Source: a virus
Reading direction: 5' to 3' (one strand)
Length of the DNA stretch: 50,241 bases
IMG/VR virus record: IMGVR_UViG_3300009285_000011
Coordinates: 1-50,241 of that record
In this document: one piece after another, positions 1-50,241 of the stretch
Numbering within the stretch: the stretch's first letter is position 1
Layout: each line of letters starts with the position of its first letter
Position numbers and translations under genes: made by a program
Notes under the pieces: generated by a model
Told to the model about the DNA's origin: nothing
Seen by the model: the letters and a program-made list of their open reading frames with translations, nothing else
The model's database searches: none

Positions 1-77
1 TGAGGCTTTATCGACTTGATAGCGGAGTAAGACTTCACTTGTCTTTGCCATCAGAGTGTGACCTTTACAGTATCTTC
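1..77. repeat. terminal direct repeat, copy A (identical to 50165-50241); circular-closure overlap
   Basis: The first 77 nt match the last 77 nt base for base. The tape-measure start codon at 50213-50215 equals positions 49-51 and overlaps the TGA of ORF 51-359. Confidence 0.95.
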
Positions 78-359
78 GAAGTTCATATCGGTATCATCCG
101 GGTCGCTATGTCGCGTTTCACCCTCGCTGCGAATAGCATCCCGTTTGTTGATATGGCGATAAATGTCATAGATCAGTTCGATTGGCGTATCGAGCCAGAG
201 CGCCGGATGCACATGCCACGATTCCAGACTATCCACACACAACCGGACAAACCAGTCGGGATAGTGATAGCCGAAATCGTCATCGGGTATTTCTGGCGGC
301 GGCGTAGCATTTTCTTGCATCCCGTAGAAAACGCTCTCTTGCCAATCACGCCGCCGCAT
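51..359 (-). CDS. gpT-like -1 frame extension of the tail assembly chaperone (expressed as a G-T fusion)
   Basis: The ORF is in the -1 frame relative to 359-724 and sits between the chaperone and the tape measure. A slippery heptamer lies at 365-371. Its stop overlaps the tape-measure ATG across the circular junction. Confidence 0.7.
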   Translation of the reverse strand: MRRRDWQESVFYGMQENATPPPEIPDDDFGYHYPDWFVRLCVDSLESWHVHPALWLDTPIELIYDIYRHINKRDAIRSEGETRHSDPDDTDMNFEDTVKVTL

Positions 360-724
360 CAGGCGTTTGGGTCAGTCACATCCATATAGGGCGCAAGGTC
401 GGGGTCAGTAGGTTTGTCCGTTTCATTGATCGCCGCCTCGATTTCGCGCACAAGATCGATATTGACAGTATCCAGATAAGCGACAAACTTGGTTTTAATC
501 GTTTCAGCATCATCCAAGCCTTTCGCCCATTGAAAGTCGCATTTTTTCGGCAGACCATCGATCCGCACGCAATAGGCAGCGTAATCGTAGAGTGAGTTCC
601 AGAGTTTATCAGATGGCATTTCATATTCTTTGACTAGTTCATCTATAAAAGGCCGCATCTGGCTTATTATGGCCTGCGCTCGCAATCGCCCAGCGACGGT
701 CAATGGTTTGACTTCGATAACCAT
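359..724 (-). CDS. tail assembly chaperone (gpG-like)
   Basis: I chose the start at ATG 722-724 (MVIEVKPLTV), which overlaps the TAA of the tail tube gene. The 190-aa track ORF that starts at 931 would overlap the tube gene. The gene sits between the tube and tape measure genes. Confidence 0.7.
   Translation of the reverse strand: MVIEVKPLTVAGRLRAQAIISQMRPFIDELVKEYEMPSDKLWNSLYDYAAYCVRIDGLPKKCDFQWAKGLDDAETIKTKFVAYLDTVNIDLVREIEAAINETDKPTDPDLAPYMDVTDPNA
365..371 (-). promoter_or_regulatory. -1 programmed ribosomal frameshift slippery heptamer C_CCA_AAC
   Basis: The minus strand reads GAC CCA AAC GCC TGA at the end of the G ORF. After a -1 slip the frame reads CCC AAA CGC CTG ATG CGG and continues open into ORF 51-359. 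Confidence 0.7.
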
Positions 725-1569
725 TACAGTAATGTGCCTTCTGCAACTTCGGTCAGGGCTTCGATTACCACATCCTGCCCCGGCGCAGCGATGAAAATCA
801 ACGATGTGCCAGAGATGCTGTAATCCGTTGTCAATGTTTTGCGTAGGTGATCGAGATAGATATATGACTTTGCACCGCTTACCGGAGCATAACTCATCGT
901 ATATGTAAGCAAGGCATTGTTGCCTCGCCATGTTTGGTAGTAAAGCGGGTTATCGCTATCAATGACTGAGATGCTCGTGCCTGTCGTGCCATGCTCAGTT
1001 TCATTGATGCTGAAACCGGGACCGAGGTCGCCGCGTGACGTATTCATGCGGTAACGATAGGGGCCGAACTCGCGCTGCGTGACCGCCGCCGGGCCCAACG
1101 GTTTGATGCCGGCCTGATGGATAAACCAGTTCTCCCACTTTTTCGCGCCCTTTTCGCCCGATTTCCAACTCTTAGCAATGCGCGATAGCAGCATACACAT
1201 CGACTGCGCCTGCCGCCCCATCGGGTCATAGACAGTAACTTCGATATCGCCGATAGTATGGACTTTAGTCTGTTGAATGAGCGCATCGAACACATTATCA
1301 CGCTGCGCCATTTCAAACACGCCATTGGGTAAATCTTCAGGGTCAAACTCGAACGTGACCATCGGCTCGTCATCGCCGGAAACGGGAACGATGACTGTCT
1401 CTGGAATGCCAAATGGGATGGTGCGAGCGCCGAATAGCCGCGCCAGCCCGCTCCCGGCGGCAACCCCCGCCGTTGGCGTCGTGGCCGTACTGCCGATAAA
1501 CACACCGTTGCTATTACGGACTCCGTACCATAGAACGCGGAACCCCGCGCCTATTGTGTTTTTAGACAT
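724..1569 (-). CDS. major tail (tube) protein, probably with a C-terminal Ig-like domain
   Basis: This 281-aa ORF lies immediately upstream of the G/GT chaperone pair and has a GGAG RBS 9 nt before the ATG. The call is positional only. Confidence 0.6.
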   Translation of the reverse strand: MSKNTIGAGFRVLWYGVRNSNGVFIGSTATTPTAGVAAGSGLARLFGARTIPFGIPETVIVPVSGDDEPMVTFEFDPEDLPNGVFEMAQRDNVFDALIQQTKVHTIGDIEVTVYDPMGRQAQSMCMLLSRIAKSWKSGEKGAKKWENWFIHQAGIKPLGPAAVTQREFGPYRYRMNTSRGDLGPGFSINETEHGTTGTSISVIDSDNPLYYQTWRGNNALLTYTMSYAPVSGAKSYIYLDHLRKTLTTDYSISGTSLIFIAAPGQDVVIEALTEVAEGTLL

Positions 1570-1584
1570 GATCGATTACTCCTG

Positions 1585-2070
1585 TTAGTAGGCTTCTCTG
1601 AGAAACGGAATTTGTAAGGTAAATTCAATGCCAAGTTGCAATGCACCAATACCGCCATTATCGAAAACTACCAATCCGGTGTGCGAGATGAGGCGCGTTA
1701 ATTCCTGTAAATAGTTAGGAACGGTGGTATACGATCCGGCGTTGGTCGTAAGCTGCGGATGTTCGCGGAAATATGTTTCTATCGCTTGGGCATATTGGTA
1801 AGCGAGATCGGCCTTATCTCCGGCGTATCCTGCCGTGACATGATCGACCACAATGCGCATCAGGATCGTGTGATTGTATTGTTCGATGTCTTCCGTAAAA
1901 GCGTCATAATCCGGCGTCATTTCACCTAGACGATTTGTCATGTAGGGTGTGACTTCCTGCTGATACGGCCAATATTTCACCGCATCGAACGCGCCACTCG
2001 TAATCGTCGCCAGTGCCTCGATTTCCATTGCTGCCACACGCGCCATCATATCCTGAATATAACTAGGCAT
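1585..2070 (-). CDS. putative tail terminator / neck protein (positional call)
   Basis: This 161-aa ORF lies just upstream of the tail tube gene and overlaps its neighbour. No motif was recognised. Confidence 0.35.
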   Translation of the reverse strand: MPSYIQDMMARVAAMEIEALATITSGAFDAVKYWPYQQEVTPYMTNRLGEMTPDYDAFTEDIEQYNHTILMRIVVDHVTAGYAGDKADLAYQYAQAIETYFREHPQLTTNAGSYTTVPNYLQELTRLISHTGLVVFDNGGIGALQLGIEFTLQIPFLREAY

Positions 2071-2305
2071 TGTCTACCCCGATATCCCGAAGCGTTTCAA
2101 TGAGGATGCGCGCTTTGGCGTTGACCTGTTCCATGATTGCCATTGACTTTTCCAGTTCTCGAATGCGGCTTTCCATGCGCATGATGTACCGTTCTAGCAT
2201 ATAGATACGCCGCTCTTGGTTGCCTTTGGCGGCGATTTCGACAGTCTGGGGGACATTGGTATAATTATGCACTTCTCGTTCGGTGAATTCTCGAATTTTA
2301 GTCAT
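2063..2305 (-). CDS. hypothetical small coiled-coil protein
   Basis: This 80-aa ORF overlaps the neighbouring ORFs at both ends (8 nt each), consistent with translational coupling. Confidence 0.5.
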   Translation of the reverse strand: MTKIREFTEREVHNYTNVPQTVEIAAKGNQERRIYMLERYIMRMESRIRELEKSMAIMEQVNAKARILIETLRDIGVDNA

Positions 2306-3146
2306 ACATGAAATCCTGTAATGTTCGCCTGAGTTCCATCAATAAATCCTGTGGATAGGTAACTACCCCCACGCCATCTAATGTCTCAACCTGAAATGAG
2401 CCGCGCCGGGCGTAGAGTAAGGCTGCCTGCCGTGTGGCAATACGGCGTATACGCTCATCGACACGGTAGACATTCACATCATCACCTGTCACGTGCGCCG
2501 CCGCTGTCGTGCCATTAACACCGCGCCTTACAGCAGCAGTATTGGCGGTTATATCGGTTGCGGTTACGTCCATGAGTTCTGTGCCGATTAGAATGAGATT
2601 ACCTGCGCTGATGCGCGGCGTGAATCCGTCGAGGTCAGTTCCATTGACATCGACAACCATAATCGAAGTGGCGCTAGCAGTGATATTAGCCGCCAGATCA
2701 TCAACATGGTCATAGGCAGCAGCATACTCTTCATTCCATCCCCACGCGCCTGTGACCTTAACCCATATTGGCGGTGTATCGGTTGAGTTGCCGCATTCCC
2801 ACCATGTTGTGGTGTTATTGGTAATCCGTATCGCCCGCGCCACGCCATTATAAGGCGTGTGAAGTTCGACATTGGCAGTGATGTCTTCATCTGCCCGGAG
2901 CACTGTCGTAATCGCCAGGAGCGCATCGTCGAGAACGAATACATTTTCATAACTGTTGACCCGCATAGATGAAACGGCAAACTTGCGCTGTTCGGTGTAG
3001 GGCGCGAAATAGGGGCGGCGCGATTGCATGGTTCTATCAATGCATCTGCTCACTTGCTGAATGAAACGTCTTACCTGCGCATCGCCAACTGCGCTATCGG
3101 CTTTTAATTCCACCTTTACGTCATCGAGCGTGCAGTAATCGGTCAT
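2298..3146 (-). CDS. head-tail connector/adaptor-like protein (gp6-like N- and C-termini with a large insertion)
   Basis: The N-terminus MTDYCTLDDVKVELKAD..AQVRRFIQQVSRCID resembles gp6-type adaptors. The gene lies in the head-tail joining block. Confidence 0.45.
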   Translation of the reverse strand: MTDYCTLDDVKVELKADSAVGDAQVRRFIQQVSRCIDRTMQSRRPYFAPYTEQRKFAVSSMRVNSYENVFVLDDALLAITTVLRADEDITANVELHTPYNGVARAIRITNNTTTWWECGNSTDTPPIWVKVTGAWGWNEEYAAAYDHVDDLAANITASATSIMVVDVNGTDLDGFTPRISAGNLILIGTELMDVTATDITANTAAVRRGVNGTTAAAHVTGDDVNVYRVDERIRRIATRQAALLYARRGSFQVETLDGVGVVTYPQDLLMELRRTLQDFMYD

Positions 3147-3643
3147 AACGGCGCAACGTCTCCCCAGAGTTTGATAGCCTGTCCCTCGGCCTTAATCGCC
3201 GCAGCAGCAATCAAGTCGCGTGATTTGTACCAGCCAGTATCGGCATGAAATGGCTGCTGCTGTGTTCCGGTCACATAGATTTCTTTGTCCCAGGGGTTAG
3301 ATACGACAATCATTCCGCCACTAACTGTGGCAGTATGCGTGATTTTCCAGCCACGCACAAATTTATGCGTGCGGCGGTAAGGTAAGTTCTTTTCGCGGCG
3401 TAACTTCGCCATGACGAACCGGCGCTGGCGCTCGCTTGCCCACCGTAATGGATAGGATGGTTTGCCCGGTTCGGTTTGCAACTTGACAAGCAGTTGATTG
3501 CCAATCGTCGGGCGTATCCTGGCATTAAACCGCGCACCGGCATGAGTGACGTGGTATTTCACATCATCGAATACTTTCGTATCTGTCGTGATTTCCAGCA
3601 CAATGCCAGGCGCTATTTGCTTGCGGATTGTCTTTTTAGCCAC
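3143..3643 (-). CDS. hypothetical head-completion/structural protein
   Basis: This 166-aa ORF has an ATGA overlap with its downstream neighbour. It is the first gene after the sugar/methyl island. Confidence 0.4.
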   Translation of the reverse strand: MAKKTIRKQIAPGIVLEITTDTKVFDDVKYHVTHAGARFNARIRPTIGNQLLVKLQTEPGKPSYPLRWASERQRRFVMAKLRREKNLPYRRTHKFVRGWKITHTATVSGGMIVVSNPWDKEIYVTGTQQQPFHADTGWYKSRDLIAAAAIKAEGQAIKLWGDVAPL

Positions 3644-3908
3644 GCCACACGACTCCCGTGTAATGCCCTAACATCAATGCCGCGCCGCTCAGAATGAACG
3701 GGTACAGAACGACTCGCGCTTCCGTCTGCCAGATGACGTACACGGCGATAGCAATCCAGATTGACACACAATAAATGCAGGAGAGAAACGCTTTGTACTT
3801 TCCTTCGCGCAGCCGGGAAAATAAACGCGCTGGGCCGTGTTCCAGCGCGATGATATTCGATATTCGCCATGTGGCGAGCGCGAGTAGTAGCAAATCAAAC
3901 GGGGTCAA
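3636..3908 (-). CDS. DUF1360-like integral membrane protein
   Basis: The protein has hydrophobic segments and a WRISNIIALEHGP..LSCIYCVSIW pattern that resembles the DUF1360 signature. Confidence 0.5.
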   Translation of the reverse strand: MTPFDLLLLALATWRISNIIALEHGPARLFSRLREGKYKAFLSCIYCVSIWIAIAVYVIWQTEARVVLYPFILSGAALMLGHYTGVVWRG

Positions 3909-4083
3909 ACTTCAAATCCTCATCTGGTGACTGTTCTATTTCTTCAGGGATTCCAAGTGGAAAATAGAAAGATTCCATTTCTTTTTTTTGAAGTCTCAAT
4001 CCAGCTAATCTGCTTTCCAAGTCACATATTTCATTGTTAATACACTCTAATCTAATAAGCCATATAGGGGTTTCATCAGACAT
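3895..4083 (-). CDS. hypothetical small coiled-coil protein (AT-rich ORF)
   Basis: This 62-aa ORF overlaps both neighbours. It is visibly AT-rich relative to its flanks. Confidence 0.45.
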   Translation of the reverse strand: MSDETPIWLIRLECINNEICDLESRLAGLRLQKKEMESFYFPLGIPEEIEQSPDEDLKFDPV

Positions 4084-5809
4084 TGGCTTTCACTCCTACC
4101 TTCGCCGGAATAATTTCCGTAAACAATTCCTTCACCCGCACATCGAATGTGTGGCGCTTATGAGCAAACCTGTACCCGGCCTGTCGGATCGTTTCGCGCT
4201 CTACCGGATTCGCCATCCAATACTCGATTGCGCTGGGCAAATCTTCCAGACTGTCGAATGCGGCGAAGTGAACGCCCGCTCGCAGTCCGGTGACTTTCAT
4301 CAATTTATTGACCTTCTGATGCAGCATGAATGCACCCGCGCCCAAACCCTCAAACATGCGGTTGCTGACGAAGCCGCTCCCGTCATTGTACTGATTATCG
4401 CCGACACAAATCTTAGCGTTACGCATCAATGCCTGCGATGTAGCGAAATCGTATAGCGTGTCGCCGTCGCCATCCAGCCAACCGCTGCCATAGATGCCGA
4501 CATTGTAAGGCAAACTCTTGAGCAACTTACCCCATTCCTGCCGCCATTCACTGTAGGCATTGGCAAGAAATAGCACATCATGCGCGGGCATATCCGGCAG
4601 AGTGGGGGGCTGCTCGAAGGCGCACTGCCAATAAGCCGCCGGGATACCTAACTTCTCATATTCATCAACCACGTTCAAGTTAACCACCAGCGCCAGATCG
4701 TACCATGCCAGCAAGTCTACCATACCGTTATTGAGTGACACATCCGGCCAATAATCGCCGTTCCAGTTTATACATAGCATAGCCGGGTTATCGCTACGCA
4801 GGTGGTGAATGCAGTCTATCGTAAACTCTTCGGCGCTGTGACATTGTGTAAACAGGATGTCCGGTTTCCATGCCCGCGCCAGCGTCATCACTTCCTGTAA
4901 CACGCTGCCTTTACTACGATGCGTCCTGAGATAATCATATTCGATAACCGTTCCGACACTGCCCAGCGCATCACGCAATCCGCGTTTCTGCTGGAATTGT
5001 GATGGTTTGTGACCCTCGAATATCGGTAAGTAGAGAATACGTACCCGATCATCTAATTCCGGCGCTTTGATGGGTTGGCTGTTGAATACCGCACCGCCTT
5101 TGAACCGCGTGTAATAAATGGCGCTGTCCTCGACGCCGTGCTGCCCGTTGATTTGGCGCATATCATCGCGGCTAATCACATCGTGGATTTTACAGCCCTC
5201 TACTGGATTGATCGTGTAGCCCATTTCCCAGATGCGCGATGACAGGTAGTTATCGCCGCCATAGGTTCGCGCTTTACTCATGAGCCGATCATCCGCGCCC
5301 CACCAGCCCGCCGCCTCGCCTAACCAACGCCGGAACATACCGACCTGCGCGTAAGGGGCGCTGATTTGCGAGCCATCGGCTAACCGCGCCGGGTGTTCCA
5401 TCACCTGATGCTTAGTCCGGTCATAGCGGTTATCAGCGAAGGCAACAGCGCCCGCGCTCGGAGTAGTATCCAGATAGCGCATGGCGATGAGTAAGCTCAC
5501 TGGATGAAAGGTCACATCATCATTTGCCATGACTACATAATCGCCTGTCGCTATTTTCGCGCCGTCACAGAAGGCTTTAATCGCGCCTCGCAATTCGCCA
5601 TGTTCGATGAGCTTCACATCAGACTGTTCTTTACACCATTGAAGCGTGCCATCAGTAGACCCGCCATCCACAATGATGATCTCATATTCCAGACCGCGAT
5701 ACATCTGGTTACGAATGGATATGATGAGGGCTTGCAAAAGACGCAGGCGGTTGTAGGTTCCGGTTACGATACTAAGATGCAAAAGGTTTCCTCCACATAG
5801 CAAGCCCAC
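4076..5809 (-). CDS. two-domain glycosyltransferase (N-terminal GT2/GT-A domain plus C-terminal CgeB/GT1-like GT-B domain)
   Basis: The N-terminal region reads LSIVTGTYNRL..IIIVDGGSTDGT..VVMANDDV. The C-terminal region reads NRMFEGLGAGAFMLHQ..ETIRQAGYRFAHKRHTF. The true start may be TTG at 5780-5782, which follows GGAGG. Confidence 0.8.
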   Translation of the reverse strand: MGLLCGGNLLHLSIVTGTYNRLRLLQALIISIRNQMYRGLEYEIIIVDGGSTDGTLQWCKEQSDVKLIEHGELRGAIKAFCDGAKIATGDYVVMANDDVTFHPVSLLIAMRYLDTTPSAGAVAFADNRYDRTKHQVMEHPARLADGSQISAPYAQVGMFRRWLGEAAGWWGADDRLMSKARTYGGDNYLSSRIWEMGYTINPVEGCKIHDVISRDDMRQINGQHGVEDSAIYYTRFKGGAVFNSQPIKAPELDDRVRILYLPIFEGHKPSQFQQKRGLRDALGSVGTVIEYDYLRTHRSKGSVLQEVMTLARAWKPDILFTQCHSAEEFTIDCIHHLRSDNPAMLCINWNGDYWPDVSLNNGMVDLLAWYDLALVVNLNVVDEYEKLGIPAAYWQCAFEQPPTLPDMPAHDVLFLANAYSEWRQEWGKLLKSLPYNVGIYGSGWLDGDGDTLYDFATSQALMRNAKICVGDNQYNDGSGFVSNRMFEGLGAGAFMLHQKVNKLMKVTGLRAGVHFAAFDSLEDLPSAIEYWMANPVERETIRQAGYRFAHKRHTFDVRVKELFTEIIPAKVGVKANV

Positions 5810-6413
5810 ATAATGCGGGGCTTATTTGATAACTGGTGAATGCGTCGCCGATCACATTCCTGATCCCGGTCTGCACATCAGCCTGCGTGCGCTCATGCTC
5901 ACTGTCGTGGGATACGATCATGCCGCCGGGAGCGCCATACTGATAGAACGCTTTCCAGACGTGTGTGACCATATCCATCTCATGATAAGCATCCTCGAAA
6001 ATAAAATCATAGGGCGGATTATATTTGTAGTTCCAGTCAAATAAATCAGCTTTCACGCTCTCTATAATCTCATGATACCAACCTTCCACTTCCAAACAGG
6101 TAGGCTCTACACCATTATCTATCGTGGTCAATCGCCCTACTCCATTTGTCAATAGCGCCTTTGCGATATGCGCCGTGCTCGTTCCCCAACAGTTACCGAT
6201 TTCCAGGACATTTTTAGGATGCAATGCTCGAACAAGCGCGTAAAGCGCCTGACCCTCAACACCCCAGATACCCTTCTTATATTTGCTAGGATTATCCAGC
6301 GTCGGGAAATGGCCGCCCAGATTATCTTCATAAGCATAAGCAATAAGTTCACTAGCTGATAACCCATAGGTAAGCGCGATGTGAGATAGACATTCTTCGA
6401 GCGTTCCGTTCAT
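5772..6413 (-). CDS. class I SAM-dependent O-methyltransferase (Methyltransf_24 / OMT family 3-like), paralog 1
   Basis: Motifs seen are VLEIGNCWGTSTAHIAKAL..RLTTIDN..FIFEDAYH..GGMIVSHD. The start has an ATGA overlap with the upstream gene. Confidence 0.75.
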   Translation of the reverse strand: MNGTLEECLSHIALTYGLSASELIAYAYEDNLGGHFPTLDNPSKYKKGIWGVEGQALYALVRALHPKNVLEIGNCWGTSTAHIAKALLTNGVGRLTTIDNGVEPTCLEVEGWYHEIIESVKADLFDWNYKYNPPYDFIFEDAYHEMDMVTHVWKAFYQYGAPGGMIVSHDSEHERTQADVQTGIRNVIGDAFTSYQISPALCGLAMWRKPFAS

Positions 6414-7111
6414 TTAACTGCCACCCATCCGGCAAAATTCATCCAACGCCAAAAACAATCAATATGCCGGAAGCCCACCGCCTGTAGAAATTCTTCATTC
6501 ATTCGCGCTGTAACCGGGACTAATACGCCTTCCAATGCCAGCCGCTTGCGTTCAATTTGTTCCCCCGAATAACCGGCATTGCCTTTGGCAGTATAGTAGA
6601 GATCGGCCATGTCCTGATTAAGCCGCGCTGTTGCGCCGAGCACTTTTTCTACCAGAACGAGCGCTCCACCGGGCAGCAGCGAATTGTAGACATCCTGTAT
6701 GACACACTGGCGGTATTCGATAGGGATAAATTGCAGCGTCAGCACCGACAGCACCAGCGTGGCGCGTTCCGGCGGGTAAGCATGGCGCAAGTCAGTGTCG
6801 CGGATAATGACGTTCTCATTCCCAGCAAAGCGCATCTGGGCAGCAAGGCGCATCGGTTCGCTGACTTCGATACCCAGGCATTTATGTGATTTGGAATAGC
6901 AGTTGACGAATGGTTCTATCGCCTGTCCACGCGAACAGCCTAAATCGACGATCCAGCCTTCCTCCTGCACGTAGCGGCGGCCAATGTCATACACCGATTT
7001 ACGCATGACTTCGTACTGAGGAACAGACCGCGCCAACATATCCTCGAACACCTGTGAAACGCTGGTATCGAATGACCACTTGTCGGTAGGATAAATAGTG
7101 TCGCGATTCAT
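6410..7111 (-). CDS. cmoA: CmoA-like carboxy-S-adenosylmethionine synthase homolog
   Basis: The protein resembles E. coli CmoA end to end by eye: WSFD..VFEDMLARSVPQY, VDLGCSRG, LVLSVLTLQFIP..YNSLLPGGALVLVEK, GYSGEQIERKR, and C-terminal WMNFAGWVAVK. I chose the start at ATG 7109-7111 (MNRDT), which makes an ATGA overlap. Confidence 0.7.
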   Translation of the reverse strand: MNRDTIYPTDKWSFDTSVSQVFEDMLARSVPQYEVMRKSVYDIGRRYVQEEGWIVDLGCSRGQAIEPFVNCYSKSHKCLGIEVSEPMRLAAQMRFAGNENVIIRDTDLRHAYPPERATLVLSVLTLQFIPIEYRQCVIQDVYNSLLPGGALVLVEKVLGATARLNQDMADLYYTAKGNAGYSGEQIERKRLALEGVLVPVTARMNEEFLQAVGFRHIDCFWRWMNFAGWVAVK

Positions 7112-7722
7112 ACAGGTTTTCTCCATATCCCCAGACCACACTTTCCCGGCTGTATCAGAAGCGGTAAACCATCAGGCGTCACTCGCGCCATACCTTCTCT
7201 AACTGTTAATCCCACCGATTCATGGACTGCGTCATGGCTAACAATCATTGCGCCCGGTAATGCATTCTCTTTGAAGTCTGCCCACACATGCGCAGTCATC
7301 TCCGCCGTGTGCATTGCATCTTCAAACACAAAATCGACACAACCACTAGGCATCCGATAATCGAAGAGACTGATATTGACCTGTTCAATAATCCCAGCAT
7401 ACCGTTCTGGCACTTTATACATGAATGCGATGTCAATCGAAATGAGTTTACCCTGTTCGTTCCTGAATAGGGCTTCCGCGATATGGTAGGCGCTGCATCC
7501 ATAATAGCTACCCACTTCGATAGCCAGTTTAGGCTTCAATGCCCGGATAAGCGCGTAAATGATTTGCCCTTCAACTTCCCACACACTGCCACATATCCAT
7601 TTCGCATTCGCCGGGTTTTCGTCCCAACCGCCAATGGTATCTTCTTGCACATAAGCGGCGAGTTCGGATTCATTCAGGCCGTAGGCCACAGCGATTTTGT
7701 GCAGGGCTTCAGAGAGGTTCAT
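7108..7722 (-). CDS. class I SAM-dependent O-methyltransferase, paralog 2
   Basis: Motifs seen are AIEVGSYYGCSAYHIAEAL..KLISIDI..FVFEDAMH..GAMIVSHD. The protein is clearly paralogous to 5772-6413 and 7974-8612. Confidence 0.75.
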   Translation of the reverse strand: MNLSEALHKIAVAYGLNESELAAYVQEDTIGGWDENPANAKWICGSVWEVEGQIIYALIRALKPKLAIEVGSYYGCSAYHIAEALFRNEQGKLISIDIAFMYKVPERYAGIIEQVNISLFDYRMPSGCVDFVFEDAMHTAEMTAHVWADFKENALPGAMIVSHDAVHESVGLTVREGMARVTPDGLPLLIQPGKCGLGIWRKPV

Positions 7723-7987
7723 GTATAGCTATCCAGTTAATCAGTGTGGAAAGTTTGGTTGTAGTATAAATCGTCTTGTTACTTTTGTGTTCAACTAACG
7801 ACCAGGATGTCTCATCATTCCCATAAAGCGGATCACTCACGATAATCAGGTATCCATTTTGCATTAAAACATGGCTAACAAAATGTAGCAGTGCCCGTCG
7901 ATCTAGTTTCAAATCTTCGATACCCTGTTGCAATTCCATTATCACGTCTTCTCGAAATGCTAGAATACTAGTCTCAGAGAGATTCAT
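7709..7987 (-). CDS. hypothetical 92-aa protein (AT-rich insert between the methyltransferase paralogs)
   Basis: I chose the start at ATG 7985-7987 (MNLSETS), which follows GGGGAG. The longer track ORF that runs to 8074 would overlap the upstream methyltransferase by 100 nt. Confidence 0.5.
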   Translation of the reverse strand: MNLSETSILAFREDVIMELQQGIEDLKLDRRALLHFVSHVLMQNGYLIIVSDPLYGNDETSWSLVEHKSNKTIYTTTKLSTLINWIAIHEPL

Positions 7988-8612
7988 AGTTCTCCCCGGT
8001 GAACTTGTACATCGAAAGCCCGCACGGTGACGGGTCAGTAACATATATCTTGACCTGATTGAGATTGACGCCACCCTTGCGCATCCCCTCGCGGATATAT
8101 TGCGCCATGCCTGTCGTCACATCATGCGACAGGATATAACCACCGACTTTCAGGATGCGCCGCAAATTCTGGTAAATAACGTGTACCTGAAATTCGCTGT
8201 GATTGCCGTCGTCGAAGATAAAATCAAACGGCACCTGTACCTGCGGAACGTAGAGATTGGCATCCATCCATTGGACAGTGATGTACTCGCGTAGATCATC
8301 AGGAATGCCAGCGCCGCCATTCGGCGTTATATCGACGGTTGTTACATGGCCGCTTTCGTTTTCTTTGCAGGCTGCCGCCAAGTGCGCTGCGCTGCCGCCT
8401 TGATATGTGCCGATTTCCAAAATGCGCTCTGGCTTCAGGACCCGAACGAGCGCATACAAAATACGCCCCTCATTGCCGTAACTAATCCCCTGTTCGTTGC
8501 CTTCATCGAATCCGAGCAGGGTATCTTCTTTGGCGTAACGTTTCAACCACGTCACCGACATGTCGAAATGGTCAGCGATGGCCTTCAATGTGCCAGCAAG
8601 TTGTTGGCTCAT
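7974..8612 (-). CDS. class I SAM-dependent O-methyltransferase, paralog 3
   Basis: Motifs seen are ILEIGTYQGGSAAHLAAAC..HVTTVDI..FIFDDGNH..GGYILSHD. A GGTGA RBS precedes the start. Confidence 0.75.
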   Translation of the reverse strand: MSQQLAGTLKAIADHFDMSVTWLKRYAKEDTLLGFDEGNEQGISYGNEGRILYALVRVLKPERILEIGTYQGGSAAHLAAACKENESGHVTTVDITPNGGAGIPDDLREYITVQWMDANLYVPQVQVPFDFIFDDGNHSEFQVHVIYQNLRRILKVGGYILSHDVTTGMAQYIREGMRKGGVNLNQVKIYVTDPSPCGLSMYKFTGENYESL

Positions 8613-8616
8613 TCAA

Positions 8617-8850
8617 TCACCTTTGGATACGAATTGATCTTGGCAAATTATCGAAAATGTCTTTGGATGTATATCCTACCCATGACCCATGAGAAAATAC
8701 TCGATAATCTCTATGAACATAGGTAGGGTATAACCGATACTGCCATTCCTCAGACTGCTCTTTTGAACAGTCATTCACATTTACATCAGATAATGATTGA
8801 ATGAGAGAGTAATCTAAAAATGTCTCCCATGGATGTCCCGAATAATTCAC
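8617..8850 (-). CDS. hypothetical 77-aa protein (AT-rich)
   Basis: The ORF has an ATGA overlap with its upstream gene. No motif was recognised. Confidence 0.45.
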   Translation of the reverse strand: MNYSGHPWETFLDYSLIQSLSDVNVNDCSKEQSEEWQYRLYPTYVHRDYRVFSHGSWVGYTSKDIFDNLPRSIRIQR

Positions 8851-9608
8851 TCGATTATTTCCTTAGTCCAATAGGGGTGGTTCTGCATAAATGACGGCAA
8901 ATAATCTATCGGTTCTATAGTCTCAGGATTCCAATATTCGCTTCCAATCGGATGGCAGTCCTGTTGGGCATTCGCCAACCATTTATTTTCGCGCCAGCCA
9001 TCATGTCGTAACTGCCCGACATGCCCATGTACTGCCAGCTTGTAATCTAACAGCCATGTCGGGATGGCATAGCCCATATGGTTAATCGGCGCGGTATGTA
9101 GGTAGCCTTCACCTGTTCGCCCTGGTACGATTACGCGCACAGGGTAGGCCGGATCATGCAGCACGGCCCGGCGGAATGACCGCCAGTAATGGATCATATT
9201 CATGCGATAACCCCACTTATCCCCTGCTAGCGCCAATTCAATCACCTCTCGCGCCACGCCCGCCTGCCAGATTTCATCATAATCAAGCACGAGTACCGCT
9301 TCGGCATTCGGGCAAATAGTATGGATGCTATCACGTTGGACGCCTTCCGCCGTCCAGTCGCCGTCGATCCATGCCAGTTTATCCCCCGCTGCTTCGTTGG
9401 CTTGCAGGTAGAGGTTATAGCGTGACTCGCTGTCTGGCAGCGTGTAACCATTTACCCGCGTCCCATGCGACGGCTGCGCGGCGTAGAGGATGAAATACAT
9501 GTCTACAGCGTCGATAATGGAGCGGATAGCATAGGACAAATACGGGGATCCATAATGCAGAGCCGTATAACCGATAATCACGTTACCAGCCTTCCGGTTT
9601 ATCGACAA
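8847..9608 (-). CDS. putative GT-A fold glycosyltransferase
   Basis: This 253-aa protein has a Rossmann-like N-terminus (VIIGYTALHYG) and a DxD-like LVLDYDEIW motif. Its context is the glycosyltransferase island. An alternative GTG start lies at 9581. Confidence 0.4.
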   Translation of the reverse strand: MSINRKAGNVIIGYTALHYGSPYLSYAIRSIIDAVDMYFILYAAQPSHGTRVNGYTLPDSESRYNLYLQANEAAGDKLAWIDGDWTAEGVQRDSIHTICPNAEAVLVLDYDEIWQAGVAREVIELALAGDKWGYRMNMIHYWRSFRRAVLHDPAYPVRVIVPGRTGEGYLHTAPINHMGYAIPTWLLDYKLAVHGHVGQLRHDGWRENKWLANAQQDCHPIGSEYWNPETIEPIDYLPSFMQNHPYWTKEIIE

Positions 9609-9825
9609 GAATAACAGTCATAAAATATTGCGCGCCTTCCTTTTGTGATGATGGCACTTCCCCAGCCCGCCGCCACGCTTCATCTGCTGTCCAGCCATAG
9701 GCCACGATTGCCAATGAATGAAATTCGCGCACAATGAAAAACTCCCGACACAACGGATTATCCTTGATTTGTTGTGGATCAATATCAACCCATGAGCCAT
9801 CCTCTAGCTTTACTGTCTTTGCCAT
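9583..9825 (-). CDS. hypothetical 80-aa protein
   Basis: The ORF start overlaps the TAA of the upstream gene (TAATG). Confidence 0.45.
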   Translation of the reverse strand: MAKTVKLEDGSWVDIDPQQIKDNPLCREFFIVREFHSLAIVAYGWTADEAWRRAGEVPSSQKEGAQYFMTVILVDKPEGW

Positions 9826-10574
9826 TATACATGCGCCTCTACTACTTTATCGAACTGTAGTTCATCACATAACAAATGATGCAGCGCCAGTCCGCGCTCC
9901 TGCAATCGCTCATCACGCAGCGCCAGTTTTACTAATGTGAACATCGTCTCATAACCGCCCTGATAAATGATGTCGGTAAACGGCGCGGTATCCCAACCGT
10001 TCTCGGCAATCAACGGCAGTCCGTAAGCGCCTGCCAATACCGCCCGGAGCGGAGCGATAGCCGGGAACGCCGCCTGCTGATGGATGTGGAGTAGGGCGCG
10101 ACTTTTCATCATAGCCTGTCGCCGCTGTTCGCCCCAACCATTCGGCGCAATCCGGTAGCCGCTTTCCCTCATCCTTCCCAGCAGCCAGCCGCGACGATAA
10201 ATTTCCGCATAGGACAGGTGAATAAAATCGTATTCGGATGGATACTTATCCAGCGTTCCTAATTCCGCCCTACCCCCTAACGGCACGTATCGTGCTCCGA
10301 TGCGCTCGGCGAATGTGCGGTTGCTCGTCCACGTTTCGGCTACTCCAGCCTTCTGTGCGTAATCACCGTACCATTCCAGCAGCCAGAAGATAATCCGGGC
10401 GCGGGGTTTTATCCATGACAGCGATGTATCACAGCCTGTTAGAATATAGGTATGATCGCTATGGATGTCGATTTCATCCTGATAAATGATCGGGTATCCA
10501 CTGAAACGCACCATATCCCAAAAGTCACAATAGGATTGGTATTCATGGCGCGGTTGGGCGAAGATCAGGCTCAT
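9825..10574 (-). CDS. GT-B (GT1/CgeB-like) glycosyltransferase domain protein
   Basis: The C-terminal pattern KSRALLHIHQQAAFPAIAPLRAVLAGAYGLPLIAENGW resembles the nucleotide-sugar binding half of GT1/GT4 enzymes. Confidence 0.5.
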   Translation of the reverse strand: MSLIFAQPRHEYQSYCDFWDMVRFSGYPIIYQDEIDIHSDHTYILTGCDTSLSWIKPRARIIFWLLEWYGDYAQKAGVAETWTSNRTFAERIGARYVPLGGRAELGTLDKYPSEYDFIHLSYAEIYRRGWLLGRMRESGYRIAPNGWGEQRRQAMMKSRALLHIHQQAAFPAIAPLRAVLAGAYGLPLIAENGWDTAPFTDIIYQGGYETMFTLVKLALRDERLQERGLALHHLLCDELQFDKVVEAHV

Positions 10575-10577
10575 AGA

Positions 10578-10808
10578 TTATTCCGAATTATCCCGAATAA
10601 GCGAATAAAAAAATGGCATCCATTGTCCTTTTATAATACCGTCACATAGCCAGTTATCCCCTTCATGAGTCATAAACCATACGTTACCATCCACCGGCTT
10701 GCCTGCTTGTTTTTTCAGGATATACATACGATCAACAGCAATATCCTCAATTGTATATTCTTCTGCTGGGAATCCTTCGACTTCAACTCGGTAAATAGTT
10801 TCACTCAT
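10578..10808 (-). CDS. hypothetical 76-aa protein
   Basis: The ORF has an ATGA overlap with its upstream gene. Confidence 0.45.
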   Translation of the reverse strand: MSETIYRVEVEGFPAEEYTIEDIAVDRMYILKKQAGKPVDGNVWFMTHEGDNWLCDGIIKGQWMPFFYSLIRDNSE

Positions 10809-11809
10809 ACTAATTTCTTTTTTGCAACTCTCATTACCTTTTCGACATCCGGTTTCACGGCGCTGCGGTCAATCCTGATAGGCAGCGGTGGCGGAGTCGG
10901 CATAACACCCGTTTGCCGTAACACCCGCTCGAAACCATCCAGCCCTTCAAACATCGGTGGCATATCGGCTAACAATTCGGGAATGATTTCCCATAACTCC
11001 GGCGAATGTTCAGCATCCCGGATATCTACCCATACGCGGCGCGGCCAACTAAGCCGCGCATAACGCCGCCCGGTCACGCGCCCATATTCCGCGCGATTGC
11101 CCTGCCATTTCGCCATTACCAGCACATCATTCTCCTGGCGCTGGCCTTCGGGAATAAATTCGTCAATTACTGGCGCATCCAGACAACAGCCCATATTGCC
11201 GTCATACCTCCGAAATAGTTCTTGTCGCAATAACTGCGTGCGCCCCGACTCTACGCTGTCTTTGGCGCGCTGCCCATCAATCGAATAATGAACAAGCGGC
11301 TCTTTGAGATGTTGGGCGCAGACCTGCGCGCCTCGTAACTTACAGAATAGATCGGTGTCTTCCATCGCTTCGAGTGTTTCATCGAAGCCATTCGCTTTAC
11401 GCACCGCTTCAGTCGGAAGCAGCGCCGCGATGTGATGCCAGCCCCACTGCGGCGGGCAGTAGGGGCGTTCAGGAGCGCGGATGATTTGTTCATCCTGATA
11501 CCAGTCGGTGTACACGTAGCGACCCTGCTGATAAACTGCCAGACACCGCTCGACAAACGGCGGTTCGATCCAATCATCGGCATCGAGAAACACCACAAAC
11601 GGCGTTTCTACCATATCGAGCAGCCGATTGCGAATGTACCCCGCGCCGAGCAGGTCATCATCATTCATGTAGTAACATTTGCAGGCTGTCGTCTGGGCCT
11701 TAACGCTATCCAGAGCGCGATCTATAATCGACTGATGATAGGGCGCTACCGGAATAAGAATGGAAACGTTAATCATAGTGTCCATCATAATGTGCCTTAT
11801 TCCATGCAA
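10805..11809 (-). CDS. family 2 glycosyltransferase
   Basis: Motifs seen are VSILIPVAPYHQSIIDRALDSV..FVVFLDADDW. The true start is probably an internal ATG (11788 or 11776), because 11809 overlaps the upstream ORF by 41 nt. Confidence 0.75.
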   Translation of the reverse strand: MHGIRHIMMDTMINVSILIPVAPYHQSIIDRALDSVKAQTTACKCYYMNDDDLLGAGYIRNRLLDMVETPFVVFLDADDWIEPPFVERCLAVYQQGRYVYTDWYQDEQIIRAPERPYCPPQWGWHHIAALLPTEAVRKANGFDETLEAMEDTDLFCKLRGAQVCAQHLKEPLVHYSIDGQRAKDSVESGRTQLLRQELFRRYDGNMGCCLDAPVIDEFIPEGQRQENDVLVMAKWQGNRAEYGRVTGRRYARLSWPRRVWVDIRDAEHSPELWEIIPELLADMPPMFEGLDGFERVLRQTGVMPTPPPLPIRIDRSAVKPDVEKVMRVAKKKLV

Positions 11810-12113
11810 TCCAGTTTTCTACTCTCTTTTTATTCTGCTGTTCATAATATTTCCGACTTACGTTGTAAACTGAAGTGCCTTGACGATATATCTTTAGCAG
11901 TCGTGTGCGCAATCTTTGTAAATAAATCCGTTTCAAAAGTGCTACACGAATATCAACGATCCCGTTAGGATCATCATAATAAGCACTTTCTGGAAAGTTG
12001 CTGATTTCTTCTAAATCACATAAATCTATGCGATGCCTTCCCCACCATGTCCCTGAGGCGGGATGAAACATCCGTTCACGCTGCCTTAAAAATCGTTCAT
12101 CAACATCATGCAC
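11769..12113 (-). CDS. hypothetical 114-aa protein (AT-rich, first gene of the island)
   Basis: The ORF follows the post-capsid hairpin and candidate promoter. No motif was recognised. Confidence 0.45.
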   Translation of the reverse strand: MHDVDERFLRQRERMFHPASGTWWGRHRIDLCDLEEISNFPESAYYDDPNGIVDIRVALLKRIYLQRLRTRLLKIYRQGTSVYNVSRKYYEQQNKKRVENWIAWNKAHYDGHYD

Positions 12114-12132
12114 TATTCCTCACTCCCCTGCT

Positions 12133-12166
12133 ATACGGGCGATGGCGATCCTGCCATCGCCCGTAT
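12133..12166 (-). terminator. perfect 14-bp stem hairpin downstream of the major capsid gene
   Basis: ATACGGGCGATGGC, loop gatcct, GCCATCGCCCGTAT. No U-tract follows, so this is an attenuator or terminator-like element. Confidence 0.5.
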
Positions 12167-12168
12167 TC

Positions 12169-12197
12169 ACAATAGCATGTTCGTAGAAAACTGTCAA
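12169..12197 (-). promoter_or_regulatory. candidate sigma70-type promoter TTGACA-N17-TATTGT facing the island
   Basis: The reverse complement of 12169-12197 reads TTGACAgttttctacgaacatgcTATTGT. It sits between the capsid stop and ORF 11769-12113. Confidence 0.4.
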
Positions 12198-12240
12198 TCG
12201 CGCATAATATCTTATGAGAATACTATGCGCACCTAAGTCG

Positions 12241-13656
12241 TTATGTGCGGTAACTTGTGCCGCCATCATAATAGAAACTTCCGCTCGGCAGCGCGTTATG
12301 GATCGGCGCGGCGAACGTGTACTGTAGATTGTCGATACGTCCGGCTAACCAGGGCGTCTCCAGAATGAGGCGCATCTTATTGGCGAACTGATATTCCTTG
12401 CAGAACGCTGTTTCCTCAGCGCCCGACAACCACATACCATTATTCAATGCGATACGCTGCGTTCCGGCGAAGTTATCGAACTCCTGCAAGTATTGGTTAT
12501 CCATTGGGAAGTATTCCAGACGGCATAACGACATTCCCGCCCAACTAACTGGGATGATGTACATATCGCTTTCAAACGTGTTGGCGGCTGGAGTAGTCTG
12601 GGGAATACCTTCGCTGAATACCACTGGCAAAGGCTTGCCATCGACCATGATGTACTGCCCGCTCAGAAATTCGCGGCGCATCCGCCCGACATTTTCGGCG
12701 CTTGTATTAATTTCGTCATACTGCCCGCCGGCGCACTTGTACAGATCGTACTTGCACACGTAGTTTTCAACGAATGTGCGGTACAACTCTTCGCGCATAA
12801 CGGCTACCCACTGGACGCCGACCATTCCCGCCTTACGAGCGCGGTTATTCAGACCATACATCAGATCATGTAATGCCTGTACGATGTCGCGTCCATCGGC
12901 GGTAGTCGTATTGACATTGGCGCTGTAGGTAATGATGGCGCTATCAACAGCCGGACAGGTAAGTTCGGTCACACGATCCGTATACCCAGTTTTGACCTGC
13001 CGATCCAGTCCATCAAACTCTATTGTCCATCCATGCGCAGTTGCAGTATAGGCTGTACCAATATTACCCTGTACAAGTACGACATCAAGCGTCCGCTCAA
13101 ATTCGACACCGATACGCCACAGTTCGTATTGTAACTGCGAGCGGGCATCAGCCAGTTTATAGAAGATGTCGGGAATGAGCGGGTTTTGAGTAGGCCCGGC
13201 ATTCAAGATTTGCGCTGGGATGTCAGCGCGGTTACGTAGCTGCCCAAGCTCAGGAATAGCCTGCAAGTCTGTTTTGATGATATATTTCCCGAACTTGTAA
13301 ATCTGCTGACAGACTTTCGCAGCGCCGACAGCAGGTGGATCGCCGCAGAACCCGGCAGCATTTGTGCCACTTGCTGTCGTGACGCCTGTCATAATTTCGA
13401 GTATCTCTTCAGTGTACTCAGAGCGTGAAACGCCTAATACACCAACCAAACTATCAGGACGAGCGAGGGCGCTAAACCGTTCTGGTCTTACGCCAGGATA
13501 GGTGAATAGCCCATACTGCGTGGTGCTTTCATGATATGGCCCATGCAGCGCGGGGCCAACTAAGGTGGTAGACGCTGGCGTATGCTTGGCAGCAGACGCG
13601 ATCATCTCCGAAATTTCTTTCATTTGTTCTGAGGTATATACAGCTTGAACACCCAT
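12241..13656 (-). CDS. major capsid protein
   Basis: This 471-aa ORF lies directly downstream of the protease and the acidic scaffold. The call is positional, and an HK97 fold is presumed. Confidence 0.7.
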   Translation of the reverse strand: MGVQAVYTSEQMKEISEMIASAAKHTPASTTLVGPALHGPYHESTTQYGLFTYPGVRPERFSALARPDSLVGVLGVSRSEYTEEILEIMTGVTTASGTNAAGFCGDPPAVGAAKVCQQIYKFGKYIIKTDLQAIPELGQLRNRADIPAQILNAGPTQNPLIPDIFYKLADARSQLQYELWRIGVEFERTLDVVLVQGNIGTAYTATAHGWTIEFDGLDRQVKTGYTDRVTELTCPAVDSAIITYSANVNTTTADGRDIVQALHDLMYGLNNRARKAGMVGVQWVAVMREELYRTFVENYVCKYDLYKCAGGQYDEINTSAENVGRMRREFLSGQYIMVDGKPLPVVFSEGIPQTTPAANTFESDMYIIPVSWAGMSLCRLEYFPMDNQYLQEFDNFAGTQRIALNNGMWLSGAEETAFCKEYQFANKMRLILETPWLAGRIDNLQYTFAAPIHNALPSGSFYYDGGTSYRT

Positions 13657-13660
13657 GATT

Positions 13661-14335
13661 TTACTCCTTCAATGGGACGCCAAAGAACGTCTTCTTACCG
13701 TTCGCGCCCTTTTCCAGTTCTTTTTTCAAGTCAGCATTCTCGATAACTGTTTCAGCGGCCTGTGACGCCTGGCGCGGGCGGCTGTTAACTTTAGCCTCTA
13801 AGGCTTTGACCTGCGCCTGGAGCGCATCCACTTTACCAGTTTCTTTCACTAAAGGCGCGAGCGCGGCTACCGTTTGCGCCATCTGGATAATGGCCGGAAT
13901 GAACTCGCCAACATCCTTATAGATAGCTGTCGATTCGGCGGCCATCGCCTTGACCTGCGAAGTCAATTCCATAAAGGCTTCCATCGTCGGTTTCTTTTCC
14001 TCGTCTTCATCTTCCGGCGCTAGTTCCTCTTCCATCATAGTTTCTGGCGCTTCCTCTTCTGGCGCAGGCTCAGCATTCGCTAACTTACCTAGCATAATTG
14101 CCAGCACCTCATCGACAATCGCTTCATCGGGATTGTCGGTCAGTTTGGTTAGCGTCGCCATCAATTCTTCGCGCATATCTTCTAATACGCCCTTGTTTTT
14201 ATGCTCTTTAGTTTCATGGCCGCGCTTCTTGAGAATCTCGGCCACCCGACTTAGCGCCTTTTTGAGTTCATCATCCTGTGACTTACCCAAAATTTTATCC
14301 ATCAACGACAGGCGCTCATTATCTTTTGCACTCAT
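13661..14335 (-). CDS. scaffolding protein
   Basis: The protein is highly acidic and helical (EEEAPETMMEEELAPEDEDEEKK). I chose the start at ATG 14333-14335, which follows GGAGG and lies downstream of the protease stop at 14340. Confidence 0.65.
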   Translation of the reverse strand: MSAKDNERLSLMDKILGKSQDDELKKALSRVAEILKKRGHETKEHKNKGVLEDMREELMATLTKLTDNPDEAIVDEVLAIMLGKLANAEPAPEEEAPETMMEEELAPEDEDEEKKPTMEAFMELTSQVKAMAAESTAIYKDVGEFIPAIIQMAQTVAALAPLVKETGKVDALQAQVKALEAKVNSRPRQASQAAETVIENADLKKELEKGANGKKTFFGVPLKE

Positions 14336-14339
14336 CGGA

Positions 14340-14936
14340 TTAATCCTCCATAACTTGTGCGAAGGTAAACAGATTGGCCGCTCGTGTGAGCGGCAGGATA
14401 GAGGTTTCATTTTTCAGGATGAGTTCATACATTCCATCCTGTCTATCTTCTTTAATGTAATTGAAGCCAATGCTGGCTCCCCATGTGACCGGCGTAGTTT
14501 CCAACGCATCCCATACTGCTTTACGCGAAACCATGTACGGTTCTTCGCCGGAGTGCCGCGCCAAATTAATCATCGCATCGGGTAACTCTCTGGCAACTTC
14601 GACTAGAAATGTGCCATATATTTTGGCCGCCATAATTTCGCCAAGCGGCTCGCCGCCATGCCAGTAAAGTAGCGGGTTCGGGGAAAATATCTTGACATAA
14701 CCTTCTAACGCCTTTTGGCGGACAATTTCTTGCTCGCGATCTTTGTAGCTGTTGGAGCTTATCAGAATCATACGGCGCAATCCGGCCTTACTGCCAAATA
14801 CCAGCGCCAGCGATTTGCCGCGCCGACAGTTCTCATAAGCGATAGCGACAGCTTGATCCTTTGGTTTGCCGGAGCGAATGAGTTCCGCGATATTGGCGCT
14901 AATTGTAGTTTTATCACAACCGGGTTTGAGGGGCAT
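14340..14936 (-). CDS. prohead serine protease (HK97 gp4 / S78-like)
   Basis: [13 protein letters not shown] is a His-type motif and WGASIGFNY is a Ser-type motif. The gene sits between the portal and the scaffold. Confidence 0.6.
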
Positions 14937-14937
14937 G

Positions 14938-15168
14938 TTACTCTCTCTTAAACCTCACAGGCCGTGACACTTCAAATTCCGGCTCAAATTGAATCCCGTG
15001 ATCGCCTTCAAACGGCTCAGTATGGTCATTCTTCATCATGAGAATTTCATCGGGTATACCGTCCGGGAACGCTTCGCAGGTGGGAGTATCTTCATGCTTG
15101 TGCTTGCAATAAGCGCAGGCTGACAGCGCCAGTCCATCTTTTGGAAAACTGAATTTATCATTACTCAT
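14938..15168 (-). CDS. small Cys-rich protein
   Basis: This 76-aa protein has the pattern [18 protein letters not shown]. It overlaps the 3' end of the portal-MuF-ART gene. Confidence 0.5.
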
Positions 15169-17833
15169 CAGAGATGATCTCCATTACTAACCGGTTCCGG
15201 CCTTTGATACGTTTTGCCTCAACCACCCGATACGCAGTCCCGCGTCCTAACAAAAACTCTGCCTCATGATATCCGAAATTCGATTCTGATGCGATATAAG
15301 CGCCACGCGCCCCCTTAGGTACGCGGATTTCATAATCGAAATCTCCCATCGCATATCTACCTGATTTAATCGAAGTCGAGGTAAATCCAGAATCGCGGAT
15401 TACTGTGCCTTGTAATTTCTTGAAATCTTTAGGGGATAAATTACCCCCATTCGGCAATCCACGCCCGCCATCCGTTCGATATACGGTGATGTCACGATCT
15501 AGCCCATCCCGTTCAGTAAGCCTATCAAGATTCTCGATGTGAGCTAAAGTTGTCGGATCAGCCGTCCGGTTTATACCTCGCAGATGTTCATTGATGGGGG
15601 TATAAGCTGTACTAGAATATTCCTCAATACTGGTAATTTCTGCTTGTCCTTCAGGTGTCGTTTTTAGATCATCAAGGGTTTTTGACCATTTATTCTTAAA
15701 TTCCTCATCTTCGACATCAACCGATTCATAGGCGCGCTTCGGCTGTTTATCTGGTTTTTCTTCGGCTTCATCGCCATTCCCCCCACCACTACCTGCGCCA
15801 AACCGCCCGGCTTCACCGCGTGGATGTTTACCTTCATCCCATACCGCTTTACCTCGTAGGAACGTAATCAATCGCTGGAATGTGCCGCTCACGCCGCCGC
15901 GTGTGAACGAGCCACGCGCCCGCGCTTCACTCTTGACTAATCGGCAGCCGCACTTAAAGCCTTTACATTCCAGCACATCACTCTTAGGCAAGATACCTTT
16001 AGCGATATAATCCTTCATCGCATGTACCTGTCCATTCATACGCAGGCAGGTCTTACAATGTTCCTTGACCGGGTTCATAACCCACAACCATTTACTATTC
16101 CTGGCAGTGCTGCCTAGCGCCTTATAGTAGAGCGGCGTCAATGATTTATTGGCCCACATGTCGGCGCGGCTGGCGATGAGTGATGGTGTGAAGTCTTTTT
16201 CGCTGTAGAGTTCGTTTATGAAGTTATCAACATAATCACTCTGTTCAGCGCGCCAGACCGCAATCGCCGTCTGCGCATCGCTGTCGAGCGTTGGATTTTC
16301 AATACCGCCATCGCGCATCCCGTCGAGCCATACACTCTCGCCGCCCTCCTGCAATCGGGCGCGCAATCCGAACTTGACAGCAGACGGGCTAACAATCTTC
16401 TCATTACCAAACATGACTAGCCGAGCGAAGATATCTTTGAATGCCTGAGTGCTATCTGATAGCGCCCGTTCCTCGCTCATGGTCGTGGCATCGGGCGGCG
16501 TCTGGGCGCTAATCTCCGGCGCGGTCACGGTTTCAATAATGGCCGGAGCATCGGGATTCACGTCATCTAACCGGATGACGTGGCCGCCCTGATCGGTCAA
16601 TACGTCATGGAAGGCAGTCATCTGGTTAGCAAGTAACTGGCGGCGCTCGTCGGGCGTCATCTCACTTTGTAATGAGAGCGCGATACCTGCCCACGTCTGC
16701 GCGATATTGGCTTGTTCCTGATCTTCCTCCGGGTCGCGATACTGGAACATAAACAGCGCATCGGAAGGCAGCACGGCGTTAATCACGCGCTCGATTTGTT
16801 TCAGGATACGGCCTATCGCCTTGCCTTTGCTCTTCTCGTGTAGGATAACCGACTGCGTTCCCGTGCCGATCCCAGCGCCAGTCAGTTCCCACATATCCTG
16901 AATGTCAAGGCCGATACCGAGCGCAATTTCTTTGACGTTAAGCGCCTTATATTGTTCGAGATCAAATTTCTCTGGCGGCTGTGAGAATGACACAAACTCA
17001 ACAGCAGGTTCCTCTTCGGCAGCCCTGCCATAAAGCGGCACGATCTGCCCCCATTTACCGCCGGAATCAATTTTACGCTCTTCCTCATTGCGATTAAGCG
17101 CCGCCTTGACCTGGTTAGCGTCCAGGTTCTTAAACAAAACAAAACCGGGCGGCGGGTTATCGTCCAACATGCGCTCGACATAACGGTTAATGAGGATGTC
17201 GCGCATGACCGCGCCGATACACCGCGACAGCGCCGACTCGCCGTAGCCATAACTCATCTCATAAGCATCAGGATTATCAAGGAAACGTACAACACGCGAT
17301 CCATGCATGGTATGAAGCACGCCCAGCGCATCCATATAAATCACCGGATACTCAGGATCGCCCGTCGGCCAGCAGCGCAAGCTGTCAAGCACGCTTAGTC
17401 CGGTCAATTGTCCGGTCATCGGTTCTAGTGGATCGCCAGGGCCAATAAGTTCTACATATGCGCCACCGTCATAACGTGAGAAGTCGATAATGAGCTTGCT
17501 CAGGAACGAGTCCCAACCGCGCCCGAAATCGGATAGATGAAGCACATCCTGATAATAGTCGGCATCAGCAGGGCGCGCGGTGATTTCCCAGGGCGTCGAT
17601 TGAATGCGTTTAATCAATCCGGCAATCGCGCCTTTGAACAAGTTGTTATAATCATGGCGATAATACTCTAAGAGTTTGGCCTCACGTTCCCGCGTGCCAT
17701 GACCAGGCAGCAAGGGGCCGCGCCAGTATACGCCAAGCGACAGCGGTGTAGCGGACTTGCGTCGTTTGATGTCGGGAAGCTGCTGGACGCTCTGCGTCCG
17801 TTCGACTTGTATGATTTCAGTCGGAGTAGGCAT
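15161..17833 (-). CDS. portal - MuF(SPP1 gp7-like) - ADP-ribosyltransferase fusion protein
   Basis: This is a continuous 890-aa ORF. The N-terminal ~450 aa are portal-like. The middle segment carries the MuF Cys motif (KEHCKTCLRMNG..ECKGFKCGCRL). After a GGGNGDEAEE linker, the C-terminus carries R-S-E ART motifs: YTPINEHLRG, TVYRTD, GFTSTS and YHEAEFLLGRG. Confidence 0.8.
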   Translation of the reverse strand: MPTPTEIIQVERTQSVQQLPDIKRRKSATPLSLGVYWRGPLLPGHGTREREAKLLEYYRHDYNNLFKGAIAGLIKRIQSTPWEITARPADADYYQDVLHLSDFGRGWDSFLSKLIIDFSRYDGGAYVELIGPGDPLEPMTGQLTGLSVLDSLRCWPTGDPEYPVIYMDALGVLHTMHGSRVVRFLDNPDAYEMSYGYGESALSRCIGAVMRDILINRYVERMLDDNPPPGFVLFKNLDANQVKAALNRNEEERKIDSGGKWGQIVPLYGRAAEEEPAVEFVSFSQPPEKFDLEQYKALNVKEIALGIGLDIQDMWELTGAGIGTGTQSVILHEKSKGKAIGRILKQIERVINAVLPSDALFMFQYRDPEEDQEQANIAQTWAGIALSLQSEMTPDERRQLLANQMTAFHDVLTDQGGHVIRLDDVNPDAPAIIETVTAPEISAQTPPDATTMSEERALSDSTQAFKDIFARLVMFGNEKIVSPSAVKFGLRARLQEGGESVWLDGMRDGGIENPTLDSDAQTAIAVWRAEQSDYVDNFINELYSEKDFTPSLIASRADMWANKSLTPLYYKALGSTARNSKWLWVMNPVKEHCKTCLRMNGQVHAMKDYIAKGILPKSDVLECKGFKCGCRLVKSEARARGSFTRGGVSGTFQRLITFLRGKAVWDEGKHPRGEAGRFGAGSGGGNGDEAEEKPDKQPKRAYESVDVEDEEFKNKWSKTLDDLKTTPEGQAEITSIEEYSSTAYTPINEHLRGINRTADPTTLAHIENLDRLTERDGLDRDITVYRTDGGRGLPNGGNLSPKDFKKLQGTVIRDSGFTSTSIKSGRYAMGDFDYEIRVPKGARGAYIASESNFGYHEAEFLLGRGTAYRVVEAKRIKGRNRLVMEIISDE

Positions 17834-17836
17834 AAC

Positions 17837-18124
17837 CTACTTCACCTCGATTTGAATTTCATCAACTAGAATATCGCTGGTGGTAGTGAGTGTGATCGCA
17901 TTAGTAAGTGTATAAGTCACACCGACAGCGCCGCCGCTTATTCGGATGAGCGCCCTTGTGTTGTAGGTATCCACAGAATCGCTTTCCTTAGTAAGACCAG
18001 ATGGGCTAATCACCCAGGCGGATGAGGCTATCGTATCGCCATTGCCATTGTTTTCATTCAGCAATACCTTGTGCCAATCTATAGCGTAGGTTTCTTTAGC
18101 CTCAGTGAACTTCAAAAATTTCAT
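17837..18124 (-). CDS. hypothetical 95-aa beta-rich protein
   Basis: The ORF has an ATGA overlap with the upstream repeat protein. Confidence 0.45.
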   Translation of the reverse strand: MKFLKFTEAKETYAIDWHKVLLNENNGNGDTIASSAWVISPSGLTKESDSVDTYNTRALIRISGGAVGVTYTLTNAITLTTTSDILVDEIQIEVK

Positions 18125-19707
18125 TCCTCACCCTCATAAATTGTATTACGCCGGGCAGGTTGATAAATCCGTTCCCTTGCCATAGATTTGTATGTGCGAT
18201 TGCGCATATCTAATATATAGGCCCGGTCATCGTCTACTGCCCAGATATACAGACTGCCTGTTATGGAAGTGACGACGATAATCTCTCCGGCGATGTGATG
18301 GTCTGTTACGCCCGCGCCCGTCACTGTGAGCGCACCAGTGATCGTGCTTGCGCTGGCAATTTCTCCGGCGACTGTAATTTCGTGGCTTAAAATACCAGTG
18401 ACGGTTGCGACTGATACTATTGAACCATCTAACGAATGATCGACATTGACAGCACTGCTAATTGTTGTGCTGGATGCCACAATTCCGCTAAACAGATGAT
18501 CGGCAGAGAGAGCGCCACTCACGATTGCTTGCCCGGCAATTACTCCAGCAATGTTATGGAGCGTTCCGCTGCCAGTAACCGTGAGATCGCCTGAAATCGT
18601 TGTTATTGCGACAACTACACCTGTAAGCAGATGGTTAGCGGTGAGCGCCCCGGCGACGGTAGTGATATTGGCGACTATACCCGCCAGTGGATGATTGGCC
18701 GTCAAAGCGCCACTAACCGACGCACTGACGACAATCGTTCCGGCTATCGGATGCGCCACAGTTAGCGCGCCAGTGAATGTCGATAGGCTGGCGATTGTAC
18801 CTGCCAGTGGATGAGCCGCCGTTAGCGCCCCGGCGATTGTCGATGTGTTGGCGATTACTCCGCCAATAGCGTGCGGGTCTTTGGTCAATGCGCCGCTAAT
18901 TGTGCTGACTGCATCGACTACACCGGCAAACGGATGGGCAACGGCAAGCGCCCCGGCTACCGTCGTAACCGCGTTGACTGTGCCCACCAATGGATGTGTC
19001 GCTGTAAGTGCACCCGTGACTACCGATGTGCTGGCGATTTCTCCGGTAATCGCTTGCGGCGTTTTGGTCAATGCGCCGCTTACCGTGGTGACGGCAGCAA
19101 TCGCGCCGGCTAGAGGATGAGCAACCGTTAATGCGCCAGTGATTGTCGTTACGGCATTCACTACCCCGGCGATAGCCTGAGTTGCCGGGGTATAGTCGAT
19201 TTCTAGCGTCACGTAATCGACAAACACGTCGGCATTAGCGCCTGTGGCAAGCGCGCCGATTGCAACACCGAAATCGGCATCTTTCACCCATGCCGAATCG
19301 AGCGCGTTACCCCACTTATCCGCCGCGCCGCCTTTGGTGATAACTGTGGCACTGTTGGTCGTAAGCGCCACCGGTGTCGCGCATTGATTCGTCCCGACCT
19401 TCGCTCTTGCCGTATTCAGCAGTTGCAGCAAATCGAGCGATACTGTGCCGTTAGCGTAATACGTATTGATCCGGCAGGTTACACCGTTGATGACCGAACC
19501 ATCTGAGATGGCCGAGAAATCGAACGTATACGCCTTTAAGACGTAGGTTTGGTCGGGCGAATCGAAAGAAGCATGAGTAACGCTGGCATCGTTGCCATCA
19601 TTGGCGAAAACATTGGTTGGATTAACCCACGTGCAATTCGCGTCATCCCAGGGCGTCTCTGAGATGGTTTCCGCCGCAGTTGGGAAGACTTCACCAGTGG
19701 TAGCCAT
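18121..19707 (-). CDS. repeat protein: ~177-aa N-terminal domain plus 15 tandem ~20-aa Thr/Ser-rich units
   Basis: The unit consensus is AGxIAxxTTxxGALTxxHPL. The repeats run from aa 178-487 (nt 18247-19176). Confidence 0.6.
   Translation of the reverse strand: MATTGEVFPTAAETISETPWDDANCTWVNPTNVFANDGNDASVTHASFDSPDQTYVLKAYTFDFSAISDGSVINGVTCRINTYYANGTVSLDLLQLLNTARAKVGTNQCATPVALTTNSATVITKGGAADKWGNALDSAWVKDADFGVAIGALATGANADVFVDYVTLEIDYTPATQAIAGVVNAVTTITGALTVAHPLAGAIAAVTTVSGALTKTPQAITGEIASTSVVTGALTATHPLVGTVNAVTTVAGALAVAHPFAGVVDAVSTISGALTKDPHAIGGVIANTSTIAGALTAAHPLAGTIASLSTFTGALTVAHPIAGTIVVSASVSGALTANHPLAGIVANITTVAGALTANHLLTGVVVAITTISGDLTVTGSGTLHNIAGVIAGQAIVSGALSADHLFSGIVASSTTISSAVNVDHSLDGSIVSVATVTGILSHEITVAGEIASASTITGALTVTGAGVTDHHIAGEIIVVTSITGSLYIWAVDDDRAYILDMRNRTYKSMARERIYQPARRNTIYEGEE
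18247..19176 (-). repeat. coding tandem repeat, 15 units of 60-78 nt
   Basis: Unit starts fall at aa 179, 199, 220, 240, 260, 281, 301, 321, 341, 361, 386, 406, 426, 446 and 472 of the 528-aa protein. Confidence 0.8.
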
Positions 19708-19714
19708 CGTTTAC

Positions 19715-20017
19715 CTAGCGGTCATCTTTCCAGTACCGTCCTCCGACTTTACGCCAGACAGTCAACCGCGCTGTGCCGCGAAATACCCGTCGTTTGGGGC
19801 CGGCTTTCATCCGGCGGACAAATTCTTCATCGCTTTTTATCATGCGCGCTGCCAGTTCAATGACACAGCCATCGCTATGCACGAGGTTCTCAGGGCGACT
19901 ACCTTTGCCATCACAAAACCGACATTCGATGATTTGCAACCTGTCATCGGCCACCGCCCAAAAGTATCGATCTTCCTGAAACATCGCTAACAAAACACCG
20001 AGTGGAGTTTCGATCAT
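19715..20017 (-). CDS. hypothetical 100-aa protein
   Basis: The ORF has an ATGA overlap with its upstream gene. It contains a CxxC..C pattern. Confidence 0.45.
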   Translation of the reverse strand: MIETPLGVLLAMFQEDRYFWAVADDRLQIIECRFCDGKGSRPENLVHSDGCVIELAARMIKSDEEFVRRMKAGPKRRVFRGTARLTVWRKVGGRYWKDDR

Positions 20018-20439
20018 GTCATCGTCACATCAAAGTCGCCAATAGCGATCTGGGCAGTATCGCCATCATTGATCGTCTTAGCAACAGTTAAATCGAGCCA
20101 CCCCAGCATATTCCCTGCACCCCATGTACCGCTATCGGTATTGCCACAATATGTGACCGATCCCCAGTTACCGCCGGCAGCTGCCCAGCCCGTAACGGCT
20201 ACGCCATTCGACTTTGCGCCTGCCGCCGCCGCCGGGAAGTTGGTAACATTATTGGTCAAAGATTGGCGGGCATAGCCGTTAGAGTTAGGTACTTCGTTAG
20301 CAGCAGCGCCAGTACTGATATCAGACAGCGCCGCCGTCCATAGACCAAAGTACATGGTCGCCGGCACGCTATATGCCGCATTACCCCATACGTGATCGAG
20401 TAATTCGAGTTCCAAAAAATCAGATAATGATCCTGCCAT
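20014..20439 (-). CDS. hypothetical 141-aa Gly/Ala-rich protein (possibly virion-associated)
   Basis: The ORF lies immediately downstream of TerL. No function was recognised. Confidence 0.4.
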   Translation of the reverse strand: MAGSLSDFLELELLDHVWGNAAYSVPATMYFGLWTAALSDISTGAAANEVPNSNGYARQSLTNNVTNFPAAAAGAKSNGVAVTGWAAAGGNWGSVTYCGNTDSGTWGAGNMLGWLDLTVAKTINDGDTAQIAIGDFDVTMT

Positions 20440-20448
20440 TGTTCACCT

Positions 20449-21669
20449 CTATCTAAAATTCCAAAGAAGATACCGACTCGCGTCGGGTGTATGGTCGTTG
20501 AGTTTGAGCGGCTTGCGCTCGCCAGCGTAGATTAAACCGGAGCGATCATCGTAGCGCCATAACTGCAATTCGCGGATGAGGTTAACGCAACGCGGATGTA
20601 TCTTGAGTAATCGCACTCCATTACCATCACAGATGAAACGCCGCAGCACCTTGACGCCTTCCGTGACTGTATGCGTTCCAGGGCCAGTCATAATGCCCGC
20701 GTCGTGCAGCCGGGCACGTAACTCGACGGCGCTGCTATCGACCATCGCTAACACCGGGCGCGGATAGGGCCATGTAAAGACTTCGTTAATCGAGGCTTCA
20801 GGCAATGCCAATGTCTGATAATATTCAGCAAAGAAATTCAATCCGCCATCCGGCCTTAACTGCGCTAACAAGAAAACTCGCGGATGATGGCCGGGCGTGC
20901 CGACGCCTTCACCATGCGCATACCCATCATCAACGCCCCAATAGACTTCGCCAAGCGCCGGATCATAATCTACCGCTTCAGTGACGTTTTCGGTGAGTGA
21001 AAAATTGTCGATGATAATGCCTTCAAACGAAACGAAAGCGGCGTCGAGTTCCTGCTGTGCGAACAACCCGGCATATTGCGCTCGCAACCGCGCTTTGTAC
21101 TCTACCGATGTATGGATATTATCTTCCATACGCGATGTGATGTATTTACTATCAGGTAAGGGATTGGCGACGAATAAGTCATATAACCAGTGAAACATCC
21201 CGGCGGGCGTCGAGGTCAACCATATTCGTTCCGCACCGCGCCTGATTTGCCCAACAGCGATGTCGAAGGCTTCACGTGTTCGAGATACACGCGGCTCATC
21301 AAACCATAACCACGCCCGGTTAGGTCCGCGCAAACTATCCGGCCTATCGGCGCTGCCAAAATACATGGTGCTGCCATTGGCAAATGTTCTCAAGATACGC
21401 GGGTTATCGAGCTTGCGTGTGATGTAATGCGGCGGAAGCCAGCGCATCAATTCGGGAATGATAACTGCATGGATATTGTCATACGTAGGCGCAACGATGA
21501 GTCCGTCTTCACCTGACTGATAAGTCGTGACTTCGAGGATGCTCTGAATAGCGCCTGCCGTCGTCTTGCCGCTGCCCCTGCCGCCATTAAACCAGACGAG
21601 GTTACGTTTGCGGATAGTATGATGAAACTTAGATTGTTTAGGCAGCGCGGTATAAACACGATTATTCAT
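20449..21669 (-). CDS. terL: terminase large subunit
   Basis: Walker A is FNGGRGSGKTTAG and Walker B is AWLWFDEP. The length is 406 aa. The gene follows TerS with an 8-nt overlap. Confidence 0.9.
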   Translation of the reverse strand: MNNRVYTALPKQSKFHHTIRKRNLVWFNGGRGSGKTTAGAIQSILEVTTYQSGEDGLIVAPTYDNIHAVIIPELMRWLPPHYITRKLDNPRILRTFANGSTMYFGSADRPDSLRGPNRAWLWFDEPRVSRTREAFDIAVGQIRRGAERIWLTSTPAGMFHWLYDLFVANPLPDSKYITSRMEDNIHTSVEYKARLRAQYAGLFAQQELDAAFVSFEGIIIDNFSLTENVTEAVDYDPALGEVYWGVDDGYAHGEGVGTPGHHPRVFLLAQLRPDGGLNFFAEYYQTLALPEASINEVFTWPYPRPVLAMVDSSAVELRARLHDAGIMTGPGTHTVTEGVKVLRRFICDGNGVRLLKIHPRCVNLIRELQLWRYDDRSGLIYAGERKPLKLNDHTPDASRYLLWNFR

Positions 21670-22174
21670 CTTTGCCGATGTTGATCGTCAATCCTTCAAA
21701 GAGCGGCTTGCCATCTTCGCCCGTGTGTACATGGCGATCAACAAGTAAGGCATGAACTTTCGCCAACGTTTCAAGAGCGCGCTGACTATCAGTGAATTTG
21801 ACGCGCATCCCATTCCGCGTGTTGCTAATTTCCTGCACCAGATGCAACAGACCGGCTTCCCGGATAGCTTCCATATCCACTGCAATAATCGCGCCATAGT
21901 TTGTGATGTGCTGTGTAATTTCATTGCGCGCAATCTGTGACAAGCGGTGAAGCACTTCATCAGCACTCATTCGCATTTCTGACAAGCGAATGTCAATCTC
22001 TTTAGCGACCTCAACATCTTTCAACAATCGCTGCCCAATGGAATATGCGGTTTTCTCTGAATATCCAGCGCGTTTCGCTGCCTCAGTCGCATTCCAGCAT
22101 TGTAGATATTCGTTGATGAATGCCTTTTGTTTGTTAGTCAACTTCCCACCTATAGGGAACGAAGTTACGGACAA
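21662..22174 (-). CDS. terS: terminase small subunit
   Basis: LTNKQKAFINEYL..NATEAAKRAGYSEKTAYSIGQRLL is a Terminase_2-type HTH N-terminus. Confidence 0.8.
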   Translation of the reverse strand: MSVTSFPIGGKLTNKQKAFINEYLQCWNATEAAKRAGYSEKTAYSIGQRLLKDVEVAKEIDIRLSEMRMSADEVLHRLSQIARNEITQHITNYGAIIAVDMEAIREAGLLHLVQEISNTRNGMRVKFTDSQRALETLAKVHALLVDRHVHTGEDGKPLFEGLTINIGKDE

Positions 22175-22315
22175 GATAAGAGCGCCCTTGCGGACGCCCG
22201 GTTGCGATTCTGTGGTTAGGAGAGGAAAACTCTTACGAAACGTCCCATATTACTTTGCCTGAGACGAGTATAAACGAATATGGGCATAATGTCAAGTTTT
22301 AAGCGTCAAAGTTCG

Positions 22316-22660
22316 TCAGGATTTATATCTGCGCTGATAGCGATGGCGCTCGCCATCATTCCTACACCAGCGGCACTGCCATCGAAACGCGCTATGGTCG
22401 CGGTGAAAATACGAACTAGTAAGCGGATAGACTTCACCGCAATCATCACAGCGTCGTATCTGGTAAATTAGTTGACCGATGTCGGGATCGGTGACTGGCG
22501 GCCCCAACCGGGCAAGCCGCCAATCGGCAATGGAGAGTGTCCAATAACCATCAAAGAGCGGATCGAACGAGAACATACTACAGACATAACCGGGCGCGGG
22601 GATTTTGAGATAACCCTCGTCACCCCACACGTGAGCAAGATATTCTACAGTCCTATTCAT
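22316..22660 (-). CDS. Cys-rich zinc-finger protein (possible endonuclease-type Zn loop)
   Basis: The pattern is CDDCGEVYPLTSSYFHRD..WQCRWC. This is the first ORF after the leftward promoter and lies upstream of TerS. No HNH catalytic motif was seen. Confidence 0.35.
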   Translation of the reverse strand: MNRTVEYLAHVWGDEGYLKIPAPGYVCSMFSFDPLFDGYWTLSIADWRLARLGPPVTDPDIGQLIYQIRRCDDCGEVYPLTSSYFHRDHSAFRWQCRWCRNDGERHRYQRRYKS

Positions 22661-22708
22661 ATCCCGAATCCTAGCACAGAACCTGGGATATGTGCAACCT
22701 TACCCTAT

Positions 22709-22736
22709 CATCATACAATACCTATGACATTTGTCA
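22709..22736 (-). promoter_or_regulatory. candidate leftward (late operon) promoter ATGACA-N16-TATGAT
   Basis: The reverse complement of 22709-22736 carries the hexamers. The -35 hexamer lies inside the 22-bp palindrome. Confidence 0.4.
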
Positions 22737-22740
22737 TAGG
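22719..22740. promoter_or_regulatory. 22-bp perfect palindrome ACCTATGACA-TT-TGTCATAGGT (operator-like)
   Basis: Read directly from the sequence. It lies in the divergent intergenic region. Confidence 0.6.
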
Positions 22741-22765
22741 TTTCTCATAACATGTCACTTTGCCT

Positions 22766-22794
22766 ATTGACACATTCTATATAATGTGTCATAA
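22766..22794 (+). promoter_or_regulatory. rightward early promoter TTGACA-N17-CATAAT with an embedded inverted repeat GACACAT-N8-ATGTGTC
   Basis: The hexamers lie at 22766-22771 and 22789-22794. The promoter is 27 nt upstream of the first early ATG. Confidence 0.6.
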
Positions 22795-22820
22795 TGATAG
22801 TATAGATAGGAGAGAGAACC

Positions 22821-23090
22821 ATGGCGAAGAAACGGAATAGTAGAGTAAGACAAGACGGATCACCTCGACAGACCAGCGGTGCGCATAGAGGGGCAGAGCA
22901 GGTTGCTCATGAATCTGCTATCCGTAACATACAGGCGCAGGTAGACGAGTGGCAAGCGAAGGTGGAGAAATTCGAGCGGATGGCAAAATCAATGCCTTCC
23001 CCATTCAAAGAAGAGGCCGAACGTAAAGCGCAAGAAGCGCAGCAAGAAGTAGAATTCTTCAAACGGCAATTCCGTATGATAAGCCACTAA
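22821..23090 (+). CDS. hypothetical basic coiled-coil protein (first early gene)
   Basis: The ORF follows an ATAGGAGAGAGAA box and the promoter. Confidence 0.6.
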   Translation: MAKKRNSRVRQDGSPRQTSGAHRGAEQVAHESAIRNIQAQVDEWQAKVEKFERMAKSMPSPFKEEAERKAQEAQQEVEFFKRQFRMISH

Positions 23091-23096
23091 GCCGAA

Positions 23097-23115
23097 ACCG
23101 GGCACTTTACCCGGT
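23097..23115 (+). terminator. hairpin ACCGGG-cacttta-CCCGGT (conserved with 27302-27318)
   Basis: It lies directly after the stop of 22821-23090. A second hairpin, CCGGT-acacgta-ACCGG-CTTT, follows. Confidence 0.35.
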
Positions 23116-23169
23116 CAGTCCGGTACACGTAACCGGCTTTGATAAGGCTACGAATAGGAGAGTAATGAA

Positions 23170-23289
23170 ATGAAACACATCAACATCAGCAGCAGATATG
23201 GCGACAATGCAGAAGTGTCCCTCGAAGACATCCCCGGTTCGACTCCGGGGCGCGGACTTAGCAGTATCTTACAAAATGATAGAGACTGA
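23170..23289 (+). CDS. unannotated 39-aa ORF (MKHINISSRYGDNAEVSLEDIPGSTPGRGLSSILQNDRD)
   Basis: The ORF is below the track cutoff. It is preceded by the same AATAGGAGAG box as its neighbours and fills an otherwise empty gap. Confidence 0.4.
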   Translation: MKHINISSRYGDNAEVSLEDIPGSTPGRGLSSILQNDRD

Positions 23290-23303
23290 ATAGGAGAGAG
23301 AAA

Positions 23304-23570
23304 ATGAAACCGCAAGACATCCGAATTTACCCGAACCTCAATCGAAACCGGGCTTATGCCCGTATGGATATGGCGGCTGAGAAAAACTTCAATCTCGACC
23401 AAGCTCTCTACGGTCTTAAGTATGCGCGGAACACTGGACGCATCACCGGGACTGCCGAGATGCATATTCGTATCCTGAGTGGGTATGCTTATGCTAAGCT
23501 GGTCATCGAAATGATGGAAGCGGGAATTACAGCCAACACCGCCGCCGCCTTCCTCAATCAGAAATACTAA
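23304..23570 (+). CDS. hypothetical 88-aa protein
   Basis: An AATAGGAGAGAGAAA box lies immediately before the ATG. Confidence 0.6.
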   Translation: MKPQDIRIYPNLNRNRAYARMDMAAEKNFNLDQALYGLKYARNTGRITGTAEMHIRILSGYAYAKLVIEMMEAGITANTAAAFLNQKY

Positions 23571-23596
23571 GACTAACTTATAGGAGAGAGAAAACC

Positions 23597-23920
23597 ATGA
23601 AACCAGATGACCTTATTACCCCGGAAGACGTCACTAAGCGACATCAGCAGTGGGTAAATCAATGTCCTGAATCGCCGAAGCCGAAATTTACAGTCAGAAC
23701 ATTGTTGAATAGTGTACTGCTCATCGGCATGGCCGTGACCGCGCACAACCGACCCGGCACTATCCATGCTATCAGTCTATCACCATACCCGGCAGAAGAT
23801 GCCGCCGGTATAGCGCGCGTGTATGTCGTGTATACAGATCACCCGGCGGCGCATGAATGGCGCGAGAAGCCAGGCGCGGAATGGGTACTGCCCTGGGAAA
23901 TCGAGGAGTCGCGATCATGA
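23597..23920 (+). CDS. hypothetical 107-aa protein
   Basis: An ATAGGAGAGAGAAAA box lies before the ATG. Confidence 0.6.
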   Translation: MKPDDLITPEDVTKRHQQWVNQCPESPKPKFTVRTLLNSVLLIGMAVTAHNRPGTIHAISLSPYPAEDAAGIARVYVVYTDHPAAHEWREKPGAEWVLPWEIEESRS

Positions 23921-24147
23921 ACCTACACGAACTTGAAGTCATGCTACAATCTGGAAAAACAGTTCAGGCGATTACGATCCACGATGCTATTATCACCGCC
24001 CGCCATCTGAATGATGCTCACTACACAATCAGGTTTCGCACTAATCGCGGCATAAAAGCCCCAATCCGAGAATATACGACTGCCCGGCGCGCTGTTCGCA
24101 AAATGCTCGAATACGCGCCAGCAGAACAATGGAGGATTTTGGAATGA
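23917..24147 (+). CDS. hypothetical 76-aa protein (MNLHELEV...)
   Basis: I chose the start at the ATGA overlap with the upstream stop, and a GAGGAG RBS precedes it. The longer track ORF that starts at 23857 overlaps the upstream gene. Confidence 0.55.
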   Translation: MNLHELEVMLQSGKTVQAITIHDAIITARHLNDAHYTIRFRTNRGIKAPIREYTTARRAVRKMLEYAPAEQWRILE

Positions 24148-24614
24148 ACCTGCACGAATTGACCTACATCTGTAACCCTGAAACAACATTGTTTGACCGG
24201 ATTACTGCGCTGGCTTTCATCGACGAACTCAACGAATTGGCGCAGAACATGTTCGATACCGTTCCCGACATGCTGCCTGACTTCCAAACGGCAGTCGGCT
24301 TCTGGCTGTGCGGCCTGGCCCGCGCTCTAATCTGCGATGTGCGCGGCCTATCTGATGGTGAACTGGATACTGTCCAAGATGCTATCGAGTTCAAACTGCG
24401 CAGCACCGATGACCCGACATGCCGCGATGAGTTACAGACCAGTCTACAGACGATCACGGATGAAATCACCCGGCGTTATGTTTGTCCGAACTGCGGCGAA
24501 GACTCGCGGTGGGGCGAACACATGATCCTGATACCCGCCGTTCGTTATGGTGATCACCCTGAGCCAGCCGATGTGTTTTGCTCTTGTGAAGATGAATATG
24601 GATGGGAGAATTAA
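24144..24614 (+). CDS. hypothetical 156-aa protein with a C-terminal CxxC..C.C pattern (MNLHELTY...)
   Basis: The start makes an ATGA overlap and follows a GGAGG RBS. Confidence 0.55.
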   Translation: MNLHELTYICNPETTLFDRITALAFIDELNELAQNMFDTVPDMLPDFQTAVGFWLCGLARALICDVRGLSDGELDTVQDAIEFKLRSTDDPTCRDELQTSLQTITDEITRRYVCPNCGEDSRWGEHMILIPAVRYGDHPEPADVFCSCEDEYGWEN

Positions 24615-24615
24615 G

Positions 24616-25290
24616 ATGACAATACAAGCATGGCACTTTAGCAATGGGTATATCAGAAATGATCCTGATACCAAAATCGTTCCCGGTCTACATCTCAGTG
24701 TAGACCCGGACAGATTGAAATTCTGCGAATATGGCTTACATGGCAATGTACGTCTCATCGACGCTCTCAGATATATGCCCGGCGCAGTTCTGAGTCAGGT
24801 TAAGTTAAGTGGACGCATCCTCGAAGATACCAACAAATATGTCGCCAGCGAGAGGACACATATCGCTGTCGCAGATGTGACTCGCACACTGCACGAATTC
24901 GCCATCTGGTGCGCGGAACAGGCACTGGCGCTAATCGACAATCCTGACCCACGCTCGCTCGAAGCACTACGCAACAAACAACTGTGGCTCGATGGCAAGG
25001 TCACTGATGACGAATTGGCTGTGGCGGAGAATGCAGCAAAGGAGGCGGCGTGGGCTGTGGCGCGGGCTGTGGCGCGGGCTGCGAGGGCTGCGAGGGTTGC
25101 GGTGTCAGATGCAGCAAAGGAGGCGGCGTGGGCTGCGGCGCGGGCTGCGGCGTCAGATGCGGCGGAGGATGTAGTGGAGGATGCGGCGTCGGCTGCGAGG
25201 GCTGCGGCATCAGATACGGCGTGGGCTGCGCAGAATAACAAACTCACCGCAATGGTTATGACATTGCCTGAATTTCAAGGGTTACTTTGA
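24616..25290 (+). CDS. hypothetical protein with a C-terminal Ala/Trp-rich degenerate repeat region
   Basis: I chose the start at ATG 24616, which follows GGGAG. The repeats read AKEAAWAVARAVARAARAARVAVSDAAKEAAWAAARAAASDAA. Confidence 0.55.
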   Translation: MTIQAWHFSNGYIRNDPDTKIVPGLHLSVDPDRLKFCEYGLHGNVRLIDALRYMPGAVLSQVKLSGRILEDTNKYVASERTHIAVADVTRTLHEFAIWCAEQALALIDNPDPRSLEALRNKQLWLDGKVTDDELAVAENAAKEAAWAVARAVARAARAARVAVSDAAKEAAWAAARAAASDAAEDVVEDAASAARAAASDTAWAAQNNKLTAMVMTLPEFQGLL

Positions 25291-25291
25291 T

Positions 25292-25573
25292 ATGGACAAT
25301 CAACCGTCATCACTTAAGATGCTAATCCTTTTTCCTAAGACCGAAGGGATACCCATCGCTGCACAAAATTATGCGACAGGGGAAATTAAAACCATTACCT
25401 TCTCACAAGCCAAAGATGCCATCATTGCGGCAGTGTTCAATAATGATTACCTACGCGCTATCAGAACTAACACAGACCTGGGCTTTGTAATGACGGTTTA
25501 CATCTATGATCGTGAGAGAGTGATAACTGATATTGAAACTAAGTACGGGAGCCTCGATGCGCATCCTGGATGA
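25292..25573 (+). CDS. hypothetical 93-aa protein
   Basis: The ORF is tightly packed against its upstream neighbour. Confidence 0.5.
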   Translation: MDNQPSSLKMLILFPKTEGIPIAAQNYATGEIKTITFSQAKDAIIAAVFNNDYLRAIRTNTDLGFVMTVYIYDRERVITDIETKYGSLDAHPG

Positions 25574-25862
25574 CACTGAAGTTACCAACATCAAATTGCT
25601 ATATCATGAGAATCCAGAGCGGTTCACACCACAATGGTTAGCCAATCAGTATGGCGTGGCGTATCAGACCATTTCCGCCATACTGACCGGGCACAATTGG
25701 CCTCATATTCGGCCTGACCTGACCGTGATGCCGCGCCAACACCGGCACTTTCGTCCATTGATTCAAGCCATGCTTGCAGACGACAACAAACCTCGCGACA
25801 TAGCAGCCGTGCTTCGATGCAGTCTGAGTCTCGTGTACAAAGTCAAATATGGAAAGCGATAA
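25557..25862 (+). CDS. HTH DNA-binding protein
   Basis: Two HTH-like segments are present (LANQYGVAYQTISAILTG and IAAVLRCSLSLVYKV). I chose the start at ATG 25557, which follows GGGAG. Confidence 0.5.
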   Translation: MRILDDTEVTNIKLLYHENPERFTPQWLANQYGVAYQTISAILTGHNWPHIRPDLTVMPRQHRHFRPLIQAMLADDNKPRDIAAVLRCSLSLVYKVKYGKR

Positions 25863-25865
25863 CCT

Positions 25866-26504
25866 GTGGATGAAATCACTGCGTTAACCCACCTCGATAC
25901 TATCCTCGCGCCAGTTATAGCGAATCTGTTGCAAGCGCGCACTGTTGAGGATATTCAACCAATCAAAGCGCAGTTAGAAGTCTGGCGCGTCCTGGCAACC
26001 AACATTAACGCCGCCCGCACGACGCGCATCGAAATCGATATCGCGCTTCTGCGCTGCTACCGGGCCATGGGAGAGATGTTACTCAATACCGACTTCGCGC
26101 AAGGCAAACGTACTGATCTCACTTCCCTCCCATTAGGCACGAAGTTAACCCGCGCCGATCTACCCTATCCTGAAAAGACACAGCGTCAATGGGAGCGGCT
26201 GGCGCAGATACCAGAGGAACTATTCGATAGCTACCTTGTCGACTGCACCGAATTCCTGCGCGAGGTCACAGTCGATGGCGCTATCAAGTATGCGCGGGCT
26301 GTCGAGGGCAAGCCGGAAGAGGAAGCGCCCGCCGATCCCCGCTACCGGGTGAAGTCCTGCGCCACCTGCCAACACCTGATAGAAACAGATGATAGTTATC
26401 CCGATTCTAATTGCGATTTATATCCAGTCGTTCGTTATGAATGGCTTACTCAATCACGCTATTATCTCTATTGCTGTCCTGACTGGCAGCGAAAGGATGA
26501 ATGA
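25866..26504 (+). CDS. hypothetical 212-aa protein with a C-terminal Cys cluster
   Basis: The ORF has a GTG start. No function was recognised. Confidence 0.5.
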   Translation: MDEITALTHLDTILAPVIANLLQARTVEDIQPIKAQLEVWRVLATNINAARTTRIEIDIALLRCYRAMGEMLLNTDFAQGKRTDLTSLPLGTKLTRADLPYPEKTQRQWERLAQIPEELFDSYLVDCTEFLREVTVDGAIKYARAVEGKPEEEAPADPRYRVKSCATCQHLIETDDSYPDSNCDLYPVVRYEWLTQSRYYLYCCPDWQRKDE

Positions 26505-27001
26505 CAATGGCAGTTGAAGCAAGATACTCAGGGAAGTGCGCAGGCTGCGGCTTTCACTTCTCTGTAGGTACGATGATCGAGAAGCGTGACGATAGATGGT
26601 ATGTTGTGGACTGTAAAGCCTGCGAATACCGAAAGCAAAAACTCTACTTGGGACGCGACCAAGATGGCAAAGGTGCTGTTGACTGTATTCACGACATGCT
26701 TACCTGGTATGACATTTTTGGCCACCTCGGCCCGTCTCATCATAACCAGGAACTCATCACCATAACCCTATACAACAAGTTTGAAGCCTACACTCATGAG
26801 GCTTGGGATGATGTATGGATCGTGGCCTTACATGCTTTCCGGCATGAATGGTATCAGGATGGGAAGTACCAGACTATAGACCATCCGAAACAGGAATTTC
26901 GGGGGGAAACGCTAGAAAAGGCAATTCAGAAATGTACACAGGTAATTCGTGAACAGATACTCGATGAAGAGAAACAACCAGAAGGTGAGGATGAGCCATG
27001 A
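26501..27001 (+). CDS. hypothetical zinc-ribbon protein
   Basis: The N-terminus carries a CAGCG..CKAC pattern. The start makes an ATGA overlap. Confidence 0.5.
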   Translation: MTMAVEARYSGKCAGCGFHFSVGTMIEKRDDRWYVVDCKACEYRKQKLYLGRDQDGKGAVDCIHDMLTWYDIFGHLGPSHHNQELITITLYNKFEAYTHEAWDDVWIVALHAFRHEWYQDGKYQTIDHPKQEFRGETLEKAIQKCTQVIREQILDEEKQPEGEDEP

Positions 27002-27273
27002 TCGCCTATCACATCTATGATCTGCGCGGCGCGGTATTCCAACTAGGCCGCCTCAAGCACCGCGATTATAAAGTATGCTACTGTGACGGGATGTGCGGTG
27101 AAGGCTACTACCTCACCTGCAAATCACATCGGTTCGTCACGATGTACCTGGGCGATAATCTGGAAGACGCTACCAAACAGGTGCTGGCGCTGCTCAAAGA
27201 ATACAAATGTTCACTACACGCCACCAGGAAGGATCATCTGGGCGAGAACGTTGCGAACTCACAACAACTATAA
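26998..27273 (+). CDS. hypothetical 91-aa protein
   Basis: The start makes an ATGA overlap. Confidence 0.5.
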   Translation: MIAYHIYDLRGAVFQLGRLKHRDYKVCYCDGMCGEGYYLTCKSHRFVTMYLGDNLEDATKQVLALLKEYKCSLHATRKDHLGENVANSQQL

Positions 27274-27301
27274 TATAATCATCAGATATGTAAGGGTCTG
27301 A

Positions 27302-27318
27302 AACCGGGCATATCCCGG
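27302..27318 (+). terminator. hairpin ACCGGG-catat-CCCGGT (conserved with 23097-23115)
   Basis: It follows the stop of 26998-27273. The flanking GAAACCGGGCA is shared with the 23.1-kb copy. Confidence 0.35.
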
Positions 27319-27333
27319 TAAATAGGACTACAC

Positions 27334-27363
27334 TGGGCGGTAAATGCCCCCTCATTTGCCGCC
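27334..27363 (+). other. 12-bp stem hairpin GGGCGGTAAATG-ccccct-CATTTGCCGCCC
   Basis: Read directly from the sequence, with one G.T pair. No U-tract follows. Confidence 0.5.
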
Positions 27364-27366
27364 CCA

Positions 27367-27434
27367 CGCCAGCATAGGGTTATTGCAAAAGTCAACTAGA
27401 CTTTGAACACCGGAGTTCAAATCTCCGGGCTGGC
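27367..27434 (+). tRNA. tRNA-like element 1 (68 nt, no D stem, anticodon uncertain)
   Basis: The acceptor is GCCAGC/GCTGGC and the T arm is CGGAG-TTCAAAT-CTCCG. An anticodon-type hairpin reads AAAGT-CAACTAG-ACTTT. Only 13 nt lie where the D arm should be. Confidence 0.4.
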
Positions 27435-27480
27435 ACTGGCAAGGTCATTGACAATCGGATAATAGCGATTATCCACAATG

Positions 27481-27567
27481 GCCGGGATGTAGCTCAAATG
27501 GTAAAGCGCGCACTAAGTCGCGACGGCGCTTGCGAGGTTGTAGGTTCAAATCCTATCATCCCTGCCA
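27481..27567 (+). tRNA. tRNA-like element 2 (85-87 nt, long extra arm, aberrant 8-nt anticodon loop, encoded CCA)
   Basis: The acceptor is CGGGATG/CATCCCT and the D arm is GCTC-AAATGGTA-AAGC. The T arm is GTAGG-TTCAAAT-CCTAT and the 3' end is GCCA. The central stem is only CGCG/CGCG around the loop CACTAAGT. Confidence 0.5.
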
Positions 27568-27578
27568 ATAATTGCCTA

Positions 27579-27608
27579 TTGACAATTGAGGGCAGATTGG
27601 ATTAAGAT
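27579..27608 (+). promoter_or_regulatory. candidate promoter TTGACA-N18-TAAGAT
   Basis: GCCTATTGACA here matches the -35 context of the 22766 promoter. Confidence 0.4.
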
Positions 27609-27791
27609 TCAAATATAAACCGTATCAGGTGAAGCGCCGGTAGCCTGATGCAACATAGAAGACGGGTGTAGCGAACGTTCCTATGTTTCCAGGGACGGGT
27701 ATAGTTGTATCCCCCGGCAGGGATTCCGCTACATCCGCCAACTTGCCCGGCCCTGTAAGCGTAGGAATTTTTGTTACCTATGGAGGAAATC

Positions 27792-28124
27792 ATGACTACT
27801 GAAATCGGTATATTTAAACGATTTGAGGAACTCGAATGGAAACCTTACCACAATCGAAACGGCAACTATGAACAGGTTGATATCACCGATCATGTTCTAC
27901 CAGATGTCTACAATCGTTTTGATAATCTCGTTGTGACCATGCTTAAAATGAAAACTTGCTACACCATCGCCACGACATTCTACCAGACAAACAAGAAATC
28001 ATTCATAAAATTAGATCATCTATCATTCCGTCATTTTGAACCTTTCATGTGGCAGAATACTATTGTTAACCTCAATTATCATCTCTGGGATTTAGCGGGC
28101 CAATTGGAGTCACAGGAGGACTAA
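27792..28124 (+). CDS. hypothetical 110-aa protein (AT-rich)
   Basis: I chose the start at ATG 27792, 5 nt after GGAGG. Confidence 0.5.
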   Translation: MTTEIGIFKRFEELEWKPYHNRNGNYEQVDITDHVLPDVYNRFDNLVVTMLKMKTCYTIATTFYQTNKKSFIKLDHLSFRHFEPFMWQNTIVNLNYHLWDLAGQLESQED

Positions 28125-28126
28125 CC

Positions 28127-28360
28127 ATGTATTGTTCAATTTGCGGAATGCCAATGGCACATTATAGACTATATGGCTATCGGTGCAATAATCCGGAGCA
28201 TCACGAATTAGCCAATGATCCGCGCCAATGCCATTATTGTACTCGGTGCGGACGAGAAATCAAGAATGTAGTAAGCCATCCAATCTGCCTACCCTGTAGA
28301 CAAGAAAGACATCGGAAGGTAGATCAATATAGAGAACAAGCACAGGAGAGTGGCGAATGA
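28127..28360 (+). CDS. small multi-Cys zinc-ribbon protein
   Basis: The Cys patterns are CSICG..CNNPEHH..CHYCTRCG..CLPC. Confidence 0.5.
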   Translation: MYCSICGMPMAHYRLYGYRCNNPEHHELANDPRQCHYCTRCGREIKNVVSHPICLPCRQERHRKVDQYREQAQESGE

Positions 28361-29703
28361 GCATCAATATCCGCAAACTACTAGGCCAATTAGCAGGCCA
28401 GCAGAACACGCTCACTATCCCCCGATGGACATTGACTCTGACTGGCAACGATCATACTGCCGCGCTGTTCCTGAGCCAGTTATTATACTGGTGCGAACGC
28501 GCCTCGCCAGACCGTGATGGTTGGATTGCCAAGAGCGCCATCGAATGGGAAGAGGAACTCGGCCTTACCAGTTATCAGGTCAATCGCGCCACCAAGAAAC
28601 TACAATTACTCGGTTTCCCCATCGAAACCAAAACTGCTAAGTCTCCGTTCCACTCCGGCGCACCGACCAAACATTATCGTATTAACCTCGATGCCGTAGT
28701 CCAAATCTTCCAATCGGGTTTTCAAGAAACTTCAAAATTGATTTCCAACAAACTTGAAAATCCTATATCAGAGAATACATCAGAGAATACCTTAAAAGAT
28801 TCAAGTAGTCCAAAAGAAGGACTACTTACAACACCCGAAAATTCATCCATCGAAGAATCAATCAACCTCTCTACCCTATCATCATCGGAGGTAGAACAGG
28901 ACATGCCACCTGATGCTGGTTATACCTATGATTGGGATATGAAAGATGAGGCGACTATGGATGATTATTGTTTCGATGAGGAAGACTTTGGCGCTGAAAT
29001 GCCCGCGCCGGAACAGGATTGGCACTTTGACCGGACGCTTACCCTGGATACGGCGGGCGATGAAATGATGGCAACCGTTCAAGGCCCGGCAGCAGGGCAG
29101 GGGGATATGGCAGAAAATATCCGTCGATTAGGAGAAGAGTTCCGGGCGGCGGTTGAACCCGGTGAACAGGCCATCACAAAAACATTCGCGCACATCGCTG
29201 CGCTCACAAGCCCGGAGGTAAATGGGATAGTATATTGTGACCAACACGGTAATGTGCCAGAAATTAATGGGCATTGTAGTGTGTGTGAAGCAAATGAGGC
29301 AAGAAAAGAATGGGACAAAATACAAACAGAGGCAGAATCAGATAAGAAACGGAATAAGACCACGCTCATCAACGCCCACAACGCGATGAAGGACGCAATC
29401 GTAGCGGCATTCGGGTGGGAGCGAGAAAACGTCACTGATGTGACATGGGGCATTGTGAATAAGGCCAGCAAGGAACTGCGGGATGTTGGGGCCTTGCCTG
29501 AAGATATGCCGGCGCTCTACGCCTTCTGTAAAGCAAAAGATTGGGACGACTTTACACCCCGCGCATTGTCGGGTAGGTGGGCGGAATTTAAGGCTACAAA
29601 TCGGCATACTGATATTCTTGAGCACGATGATAGCCAGCCGACAACTATCGCGCCGCATTACGAGCCATTCGATCCGACGAAACCAATGATGGATCAATCA
29701 TGA
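28357..29703 (+). CDS. putative replication initiator/organizer (N-terminal winged-helix, acidic linker)
   Basis: The N-terminal wHTH-like region reads AALFLSQLLYWCE..WIAKSAIEWEEELGLTSYQVNRATKKL. The gene lies directly upstream of the primase-helicase. Confidence 0.5.
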   Translation: MSINIRKLLGQLAGQQNTLTIPRWTLTLTGNDHTAALFLSQLLYWCERASPDRDGWIAKSAIEWEEELGLTSYQVNRATKKLQLLGFPIETKTAKSPFHSGAPTKHYRINLDAVVQIFQSGFQETSKLISNKLENPISENTSENTLKDSSSPKEGLLTTPENSSIEESINLSTLSSSEVEQDMPPDAGYTYDWDMKDEATMDDYCFDEEDFGAEMPAPEQDWHFDRTLTLDTAGDEMMATVQGPAAGQGDMAENIRRLGEEFRAAVEPGEQAITKTFAHIAALTSPEVNGIVYCDQHGNVPEINGHCSVCEANEARKEWDKIQTEAESDKKRNKTTLINAHNAMKDAIVAAFGWERENVTDVTWGIVNKASKELRDVGALPEDMPALYAFCKAKDWDDFTPRALSGRWAEFKATNRHTDILEHDDSQPTTIAPHYEPFDPTKPMMDQS

Positions 29704-31601
29704 ATACCGGACAAAAAGTATTAGACGCAATCAAGGCGCTGCCTCACTGTAAACCAAAGTGGAACGGGCAGCGCAGCGAATGGCAATTCAACGATCCGCT
29801 TAATTCTGGCAGCGACAGCCGTTCGATGTGGCTCAAGATCGAACCTGATGGCGAGCATGGGATGTATTGTTATTTCGCGCATGGGGATGGCGGGTCATTG
29901 TATGAGTTGGCGGAAAAGTTGGGCATCGAACTCCCGGCCAGAAGCAACGGCCACAGCGCGGTTACAGCGCCCGACCTCACTGCTGTTCCAGAAGATATTC
30001 CACATGAGGCATATGCGCGGCGCAAGGGAGTGCCAGTATCTGTATTCACCGATGCCGGATGGCAGATTGGCAGCCATGATAACCGTCCTTGCTGGCTCAT
30101 TCCACACAGCGACAACATCATCCGCGCTCATTTTGTAGACGCGCAGTCACCTAAAGCTAAACCGACTGAAGCCGGAGCAAAGCGTGTCTGGTACAGCGCG
30201 CCCAAACGGGCTACTGACATAGCTGGTGAAGGCAAACCAATTGTACTCTGTAATGGACAGTCCTCGACGGTGATTGCCCAGCATTTCGGCATCCCGGCCT
30301 TCTGTCAGACAGGCGGCGAGGCGGCGATAGATGATAGTTTATTACCGGGTTTGCGCCAGCAGATAACCGGGCGGGTGTTATGGATCATGCTGGACTGCGA
30401 TGAAGCGGGACGTAAAGCCGCCCAAAAGATTGCTGACCAGATGCGCGATTTACTGGTGGTAGTTATTGACTTCGATGTTGAACGCAGCGACGGTTACGAT
30501 CTGGCCGACTTCTGCGCTAAACATCGCTTTGCATCATACGTGGAACTGGAACGACTGGCGGAATCGCAAGCGCCCGCACCAGAACGTATTAGCACAGATA
30601 TCACGCTTCGCCGTTTCAGGATGCGGATGGAAGAAACCTATATCATCCCCGGTGAACCGCTCATTATCCCATTCAAGTCGTTTCACGAACTTGGCGGGTT
30701 TGCAAAAGTCATCATGCCCGGCAAAGTTATTGGTGTAGTTGCGCCATCTTCACAGGGCAAAACATCATTTCTGGAAACGTGGGCGGATATGTGGATGCAG
30801 TCTGGATTAGATGGATTATGGTACGGACCGGAATGGACAGAAGACGAATATCAGGCGCGGCGCATCCAGCGATTAGGCGGCGCATCTTATGAAGAGATGG
30901 CGATGTGGGACATAGACCGGAGCGAGCGGGCGCGGCAGGTTCCGGCAGATCAGAAAGTCGGAGTGTTATTGGCGCAAGATATTTGTGTTCGGACATTCAA
31001 AATTATCGATATACTGGAGAAATGGCCGGGGCAAATGCATTACTTCGCGCCGCGTTCTATTCTGGAAGACACGCTGGAAATCATGGCGCGCCATCTGCAT
31101 ACGCTGCGCAAATCCGGGCGGCGCGTCGGGTTTGCCATCTTCGATTATCTGCAGCTACTCAGAATCGGCGACAAAGAGCATGAGACTGGCAACCGCTACG
31201 AAGCCGCATTGGAACTGGTGAAATATTGGTGTCAGATCAATCATATCGTGGCGCTATGTGGTTCACAGGTACGGAAAATCGAAAGTCGTGAAGCGAAGAT
31301 CGAAAACAAACTCATCGACAGCGATGGGGCGCTGTATATCCGGGATGACAAGTGCAATCTGTTTATTTCTTTGAATATCCAGTACGTTAAAAATGACTTG
31401 ACCGGAACGGTGCAGCGTACCAATTATGGCATCGCCAATGTGACCAAAAACTCGGTAGGACAGTTAGGGCTTCGTAAGATCATCGCCGACTTCCCCCACC
31501 TATGCTGGCGCGATTTGCGCTGGACACAAGCGGAATTAGAGGCGTTAAAATATGATAAACGTATCGAGGAACAGGAGAGCAGGTATGGACGAGATAATTA
31601 G
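29700..31601 (+). CDS. primase-helicase (Toprim domain plus DnaB/RecA-type NTPase)
   Basis: The Toprim motif is IMLDCDEAGRKAA. Walker A is VAPSSQGKTSF and Walker B is FAIFDYLQL. Confidence 0.7.
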   Translation: MNTGQKVLDAIKALPHCKPKWNGQRSEWQFNDPLNSGSDSRSMWLKIEPDGEHGMYCYFAHGDGGSLYELAEKLGIELPARSNGHSAVTAPDLTAVPEDIPHEAYARRKGVPVSVFTDAGWQIGSHDNRPCWLIPHSDNIIRAHFVDAQSPKAKPTEAGAKRVWYSAPKRATDIAGEGKPIVLCNGQSSTVIAQHFGIPAFCQTGGEAAIDDSLLPGLRQQITGRVLWIMLDCDEAGRKAAQKIADQMRDLLVVVIDFDVERSDGYDLADFCAKHRFASYVELERLAESQAPAPERISTDITLRRFRMRMEETYIIPGEPLIIPFKSFHELGGFAKVIMPGKVIGVVAPSSQGKTSFLETWADMWMQSGLDGLWYGPEWTEDEYQARRIQRLGGASYEEMAMWDIDRSERARQVPADQKVGVLLAQDICVRTFKIIDILEKWPGQMHYFAPRSILEDTLEIMARHLHTLRKSGRRVGFAIFDYLQLLRIGDKEHETGNRYEAALELVKYWCQINHIVALCGSQVRKIESREAKIENKLIDSDGALYIRDDKCNLFISLNIQYVKNDLTGTVQRTNYGIANVTKNSVGQLGLRKIIADFPHLCWRDLRWTQAELEALKYDKRIEEQESRYGRDN

Positions 31602-38873: not shown

Positions 38874-39239
38874 TCACCTCGGTTCGCCGGGGTTTTTATT
38901 TCCCCATCTGTCATGAATCTGGCGGCCCACAAATACGGCGGCAAACACCGCCGGAAGGATACCAAACGCTGGGTGGGCGTAGCGGCCAAATACCACGACA
39001 GGCATATTGTAGACTTCATTCAAAGGCAGCGCGATCACGTAGGCGACGATAAGCGCCGATGCTCGGATTAGCCAGCTTTTGACGTTATCCTGTCGTTCTA
39101 TCGGCCATCTTAACGAATCAAGAATGGCATGGATGAAGGGTTTGATAGACTCTTCCATCACTGCGCCCGTCGCTACAAATAATCCGGCGATGGCAGCGAG
39201 CCATACGGCGCTATTCTGAAGCAGTAATTCCAGTGTCAT
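38874..39239 (-). CDS. three-TM small membrane protein (holin-like)
   Basis: Three hydrophobic helices are present (AVWLAAIAGLFVATGAV, ASALIVAYVIALPL, FGILPAVFAAVFVG). This is the last gene of the late operon. Confidence 0.5.
   Translation of the reverse strand: MTLELLLQNSAVWLAAIAGLFVATGAVMEESIKPFIHAILDSLRWPIERQDNVKSWLIRASALIVAYVIALPLNEVYNMPVVVFGRYAHPAFGILPAVFAAVFVGRQIHDRWGNKNPGEPR
38877..38901 (+). terminator. rho-independent terminator CCTCGG-TTCG-CCGGGG-TTTTTATTT
   Basis: It has a 6-bp stem (one G.T pair), a TTCG tetraloop and a T-run. It lies inside the 3' end of the convergent holin-like ORF. Confidence 0.6.
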
Positions 39240-39838
39240 CAGTTATTCTCCTGTTCATTGATAGTCGGTTTGTTTTCTGGCGGTTTGCCGTTTTCAATTT
39301 TCACCGCCTGCACATCAGCTTCGACGCTTTCCAGCCGCGCCTTGAACTGTGAAGTTGTCTGCTGCCATTCCTTTTTCATTTCCTCAAGAAGCGCCAATAT
39401 CCGGTCAAGTTTCGCCTGAGTAGTTATTTCTTGAGTGCTGTTTGTCTCCATTGTTTTTTTCATTTCACCTAATACGCTGACAATGGCGGTTTGGGATGCG
39501 GCTGCCTGATCGGTGCTCACTCTAATTTCAGCCAGTTCCTTAACCATCTCTCGGAGCGATGCGCAGGTCTCGTCAAAGGCTTCTTTCACACTTCTAAACC
39601 CCTGCTCAAATGTCTGCAAGACGACAGCCTGCCTTTGGATAGATTGCTCATTATGATTGCTCAATGTCTGGCGGTCATCGCGCAAATCTGCTCGCAGTCC
39701 CTCGATACCCGTAACAACCTGTGAGGTAGTCGCCATTGCCTGAGGGAGCACTTTACTTTGATTCCGCGCCATGAAAAACAATGCGATAACCAAAATGGTT
39801 GATGGCGCTAAATCCTTGAGTGTTTCTGTAAGTTCCAT
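39239..39838 (-). CDS. N-terminally anchored coiled-coil protein (spanin- or lysis-accessory-like)
   Basis: It has one TM helix (STILVIALFFMA) followed by a long coiled coil. Its stop overlaps the start of the holin-like gene by 1 nt. Confidence 0.4.
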   Translation of the reverse strand: MELTETLKDLAPSTILVIALFFMARNQSKVLPQAMATTSQVVTGIEGLRADLRDDRQTLSNHNEQSIQRQAVVLQTFEQGFRSVKEAFDETCASLREMVKELAEIRVSTDQAAASQTAIVSVLGEMKKTMETNSTQEITTQAKLDRILALLEEMKKEWQQTTSQFKARLESVEADVQAVKIENGKPPENKPTINEQENN

Positions 39839-39839
39839 A

Positions 39840-40265
39840 CTAGGTCCCTTCCGTTTCGATAACCCGCAAACTGCGCTCAGTGAATAAATCTGCCAGCGCG
39901 TCTTCCCATGTGAACGCCTGTCCTATGACCCCAGAACCATCATTGGCGGCGATTAAGCAGCCATCAGCATAATTGGGCTGGTCGCCATTAGCTGTGGCGT
40001 ACCAACGCGATTGTGGTAATGAATCGATGAATGCCTGGAGCGCCGTTCGCATATCGGCTTTCACCAGCGTATTGATGCCGAATACCTGCGCCGGTAGGTC
40101 GCCTGATGTGCTCAGTTTGATGGCGCTGTCGGCTATCTTCCGCTCGTTCTCGACAGTTTCCAGACTGCCATTGTTGGTAAAGATTTCAGCGAAAACCTGC
40201 CTGTTTTCTGCCGTCGCGTCTATCGCCCGGATGAAGAAATACAGTCGCCATTTCCAGTCGCTCAT
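39840..40265 (-). CDS. hypothetical 141-aa protein
   Basis: I chose the start at the ATGA overlap (MSDWKW). Confidence 0.45.
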   Translation of the reverse strand: MSDWKWRLYFFIRAIDATAENRQVFAEIFTNNGSLETVENERKIADSAIKLSTSGDLPAQVFGINTLVKADMRTALQAFIDSLPQSRWYATANGDQPNYADGCLIAANDGSGVIGQAFTWEDALADLFTERSLRVIETEGT

Positions 40266-41056
40266 GCTGTCGTTATCCCCCACTTCTTACCCAATAACCG
40301 CGTCGCCCACATCGCCTCCGGCGTGGATATGCGGCGGTTGAGCACAGCCAGTTGGCCGATAGTACCGAGCATGAGTTGGATTAAATTTTGATATGTGCGC
40401 AATGCGCCAATTGTCGCTTGATCTAATGTCAAGGTCCCTACATCGTGCGCCGCCTCATTGATTACAGTTATTCCATCAATGAGAATACTGATCGTTGTAC
40501 CTGAAAATAAACAACAGATGATATGAGGACTGGTATTTGGCGTTCCCGCCGAGTCCACATTGCCAACGTCCGTATCATCAGCAGAGGAGAAAGACCAGTT
40601 CGGCGTAGCTGTAATTCTGAAGACATGGTAGGTATCATTAGTCGTAGCGCGGCCAAAGGAGAAAATTGCTCTTAACGCCGCCACGCTCGTAAACTGCACC
40701 ACCGCCGCCACCGTAAACGGCTTGTCGCTCCCGCTTACGCCGGCGCTCGCCGCCAGCGAATCGCATGTCAGGTAATCCCCGCCGTCGAAACTGGCTGCCT
40801 GCCGCCCGTTGATGGCATTCGCCGTCAAGGTCGGTTTAGCTGCCGTCGTTGTCTGTGTGGCGATATTGCCACTGCGCGACAGGTCTACTACGCCGCCGAT
40901 AGGTGTGGTGGGCGCGGCCAATGTCGTCAAGGCGCTGTCTTGATATAAACTGGCATTGACTGAGAAATCATATTCCCCGACAAGCCCATAAAGATCGCGC
41001 AAGGATGGCGTTTTGATTTTGAGTAATGACCGCCGTGCGCCGTAGAGTAAACCCAT
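40262..41056 (-). CDS. LamG/concanavalin-like domain protein (fibre or receptor-binding accessory)
   Basis: The pattern ASFDGGDYL..FTVAAVV..IFSFG..HVFRI..LFSGTTISILIDG is typical of Laminin_G_3 jelly-rolls. Confidence 0.5.
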   Translation of the reverse strand: MGLLYGARRSLLKIKTPSLRDLYGLVGEYDFSVNASLYQDSALTTLAAPTTPIGGVVDLSRSGNIATQTTTAAKPTLTANAINGRQAASFDGGDYLTCDSLAASAGVSGSDKPFTVAAVVQFTSVAALRAIFSFGRATTNDTYHVFRITATPNWSFSSADDTDVGNVDSAGTPNTSPHIICCLFSGTTISILIDGITVINEAAHDVGTLTLDQATIGALRTYQNLIQLMLGTIGQLAVLNRRISTPEAMWATRLLGKKWGITTA

Positions 41057-41066
41057 TGGTTTTCTC

Positions 41067-41534
41067 CTATGTATTCAACAGCACTGACAGCTTAACGGTG
41101 ATATCATTTGTAGCTGTATATGTTCCGCCATCCAATTCCTGCAATTGTCCATATATGCGCCCTAATGTGTCGCCATTGAAAGGCAACACCCAGGGTTTGG
41201 TCGCCATCGCATTATTACTGAATGATGCCCAGTCCTGTGTATCGATAGGGATATGTCCAATACTCCATGCCTCAAGGTTCTGATCGGTTGGAGCATAAGC
41301 CGTATTGTCTGCCGTCACAGCAGGCTCCTGGTTGAATAATACTAGATTGAATCGCTTAGTTTGTTTCGCCTTGTCGATGATAATGGCGGCCATAATCACG
41401 CCGCCATTATCTGGCTTGCTCCCGATCTGAAATGTGAGCAATCCACCAAGCGCGTCATTGGCGCTATATATTCCGGCGGTCATCACCGGAGTTTGGGAAC
41501 TCAATTTGTTGTGTCCAAAGGGGCCGCCACTCAT
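41067..41534 (-). CDS. hypothetical 155-aa structural-module protein
   Basis: The ORF comes from the track. Confidence 0.45.
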   Translation of the reverse strand: MSGGPFGHNKLSSQTPVMTAGIYSANDALGGLLTFQIGSKPDNGGVIMAAIIIDKAKQTKRFNLVLFNQEPAVTADNTAYAPTDQNLEAWSIGHIPIDTQDWASFSNNAMATKPWVLPFNGDTLGRIYGQLQELDGGTYTATNDITVKLSVLLNT

Positions 41535-41545
41535 GAAAGTACCTC

Positions 41546-41767
41546 CTATGCTTTCGGTTTTTTAATCAGATAGGGTAAAGCGTGGTCAATGAGGATGATG
41601 TATTCAGCTAAGACTTTGAGCGCCGTCTTGACACTCGGATCGGCGATCACATTATTATCTAACCATGTCTCAGTCTGTGCTTTGGTCGCATCATGTAATG
41701 GATTACTGTCAAGCATCGCCAGAAAATCGGCGACTTTCTGCCTGTCGCTACGAAATGTTTCAGTCAT
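41546..41767 (-). CDS. hypothetical 73-aa protein
   Basis: I chose the start at ATG 41765-41767 (MTETFRSD), which gives an 8-nt overlap with the upstream gene. Confidence 0.45.
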   Translation of the reverse strand: MTETFRSDRQKVADFLAMLDSNPLHDATKAQTETWLDNNVIADPSVKTALKVLAEYIILIDHALPYLIKKPKA

Positions 41768-42644
41768 TGAGCACCTCAAAATCTGCATTGGTAATGGTTG
41801 TCGGCGACCAAGCATCGAATATGCGCACGGTCACGTGTCCTACGCTGTTGGGGCCAATATTGAGTTGGTATTCACCGCTCGTCAGTTTCCAGAATGTCGC
41901 GTATCCATCCTCAGTAGACCGGATAAGCAAATTGCTGGCAGGGAATTCAGGCAAACTTTTTAAGTCTTCCGTGCTGATGTAAAACGCTTTATAACCCTGA
42001 CCTGTCGTTTCATCTATAACCCAGAAGTCAAACCCGAATACCGTTTCGGTGCTGGCAATCTCGGTGACAATTGCTGGAGCGCCTAGTGTCGAAATACCAC
42101 TGGCAGTCAACCGCACACCCGCCTCATAGCCGGTGATGACCAATGGTAAGCTGAGACAATCGGGAATGAGCGCCACTGGCGATCCGGCAAAAGCCGGATC
42201 GAAGGCCACCATTTCAATTACTCGCCCGATTTGCGCCGCCGCCAGCAGGTCACTCTTAGCTGGCGAAGCCGGCATAGAGATGTCGATTAACCGCAGCACT
42301 GCCGGGCGGATGGTGATATTATTTAATCCGCCGTAATCTATTCCAAGTTCCAGCGATGGCGCATAGACGCCCTGCGCTATCGTATCCACTGGCGCGCCAA
42401 CAGGATACCGCGCCGCATGAATATCGAGATTGACATTGTTCGCGTCAGTCATCAGGACAGCTATCCAGTCATAGTCTGGCTCGTCTTCAGTATCGGGTAT
42501 GAATGAATAGCCAAAGGTAATCTGCCCGTGCGCACAAAGCCCGTCGCGATTGCTGCCGCCATTGATATAAAGAGCGCCATCACTGGCGGCTTGTGTGGGA
42601 ATGAATGTCCATAATGCCAGCAGAATTATCAGGATTGTTTTCAT
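41760..42644 (-). CDS. secreted protein with a cleavable signal peptide, located in the tail module
   Basis: The N-terminus reads MKTILIILLALWTFIPTQAASDG. The start makes an ATGA overlap. Confidence 0.55.
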   Translation of the reverse strand: MKTILIILLALWTFIPTQAASDGALYINGGSNRDGLCAHGQITFGYSFIPDTEDEPDYDWIAVLMTDANNVNLDIHAARYPVGAPVDTIAQGVYAPSLELGIDYGGLNNITIRPAVLRLIDISMPASPAKSDLLAAAQIGRVIEMVAFDPAFAGSPVALIPDCLSLPLVITGYEAGVRLTASGISTLGAPAIVTEIASTETVFGFDFWVIDETTGQGYKAFYISTEDLKSLPEFPASNLLIRSTEDGYATFWKLTSGEYQLNIGPNSVGHVTVRIFDAWSPTTITNADFEVLND

Positions 42645-43069
42645 TTCGCCTCCACAATCAATGTGCCTGTCTCATAAAATCCTTGCCGGGAAAACAGAAT
42701 GAGGTACTTATCGGCGATGCGCGTGCGAAAAGTATAGGCCGCGCTGCCGGCATTTACCGGGACATTACCCATCAATTCCAGACTACCATCGCTGGCATAG
42801 ATTGCGTAATCGAGATTGACATCGCCAAGAATGAGCGCATCGTCACAGGATATCATCGCGGCGGCTATACCGTCAGCAGTGATTACAAGATTGTCAACTG
42901 AGAGCGCCAGCAGTCCAAAGCCGTCAGCAATCTGTTGGCCTAACGTCTCCTGTTCCGGCGTGGCAGCATTGAAATGAATCTGGCGATTGGTATTCAGTCC
43001 GTGAATAGGGATGCCTGCTGTCCTGATTTTTTGGTCAAGTAGCAGGATATTTGTGCTATTTAAGACCAT
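42641..43069 (-). CDS. hypothetical 142-aa tail-module protein
   Basis: The ORF comes from the track and overlaps its neighbours. Confidence 0.45.
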   Translation of the reverse strand: MVLNSTNILLLDQKIRTAGIPIHGLNTNRQIHFNAATPEQETLGQQIADGFGLLALSVDNLVITADGIAAAMISCDDALILGDVNLDYAIYASDGSLELMGNVPVNAGSAAYTFRTRIADKYLILFSRQGFYETGTLIVEAK

Positions 43070-44259
43070 ATGTGTCCAATACCTCCCTGTTGAAATAATA
43101 TTGGCGTGCCATTATCGGCATAAATTGTGGCTGTTGCCGCGTATGCGTATTCGGTTAATTGCAAATAATGATACCCGACGGTAGGATGAGCATAATATTC
43201 AGACATAGCATGGATTCCATTTGATGGAGTTGTTATCGTTTTTATCGCTGCATGAGTAGTATTTGTGACATCTAAAGCAATACCACAACCCACAGCTTGT
43301 GTAGCAGCATACATATAATGCCGAAAATTGACGCGCTGTTCATCCCAACCCTGCACGAAGGTCACGCGATTAGCTGCGCTATTATTGAGCGAGCGCCATG
43401 CCGCCGTGGCATACGTCCAACTATCGGTTGTCTCATAGACGAAAAGCCGACGCTGCTGGCGATTGTAGTAATTGAACAACAGGCGGTTAAGATCGCTGTC
43501 TTCGGTCTGCCCGCTGACTCCGGTTGTTCGATAACTGCCTAAGTAGCGGCGGGTATTATCACCCGATTTAGTAAGCCGCCCCTCGAATACCGCCAGCGCC
43601 GTTGCGCGGGTGGTATCGTTTGTCCAGGCAAGGGCTTCAATCGCCGTTGCGCCGCCAGAGACATAACCGAAAATGTCATACATCGTGTTGGTCGTGGCAG
43701 CGACGGCCAGCGTCCGTTCAGCATGAATATAAGTCTTCCAGTCAGCGCCATCATAAAGCGTGACGAGATTGCCGCCGTAAGGCGTCCAATAGATATTCGT
43801 GGCGGCGGTCACATCGGCAGTCGTTACCGGAACGGCGGTGGTAAGCGTGAGACGCGCTTGCATGAAATCGGCGTCGGTGATAGCGGTGATAGCTGTCCCG
43901 CCGCCGCCCGTCACAGAGTTAATGAGATCGACCCAGTTCGTGCCATCATAGAATAATAGGATATGATCGTTCCCGGTAATCGCCGCATCAGCCGCCGCCG
44001 CCAATTCGATATTGCCAGTGCTGTGTTTGAGGGTGATAGTATCCCCGGCGTCGGCAACCAGCATAAGCAGCGGGCGATAAGTAACGCTGTTGATCGTGAC
44101 GGTATCATAACCGATATTGATAGTATCCAGATCGTCGGTAGTTCCGGTCTGCGCCGCCACGACATGATACATTTGATCGGCAGTTATGACGCCACTGGCA
44201 ATCGTCTTAGTCGTATCGTCTTTGAGCGCCAGCGAATGGGTCTTAAATAGATCGGTCAT
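43060..44259 (-). CDS. tail fibre / receptor-binding-type protein
   Basis: This 399-aa protein is Thr/Ala-rich and beta-rich (RLTLTTAVPVTTADVTAATNIYWTPYGGN). It lies in the distal tail block. Confidence 0.45.
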   Translation of the reverse strand: MTDLFKTHSLALKDDTTKTIASGVITADQMYHVVAAQTGTTDDLDTINIGYDTVTINSVTYRPLLMLVADAGDTITLKHSTGNIELAAAADAAITGNDHILLFYDGTNWVDLINSVTGGGGTAITAITDADFMQARLTLTTAVPVTTADVTAATNIYWTPYGGNLVTLYDGADWKTYIHAERTLAVAATTNTMYDIFGYVSGGATAIEALAWTNDTTRATALAVFEGRLTKSGDNTRRYLGSYRTTGVSGQTEDSDLNRLLFNYYNRQQRRLFVYETTDSWTYATAAWRSLNNSAANRVTFVQGWDEQRVNFRHYMYAATQAVGCGIALDVTNTTHAAIKTITTPSNGIHAMSEYYAHPTVGYHYLQLTEYAYAATATIYADNGTPILFQQGGIGHIWS

Positions 44260-45143
44260 AATAATACCAAATCCCCTGCGAGTGTGAAGTCGCTCTGGAT
44301 AGTCAGATCATAGGCAATCATTTGTTGTCCGTTCCTGAGCAGCCGATTGCGCGTTACCGGGTTCTCGAAACCTAATGGCGGTCGCGTATTCAGGAATTGG
44401 CGCATATCTTCGCCCAGATCGCGCATATCAATCGCCGTTGCGCCATCAGCTAGCACAAAAGCCTGAATGGGTACATCCTCGTCGATAATGCTCTGCGCGA
44501 TACATTCCTGATAATCGGTGATGTCAAGCGTCGTAGTTTGCGCCTGTGTCACGCTGGCGAATATCTGTATACTTTCATCGACTAATCGCAGAAACACAAC
44601 GGCGATTCGGTGATTATCTGCCGCCGGAATGTAACTGGCGATGTCGATTTTATCAGCCTGTAAAGGCGTCCCGGCGTAGACTGATAGATCGCCGTAAGCA
44701 TCTTGGTAGAGCCAATTCTGAATACCGATGAGCGTCGAGGTGGTCGTATTATTGCCTACCGGACGGCACATGAAATTGATAATATTTTTCAGGCGCACAA
44801 ACTGGCTTTGCGGATTGCCGGAATTGAGAATTTGCGGGTCATATCCGGCAGTTCGCATATCACGCTCATCGGCGCTTTTGATGGTCATTTCATCGTTATC
44901 ATCAAAGGCCACCCGCACACCCGCGCCTTCATAGGTTAGATATGAGGCAAGGCCGCTGTTGACTTGCGTAGGTTCGCCATACTGCGTAACGCCGTTGCCA
45001 TCCACTCCGGCAGGGAAGCGCACCCACACTTTGCCTAATCCGGCTTTGACCGTTCCACTACCATTACCTAGGATAGCGAAGCGTGTCTGTGTTTTCCGTA
45101 ACCAGCGCCGCCGGGCGCGTTGTAACTGCGTGCTGAATGTCAT
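44256..45143 (-). CDS. hypothetical 295-aa baseplate/tail protein
   Basis: The call is positional. The start makes an ATGA overlap. Confidence 0.4.
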   Translation of the reverse strand: MTFSTQLQRARRRWLRKTQTRFAILGNGSGTVKAGLGKVWVRFPAGVDGNGVTQYGEPTQVNSGLASYLTYEGAGVRVAFDDNDEMTIKSADERDMRTAGYDPQILNSGNPQSQFVRLKNIINFMCRPVGNNTTTSTLIGIQNWLYQDAYGDLSVYAGTPLQADKIDIASYIPAADNHRIAVVFLRLVDESIQIFASVTQAQTTTLDITDYQECIAQSIIDEDVPIQAFVLADGATAIDMRDLGEDMRQFLNTRPPLGFENPVTRNRLLRNGQQMIAYDLTIQSDFTLAGDLVLL

Positions 45144-48007
45144 GGCGTCGGCCCCATATTCGCGCCGCGTATCGTAATCCTGAGCACACGATGCTGGTTG
45201 TCACTGAAGTCGCTGTCGAACCAATTGAAGGCCATTACCGCTCCCGTTCCTACCATCGTAAATTCATAACGGTGCATCGAATTATATTGTGGTAAAGTGC
45301 CAGGTTTTCCGCCATCGATGAGCAATCCATTCAATCCAGCATATAACCGCGCAGCGCCATCACCTGCGTCATAACCCAAATAAAAAGCGTCGCCGCGATT
45401 ACCGCTTAATCCAAAAGGATTAGTCCCTGTCCCTTGCACTCGCGCTGTCTCCATTAATGCTGAACCAGAGTAACCACCAGGCGGATCGGGAACACGAGAA
45501 GAATTGAGGATCATACGAATATCGGTAGCTGCTGCCTGCGTGCCTTCCCATGAAAATGTGAGGTTAGCGCCATCGGCGCTGCTGGCTCCGTCGCTCGTTG
45601 CAACAGCTATGGCATTGATCTCGATCTGGCGGGCGATAGCATTAGCCGGATTGAATGTGCCTTTAGTCAGATCATAAGTGTACTGGATACCCGTGAGCAC
45701 AGAAGCCGCAAAATTCCGTATGAGGCTGATACGCCGCCGGGCTATACCGCCGCCGGTTACATCTTCAGTATCAATTCCCCCGGCGGCTTGTGTGCCATTT
45801 TCAATTGTCCAGCTATCACTATCCCCCTGATAAGTGAAACTTTCAGCCCACACCTGGCCGATTTCAGCATCCCCCTCAACAGTGACTATATAGGTTTCAC
45901 CTAGTGTTGTGAGGCGGGTGGTATTGCGCGTCTGGCTGTACCAGAAGGCGACGTTAAATATCTCTTCGCCGATATTGCTGCCCTGCCCGATTACAGGCGG
46001 CGTCGGTTGGAGCACATCTAATTGACCCTCAAAGTACAGTCCCGTCCCGGTATCGGTAGGATAATTGACGAGCGGGTCCATCGGAAAGCTGTCATAGCCG
46101 CCGATACCCGGCAGATCGAAATCGAGATCGTTAATATCTGGAATAAGCGATACCGCTACCCCGGCATTTTCGCCTATAGTTTCAGCCTCGAAGTCGGCGC
46201 TTACCTCTTGCGCGTGATGTTCGGTATCCAGCGTGATGTTAATACTGACCAACTGCCAGTAATCAGATGCGCCATAAATCCTACCCCGCGCATTGTCCGC
46301 CGCCGCCAGTGTATGTGTATATCGCTGATAGAGGTTGGGATAGATGAAGTGGAAGCCATCCATCAGTGTGACCGACAATCGCGCTTTGGGATTTGTGTAA
46401 GCCAGATGCGCAGCGGCGCGAGCGGCGATTTCCGTCCGGGCGGCGGCGTCGGTTACGTCGCTGGCAAGGATTTGTCCGTTGAGTTGCAGCATCTCATAGC
46501 CTGAACCAAATGATTGCGCGGGCGCTGTCGCTTTGAATACGTAATCCACTTCATTGCGTGTGGTGTTATAGGATGCTCCGCCTGCCTCGATTTGCCCTAC
46601 TGCGTCTCCATATTCCAGATTAAGACTGTTCATCTCGCGGATGTCGGCTGTGGTGAATCCAAATACCGTGATGACTGCGCTCCGGTCACTTAGGTATGAG
46701 GTTTTACGCCGGACGGTCAATTCACCCGATGGCGCGAAATACGCGGCGGCGTTGACGCTATCAGCCTGTTTATTGATGTTATCCAGACTGTTTGTTTCGC
46801 CCAGTGACAGGTCGCCGAATACGAATGTGGATAAAGTATCACTGCTGAAACTGCATAGGGTTAGCGCCGTCGTGTGGAACGCCAAATAATAAACGATGGC
46901 GCGAATTGGCGTCGGGTTAATCATCTCACCCCACGCATTGGGCGCGGCGTCATCGACGATATAGACCGACGGGGCGGGCAGGCGCGCCAGTTGAGCGGCG
47001 AACCCTTCGATGGTGAAATTCACTTCGCTGACAAGGCCAGCTTTTTCATCGCTTGTGGCCTGCCCAACTTCCCGGCGGAAACGACCTACCAACAGAATGT
47101 TACTGGTAATCGGCGTCTGCGTTCCATTGTAATCTGATAGACTGGCAATCGTAACCCGCGTCATGTCCAGAATGTCAGCAACTGCCGCATTATCCCACGC
47201 CACACATTCGGCGTTCCAACCATCAGCTAATGCGCCCGTAATCCTGAAGTTGCCGCTATCCAGCAGCACGGCGGCGCTGCTGTTTTTGTTGACGGTATAG
47301 ACCTCGAAATGGAAGGCTATCGCCACACCGTTGCTGTCGGTGACAGTCAGGTGTACCCAACGGTGTTCATTGGTAGCTGCGCCGGGAAACTGCGCGGTGA
47401 TATTTTGAGTTCCACTATTACCGACGATAAATGATCCGTCGCCAATATCCCATAACCATGTGCTGATAGTCGCGCCGGATGTGTGGGCAGTTGCCGTCGG
47501 CGCGAACGCCCATTGGACAGTAGCTGCGCCGGTCAGGTCTACGTAAACGGACTGTAGTCCATCTATCGTTGGCGGCAGATTAGTATAGGTGTCGTCATAA
47601 TCTTTGTAGAGTGTGCCATCAACGCCAATGCGCCCAACGCGCTCTACTAAATCGAAGTCGTCGATGACGGTGATATACATTGTGGCGTCAATATCCGCGC
47701 CGACTTCGTTAATGTAAACCGTCGTAGCTCCCGGCGCGGCCCGGACACGGCCTCTAATGACTGGTTCGCTAAAGTCGGTAGTGGATGTGGTAATGAGGAT
47801 GATTTGCCCGACAATGACATTGGCGCGGACGCCCTGAAGCGTGTTTGTCCACTCAAATTCGGCATAATTGGTGGCGGTCAGGACTTCGTTGACCTGCGCT
47901 TGCCATACGATGTCATTAGGATTGACGAGCAGATAATGCTCAAACCACTGTTCGGTCTGGCGAACCTGGGTAATCTGCCCGGCGGTTAACGCGGCGTTAA
48001 ATGGCAT
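45140..48007 (-). CDS. large tail tip protein (Tal-like position) with an internal PKD-like domain
   Basis: This 955-aa protein contains the PKD-like segment STWLWDIGDGSF..HLTVTDSNG. It is the second gene after the tape measure. Confidence 0.55.
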   Translation of the reverse strand: MPFNAALTAGQITQVRQTEQWFEHYLLVNPNDIVWQAQVNEVLTATNYAEFEWTNTLQGVRANVIVGQIILITTSTTDFSEPVIRGRVRAAPGATTVYINEVGADIDATMYITVIDDFDLVERVGRIGVDGTLYKDYDDTYTNLPPTIDGLQSVYVDLTGAATVQWAFAPTATAHTSGATISTWLWDIGDGSFIVGNSGTQNITAQFPGAATNEHRWVHLTVTDSNGVAIAFHFEVYTVNKNSSAAVLLDSGNFRITGALADGWNAECVAWDNAAVADILDMTRVTIASLSDYNGTQTPITSNILLVGRFRREVGQATSDEKAGLVSEVNFTIEGFAAQLARLPAPSVYIVDDAAPNAWGEMINPTPIRAIVYYLAFHTTALTLCSFSSDTLSTFVFGDLSLGETNSLDNINKQADSVNAAAYFAPSGELTVRRKTSYLSDRSAVITVFGFTTADIREMNSLNLEYGDAVGQIEAGGASYNTTRNEVDYVFKATAPAQSFGSGYEMLQLNGQILASDVTDAAARTEIAARAAAHLAYTNPKARLSVTLMDGFHFIYPNLYQRYTHTLAAADNARGRIYGASDYWQLVSINITLDTEHHAQEVSADFEAETIGENAGVAVSLIPDINDLDFDLPGIGGYDSFPMDPLVNYPTDTGTGLYFEGQLDVLQPTPPVIGQGSNIGEEIFNVAFWYSQTRNTTRLTTLGETYIVTVEGDAEIGQVWAESFTYQGDSDSWTIENGTQAAGGIDTEDVTGGGIARRRISLIRNFAASVLTGIQYTYDLTKGTFNPANAIARQIEINAIAVATSDGASSADGANLTFSWEGTQAAATDIRMILNSSRVPDPPGGYSGSALMETARVQGTGTNPFGLSGNRGDAFYLGYDAGDGAARLYAGLNGLLIDGGKPGTLPQYNSMHRYEFTMVGTGAVMAFNWFDSDFSDNQHRVLRITIRGANMGPTP

Positions 48008-48008
48008 A

Positions 48009-48446
48009 TCAGATCGCTGTCAATCCTATGAAATTCCAACGCACATTGCGATAACCCGGCCCGACAAAGCCTTCATCATGGCTTGCTCCAACAAGCCTCA
48101 CATATTCTAGTTCTTCTTCATCTGGCATCCAAAGTGTAGCGTTGTAATTAGCAAATGTCACTCCGGTAAGCGCCAGCTTTACAGTCACAAGTCCTTCATA
48201 AGTTGCCAGCACGTAGGCATACTGCGCAACGGTCATACCGCCGCTTAACCAAAATGTCGAATCTTTACCAATATGGGCGGCGGTATTGTTGAGACGAAAG
48301 CGGCGCAGTCCGCGATTGCGATTCATGACGCCGCGCGGCATAACAAACCGCACACCATTAGCATCCGACAGCGCATCGATTCGGACTAATCCGCCAGCGT
48401 TATTGTTCCCGGCGGCAATCTGATAATTCGGCGTGATAATCGGCAT
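48009..48446 (-). CDS. distal tail protein-like (positional)
   Basis: This 145-aa ORF lies directly after the tape measure gene. Confidence 0.4.
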   Translation of the reverse strand: MPIITPNYQIAAGNNNAGGLVRIDALSDANGVRFVMPRGVMNRNRGLRRFRLNNTAAHIGKDSTFWLSGGMTVAQYAYVLATYEGLVTVKLALTGVTFANYNATLWMPDEEELEYVRLVGASHDEGFVGPGYRNVRWNFIGLTAI

Positions 48447-50215
48447 TAACTGGTTATTCCAATCTGGTTAAGCGCCTGTAAAGCCTGTTGCGCGGCGCTG
48501 TTTTGTCCTCTGCCTGTTGCCTGATTTGCCATGTTAATCCGTTGCTGCCAAAACTGTTGATCGAGTTGGAGCAATTGTCTCATAGCCTGCTGCGCCATCT
48601 GGATTTCTTTTTGATGCGCATCACGGGCAAGCCGCAGTTGGCGCTCTCGTCCGATGCGCATATCGCGCATCTGTCTGCTCATATCAGTCTGTAAATCACG
48701 GCGGTTACGCTCATAACCGCGCAATGTCTCCTGTCGCTGGCGTCCCTGTGATGACCTGAAATCGTCCATTTCGAGTTGATTGGCAATATTACGTTCGATG
48801 GCTTGCTGGCTAAATTGCTCACGGGTATCTTCTAATCGCATTTTTGCGTCTTCAGCTAATCTTCCCATAGCCAGAAAATCGCGGTTGCGGATGGCATCCT
48901 GCTCGCTGCGCGCTCCCTCTCTGCGAATATCGTTAAGTGTTCGCTGGTTATCGCGGGCGGCGGCTTGCTCATCACGCATATTGCCCAGTGAAATACCCTG
49001 TAATTCCTGCTGACTTTGTAGGGCGGCATCGGCGAAAGTATCTGTCAATCCTTGCGCTAAGTCTTTAATACGATCCTTCTGCCCGCGCTTGGCGTCAGTA
49101 ATGGCTTCGCGGGTTTGGCGGCCTATGCTGGATAGACTATCGGCATACCGTTGATTGCTTTGTTCGATTTGCCCGGTAATCCGTTCCCGATCTGCCGCCG
49201 CTTTTTTCTCTTCATCGGCGGCTTTTTTAGCGGCATCCACCGCCGCCGCCGCGCCAGAACTAATCGCATCACTGACAACCCCGGCCTCCATCCCTAGTTT
49301 ATTCAATTGCTTTTCGAGTTCTTGAATACGCGCCGTCGTCTGTTCGCTGGTATCACCGGATTGTTTTAGGATATCCAGTTCAGTTTGCAGGGCGGCGCGT
49401 TCGGTTTCCAGTGAGGCAAGTCGTTCCTGAGATGCTTCGACACCGCGTTTACCCGCTTCTGTCTCAAGACGAATACGGTCTCCGGCGGCGATGGCGCTCT
49501 GGCGCATAGATTGAGCGGCATCGGCGGCGGCATTACCTACACTGTCGAATGCTCCGGCTACATTTTCCAGAAGCCCGGTAGCTTTATCGACTTCGACATT
49601 AGCCGCTTTGTAGGCCGCTTCGACGGTAGCCTGTTCTGCGCCAGCCATACTGAGACTTTGTTTTAGGTCATAGATAACGCCATCGAAGCCCTTCATCCCT
49701 TCATCAGCATCTTTCATGAGCTGATTAAGACGCGCCATATCATCGCGATACTTGGTGGCAACCTGAATATCTTGCTCGCGCTGCGCCCGGATTTTTTCAA
49801 GCTCTTCGCTGGTTTTGGTTTCCAGTTGGGCGCGGTCTTTAATCACATCAATAGTAGCTTCGGTAGCTTTTTTGGCTTCTTCCATTTTCTTTTTTGTTTC
49901 AGCCAGCGCAATACCTAAGACTACGACGGCGGCAGTTGTTGCTACACCAATTGGCCCTAATGTGCCGATGGCGGAACTAAGACTGCTAATCGCTTGCCCC
50001 GCCTGTCCGCCAAACCCCGCCATACCGCCAAGCATACTGACCTGCTGCCCGGCAGTAGAGATTTTCCCTCTCATACCGCCAACAGATTTGCCACCTACCC
50101 CGCCAGTTCCGATGGCCTGCTGTGAGCGTAGGATTTGGTCGCCAGCAAGCAAGACATTATTGACTGAGGCTTTATCGACTTGATAGCGGAGTAAGACTTC
50201 ACTTGTCTTTGCCAT
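48446..50215 (-). CDS. tape measure protein
   Basis: This 589-aa protein has Gly-rich and hydrophobic N-terminal segments and long Q/R/E/A-rich coiled coils. It lies directly downstream of G/GT across the circular junction. Confidence 0.8.
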   Translation of the reverse strand: MAKTSEVLLRYQVDKASVNNVLLAGDQILRSQQAIGTGGVGGKSVGGMRGKISTAGQQVSMLGGMAGFGGQAGQAISSLSSAIGTLGPIGVATTAAVVVLGIALAETKKKMEEAKKATEATIDVIKDRAQLETKTSEELEKIRAQREQDIQVATKYRDDMARLNQLMKDADEGMKGFDGVIYDLKQSLSMAGAEQATVEAAYKAANVEVDKATGLLENVAGAFDSVGNAAADAAQSMRQSAIAAGDRIRLETEAGKRGVEASQERLASLETERAALQTELDILKQSGDTSEQTTARIQELEKQLNKLGMEAGVVSDAISSGAAAAVDAAKKAADEEKKAAADRERITGQIEQSNQRYADSLSSIGRQTREAITDAKRGQKDRIKDLAQGLTDTFADAALQSQQELQGISLGNMRDEQAAARDNQRTLNDIRREGARSEQDAIRNRDFLAMGRLAEDAKMRLEDTREQFSQQAIERNIANQLEMDDFRSSQGRQRQETLRGYERNRRDLQTDMSRQMRDMRIGRERQLRLARDAHQKEIQMAQQAMRQLLQLDQQFWQQRINMANQATGRGQNSAAQQALQALNQIGITS

Positions 50216-50241
50216 CAGAGTGTGACCTTTACAGTATCTTC
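50165..50241. repeat. terminal direct repeat, copy B (identical to 1-77)
   Basis: See copy A. Confidence 0.95.

Follow-up and report, generated by a model that had tools for sequence, protein, structure and literature searches.

A large, variable island of glycosyltransferase and methyltransferase genes beside the capsid gene of an uncultured phage lineage: a candidate virion glycosylation module

Introduction

The window analysed here, 50,241 nucleotides of IMG/VR virus record IMGVR_UViG_3300009285_000011, is a complete circular genome of ~50.16 kb. Directly downstream of its HK97-type capsid gene lies an island of ~8.5 kb carrying genes for sugar and methyl transfer, and the question raised by this locus is what such enzymes do in the middle of a structural operon. 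To our knowledge, a few actinobacteriophages are the only phages with documented virion glycosylation by their own enzymes; capsid glycans are also found in giant algal viruses. The explanation that we favour, and to which we give somewhat better than an even chance, is that the island is a late-expressed cytoplasmic module for glycosylation and glycan tailoring of a virion protein, probably the major capsid protein.

Results

The island fills positions 3636-12113 with a chain of co-oriented minus-strand genes, in which 15 ORFs of at least 60 aa tile the interval; a preliminary description of this DNA had counted 17. It had also described them as mostly overlapping, and 11 of the 14 internal junctions are indeed overlaps, the other three being gaps of 3-4 nt. 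The sole real gap in the chain is the 127 nt between the capsid gene and the first island ORF, and within the block promoter and terminator signals do not rise above chance. The genes at its two boundaries are:

12241-13656, minus strand: major capsid protein, HK97 fold by AF2 and Foldseek against the PDB; upstream boundary
2298-3643, minus strand: two conserved structural-operon genes, 166 aa and 282 aa, placed by synteny in relatives; downstream boundary

The upstream gene product is, as modelled by AF2 (pLDDT 74.8, pTM 0.73), an HK97-fold major capsid protein; in Foldseek, shell proteins of phages, GTAs or encapsulins make up its top 50 PDB matches (best E 3.4e-11), which agrees with the boundary first proposed. 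It has 243 homologs, mostly on contigs of ~50 kb. The downstream block had been called head-completion or connector genes. These are conserved structural-operon genes, but the connector label derives from synteny and from weak PHROG matches to tail or virion proteins (residues 127-231 of the 282-aa protein); neither gene has a PDB sequence match, and a head-tail joining role is presumed.

Within the island, the glycosyltransferases and an associated protein are:

10805-11809, minus strand: core GT2 glycosyltransferase (PF00535) with a conserved C-terminal extension (invariant CC, Y, D)
9825-10574, minus strand: 249-aa protein of a large family, often the C-terminal domain of GT2 fusion proteins
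8847-9608, minus strand: GT-A fold glycosyltransferase, GT17-like, with a DxD motif (D109, D111), by AF2 and Foldseek
4076-5809, minus strand: core two-domain glycosyltransferase, N-terminal GT2 (PF00535) and C-terminal CgeB-like Glyco_trans_1_2 (PF13524)

Four of the five glycosyltransferase domains originally proposed were verified. The GT2 next to the capsid gene scores 30.6 bits against PF00535 (cut-off 23.3) and its family alignment (A5) shows an invariant L75-D-A-D-D79 (LDADD) and E150-D151; it is a candidate for the initiating enzyme. Both domains of the fusion protein exceed their thresholds, with 81 bits for residues 13-138 against PF00535 (cut-off 23.3) and 64.2 bits for residues 430-563 against PF13524 (cut-off 25), and homologs of the fusion occur in 17 related loci. 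The GT-A-like assignment of 8847-9608 is borne out by an AF2 model (pLDDT 92.1) whose Foldseek matches in the PDB include SunS, K4CP and SpsA (E ~1e-4) and whose best BFVD matches are annotated ‘GT family 17’ (E 7e-9, TM 0.60-0.66); D109 and D111 are invariant in the family. It matches no Pfam family at E <=0.01 and so is not PF04724 (GT17) by sequence. None of its 982 homologs has a Pfam domain, and two relatives (L037 and L018) carry a separate gene that does score for PF04724.

The fifth proposed domain, the GT-B-like one at 9825-10574, has no match in Pfam, NCBIfam or PDB sequences. Its sole link to the CgeB-like domain is a weak hhalign match (E 0.002, probability 13-15%), against E 0.037-0.9 in four comparisons with unrelated or differently folded families, and it is possibly a divergent CgeB-like (GT-B half) domain. 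The family has 1671 relatives among 1.84 billion representatives, many of ~600 aa with an N-terminal GT2; these fusions show a functional link to GT2, though not a fold.

The methyltransferases and the CmoA homolog follow:

7974-8612, minus strand: Methyltransf_24 class I SAM methyltransferase, COMT/CCoAOMT-like (PF13578, PF01596)
7108-7722, minus strand: Methyltransf_24 paralog immediately upstream of CmoA (PF13578, 39 bits)
6410-7141, minus strand: CmoA homolog, carboxy-SAM synthase family (TIGR00740, PDB)
5772-6413, minus strand: Methyltransf_24 paralog immediately downstream of CmoA, with a 4-nt overlap (PF13578, 45 bits)

All three paralogs, previously described as O-methyltransferases, score above the PF13578 cut-off of 26.3 bits. 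The first reaches 69 bits, with 31 bits for PF01596 and 27 bits for RMNT_CmcI, and its PDB matches are family-3 O-methyltransferases (E 2e-5 to 1e-3); 5772-6413 matches O-methyltransferases more weakly (E ~3e-3). Pairwise identities are 31-43%, the two paralogs which flank CmoA sharing 43%. Among the three, it is the 7974-8612 protein that relatives conserve (L001, L004 and L019 have homologs), and it is a probable sugar O-methyltransferase; for the three enzymes together, RMNT_CmcI scores of 23-27 bits suggest that the substrate may be a sugar.

The CmoA homolog, recognised as such in the preliminary description, is full-length. It scores 154.3 bits against TIGR00740 over positions 12-239 of 239, below the NCBIfam equivalog trusted cut-off of 193.3, and matches PDB entries 1im8 (E 2e-31) and 4gek (E 9e-28). 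It agrees with 58 of the 59 columns conserved at >=95% in 80 phage CmoAs, and from its sequence it looks functional. The genome encodes neither a CmoX nor a CmoB partner for it. With the exception of 9825-10574, then, the enzyme calls of the preliminary description were essentially right by Pfam, NCBIfam and fold assignments. None of the island enzymes has a TM segment, and all are predicted to be soluble. Family scans of the genome found no flippase, polymerase or oligosaccharyltransferase, and the window encodes no nucleotide-sugar synthesis genes.

The remaining ORFs are small:

11769-12113, minus strand: 114 aa, low GC (0.39), one homolog, in L004 (42% identity), no family match
10578-10808, minus strand: 76 aa, low GC (0.385), tiling ORF
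9583-9825, minus strand: 80 aa, tiling ORF
8617-8850, minus strand: 77 aa, low GC (0.37), tiling ORF
7709-8074, minus strand: up to 121 aa, overlapping the upstream gene by 101 nt
3895-4083, minus strand: 62 aa, lowest GC (0.354), tiling ORF
3636-3908, minus strand: core small membrane protein, 90 aa, ~three TM segments, marginal DUF1360 (PF07098)

The true start of 7709-8074 is probably later, because of its 101-nt overlap. The DUF1360 membrane protein of the preliminary description does have three hydrophobic segments (maximum KD19 = 2.38), but its PF07098 score is marginal, at 20.9 bits against a cut-off of 21. Homologs are found in 11 of the mapped related loci, and in L015 and L019 the gene adjoins the GT2 instead. 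Such a membrane protein in the conserved core is not obviously needed by purely cytoplasmic protein glycosylation.

Across related loci the island keeps the same position; its span ranges from 3.5 to 8.6 kb and its content varies widely. In 32 of 38 capsid-bearing loci the capsid gene has a GT2 homolog downstream, and in 19 loci it is the very next gene, 3-206 nt past the capsid stop. Included is a clade at only 27-29% capsid identity, in which a single Pfam-scoring GT2 (64 bits in the L027 copy) is found downstream of the capsid, with no other recognisable sugar-handling gene among the downstream genes scanned, as far as a tape-measure-like protein. Six capsid relatives have no GT2, and the modification would therefore be dispensable for assembly. 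The core that is fixed across the lineage consists of the GT2, the GT2/CgeB fusion and the DUF1360 protein. Accessories found in the slot in relatives are sulfotransferases, a sugar epimerase/dehydratase, an NTP_transf_3 nucleotidyltransferase, a PIG-L deacetylase, a hexapeptide acyltransferase, GT17, FkbM and extra GT2 or CgeB-like enzymes; the slot also takes selfish or foreign genes, for example HNH and Fic. The lineage is broad: its genomes span 42% to 63% GC, homologs of the capsid number in the hundreds, and two island families have 982 and 1,671 relatives. MAG bins are inconsistent as an indicator of host.

The 528-aa repeat protein at 18121-19707 had been put forward as a target of the island. 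It has no homolog in any of 40 related loci, where the island is conserved, and so it cannot be the general target. A tblastn search of 50,697 phage records left 8847-9608 and 9825-10574 unmatched and gave the GT2 proteins only remote matches (28-41% identity over 14-43% of the query). These apart, the island enzymes have no detectable homology to cultured phages, and are thus related to the mycobacteriophage system by analogy and not by descent.

Discussion

Virion glycosylation is the best supported explanation because of the late-operon position of the island, the solubility of its enzymes and the presence of GT2 beside the capsid gene at capsid identities as low as 27%. Soluble enzymes with no flippase, polymerase or oligosaccharyltransferase match a cytoplasmic acceptor. 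The major capsid protein is the likeliest candidate acceptor. Counting against it, no acceptor site was found, no Ser/Thr-rich C-terminal acceptor tail is evident, and the disordered C-terminal tail of the capsid is kept with or without a GT2 downstream, giving no covariation signal.

The data establish the enzyme families and the position, conservation and variability of the island, and from them we infer an acceptor, an order of steps, a chemistry and a biological benefit, as follows. The island would be transcribed with the late structural genes, and the GT2 after the capsid gene would add the first sugar, drawn from the host nucleotide-sugar pool. The GT17-like GT-A enzyme and the GT2/CgeB-like fusion, perhaps with the 9825-10574 domain, would then extend and branch the glycan, whose sugars would be O-methylated by the three COMT-like methyltransferases. 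CmoA may supply carboxy-SAM, one flanking paralog then transferring carboxymethyl in place of methyl. In evolution the core (GT2, fusion glycosyltransferase and small membrane protein) would be retained and the accessory tailoring genes swapped, so that surface glycans would differ between related phages.

The chances are roughly even that CmoA has no functional tie to the glycan enzymes, boosting host tRNA cmo5U via host CmoB or draining SAM, and present only since the island accepts insertions, as it does HNH and Fic genes. CmoA occurs in only 2 of ~40 lineage members and at two different positions, in L001 outside the island and adjoining the small terminase gene, and about one third of well-flanked phage CmoA loci have no motif-defined CmoX. 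Set against this, CmoA overlaps its two flanking genes by 34 and 4 nt and is thereby translationally coupled to them; both encode O-methyltransferase paralogs closely related to each other. In addition, wild-type COMT-class enzymes are able to use carboxy-SAM (PMC7496830). A contribution to the virion glycan, which we regard as unlikely, would have the orphan CmoA provide carboxy-SAM for one flanking paralog (7108-7722 or 5772-6413), giving an O-carboxymethylated virion glycan or protein and a capsid surface that is acidic and tunable. The carboxymethylated glycan suggested in the preliminary description stays conjectural; it has gained some weight because CmoA looks functional and the complete genome has no CmoX, the usual phage partner of CmoA (best E 0.019 by tblastn with six CmoX-like queries).

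It is unlikely that the island instead remodels a host envelope or lipid-linked glycan late in infection, with the small membrane protein anchoring or assisting the enzymes. The purpose might be to block superinfection or to prevent re-adsorption of progeny to lysing cells. A three-TM DUF1360-like protein in the conserved core would fit, and GT2, CgeB-like, sulfotransferase, epimerase and acyltransferase enzymes are what bacterial surface-polysaccharide loci normally contain. However, all the island glycosyltransferases are predicted soluble, no Wzx, Wzy, ABC-transporter, GtrA/B, initiating phosphoglycosyl-transferase or integrase was found in the complete genome, and the tight, deep adjacency of capsid and GT2 is left unexplained. 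Known seroconversion modules, moreover, sit by lysogeny genes and not between capsid and head-tail genes.

Hypermodification of phage DNA by the island is very improbable. Here CmoA would make carboxy-SAM for base carboxymethylation and/or sugars would be added to modified bases, much as in CmoA-CmoX-CmoY and 5hmC-glycan systems. Phage CmoA is known to feed CmoX in the formation of 5-carboxymethylcytosine (PMC12783734), and phage glycosyltransferases are able to glycosylate DNA (bioRxiv 10.1101/2023.12.21.572611). Among 70 viral contigs with >=1.5 kb upstream of the closest CmoA homologs, 50 carry an adjacent SPPC+ENV C5-MTase, at a median gap of 4 nt, and the position of the L001 homolog beside the small terminase gene points the same way. 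Yet this complete circular genome has no CmoX homolog (tblastn E >0.01), no PPC motif inside any ORF, no PF00145 and no C5-MTase. No CmoY (asparagine-synthetase or ligase type), and no thymidylate-synthase-family or TET/JBP-type enzyme for making a hydroxymethyl-pyrimidine, was found in the Pfam scan of ~75 ORFs; its sensitivity is limited, as most replication genes had no Pfam match, which leaves room for a novel DNA-modifying enzyme. Methyltransf_24 neighbours occur at 0 of 80 other phage CmoA loci, and the COMT-like fold points to O-methylation of small hydroxyl acceptors and not of bases.

A Gtr-type or O-antigen seroconversion module was rejected, since the glycosyltransferases have no TM segments, Gtr, Wzx, Wzy and integrase were not found, and the sole membrane protein is the 90-aa DUF1360-like one.

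Virion glycosylation by the island could be read, by analogy, as a large, hypervariable variant of mycobacteriophage and chlorovirus precedents. The mycobacteriophage cassettes (Corndog gp35-38, Che8, Myrna) likewise place phage glycosyltransferases and an O-methyltransferase among virion structural genes; Corndog has one O-methyltransferase and three glycosyltransferases inside its structural operon (PMC4351075), and the island, with 15 ORFs over 8.5 kb, exceeds these cassettes of about four genes, as first noted. In the Corndog-type systems, capsid and tail tube are what the enzymes modify (Freeman 2023, as cited in PMC11600133 and PMC12619734). The enzymes are not themselves virion components, and they are proposed, and in those phages shown, to place glycans on capsid and tail-tube subunits (PMC4351075; PMC11600133). 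The island differs in lying between capsid and adaptor where theirs lie between portal and protease, in enzymes with no detectable homology to theirs, in content that is hypervariable across the lineage, in its CmoA homolog and in the sulfotransferases of its relatives. Its phage has no evident Ser/Thr-rich C-terminal acceptor tail and a host that is, as far as can be told, not an actinobacterium.

In the chlorovirus PBCV-1, whose capsid glycosylation machinery comprises A064R, A061L, A111/114R and others, soluble multi-domain glycosyltransferases and two class I SAM methyltransferases build the capsid glycan; its terminal sugars are methylated in succession and glycan variants define antigenic classes (PMC9614988). 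PBCV-1 is, however, a eukaryotic giant virus with N-linked glycans, dispersed early-expressed genes and a non-homologous capsid. The spore crust of Bacillus subtilis (CgeB, SpsA, sps genes) uses the same two enzyme types, SpsA-like GT2 and CgeB-like, on a protein shell that the building cell glycosylates from its own cytoplasm; for CgeB, modelling and a weak in-vitro assay have led to the proposal that its acceptor is the hexameric shell protein CgeA (PMC13577073). That system is cellular, its acceptor proteins are unrelated, and in the island the two domains are fused in one polypeptide.

The 5-carboxymethylcytosine system of Synechococcus phage S-B43 (CmoA-CmoX-CmoY) shares a phage-encoded CmoA; the island CmoA is 45-63% identical to the CmoAs encoded in loci of this type and retains the residues conserved among them, but its genome has no CmoX or CmoY and its neighbours are COMT-like O-methyltransferases and glycosyltransferases. 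Finally, bacterial O-antigen and capsule loci share with the island a fixed position, a conserved frame, swappable glycosyltransferase and tailoring genes and low-GC small inserts between genes, whereas the island has no export or polymerisation genes and lies inside a virus structural operon.

The island is a much larger cassette than its precedents, fixed in position and variable in content, and occurs as standard in a big phage lineage with no cultured member; its analysis also defines two abundant new glycosyltransferase-associated protein families. With the island CmoA, a new use of carboxy-SAM can be tested on a concrete case. Should the carboxymethylation proposal be true, it would be the first natural carboxy-SAM-dependent glycan modification and would add a third natural class of acceptor to tRNA and DNA. 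Were the capsid the acceptor, environmental phage particles would bear lineage-specific methylated, sulfated, acylated or possibly carboxymethylated glycans that evolve like bacterial O-antigens, with a bearing on particle adsorption and colloidal behaviour, on decay and grazing, and on evasion of host capsid-protein sensors. The island would then be a serotype-like, diversifying surface-glycan locus of the virus particle, and the sulfated variants of its relatives could hide the capsid from grazers or from host immunity that senses capsids.

Organisation of the island

The two ends of the window share an exact overlap of 77 bp (1-77 and 50165-50241), showing that it is a complete genome which assembled as a circle of about 50,164 bp. 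The minus strand carries every gene from 1 to about 23.5 kb, and the minus-strand structural operon runs over the circular junction into 50215-37311. The preliminary description placed an island of sugar- and methyl-transfer genes within this operon; the island is real and mostly accurate as described, except that 15 tiling ORFs of at least 60 aa, rather than 17, were counted in 3636-12113. Eleven of the 14 internal junctions are overlaps and the remaining three are gaps of 3-4 nt; the sole real gap, of 127 nt, lies between the capsid gene and the first island ORF. In 2000-14500, sites resembling promoters and terminators are as frequent as in shuffled sequence, so there is no sign that the island is a separate transcription unit. 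The assigned genes are listed below.

The capsid gene and the assigned genes of the island
12241-13656, minus strand: major capsid protein of predicted HK97 fold (AF2 model and Foldseek against the PDB)
10805-11809, minus strand: GT2 glycosyltransferase (PF00535, 30.6 bits)
8847-9608, minus strand: predicted GT-A fold glycosyltransferase (AF2 model and Foldseek)
7974-8612, 7108-7722 and 5772-6413, minus strand: three Methyltransf_24 paralogs, 31-43% identical (Pfam)
6410-7141, minus strand: CmoA homolog, full length (TIGR00740, 154 bits, under the equivalog cut-off of 193)
4076-5809, minus strand: GT2 (81 bits) fused to a CgeB-like Glyco_trans_1_2 domain (64 bits) (Pfam)
3636-3908, minus strand: small membrane protein of 90 aa with about three TM segments (marginal DUF1360 score)

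The capsid gene and its neighbours

The product of 12241-13656 has no match in Pfam, PHROG, PDB sequences or GenBank phage records, and its 243 metagenomic homologs are all unnamed. An AF2 model built on 30 of these homologs (pLDDT 74.8, pTM 0.73) matches the HK97-fold phage capsids in the PDB, with a best E of 3.4e-11 and a probability of 1.0 across the top 50; from this modelled fold we take the protein to be the major capsid protein. PDB sequence and profile searches returned nothing usable for the capsid or for the family alignments A2 and A3. They were equally unproductive for the adaptor candidate (282 aa) and the tube candidate (281 aa), for which the labels “connector” and “tube” are putative. 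Downstream of the island, the 166-aa and 282-aa genes, putative head-completion/connector genes, keep their synteny in relatives. Both terminase subunits, small and large, are encoded upstream of the capsid gene, as is a portal homolog, which forms the N-terminal part of 15161-17833.

This portal protein (minus strand, 890 aa) has, at its C-terminus, an additional ADP-ribosyltransferase domain (PF03496, E 5e-25, residues 716-885), which could be an ejected or packaged ADP-ribosylating effector; the portals of relatives are about 640-790 aa and were BLAST-aligned to only about 420-745 of its residues. Four minus-strand ORFs (17837-20439) are inserted between the large terminase and portal genes and, across the 40 related loci, have no homologs. 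They include a Gp80-like podophage fibre protein (PF23140, E 5e-27) and a 528-aa protein with about 14-16 copies of the 20-residue repeat xIAxVTTVxGALTxxHPLAG, which is repetitive at the protein level and not at the DNA level.

Enzymes of the island

Five glycosyltransferase domains had been proposed for the island. Both GT2 domains and the CgeB-like domain were recovered by Pfam, and the GT-A domain by its predicted fold. The GT2 family of 10805-11809 has an invariant LDADD motif, and its C-terminal region is conserved and includes an invariant Cys-Cys pair. The protein of 8847-9608 belongs to a family of 982 proteins, none with a Pfam match, in which D109 and D111 are invariant. Its AF2 model (pLDDT 92.1) adopts a GT-A fold that matches PDB structures including SunS, K4CP and SpsA (E around 1e-4), and among viral structures the best matches bear the annotation “glycosyl transferase family 17” (E 7e-9, TM 0.60-0.66).

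The fifth domain, 9825-10574, had been called “GT-B-like”. It has no sequence match in Pfam, NCBIfam or the PDB, and in hhalign comparisons of shallow in-house profiles it matched the CgeB-like domain at E 0.002, as against E 0.037-0.9 in four comparisons with families that are unrelated or differ in fold. With such profiles even the two Pfam-verified GT2 families reach no better than E 0.004 against each other, so the method is too insensitive here for the CgeB-like match to be more than suggestive. Many of the 1,671 relatives found in an exhaustive search are proteins of about 600 aa with a GT2 at the N-terminus and this domain at the C-terminus, and the domain is therefore functionally tied to GT2.

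The three paralogous O-methyltransferases of the preliminary description are Methyltransf_24 proteins with weak similarity to COMT/CCoAOMT-type O-methyltransferases. None of the island enzymes has a TM segment. The membrane protein at 3636-3908 has about three, its assignment to DUF1360 being marginal. Interleaved with the enzyme genes are six small ORFs without a family match. Five of them (3895-4083, 7709-8074, 8617-8850, 10578-10808 and 11769-12113, minus strand) have a markedly low GC of 0.35-0.42, whereas the enzyme genes span 0.47-0.53 and the sixth small ORF, 9583-9825, is at 0.47. The small ORFs in the islands of relatives are likewise lower in GC (mean difference -0.045, Mann-Whitney p 1.6e-6). 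These ORFs may have been acquired recently as fillers, or may serve as recombination joints when cassettes are shuffled.

The CmoA homolog

The claim of a CmoA homolog was borne out along its full length, with further matches to PDB entries 1im8 (E 2e-31) and 4gek (E 9e-28). Phage CmoA has been characterised in one role only, as the source of carboxy-SAM for CmoX; CmoX, which is homologous to C5-cytosine methyltransferases and carries an SPPC motif, makes 5-carboxymethylcytosine in DNA (PMC12783734). The island protein was compared with its closest homologs on 80 viral contigs (45-63% identity). In this set 59 columns are conserved to 95% or more, and the island protein matches 58 of them. An ORF containing both motifs, xPPC and ENV, is present in 51 of the 80 contigs, or 50 of the 70 with at least 1.5 kb of upstream sequence, at a median distance of 4 nt from CmoA; a Methyltransf_24 neighbour is present in none of the 80. 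In the complete genome there is neither a CmoX homolog nor a PPC motif in any ORF, and there is no PF00145 match and no ligase of the CmoY type. Its CmoA gene overlaps O-methyltransferase paralogs on both sides, by 34 and 4 nt, and these two methyltransferases are each other's closest relatives.

Wild-type COMT, which is of the same class as the island methyltransferases, O-carboxymethylates catechols using carboxy-SAM (PMC7496830). Since COMT accepts this cofactor, carboxymethylation of a glycan via CmoA is, by analogy, chemically plausible. CmoA may equally be a passenger unrelated to the glycan enzymes, consistent with its rarity in the lineage, where the only other copy adjoins the small terminase gene in locus L001. 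That homolog (L001:309-1025, 57% identity) lies directly upstream of the terminase gene and outside the island, on an incomplete contig. The orphan CmoA offers a specific, testable and more novel hypothesis.

Variation among relatives

Forty loci were fetched via the capsid and island proteins and mapped with BLAST. A GT2 homolog is found downstream of the capsid gene in 32 of the 38 capsid-bearing loci, in 19 as the very next gene, 3-206 nt past the capsid stop; it is wholly absent from six. All fetched loci with a capsid identity of at least 34%, other than L002 and L003 (46-48%), have an island between the capsid and the 166/282-aa genes, with sizes between 3.5 kb (L039, which has just GT2, the fusion glycosyltransferase and DUF1360) and 8.6 kb. 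In a clade at 27-29% capsid identity the capsid gene is followed by a single Pfam-scoring GT2 (64 bits); the genes beyond this GT2 were scanned as far as a tape-measure-like protein, and none matched a sugar-handling family.

In relatives, the variable part of the island includes Sulfotransfer_3 and weak Sulfotransfer_2 matches, NAD-dependent sugar epimerase/dehydratase, NTP_transf_3, PIG-L-type de-N-acetylase, hexapeptide acyltransferase, GT17, FkbM and Methyltransf_24 methyltransferases, extra GT2 and CgeB-like enzymes and, now and then, HNH and Fic genes. HNH genes lie between the capsid gene and GT2 at L008:11542-12204 (confirmed by Pfam), L011:14420-14890 and L014:11551-12291 (both clustering with the L008 copy by BLAST), and a Fic-domain gene (12771-13991) occupies the same slot in L011. 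The contigs L006 (2351-3931) and L005 come from one abundant relative and are distinguished by an IS605-type insertion comprising a Y1 transposase and a TnpB/Cas12f-like OrfB.

Among 50,697 GenBank phage records there was no match to the island (megablast) or to the capsid, 8847-9608 or 9825-10574 (tblastn), and both GT2 proteins had remote matches only; thus no cultured relative supplies annotation. Locus GC ranges from 0.42 to 0.63 across relatives, which suggests many different hosts. Capsid homologs also occur in GTDB MAGs labelled Chloroflexota (three), Bathyarchaeia (one) and Thiotrichales (one) (L036-L040); host assignment from these bins was rejected, the taxa being inconsistent and the contigs all phage-sized or short. 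Another relative, L035 (ENA ERZ25039533 contig_24880, 1,881,676-1,894,491), sits at the extreme end of a long-read contig of 1.89 Mb; it is an integrated prophage or else the product of an assembly join, and could reveal the host.

In the window, Pfam matches are lacking for nearly all of the replication and tail region (21700-50241), and the approximately 45 ORFs scanned there included no recognisable endolysin, DNA polymerase, integrase, C5-MTase or thymidylate-synthase-family protein. The early/replication region encodes a pentapeptide-repeat protein (34136-34741, plus strand; PF00805, E 1.4e-35), which could be a DNA mimic or anti-defence factor.

Discussion

Judged by its gene content, the island is a pathway for glycan assembly and tailoring. 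Glycan modification of the virion is the best available interpretation of its purpose, and one towards which we lean on balance. The acceptor would be a cytoplasmic virion protein made at the same time as the enzymes, with the capsid as prime candidate. Such an acceptor is favoured because the island has a late-operon position and its enzymes are soluble, because no export or polymerisation machinery was found in the complete genome, and because the capsid-GT2 pair is deeply conserved. When covariation was used to look for an acceptor site, the disordered C-terminal tail of the capsid (PGxSxYxxGGxTYR) was rejected as evidence, being conserved both with and without GT2. The 528-aa repeat protein (18121-19707), earlier named as a candidate target, was ruled out as a general one since no relative has a homolog. 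An envelope-directed role of the island is possible, and would fit its conserved membrane protein, which virion modification does not obviously call for.

The proposed modification has precedents. Corndog encodes an O-methyltransferase and three glycosyltransferases between its portal and protease genes; these enzymes are absent from virions, and capsid modification was proposed (PMC4351075). Glycosylation of capsid and tail tube was later demonstrated in mycobacteriophages (Freeman 2023, as related in PMC11600133 and PMC12619734). In PBCV-1, glycosyltransferases that are soluble and multi-domain occur together with two sugar methyltransferases (PMC9614988), and CgeB has been proposed to O-glycosylate the hexameric spore-crust protein CgeA (PMC13577073). 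As there is no detectable homology to the actinobacteriophage enzymes, the island resembles the system of those phages by analogy and not by descent. Compared with known phage virion glycosylation, the island would be a new variant, much larger and hypervariable, and it belongs to an abundant uncultured lineage; it includes two new glycosyltransferase-associated families and an orphan CmoA.

Follow-up and report, generated by a model that had tools for sequence, protein, structure and literature searches.

A phage CmoA homologue paired with an O-methyltransferase-like gene in a glycosyltransferase island suggests glycan carboxymethylation by a phage

Only four uses of carboxy-SAM (Cx-SAM) are documented: the modification of tRNA, of a single peptide and of a single nucleotide antibiotic, joined in 2025 by that of phage DNA. 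In all four systems a CmoA homologue is accompanied by an adjoining methyltransferase-fold transferase (PMC10491745, PMC12783734). [quoted passage not shown] CmoX is a C5-methyltransferase homologue that makes 5-carboxymethylcytosine DNA (Nat Commun 2025, PMC12783734); the host CmoA of E. coli is able to feed it, and SAM depletion driven by CmoA has been raised as a possibility (PMC12783734). Phage CmoA is itself a known family, phrog_4752, present in 81 phage records, and with phage CmoA/CmoX cytosine carboxymethylation already published (PMC12783734) the further suggestion that carboxymethylation from Cx-SAM was a chemistry not described for phages proved too broad; carboxymethylation of a glycan or a protein alone would be new for phages. 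Wild-type rat COMT supplied with Cx-SAM O-carboxymethylates catechols in vitro, and the authors of that study knew of no natural combination of CmoA with a COMT-type enzyme (PMC7496830). A literature search for Cx-SAM together with glycosyltransferases, sugars or carboxymethyl glycans found nothing relevant.

Here, we analysed a 50,241-nucleotide stretch of viral DNA (the window), a complete circular assembly with an exact 77-nt terminal overlap that represents a complete circular podophage genome. The cmoA gene (Table 1) encodes a protein that begins MNRDTIY and carries WSFD..VFEDMLARSVPQY, DLGCS, LTLQFIP..LLPGGALVLVEK and NFAGWVAVK; an alternative, longer GTG start at 7141 has no homologue support, the homologues being called at 233 residues. 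The NCBIfam model for CmoA, TIGR00740, is the top family (E 4e-45, 154.3 bits) and is covered from position 13 to 239 of 239, which, with all the motifs quoted in the earlier note present, upholds the claim of a full-length CmoA homologue. Placement in the TIGR00740 family was borne out in part: it is the best family and the key Arg199 is kept, but the score lies below the equivalog cut-off of 193.3 bits, as does that for PRK15451 (100 against a cut-off of 285). Four other relatives from the phage clade, two of them CmoX-linked, likewise fall below the TIGR00740 cut-off, at 149–159 bits. PHROG 4752 matches at E 1e-68, the CmoA structures 1im8 (E 3e-31) and 4gek (2e-27) align end to end and 4iwn also over its full length, Pfam returns the generic Methyltransf_25 and Methyltransf_11 only, and identity to E. 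coli CmoA (EcCmoA) is ∼32%. Homology to CmoA is far beyond chance, and on its sequence the protein is a phage-encoded member of the CmoA family with the Cx-SAM-binding arginine. Purifying selection on the gene is strong, with a dN/dS of 0.087 against a 93%-identical relative (0.046 for the putative capsid gene).

In EcCmoA the carboxylate of Cx-SAM is held by a salt bridge from Arg199 (PMC3663124), a residue retained in the phage protein, in which ERKR-LALEG aligns with SQKR199-SMLEN. We compared the residues that contact the cofactor in EcCmoA (Y39, D62, G64, S66, A70, D89, N90, D117, I118, N132 and F137) plus the conserved E164. Besides R199, eight of these twelve are identical (Y39, D62, G64, S66, A70, D117, F137 and E164), D89 and I118 are changed conservatively to E and L, and N90 and N132 are both replaced by V; the contact of N90 with adenine and one of those made by N132 are main-chain contacts in EcCmoA (PMC3663124). 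A CmoX-linked relative (L008) has the same residue pattern except for Ile rather than Val at the position of N132, and the TLQF, RQ and EK motifs of E. coli CmoA are also present in the phage protein. An AF2 model (pLDDT 85.9) has 1im8, 4gek and 4iwn as its top Foldseek matches (TM 0.82–0.88, rmsd 2.6–3.1, 220–228 columns), and as modelled the protein has the CmoA fold, a Rossmann domain with the cofactor-enclosing helical lid known from 4gek and 1im8; this lid leaves the cofactor of the CmoA structure almost inaccessible (PMC3663124). The CmoA-like folds matched include CysG and BelI, enzymes of other chemistry. The predicted activity is conversion of SAM and prephenate to Cx-SAM and phenylpyruvate. 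Members of the CmoA clade in bacterial genomes adjoin chorismate mutase and DAHP synthase genes, which, together with the CmoX coupling of close relatives (67–71% identity), an arrangement shared with the experimentally proven CmoA/CmoX system (PMC12783734), argues for the use of prephenate by the clade.

The island that contains cmoA adjoins a putative capsid gene, an arrangement conserved across related phages. ATGA stop/start overlaps of 4 nt join cmoA to both its neighbours, as had been described, with upstream paralogue b ending ...CCTGTATGA and downstream paralogue a starting ...GTTAAATGAAC. The three O-methyltransferase-like genes are true paralogues, as proposed, since all match PF13578 and paralogues b and c are 44% and 34% identical to paralogue a, respectively; the best PDB sequence match of paralogue c is 6g7d. 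The description of the surroundings as sugar-modifying stands for two GT2 genes supported by Pfam and the three PF13578 genes, but a glycosyltransferase function for the 253- and 249-residue proteins is unproven: neither has a match in Pfam, PHROG, NCBIfam or the PDB profiles, and the former has an invariant D109-x-D111-E112 motif in the 10 related islands that keep it. Counterparts of the two-domain glycosyltransferase in related phages are 56–59% identical and always lie directly after the Methyltransf_24 genes. Sulfotransferase-like genes occur in the same island of relatives, and the number of Methyltransf_24 genes varies along with them. The island is mosaic, with a dS of 1.4 for paralogue b compared to ∼0.4 for its neighbours and one small inserted ORF; no close relatives of paralogue b were found in IMG/VR, and megablast with the island as query found no match among 50,697 phage records, a collection with no isolated relative of the phage group. 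The putative major capsid protein, assigned from gene position and conservation, has no match in Pfam or PHROG; its gene follows a portal fusion (15161–17833) and an acidic scaffold-like protein (13661–14410) and is kept in all related phages.

Table 1. Genes of the cmoA island and the adjoining putative capsid gene, with positions in the window.
Feature	Position	Strand	Length (aa)	Basis
Two-domain glycosyltransferase (GT2 + Glyco_trans_1_2), island 3' end	4076–5809	-	577	PF00535 E 1e-22; PF13524 E 2e-17
Methyltransf_24 paralogue a, candidate Cx-SAM-dependent O-carboxymethyltransferase	5772–6413	-	213	PF13578 E 2e-11
cmoA homologue, predicted carboxy-SAM synthase	6410–7111	-	233	TIGR00740; phrog_4752; CmoA structures; AF2 fold
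Methyltransf_24 paralogue b, predicted SAM-dependent sugar O-methyltransferase	7108–7722	-	204	PF13578 E 1e-9; RMNT_CmcI E 7e-5
Methyltransf_24 paralogue c, predicted SAM-dependent sugar O-methyltransferase	7974–8612	-	212	PF13578 E 7e-19; Methyltransf_3 E 1.5e-7
Conserved island protein, possible GT-A-like enzyme	8847–9608	-	253	GT-A reading by inference only
Conserved island protein	9825–10574	-	249	Kept in 8 related islands
GT2-like glycosyltransferase, island 5' end	10805–11809	-	334	PF00535 E 4e-7; phrog_14775 glycosyltransferase E 2e-11
Putative major capsid protein, directly upstream of island	12241–13656	-	471	Assigned from position

Paralogue a scores 45 bits against PF13578 (gathering cut-off 26.3), and its AF2 model (pLDDT 93.8) matches 4oa5, 8xdy, 3duw and 7cvu in Foldseek at E 1e-9 to 1e-10, the model being that of a cation-dependent COMT-like O-methyltransferase fold; the profile of its Methyltransf_24 family also matches 4oa5 at E 2e-12. 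Every one of 59 family members has D141, H169 and D170, and at least 90% have E140, H144 and S168; by analogy with COMT, D141, H169, D170 and the nearby acidic and histidine residues after strands 4 and 5 are a candidate metal or catalytic site. In five lineages (the window, L094, L116, L117 and L118), with CmoA identities of 53–73%, CmoA lies directly upstream of a Methyltransf_24 gene of the paralogue a clade, and this adjacency is retained while the gene order around it changes. The sister clade has no CmoA in L103, L104 and L119, a fourth lineage (L095) being partly checkable at a contig end; the association thus compares five lineages with three to four sister lineages, on short metagenomic contigs and a neighbour-joining (NJ) tree. 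The four-member core of the paralogue a clade has 94% NJ bootstrap support, and clade support is 59–68% once P0128 is included. Group b is also found in relatives that lack CmoA (L096 and L102), as is group c (L095 and L102), so both occur with and without CmoA. No member of the paralogue a clade was found across 185,579 GTDB genomes.

The earlier note suggested that one of the adjoining methyltransferases may use Cx-SAM. This suggestion has gained comparative support and can now be assigned to paralogue a through the five-lineage pairing, although the alignments contain no Arg or Lys exclusive to its clade that could bind the Cx-SAM carboxylate. Cationic residues are known to bind the carboxymethyl group in CmoB (K91/R315) and CmoX (R350); the residues specific to the paralogue a clade are Met148, Met165, one Thr and His35. 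An Arg after SHDSEH and a Lys before GIW were considered as clade-specific carboxylate binders and rejected, both being present in CmoA-less sister genes. If the two genes were simply inherited vertically as a cassette, the same pattern of CmoA and paralogue a would arise without functional coupling.

That cmoA lacks a CmoB partner, as previously remarked for its neighbourhood, holds for the complete genome. No CmoB was present among the 78 ORFs of 50 residues or more scanned with Pfam, the best match to E. coli CmoB in tblastn had an E of 2.1, and the only methyltransferase-fold proteins in the scan are CmoA and the three Methyltransf_24 paralogues. With no tRNA genes found in the window either, the reported absence of a tRNA-modification context is confirmed. 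The components of DNA carboxymethylation were also sought. A tblastn search with the CmoX-type protein of L008 returned nothing below E 4 and PF00145 is missing from the 78 ORFs; the genome-wide Pfam census contains no family of CmoY-like, asparagine-synthetase-type amide ligases, a CmoY seed from Erwinia phage Y3 had zero matches in the glycan-island loci, and no hydroxymethylase-type family was found in the complete genome.

The nearest non-trivial relatives of the window CmoA (67–71% identity) are nevertheless CmoX-linked, and of the 72 IMG/VR loci with a placeable CmoA ORF, 56 have a homologue of the PF00145 C5-methyltransferases, a family marked by the SPPC motif, within -4 to +2 genes of CmoA. 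In the bacterial genome loci scanned, a C5-methyltransferase is near only 10 of 70 clade members, and others adjoin generic methyltransferases or GT2 genes, a spread of partners suggesting that more Cx-SAM chemistry is probably still to be found. An NJ tree with a star-like backbone groups the window CmoA with CmoX-linked genes and places the CmoA of L094 elsewhere; as this tree is not bootstrapped, CmoA may have been captured into the island once or several times. The annotation of phrog_4752 proteins in phages as ‘tRNA methyltransferase’ is misleading, as it is the partner gene, not CmoA, that tells which target is modified. What is new in the window is the context, with CmoA and paralogue a paired inside a glycosyltransferase island by a putative capsid gene.

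The consistent pairing of CmoA with one O-methyltransferase-like gene in a sugar island suggests glycan carboxymethylation by the phage. In the pathway we propose, the CmoA homologue would be a functional carboxy-SAM synthase that converts host SAM and prephenate to Cx-SAM, recruited from the CmoA pool of phage DNA modification into a glycan-tailoring operon. Cx-SAM would be used by the COMT-like paralogue a, encoded directly downstream, which would place a carboxymethyl rather than a methyl group on a sugar hydroxyl, and paralogues b and c would add ordinary O-methyl groups. The acceptor sugar would be part of a glycan built by the glycosyltransferases at the two ends of the island, perhaps together with the 253- and 249-residue proteins. 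Since the island adjoins the putative capsid gene, ahead of downstream structural genes, this glycan would most likely be on a virion protein. We infer the synthesis of Cx-SAM by the CmoA homologue, its use by paralogue a, the sugar acceptor and the virion target, and give an approximately even chance (∼0.5) to the reading in which a new CmoA/transferase pair O-carboxymethylates a glycan that the phage makes and that is probably borne by the virion. It is a more tentative proposal, to which we give rather less than even odds, that the pair represents a fifth natural class of Cx-SAM-dependent transferase, in which a Methyltransf_24 enzyme O-carboxymethylates a virion-glycan sugar with the help of a CmoA captured from the DNA-modification pool.

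An enzyme of CmoA fold that has lost, or in this lineage never had, the ability to make Cx-SAM could instead modify the glycan or a pathway intermediate, either as an ordinary SAM-dependent methyltransferase or through some other SAM-based reaction, in which case the operon would encode four methyl-type tailoring enzymes. Such an enzyme would accord with a score under the TIGR00740 trusted cut-off, Pfam matches to Methyltransf_25 and Methyltransf_11 only, the replacement of N90 and N132 and the other functions of the structurally near CysG and BelI; it is made unlikely, if the foremost of the alternatives, by the retention of Arg199 and the TLQF, RQ and EK motifs, by 67–71% identity and equal TIGR00740 scores to CmoX-linked relatives that are necessarily Cx-SAM suppliers, and by a lid-enclosed cofactor that leaves no space for a macromolecular acceptor (PMC3663124). 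If Cx-SAM is made and used by paralogue a, the acceptor could still be a virion-protein side chain or a small molecule and not a sugar. By both structure and sequence, the closest neighbour of the Methyltransf_24 family is an Anaplasma O-methyltransferase (4oa5, 4pca) that methylates a protein. A peptide thiol is also what TglF carboxymethylates (PMC10491745). These genes, however, always lie within the glycosyltransferase island and covary in number with sulfotransferase-like genes, as is typical of glycan tailoring, and paralogues b and c have weak matches to RMNT_CmcI and to rhamnosyl-O-methyltransferase, c also matching 6g7d, so that we regard a non-sugar acceptor as less probable again.

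The coupling of the closest non-trivial homologues to CmoX, with linkage in 56 of 72 placeable IMG/VR loci, raises the prospect that Cx-SAM serves a nucleic acid, either DNA through a host enzyme or a transferase that has escaped recognition, or tRNA through a boosted host CmoB or a TrmR-like paralogue a acting on ho5U. Indeed, the Methyltransf_24 profile matches the tRNA ho5U methyltransferase TrmR/YrrM (E 1e-6 to 1e-4), and in E. coli a phage enzyme can draw on a host one, CmoX being fed by host CmoA (PMC12783734). The TrmR match is, however, much weaker than those to other family-3 O-methyltransferases, cmoA is translationally coupled to genes of the glycosyltransferase island, outside the replication module, and the complete genome is without a C5-methyltransferase, CmoY-like ligase, CmoB, tRNA genes or hydroxymethylase-type family; a nucleic acid target is accordingly improbable, ranking behind both readings above. 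Least probable of all, and very unlikely, is that cmoA is a passenger or a SAM-depleting or anti-defence factor, its adjacency to paralogue a reflecting inheritance of a cassette and not a common pathway. The mosaic nature of the island, seen in the dS of paralogue b and the inserted ORF, and the SAM depletion by CmoA raised as a possibility in PMC12783734 fit this picture, whereas the strong purifying selection on cmoA, the survival of its adjacency to paralogue a at 53–73% CmoA identity amid changing gene order, and the overlap of its stop and start codons with both neighbours in the window speak against it.

If glycan carboxymethylation by CmoA and paralogue a is true, it would be the first natural carboxymethyl-ether modification of a glycan from Cx-SAM and would extend this rare cofactor to carbohydrate chemistry, identifying a small, tractable transferase family that does naturally what engineers built by combining CmoA with COMT. 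It would also show a DNA-modification gene redeployed for virion decoration. The modification would add negative charge to the virion surface, and an acidic carboxymethyl sugar on the capsid could change how virions adsorb, aggregate or are recognised.

Compared with E. coli CmoA and CmoB (b1870/b1871), which modify tRNA to cmo5U34, the window shares the CmoA family and fold (TM ∼0.85), ∼32% identity, Arg199 and an arrangement of two overlapping genes, and O-carboxymethylation is also the transfer predicted here; it differs in having no CmoB homologue or tRNA context and in scoring too low for the equivalog cut-offs of TIGR00740 and PRK15451. The CmoA/CmoX(/CmoY) system of Synechococcus phage S-B43 (PMC12783734) resembles the window in its phage CmoA without CmoB, an adjoining methyltransferase-fold gene and membership of the broad clade phrog_4752. 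In contrast to that type of system (PMC12783734), the partner in the window is a COMT-like Methyltransf_24 protein with neither a C5-methyltransferase nor an amide ligase, cmoA lies in a glycosyltransferase island of the structural module and not in a nucleotide-metabolism module, and the predicted acceptor is a glycan hydroxyl, not cytosine C5. TglE/TglF, of the 3-thiaglutamate pathway, and MccS with the MccB C-terminal domain, of a peptidyl-cytidylate antibiotic, are similar in that a CmoA homologue outside tRNA modification adjoins a dedicated carboxymethyltransferase in a tailoring cluster (PMC10491745), but their targets are a peptide thiol or cytidine in bacterial natural-product clusters, and TglF is CmoB-like and MccB carries an unrelated methyltransferase domain, neither being a family-3/family-24 O-methyltransferase as in the window (PMC10491745). 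Mycobacteriophages of clusters O and F also have tandem glycosyltransferases with an O-methyltransferase, which modify capsid and tail proteins (Freeman et al. 2023, as cited in PMC11600133); they are a different phage group, no CmoA or Cx-SAM is described for them there (PMC11600133), and glycosylation by the phage of the window is a prediction. The engineered cascade of CmoA with COMT or CNMT (Herbert et al. 2020, PMC7496830) is artificial and uses catechol acceptors, not sugars, but brings together CmoA and a class I cation-dependent O-methyltransferase acting on hydroxyls, the combination predicted for the window, and would find in it a natural counterpart.

The cmoA reading frame lies where the earlier note on this DNA had placed it and contains every motif quoted there. 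Its assignment to the CmoA family holds insofar as TIGR00740 is the best family (E 4e-45) and matches end to end, but the score of 154 bits falls below the curated cut-off of 193. Pfam, which has no CmoA-specific model, returns only the generic Methyltransf_25 and Methyltransf_11, while PHROG 4752 (annotated 'tRNA methyltransferase') matches with E 1e-68. The best PDB sequence matches are the three solved CmoA structures (1im8, 4gek and 4iwn), and it is their folds, too, that the AlphaFold model (pLDDT 86) matches best (TM 0.82–0.88). Byrne et al. listed the cofactor contacts in E. coli CmoA and picked out Arg199 as the residue binding the extra carboxylate (PMC3663124). In our alignment Y39, D62, G64, S66, A70, D117, F137, E164 and R199 are identical in the phage protein, and D89, N90 and N132 are changed to Glu, Val and Val, respectively. 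Relatives linked to CmoX, a C5-cytosine methyltransferase homolog (PF00145), have essentially the same residue pattern and the same sub-threshold score, so the low score characterises the phage clade and does not point to decay in the window. The protein is very probably a true carboxy-SAM (Cx-SAM) synthase. Against L003, a 93%-identical metagenomic relative, cmoA has a dN/dS of 0.087, close to the 0.046 of the putative capsid gene.

An exact 77-nt overlap between its ends, an assembler overlap, shows that the window is an entire phage genome, circular or terminally redundant and about 50,164 bp long. Its phage hallmarks include terminase genes, a portal fusion, and fibre and adaptor domains of the GP4 podophage type. 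Throughout this complete genome there is no C5-methyltransferase, CmoY-type ligase, CmoB or tRNA gene, bearing out the claimed absence of CmoB; CmoA aside, the only methyltransferase-fold proteins are three paralogs, here a*, b and c. All three match Pfam Methyltransf_24, in line with their earlier description as paralogous O-methyltransferases, and b and c are 44% and 34% identical to a*, respectively. The ATGA overlaps reported on both sides of cmoA are also present, one joining its stop to the a* start and the other its start to the paralog b stop.

Elsewhere in the window, the C-terminal third of an 890-aa portal-like protein matches an ADP-ribosyltransferase exoenzyme family (PF03496, E 5e-25; phrog_3895, E 1e-19), a possible toxin domain that is ejected or carried on the virion; a relative (L096) also carries Phage_portal and ADPrib_exo_Tox on a single protein. 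In the replication-side module, one gene product is a pentapeptide-repeat protein (PF00805, E 1e-35) and another resembles IS110-family transposases (phrog_4285, E 5e-42).

The island enclosing cmoA is flanked by the putative capsid gene and by downstream structural genes, and encodes a two-domain GT2 enzyme, a second GT2-like enzyme, methyltransferases and two conserved proteins without assigned function, which are candidate glycosyltransferases. It is kept in a podophage family of about 50 kb recovered from metagenomes, whose members vary in their tailoring genes: Methyltransf_24 genes number one to three, some members have a sulfotransferase-like gene, and only some have cmoA. Given the sulfotransferase-like genes, island enzymes may also add other anionic groups to the glycan. 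A protein of the L102 relative, which has no family assignment and whose N-terminus resembles a P-loop, might at a guess be a sulfotransferase.

Coordinates of features in the window and in related loci (L-numbers)
Feature	Position	Strand	Remark
Terminal overlap	1-77 and 50165-50241		identical
Glycan island	4076-11809		
Methyltransf_24 paralog a*	5772-6413		
cmoA	6410-7111	-	233 aa
Methyltransf_24 paralog b	7108-7722		
Inserted ORF	7709-7987	-	92 aa
Methyltransf_24 paralog c	7974-8612		
Conserved island protein	8847-9608		253 aa
Conserved island protein	9825-10574		249 aa
Putative capsid gene	12241-13656		
Portal-like gene	15161-17833	-	890 aa
Pentapeptide-repeat gene	34136-34741	+	
IS110 transposase-like gene	35554-36270	+	
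Paralog b counterpart	L003:6081-6695		
a* clade member	L094:9355-10017		
Sulfotransferase-like gene	L094:5354-6019		Sulfotransfer_2 or Sulfotransfer_3
Sulfotransferase-like gene	L116:199-957		Sulfotransfer_2 or Sulfotransfer_3
Sulfotransferase-like gene	L119:1783-2508		Sulfotransfer_2 or Sulfotransfer_3
Gene without assigned family	L102:1875-2576		233 aa
S-B05 cmoA	L120:4004-4699		

Paralog b differs from its L003 counterpart by a dN of 0.23 and a dS of 1.40; this far exceeds the dS of cmoA, paralog c and the putative capsid gene (0.38–0.47) and indicates that paralog b was replaced by recombination inside the island. The inserted ORF occupies a gap of ~250 nt between paralogs c and b that is missing from L003, where the two overlap by 14 nt. 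As it begins MNLSE, with the same codons as the paralog b start, the insertion seems to have copied the 5' end of that gene (ATGAAYCTCTCTGA).

The earlier premise that CmoB is the sole well-known user of Cx-SAM no longer holds. The natural-product pathways TglE/TglF and MccS/MccB use it (PMC10491745), and in December 2025 a CmoA from one phage was found to supply CmoX, giving DNA with 5-carboxymethylcytosine that is often further extended by an asparagine-synthetase-like ligase (PMC12783734). CmoA homologs occur in 81 isolated-phage records, and those inspected have DNA-modification neighbours. Of 80 IMG/VR loci retrieved for CmoA genes of 46–63% identity, 72 allowed the CmoA ORF to be located; a C5-methyltransferase lies within -4 to +2 genes in 56 of these (directly upstream in 36), and a Methyltransf_24 gene occurs in none of the 72. 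The closest non-trivial relatives of the window CmoA, which are 71% and 67% identical to it, likewise have an overlapping PF00145 gene. In a neighbour-joining (NJ) tree without bootstrap the window gene groups with CmoX-linked genes and that of the L094 relative elsewhere; CmoA may have been captured once or several times. Synechococcus phage S-B05 has a cmoA-cmoY-cmoX operon like that of the experimentally studied S-B43, and its CmoA, 25% identical to that of the window, aligns a Glu with E. coli Arg199; the validated cyanophage type may therefore bind the carboxylate differently.

The Methyltransf_24 genes of the islands form three orthologous groups, of which b and c are present both with and without cmoA in the genome. 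Within group a, the a* clade comprises the window gene, one from L094 and the proteins P0136 and P0129, with P0128 the next branch out (NJ bootstrap 94% for the four-member core, 59–68% with P0128 included). Adjacency to cmoA was set as a prediction for P0136, P0129 and P0128, whose contexts were then unseen, and it passed in all three: P0136 is preceded by a 234-aa CmoA homolog whose stop overlaps the P0136 start; ahead of P0129, at a contig edge, are the C-terminal 117 residues of a second homolog, and ahead of P0128 the last 155 residues of a third. CmoA is thus directly upstream in 5/5 a* lineages, with one small ORF between in L094, and these CmoA proteins are only 53–73% identical mutually. 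No CmoA was found beside sister-clade genes in the checkable loci L103, L104 and L119 (complete island); a fourth, L095, is only partly informative, as the contig end cuts the locus. On gene order and phylogeny this is the pattern that a functional CmoA/transferase pair would predict, in a small sample of lineages that are not fully independent.

The a* model is confident (pLDDT 93.8) and is that of a cation-dependent, COMT-like class I O-methyltransferase. The profile of the Methyltransf_24 family (alignment A4) also matches TrmR/YrrM (8k1f, E 1e-6; 5zw3, E 1e-4), the tRNA ho5U methyltransferase that is the Gram-positive counterpart of CmoB. This match is retained within a rival explanation, but is much weaker than those of the same profile to other family-3 O-methyltransferases. 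Paralogs b and c weakly match rhamnosyl O-methyltransferase models, and c also weakly matches 6g7d, a sugar O-methyltransferase. The alignment gave no a*-specific cationic residue for carboxylate binding, the differences being two Met, one Thr and one His, and the candidate Arg and Lys positions are also present in the CmoA-less sisters. Wild-type rat COMT O-carboxymethylates catechols using cxSAM, and CmoA coupled to such enzymes works in vitro, with no natural example known (Herbert et al., PMC7496830). Phage-encoded clusters of glycosyltransferases and O-methyltransferases in mycobacteriophages glycosylate capsid and tail proteins (PMC11600133). We give the full model, a Cx-SAM synthase CmoA with a* as glycan O-carboxymethyltransferase, a probability of about 0.5, the virion as target being its least certain part.

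CmoA also occurs in other contexts. In 70 loci from bacterial genomes and MAGs (L121–L190) of very diverse phyla (Planctomycetota, Chloroflexota, Actinomycetota, Cyanobacteria, Acidobacteriota and others), CmoA is 42–82% identical to that of the window over the best matching segment, full-length matches being mostly 45–60% identical, and a C5-methyltransferase is nearby in only 10. Directly downstream on the same strand are generic class I methyltransferases (L130, L178, L179 and L187) or GT2 genes (L149 and L182); further same-strand neighbours include Methyltransf_2 O-methyltransferases, and chorismate mutase and DAHP synthase, which indirectly support prephenate use by the CmoA clade. These loci hint at more uncharacterised Cx-SAM pathways. 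Another non-CmoX context is seen in L090/L091, on a phage contig from the bin of Chloroflexi bacterium CFX3, where the gene for a CmoA 60% identical to that of the window immediately precedes those for the small and large terminase. No C5-methyltransferase lies within 10 kb, but some 5.5 kb downstream the structural module holds a Methyltransf_23 gene.

The earlier observation holds and its interpretation is partly supported; its CmoB-only premise does not stand, and phage CmoA as such was already known. Known, too, is the theme of CmoA plus a dedicated transferase; what is new is that, in a genome without any known Cx-SAM user, a glycan island pairs CmoA with a transferase of the COMT-like type.

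Follow-up and report, generated by a model that had tools for sequence, protein, structure and literature searches.

A phage portal protein extended by a MuF-like domain and a C3/VIP2-type ADP-ribosyltransferase cassette

The ADP-ribosyltransferase (ART) Alt of phage T4 has an N-terminal capsid-targeting sequence and is trimmed by the gp21 protease. MuF-linked toxins are widespread, and their entry into and exit from the capsid are still a matter of hypothesis. They have been hypothesised to be head-loaded and injected, 14% of them are ARTs (PMC5576092), and they occur almost only in temperate phages (Jamet et al., PMC5576092). The MuF-ART Bxa modifies arginines by ADP-ribosylation (PMC11699363). 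Fusions of ARTs with MuF and portal have been reported (PMC9503650), and portal-MuF and MuF-VIP2 fusions are present in Microbacterium phages (PMC7302621). The genome analysed here, a complete sequence of ~50 kb from an uncultured phage (the window, 50,241 nucleotides), encodes one 890-residue protein that joins a portal, a MuF-like head protein and an ART, organised as follows.

15161..17833, minus strand: full ORF, portal plus MuF-like plus ART, 890 codons
16577..17833, minus strand: portal domain, aa 1-419 (AF2, Foldseek and sub-threshold PF04860 in homologues)
16478..16576, minus strand: disordered linker 1, aa 420-452, from the portal crown to the MuF-like domain (pLDDT <50)
15896..16477, minus strand: MuF-like domain, aa 453-646, four long helices and a small Cys4 module
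15746..15895, minus strand: disordered junction and Gly/acidic linker, aa 647-696 (pLDDT <50 at aa 647-653 and 658-696)
15800..15841, minus strand: junction motif WDEGKHPRGEAGRF, aa 665-678, start of the cassette
15164..15745, minus strand: C3/VIP2-type ART domain, aa 697-890 (PF03496 and Foldseek)

The ORF extends from an ATG at 17833 to a stop codon at 15161-15163 with no internal stops, confirming the single uninterrupted reading frame proposed in a first-pass annotation made from the sequence alone. All peptides quoted there are present in the translation; its description of the gene had, however, missed that the ORF is on the minus strand. Full-length fusions are also encoded in independent samples (P0001, 915 aa; P0002, 892 aa; P0061, 861 aa), with P0001 and P0002 collinear with the 890-aa protein end to end and P0003 collinear from residue 1. 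When the ART part by itself was used in a word-indexed homologue search, the sole match was a fragment of the same sequence, which led to L005, a public scaffold that is otherwise identical to the window and has a 10-N gap inside the ORF (window 16365-16369), at which the gene call is split into 540 and 332 aa. The five window bases at these positions preserve the reading frame. The gap point is at ~aa 488, within the MuF-like domain, where homologues are collinear across the gap and pLDDT is about 95.

The 890-aa protein has no Pfam portal match even at E<=10, including when the N-terminal 440 aa are searched alone, but the portal-like N-terminal half suggested by the first-pass annotation holds on transitive and structural evidence. 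Within an aligned family of 70 members, the query and 69 homologues, PF04860 matches 15 with scores of 22-34 bits, all below the Pfam cut-off of 39.1. The AF2 model of aa 1-419 has pLDDT mostly >90, and Foldseek aligns it with the phage 812 portal (8qje_A; E=2e-9, 456 columns, TM 0.51 on target) and with many BFVD proteins named portal. The 70-member family profile has no portal match among PDB sequences, and hmmsearch of family sub-profiles against SPP1 gp6, SPP1 gp7 and Rasovi gp5 gave nothing significant. As for phage portals, the fusion gene is positioned between the terminase and the protease, scaffold and capsid genes. The portal-MuF gene directly follows the terminase large subunit gene (TerL) in L001, L003, L004, L015 and L016; in the window, four tail-adaptor/fibre genes separate the two. 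Sub-threshold homologue matches, fold and synteny together show that the 890-aa gene encodes this phage's portal protein, C-terminally extended. In established portal structures, the C-terminal end faces the capsid interior.

Beyond linker 1, the AlphaFold model of the MuF-like domain has pLDDT of about 93-96, and in homologues of 750-790 aa there are ~100 extra residues between the portal and MuF-like matches. Four cysteines (C593, C596, C623 and C628) are invariant in the family alignment and are located in the sequences HCKTC at aa 592 and ECKGFKCGC at aa 622. The Cys cluster and a remote likeness to MuF agree with the earlier placement of a MuF domain in the middle of the protein, but its family score stays below threshold. 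PF04233 does not match the 890-aa protein, including the middle 271 aa searched alone at E<=10, and matches 8 of the 70 aligned members on the Cys-cluster segment, the best with 26.5 bits (E=1.2e-5) against a cut-off of 29.6; the scores shown for P0034, P0004 and P0045 span 16.7-26.5 bits and are all under it. With hhalign, the Pfam-valid MuF of P0219 aligns in register over 82 columns (P=1e-3), and values of P for SPP1 gp7 and Rasovi gp5 are 0.06 and 0.03, compared with 0.58 for a negative control. Judged from these comparisons, the assignment of aa 453-646 as MuF is remote, sub-threshold and comparatively weak. The MuF-like domain is fused to the portal in >115 homologues, whereas the more distant L010 has the portal part in one ORF and the MuF-like Cys segment in the next.

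The C-terminal assignment, a C3/VIP2-type ART with the full R-S-E signature, is confirmed by a PF03496 (ADPrib_exo_Tox) match to aa 716-885 that scores 88.4 bits, where the cut-off is 23.4 (E=5e-25). YTPINEHLRG begins at aa 744, VYRTD at aa 784, FTSTS at aa 817 and HEAEFLL at aa 856. The first-pass annotation had proposed that the catalytic residues be checked in an alignment, and all are intact: R786, S819-T820-S821 and E857-A-E859. In PDB alignments R786 (ITVYR), STS and ExE are in register with Vip2 (ITVYR, MSTS, EKE) and Lmo0066, and all seven ARTs inspected (P0001, P0002, P0027, P0061, P0171, P0140 and the query) share R, ST[ST] and ExE. Sequence matches in the PDB include Lmo0066, Vip2, CdtA and C3 (best E=3e-13). 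The best Foldseek match is Lmo0066 from a Listeria ART-ARH toxin-immunity pair (8za7_B; E=9e-13, TM 0.80 on target), followed by other ART folds, C3 (TM about 0.72), VIP2, CDTa, C2-I and iota. There is also a partial match over aa 717-787 to phrog_802, a PHROG of Alt-like ARTs (E=1e-5). In a tblastn search of 50,697 GenBank phages, the ART domain alone has matches, 28-32% identical to fusions in Microbacterium phages. From its sequence the domain looks catalytically competent and is apparently active, and the ExE motif suggests that arginine residues may be the target. A literature search on a target of Lmo0066 returned nothing useful.

The ART is joined to the rest of the protein through a disordered region in which the junction motif, with consensus [FW][DN]E..HPR[GD]..G[RK][FW] and a variant [FY][ND]P.QPRD..G.W, is followed by a Gly/acidic stretch at about aa 679-712. 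The motif is present in all six extended family members, where it starts every extension, and in none of the 115 unextended members; it occurs 78 times in the fetched proteins and not at all in shuffles. It is repeated 16-17 times in giant polyvalent phage proteins, and it also separates tandem ARTs from one another, Acb1 from ART and portal from ART. None of the window's other ORFs contains it, which argues that it is not a generic cleavage site of scaffold or capsid substrates. No description of the motif was found in the literature, including any of processing in the polyvalent-protein paper.

Codon usage changes at the same point. GC3 drops at codon ~660, at the junction motif, from 0.57-0.67 (about 0.60) to 0.28-0.40 (about 0.40), and is lower past the junction in five of five extended homologues, by 0.05 to 0.22. 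More than 115 metagenomic homologues end after the MuF-like domain; among 120 homologues listed, an ART is present in four, and P0029 instead has another domain that may be GNAT-like. For P0001 and P0002, the ART-bearing homologues with the best sampling, the nearest relatives in the core (81% and 89% identity, respectively) are without an ART, and the ART therefore behaves as a mobile cassette, like MuF polymorphic toxins. These data show that the motif, the Gly/acidic linker and the ART form a horizontally acquired cassette on a portal-MuF core. The typical family member is a portal-MuF core; an ART is added to it only now and then, and can be swapped. The first-pass annotation was correct in the domains of the fusion, but had missed this norm, the cassette nature of the ART and the junction motif. 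It is possible, and we propose this tentatively, that the motif is a portable and previously undescribed module delimiter, both a processing, release or ejection signal and a recombination joint where effector cassettes are exchanged, and that in this phage it would let twelve portal-tethered ARTs be released and injected with the genome. If so, the motif would determine the way in which ARTs and other effectors are freed from their carriers, which are portal-MuF here and strings of up to 17 modules in giant polyvalent proteins.

Comparable fusions are present in public data. At least seven other clusters in public protein sets have portal/MuF/ART combinations, and PMC5512222 has effectors fused 'to MuF and portal domains', so that the earlier suggestion of a triple fusion with no described example was overstated. 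Pfam-valid triple fusions are found in P0219 (portal-ART-MuF) and P0171 (portal-MuF-ART). ART relatives are fused to a Pfam-valid MuF in P0150 and P0219, to Phage_min_cap2 in P0183 and P0264, and to a portal in P0171 and P0219; the same ART clade, with the junction motif, is also present in polyvalent proteins of 1,200-7,300 aa.

The genes that surround the fusion gene form a head module with the order terminase small subunit (TerS), TerL, portal fusion, candidate protease, scaffold and capsid protein.

21662-22174, minus strand: terminase small subunit, upstream of the portal (PHROG and Pfam)
20449-21669, minus strand: terminase large subunit, upstream of the portal (PHROG and Pfam)
14938..15168, minus strand: Cys-rich ORF, 76 aa, with an 8-nt overlap of the ART stop
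14340..14936, minus strand: 198-aa candidate assemblin-like prohead protease (Foldseek and conserved His/Ser)
13661..14410, minus strand: scaffold-like protein, acidic, helical (position, and homologues in L001, L003 and L007)
12241..13656, minus strand: putative major capsid protein, 471 aa (position only)

The top 47 PDB Foldseek matches to the model of the 198-aa protein are all herpesvirus proteases, with weak scores (best E=2e-3, TM about 0.4); H93 is invariant and S155 nearly invariant. In L001, L003, L006 and L007 the gene for its homologue sits with portal-MuF on one side and scaffold/capsid on the other; in L003, L006 and L007 it follows the portal-MuF gene immediately, and in L007 it is fused to a scaffold homologue. 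The prohead protease that the first-pass annotation had placed adjacent to the fusion is plausible, but the 76-aa ORF intervenes and the protein has no Pfam, PHROG-protease or PDB sequence match. The scaffold-like protein and the capsid candidate have no family match; homologues of the latter, with 25-56% identity, occupy the same position in L001, L003, L006, L007, L008 (25%, a partial match) and L012.

The 76-aa ORF matches phrog_33375, which has no assigned function, and its sole homologue, 57% identical, is encoded after the ART of P0027 in L017; there is none in L001, L003, L004, L015 or L016. It was considered as a generally conserved ART partner and rejected, being kept with the closest ART alone (L017); it is a candidate partner or immunity protein, in either role unproven. 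Scanning 42 ORFs in the 22.3-50.2 kb region identified no ARH, Macro or integrase family. TRF detected no DNA tandem repeat in the repeat-rich 528-aa gene. The tail adaptor and fibre genes of these phages match podophage GP4, and their relatives have been binned with Chloroflexota. One family member, P0120, is on a contig of 1.9 Mb.

On balance, and with modest confidence, we favour a head-loaded, portal-tethered ART that is cleaved free, ejected with the DNA and modifies host proteins. Each portal subunit would bring one ART into the procapsid, placing up to 12 copies around the portal crown. Proteolysis in the disordered junction region would then free the ART, the cutter being the assemblin-like protease encoded two genes downstream or some other activity at or near the junction motif; an uncleaved ART would stay tethered inside the capsid and so could not reach the host. 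The freed ART would exit via the portal channel together with the DNA and, in the new host cell, use NAD+ to mono-ADP-ribosylate host proteins, perhaps on arginines. The host would presumably be redirected or disarmed, as by T4 Alt and as proposed for MuF-ART toxins. By analogy, the strategy would be of the MuF polymorphic-toxin or polyvalent-protein kind, with the carrier welded to the portal rather than bound to it. Against this reading stand the weak fold matches behind the protease candidate (best E=2e-3), the sub-threshold MuF score, the junction motif being confined to this one ORF of the window, and the negative integrase scan, MuF toxins having been found almost only in temperate phages.

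The ART could instead act in the producer cell, attached to the portal and never ejected, modifying packaging or assembly parts, or else ADP-ribosylating host defences that sense the portal or terminase and so shielding assembly. A covalent portal tether is an odd way to deliver a soluble effector, the cleavage site is only hypothetical and the junction motif is missing from other head proteins, all consistent with such a role. We nevertheless consider it fairly unlikely, as the same ART clade and motif are present in giant polyvalent proteins and in portal-less MuF fusions, which points to a general deliverable module, and the long disordered linkers resemble release or spacer elements.

A second possibility, which we regard as distinctly doubtful, is that the protein is an antibacterial MuF-type polymorphic toxin for competition or lysogen benefit, comparable to Bxa and Apk2, with the 76-aa ORF encoding its immunity protein. 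In its favour, relatives differ at the C-terminus, which has an ART, another domain or no extension; the 76-aa ORF is found together with the ART most like this one, in L017; and the best structural match is to the Listeria toxin-immunity pair. In the effector-bearing loci in which the protease homologue could be placed, there are extra genes between it and the fusion gene (76 aa in the window, 154 and 406 aa in L001, 84 aa and three more in L017), whereas the protease homologue is directly after the fusion gene in the effector-less L003, L006 and L007. L015 and L004 each have a small ORF of 54 aa after the fusion gene as well, and Bxa is adjoined by small non-enzymatic immunity proteins (PMC11699363). 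The small ORFs are, however, non-homologous across the ART loci, and L016 has only an opposite-strand ORF. The ARH, Macro and integrase families are absent among the ORFs scanned. The 76-aa ORF, in a PHROG with no assigned function, may be an unrelated small head gene, and its GC3 of 0.48 is less low than that of the ART.

Inactive effector domains do occur in head proteins, an example being the PBECR of Mu gp30 (PMC5512222), but that this ART has degenerated into an inactive module with a structural or binding role is very improbable given intact R786, S819-T-S and E857-x-E859, conserved in all ART-bearing relatives, a Pfam score far over the cut-off and a confident fold model. That an error of assembly or consensus calling made the long ORF out of separate portal-MuF and ART genes or a frameshifted gene is barely credible despite the split gene in L005, since that gap is a scaffolding gap (10 N versus 5 real bases) and not a sequenced frameshift, lies away from the ART junction, and full-length fusions are present in the independent samples P0001, P0002 and P0061 and in P0171 and P0219.

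The portal-welded arrangement, head-loaded and ejected as we favour, sets the effector at up to 12 copies and places it at the portal crown, and so makes packaging, cleavage and ejection directly testable. The junction motif, recurring across portal fusions, tandem ART arrays, an Acb1-ART fusion and polyvalent proteins of 5,000-7,000 aa, is a sequence handle on the partitioning of multiple effectors, and the family documents the movement of ART cassettes among an uncultured phage group.

The 890-aa fusion is a further example of the known habit of phages of loading effectors into heads. Lmo0066 (8za7_B), Vip2, CDTa, iota Ia, C2-I and C3 have the same fold and the same R-S-ExE signature as the phage ART, but are secreted bacterial toxins (T7SS/LXG-type, binary-toxin or alone), whereas the phage ART is part of a structural protein. 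T4 Alt offers a proposed analogy, as a capsid-packaged ART that is injected with the DNA and acts on host proteins; Alt is, however, a free protein outside the portal, and its sequence similarity to the ART of the 890-aa protein is marginal. Polyvalent proteins (Iyer et al. 2017, PMC5512222; Iyer et al. 2022, PMC9503650) likewise have a virion structural domain and an enzymatic effector in one chain, whereas the 890-aa protein has a single effector module; these papers name PBECR, 2H, InPase and Nudix as portal/MuF-fused effectors and, in their accessible portions, do not spell out the order portal-MuF-ART. In actinophage portal-MuF fusions (Microbacterium EA3, EA5, EA8 and EB; PMC7302621), both functions are similarly in one polypeptide encoded directly after the terminase, but a toxin is not reported, and outside the ART the 890-aa protein matches no GenBank phage. 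The MuF polymorphic toxins (Jamet 2017, PMC5576092; EFV and Bxa, PMC11699363; MuF-VIP2 of Microbacterium EH and EJ, PMC7302621) likewise have a MuF-type carrier from the head module and a variable C-terminal toxin, include the same C3/VIP2 (PF03496) ART class and have a cassette that is present or absent among close relatives. They differ in that the carrier here shares one covalent chain with the portal, implying 12 copies as compared with the 1-2 reported for SPP1 gp7, in that the MuF domain here is remote from PF04233 and uses Cys4, and in that this fusion, from a lineage known from metagenomes only, is without a demonstrable immunity gene or lysogeny module.

The fusion gene ORF890 runs through 890 codons without interruption, at precisely the coordinates that the first-pass annotation gave, and lies on the minus strand among the following features:

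14340-14936, minus strand: 198-aa protein, no family match
14938-15168, minus strand: 76-aa ORF rich in Cys and His (phrog_33375), with an 8-nt overlap at the ART stop codon
15161-17833, minus strand: ORF890, ATG at 17833, stop codon at 15161-15163
15800-15841, minus strand: junction motif, [FW][DN]E..HPR[GD]..G[RK][FW] or [FY][ND]P.QPRD..G.W
17837-18124, minus strand: homologue of the adaptor gp77 of podophage GP4 (PF23148)
20014-20439, minus strand: homologue of the fibre I protein gp80 of podophage GP4 (PF23140)

All of the peptides quoted in that annotation are present in the product, with HCKTC at aa 592, ECKGFKCGC at aa 622, YTPINEHLRG at aa 744, VYRTD at aa 784, FTSTS at aa 817 and HEAEFLL at aa 856; a Gly/acidic stretch follows aa 679. 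The identity of the C-terminal domain as an ADP-ribosyltransferase (ART) is certain. When the domain boundaries were checked with Pfam, the only match was PF03496 ADPrib_exo_Tox (aa 716-885, 88.4 bits with a cut-off of 23.4, E=5e-25), and neither a portal family nor MuF was detected, even at E<=10. A PDB sequence search aligned the domain with Lmo0066 (8za7_B), Vip2, C3, CdtA and others, and the R-S-E signature of the first-pass annotation falls in register with these solved ARTs at R786 (the catalytic Arg), S819-T-S (STS) and E857-A-E859 (ExE). AlphaFold2, run on 70 family sequences, gave a model (mean pLDDT 81) with three well-folded bodies (aa 1-419, 453-646 and 697-890) joined by two disordered linkers (aa 420-452 and 647-696). 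Foldseek matched the C-terminal body to ART toxins in the PDB (8za7_B, E=9e-13; VIP2, CDTa, C2-I, iota and C3) and the N-terminal body to the portal of phage 812 (8qje_A, E=2e-9, 456 aligned columns). In BFVD, the best matches to the model are long viral proteins named portal, for example 'portal, HK97' (1,201 aa) and 'Zeta toxin domain containing protein' (1,069 aa). Proteins annotated as MuF-ART fusions, from phages of Microbacterium and Mycobacterium, match as well. PF04860 and PF04233 match 15 and 8, respectively, of the 70 aligned family members, at consistent positions and with all scores below the Pfam curated cut-off. The middle segment has four invariant cysteines (C593, C596, C623 and C628) and, by hhalign, aligns in register with the Pfam-valid MuF domain of the relative P0219 (P=1e-3), versus P=0.06 for SPP1 gp7 and P=0.58 for a negative control. 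The portal, MuF and ART architecture originally proposed is thus upheld for the ART and, by the modelled fold, well supported for the portal, whereas the middle domain is a probable remote relative of MuF only.

Among 5.8 billion proteins searched, ORF890 has 133 homologues, 120 of them listed. About 115 of these 120 are 640-790 aa long and end shortly past the Cys cluster (query aa 632-670), so that a portal plus MuF-like fusion is the norm of the lineage. Its members are known from metagenomes only, and no GenBank phage matches ORF890 outside the ART. Among the homologues listed, an ART is present only in P0001, P0002, P0027 and P0061, and P0029 carries a different extension of ~260 aa that matches GNAT faintly (E=0.05). 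In a tree of the core region the ART-bearing proteins are scattered, and the cores of P0001 and P0002 are 81% and 89% identical, respectively, to those of ART-less proteins. Along ORF890, third-position GC lies at 0.52-0.67 as far as codon 660 and at 0.28-0.40 beyond it (mean for the ORFs of this genome 0.54, SD 0.05); each of the five extended homologues likewise shows a decrease in its extension, of 0.05 to 0.22. Given this scatter among ART-less near relatives and the drop in GC at the boundary, the ART is, as read from the sequences, a cassette that moves horizontally while its carrier is conserved, the hallmark of MuF polymorphic toxins (PMC5576092). In a distant relative (L010, 2086-3930), the portal part sits in one ORF and the MuF-like Cys segment in the adjacent second one, which also holds an intein (PF14890, E=2e-13) that ends at the Cys-cluster segment. 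Four of seven relatives in species-representative genomes (L006, L008, L009 and L012) are in Chloroflexota or Anaerolineae MAGs, which hints at Chloroflexota as the host phylum, phage-contig binning being weak evidence.

Every extension opens with a stretch resembling WDEGKHPRGEAGRF, or with the variant YNPNQPRDxxGRF, and continues into a Gly-rich linker. The corresponding regular expression matches 6 of 6 extended and 0 of 115 unextended proteins, and occurs 78 times in 240,000 residues of retrieved proteins versus 0 times in 20 shuffles. Exhaustive HMMER searching of 1.84 billion representatives, with junction plus ART as query, gave 2,016 matches (E<=1e-3). Giant polyvalent proteins retrieved in this way carry 16 (P0139, 5,313 aa) and 17 (P0211, 7,334 aa) copies of the motif and P0151 has 6; it recurs in the tandem ART arrays of P0138 and P0176, is present twice in P0201, a fusion of Acb1 (anti-CBASS) with ART, and separates portal from ART in P0219. 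Positions between one effector module and the next are also seen. P0201, with the Acb1 domain at its N-terminus, P0138, P0163 and P0176 are relatives of the ORF890 ART with tandem arrays of 3-5 ART modules per protein. The motif is recurrent and apparently undescribed, as neither a description nor a name was found in the literature searched. Within the window it is confined to ORF890, and is therefore not simply a generic site of the prohead protease.

The minus-strand gene order is TerS, TerL, four genes, ORF890, the 76-aa ORF and the 198-aa ORF, then a scaffold-like protein, a putative capsid protein and a block of glycosyl- and methyltransferases. The PF23140 and PF23148 matches are two of the four genes that separate terminase and portal, which suggests that this is a GP4-like podovirus whose gene order is unusual. 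Between them lies a 528-aa protein (18121-19707, minus) with degenerate repeats of ~20 aa (GALTxxHPLAGxI...), for which TRF found no DNA-level tandem repeat and the family searches no match. The dense glycosyltransferase and SAM-methyltransferase block (4076-11809, minus) comes straight after the capsid gene, within the structural module, and possibly serves virion glycosylation or modification. In the half of the genome from 22 to 50 kb, Pfam recognises very few genes, one of which encodes a 201-aa pentapeptide-repeat protein (34136-34741, plus; E=1.4e-35); a scan of 42 further ORFs detected no ARH, Macro or integrase family. A prohead protease had been placed adjacent to the fusion gene; the 198-aa protein is a plausible candidate, but the 76-aa ORF intervenes. 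Four related loci have a homologue of the 198-aa protein between portal-MuF and the scaffold and capsid genes, with nothing intervening after portal-MuF in three of them, and in L007 it is fused to the scaffold homologue. His93 is invariant and Ser155 near-invariant, aa 1-41 match phrog_2423 (a short motif of unassigned function), and the top 47 PDB matches to the model are all herpesvirus assemblin proteases, albeit weak (best E=2e-3). A highly divergent prohead protease is a reasonable, unproven assignment.

ORF890 is a portal with a C-terminal MuF-like domain and an acquired ART, with intact catalytic residues and long disordered linkers. In established portal structures, the C-terminus faces the interior of the capsid. 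The ART would be incorporated with the portal, in up to 12 copies per virion, released through cleavage in the junction region, and would exit with the DNA to ADP-ribosylate host proteins early in infection, presumably at arginine, since it has an ExE motif and the MuF-ART Bxa is reported to be arginine-specific (PMC11699363). This route is plausible, and the ART could serve host takeover or anti-defence; the relatives fused to Acb1 hint at counter-defence. That the ART acts in the producer cell while still tethered to the portal seems unlikely to us. Somewhat less likely again is that the ART is a toxin for competition, with the 76-aa protein conferring immunity. A homologue of the 76-aa ORF is found only in L017, after the most similar ART (57% identity), and at other effector-bearing loci unrelated genes come after the fusion gene; at effector-less loci the protease homologue comes directly after the portal-MuF gene. 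This gene pattern loosely fits a toxin-immunity arrangement, and the 76-aa product may be an immunity or partner protein. An inactive ART is very improbable, as R786, S819-T-S and E857-A-E859 are intact.

An exact 77-bp overlap between the ends of the window (1-77 = 50165-50241) indicates that the genome is complete and was assembled as a circle of about 50.16 kb (~50,164 bp). The public scaffold L005 (ENA ERZ28564304, SAMN03202998) is identical to window 18852-5161 apart from one 10-N gap (L005 2484-2493), which stands in place of window 16365-16369, inside ORF890, and there the gene call is split into 540 and 332 aa. We read this break as a scaffolding gap, not a frameshift, because homologues run collinearly through the site, the AlphaFold2 model is confident there and full-length fusions come from independent samples, so that an assembly artefact is the least credible account of the fusion.

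The triple fusion, for which no described example had been known to the first-pass annotation, is not unique, and that claim was overstated. P0219 (1,321 aa) is a Pfam-valid portal-ART-MuF protein, in that order (113, 65 and 48.6 bits), P0171 (1,127 aa) joins a Pfam-valid portal from another lineage (82 bits) to a MuF-like domain of the ORF890 family (E=1e-55, family HMM) and an ART, and P0140 and several fragments are further combinations. Effectors fused 'to MuF and portal domains' are already on record (PMC5512222), and both portal-MuF and, as separate proteins, MuF-VIP2 fusions occur in Microbacterium phages (PMC7302621); the exact portal-MuF-ART order was found in no text of the literature searched. 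ORF890 belongs to the known class of head-packaged MuF and polyvalent effectors, within which its fixed portal tether and the recurrent, apparently undescribed junction motif are noteworthy.
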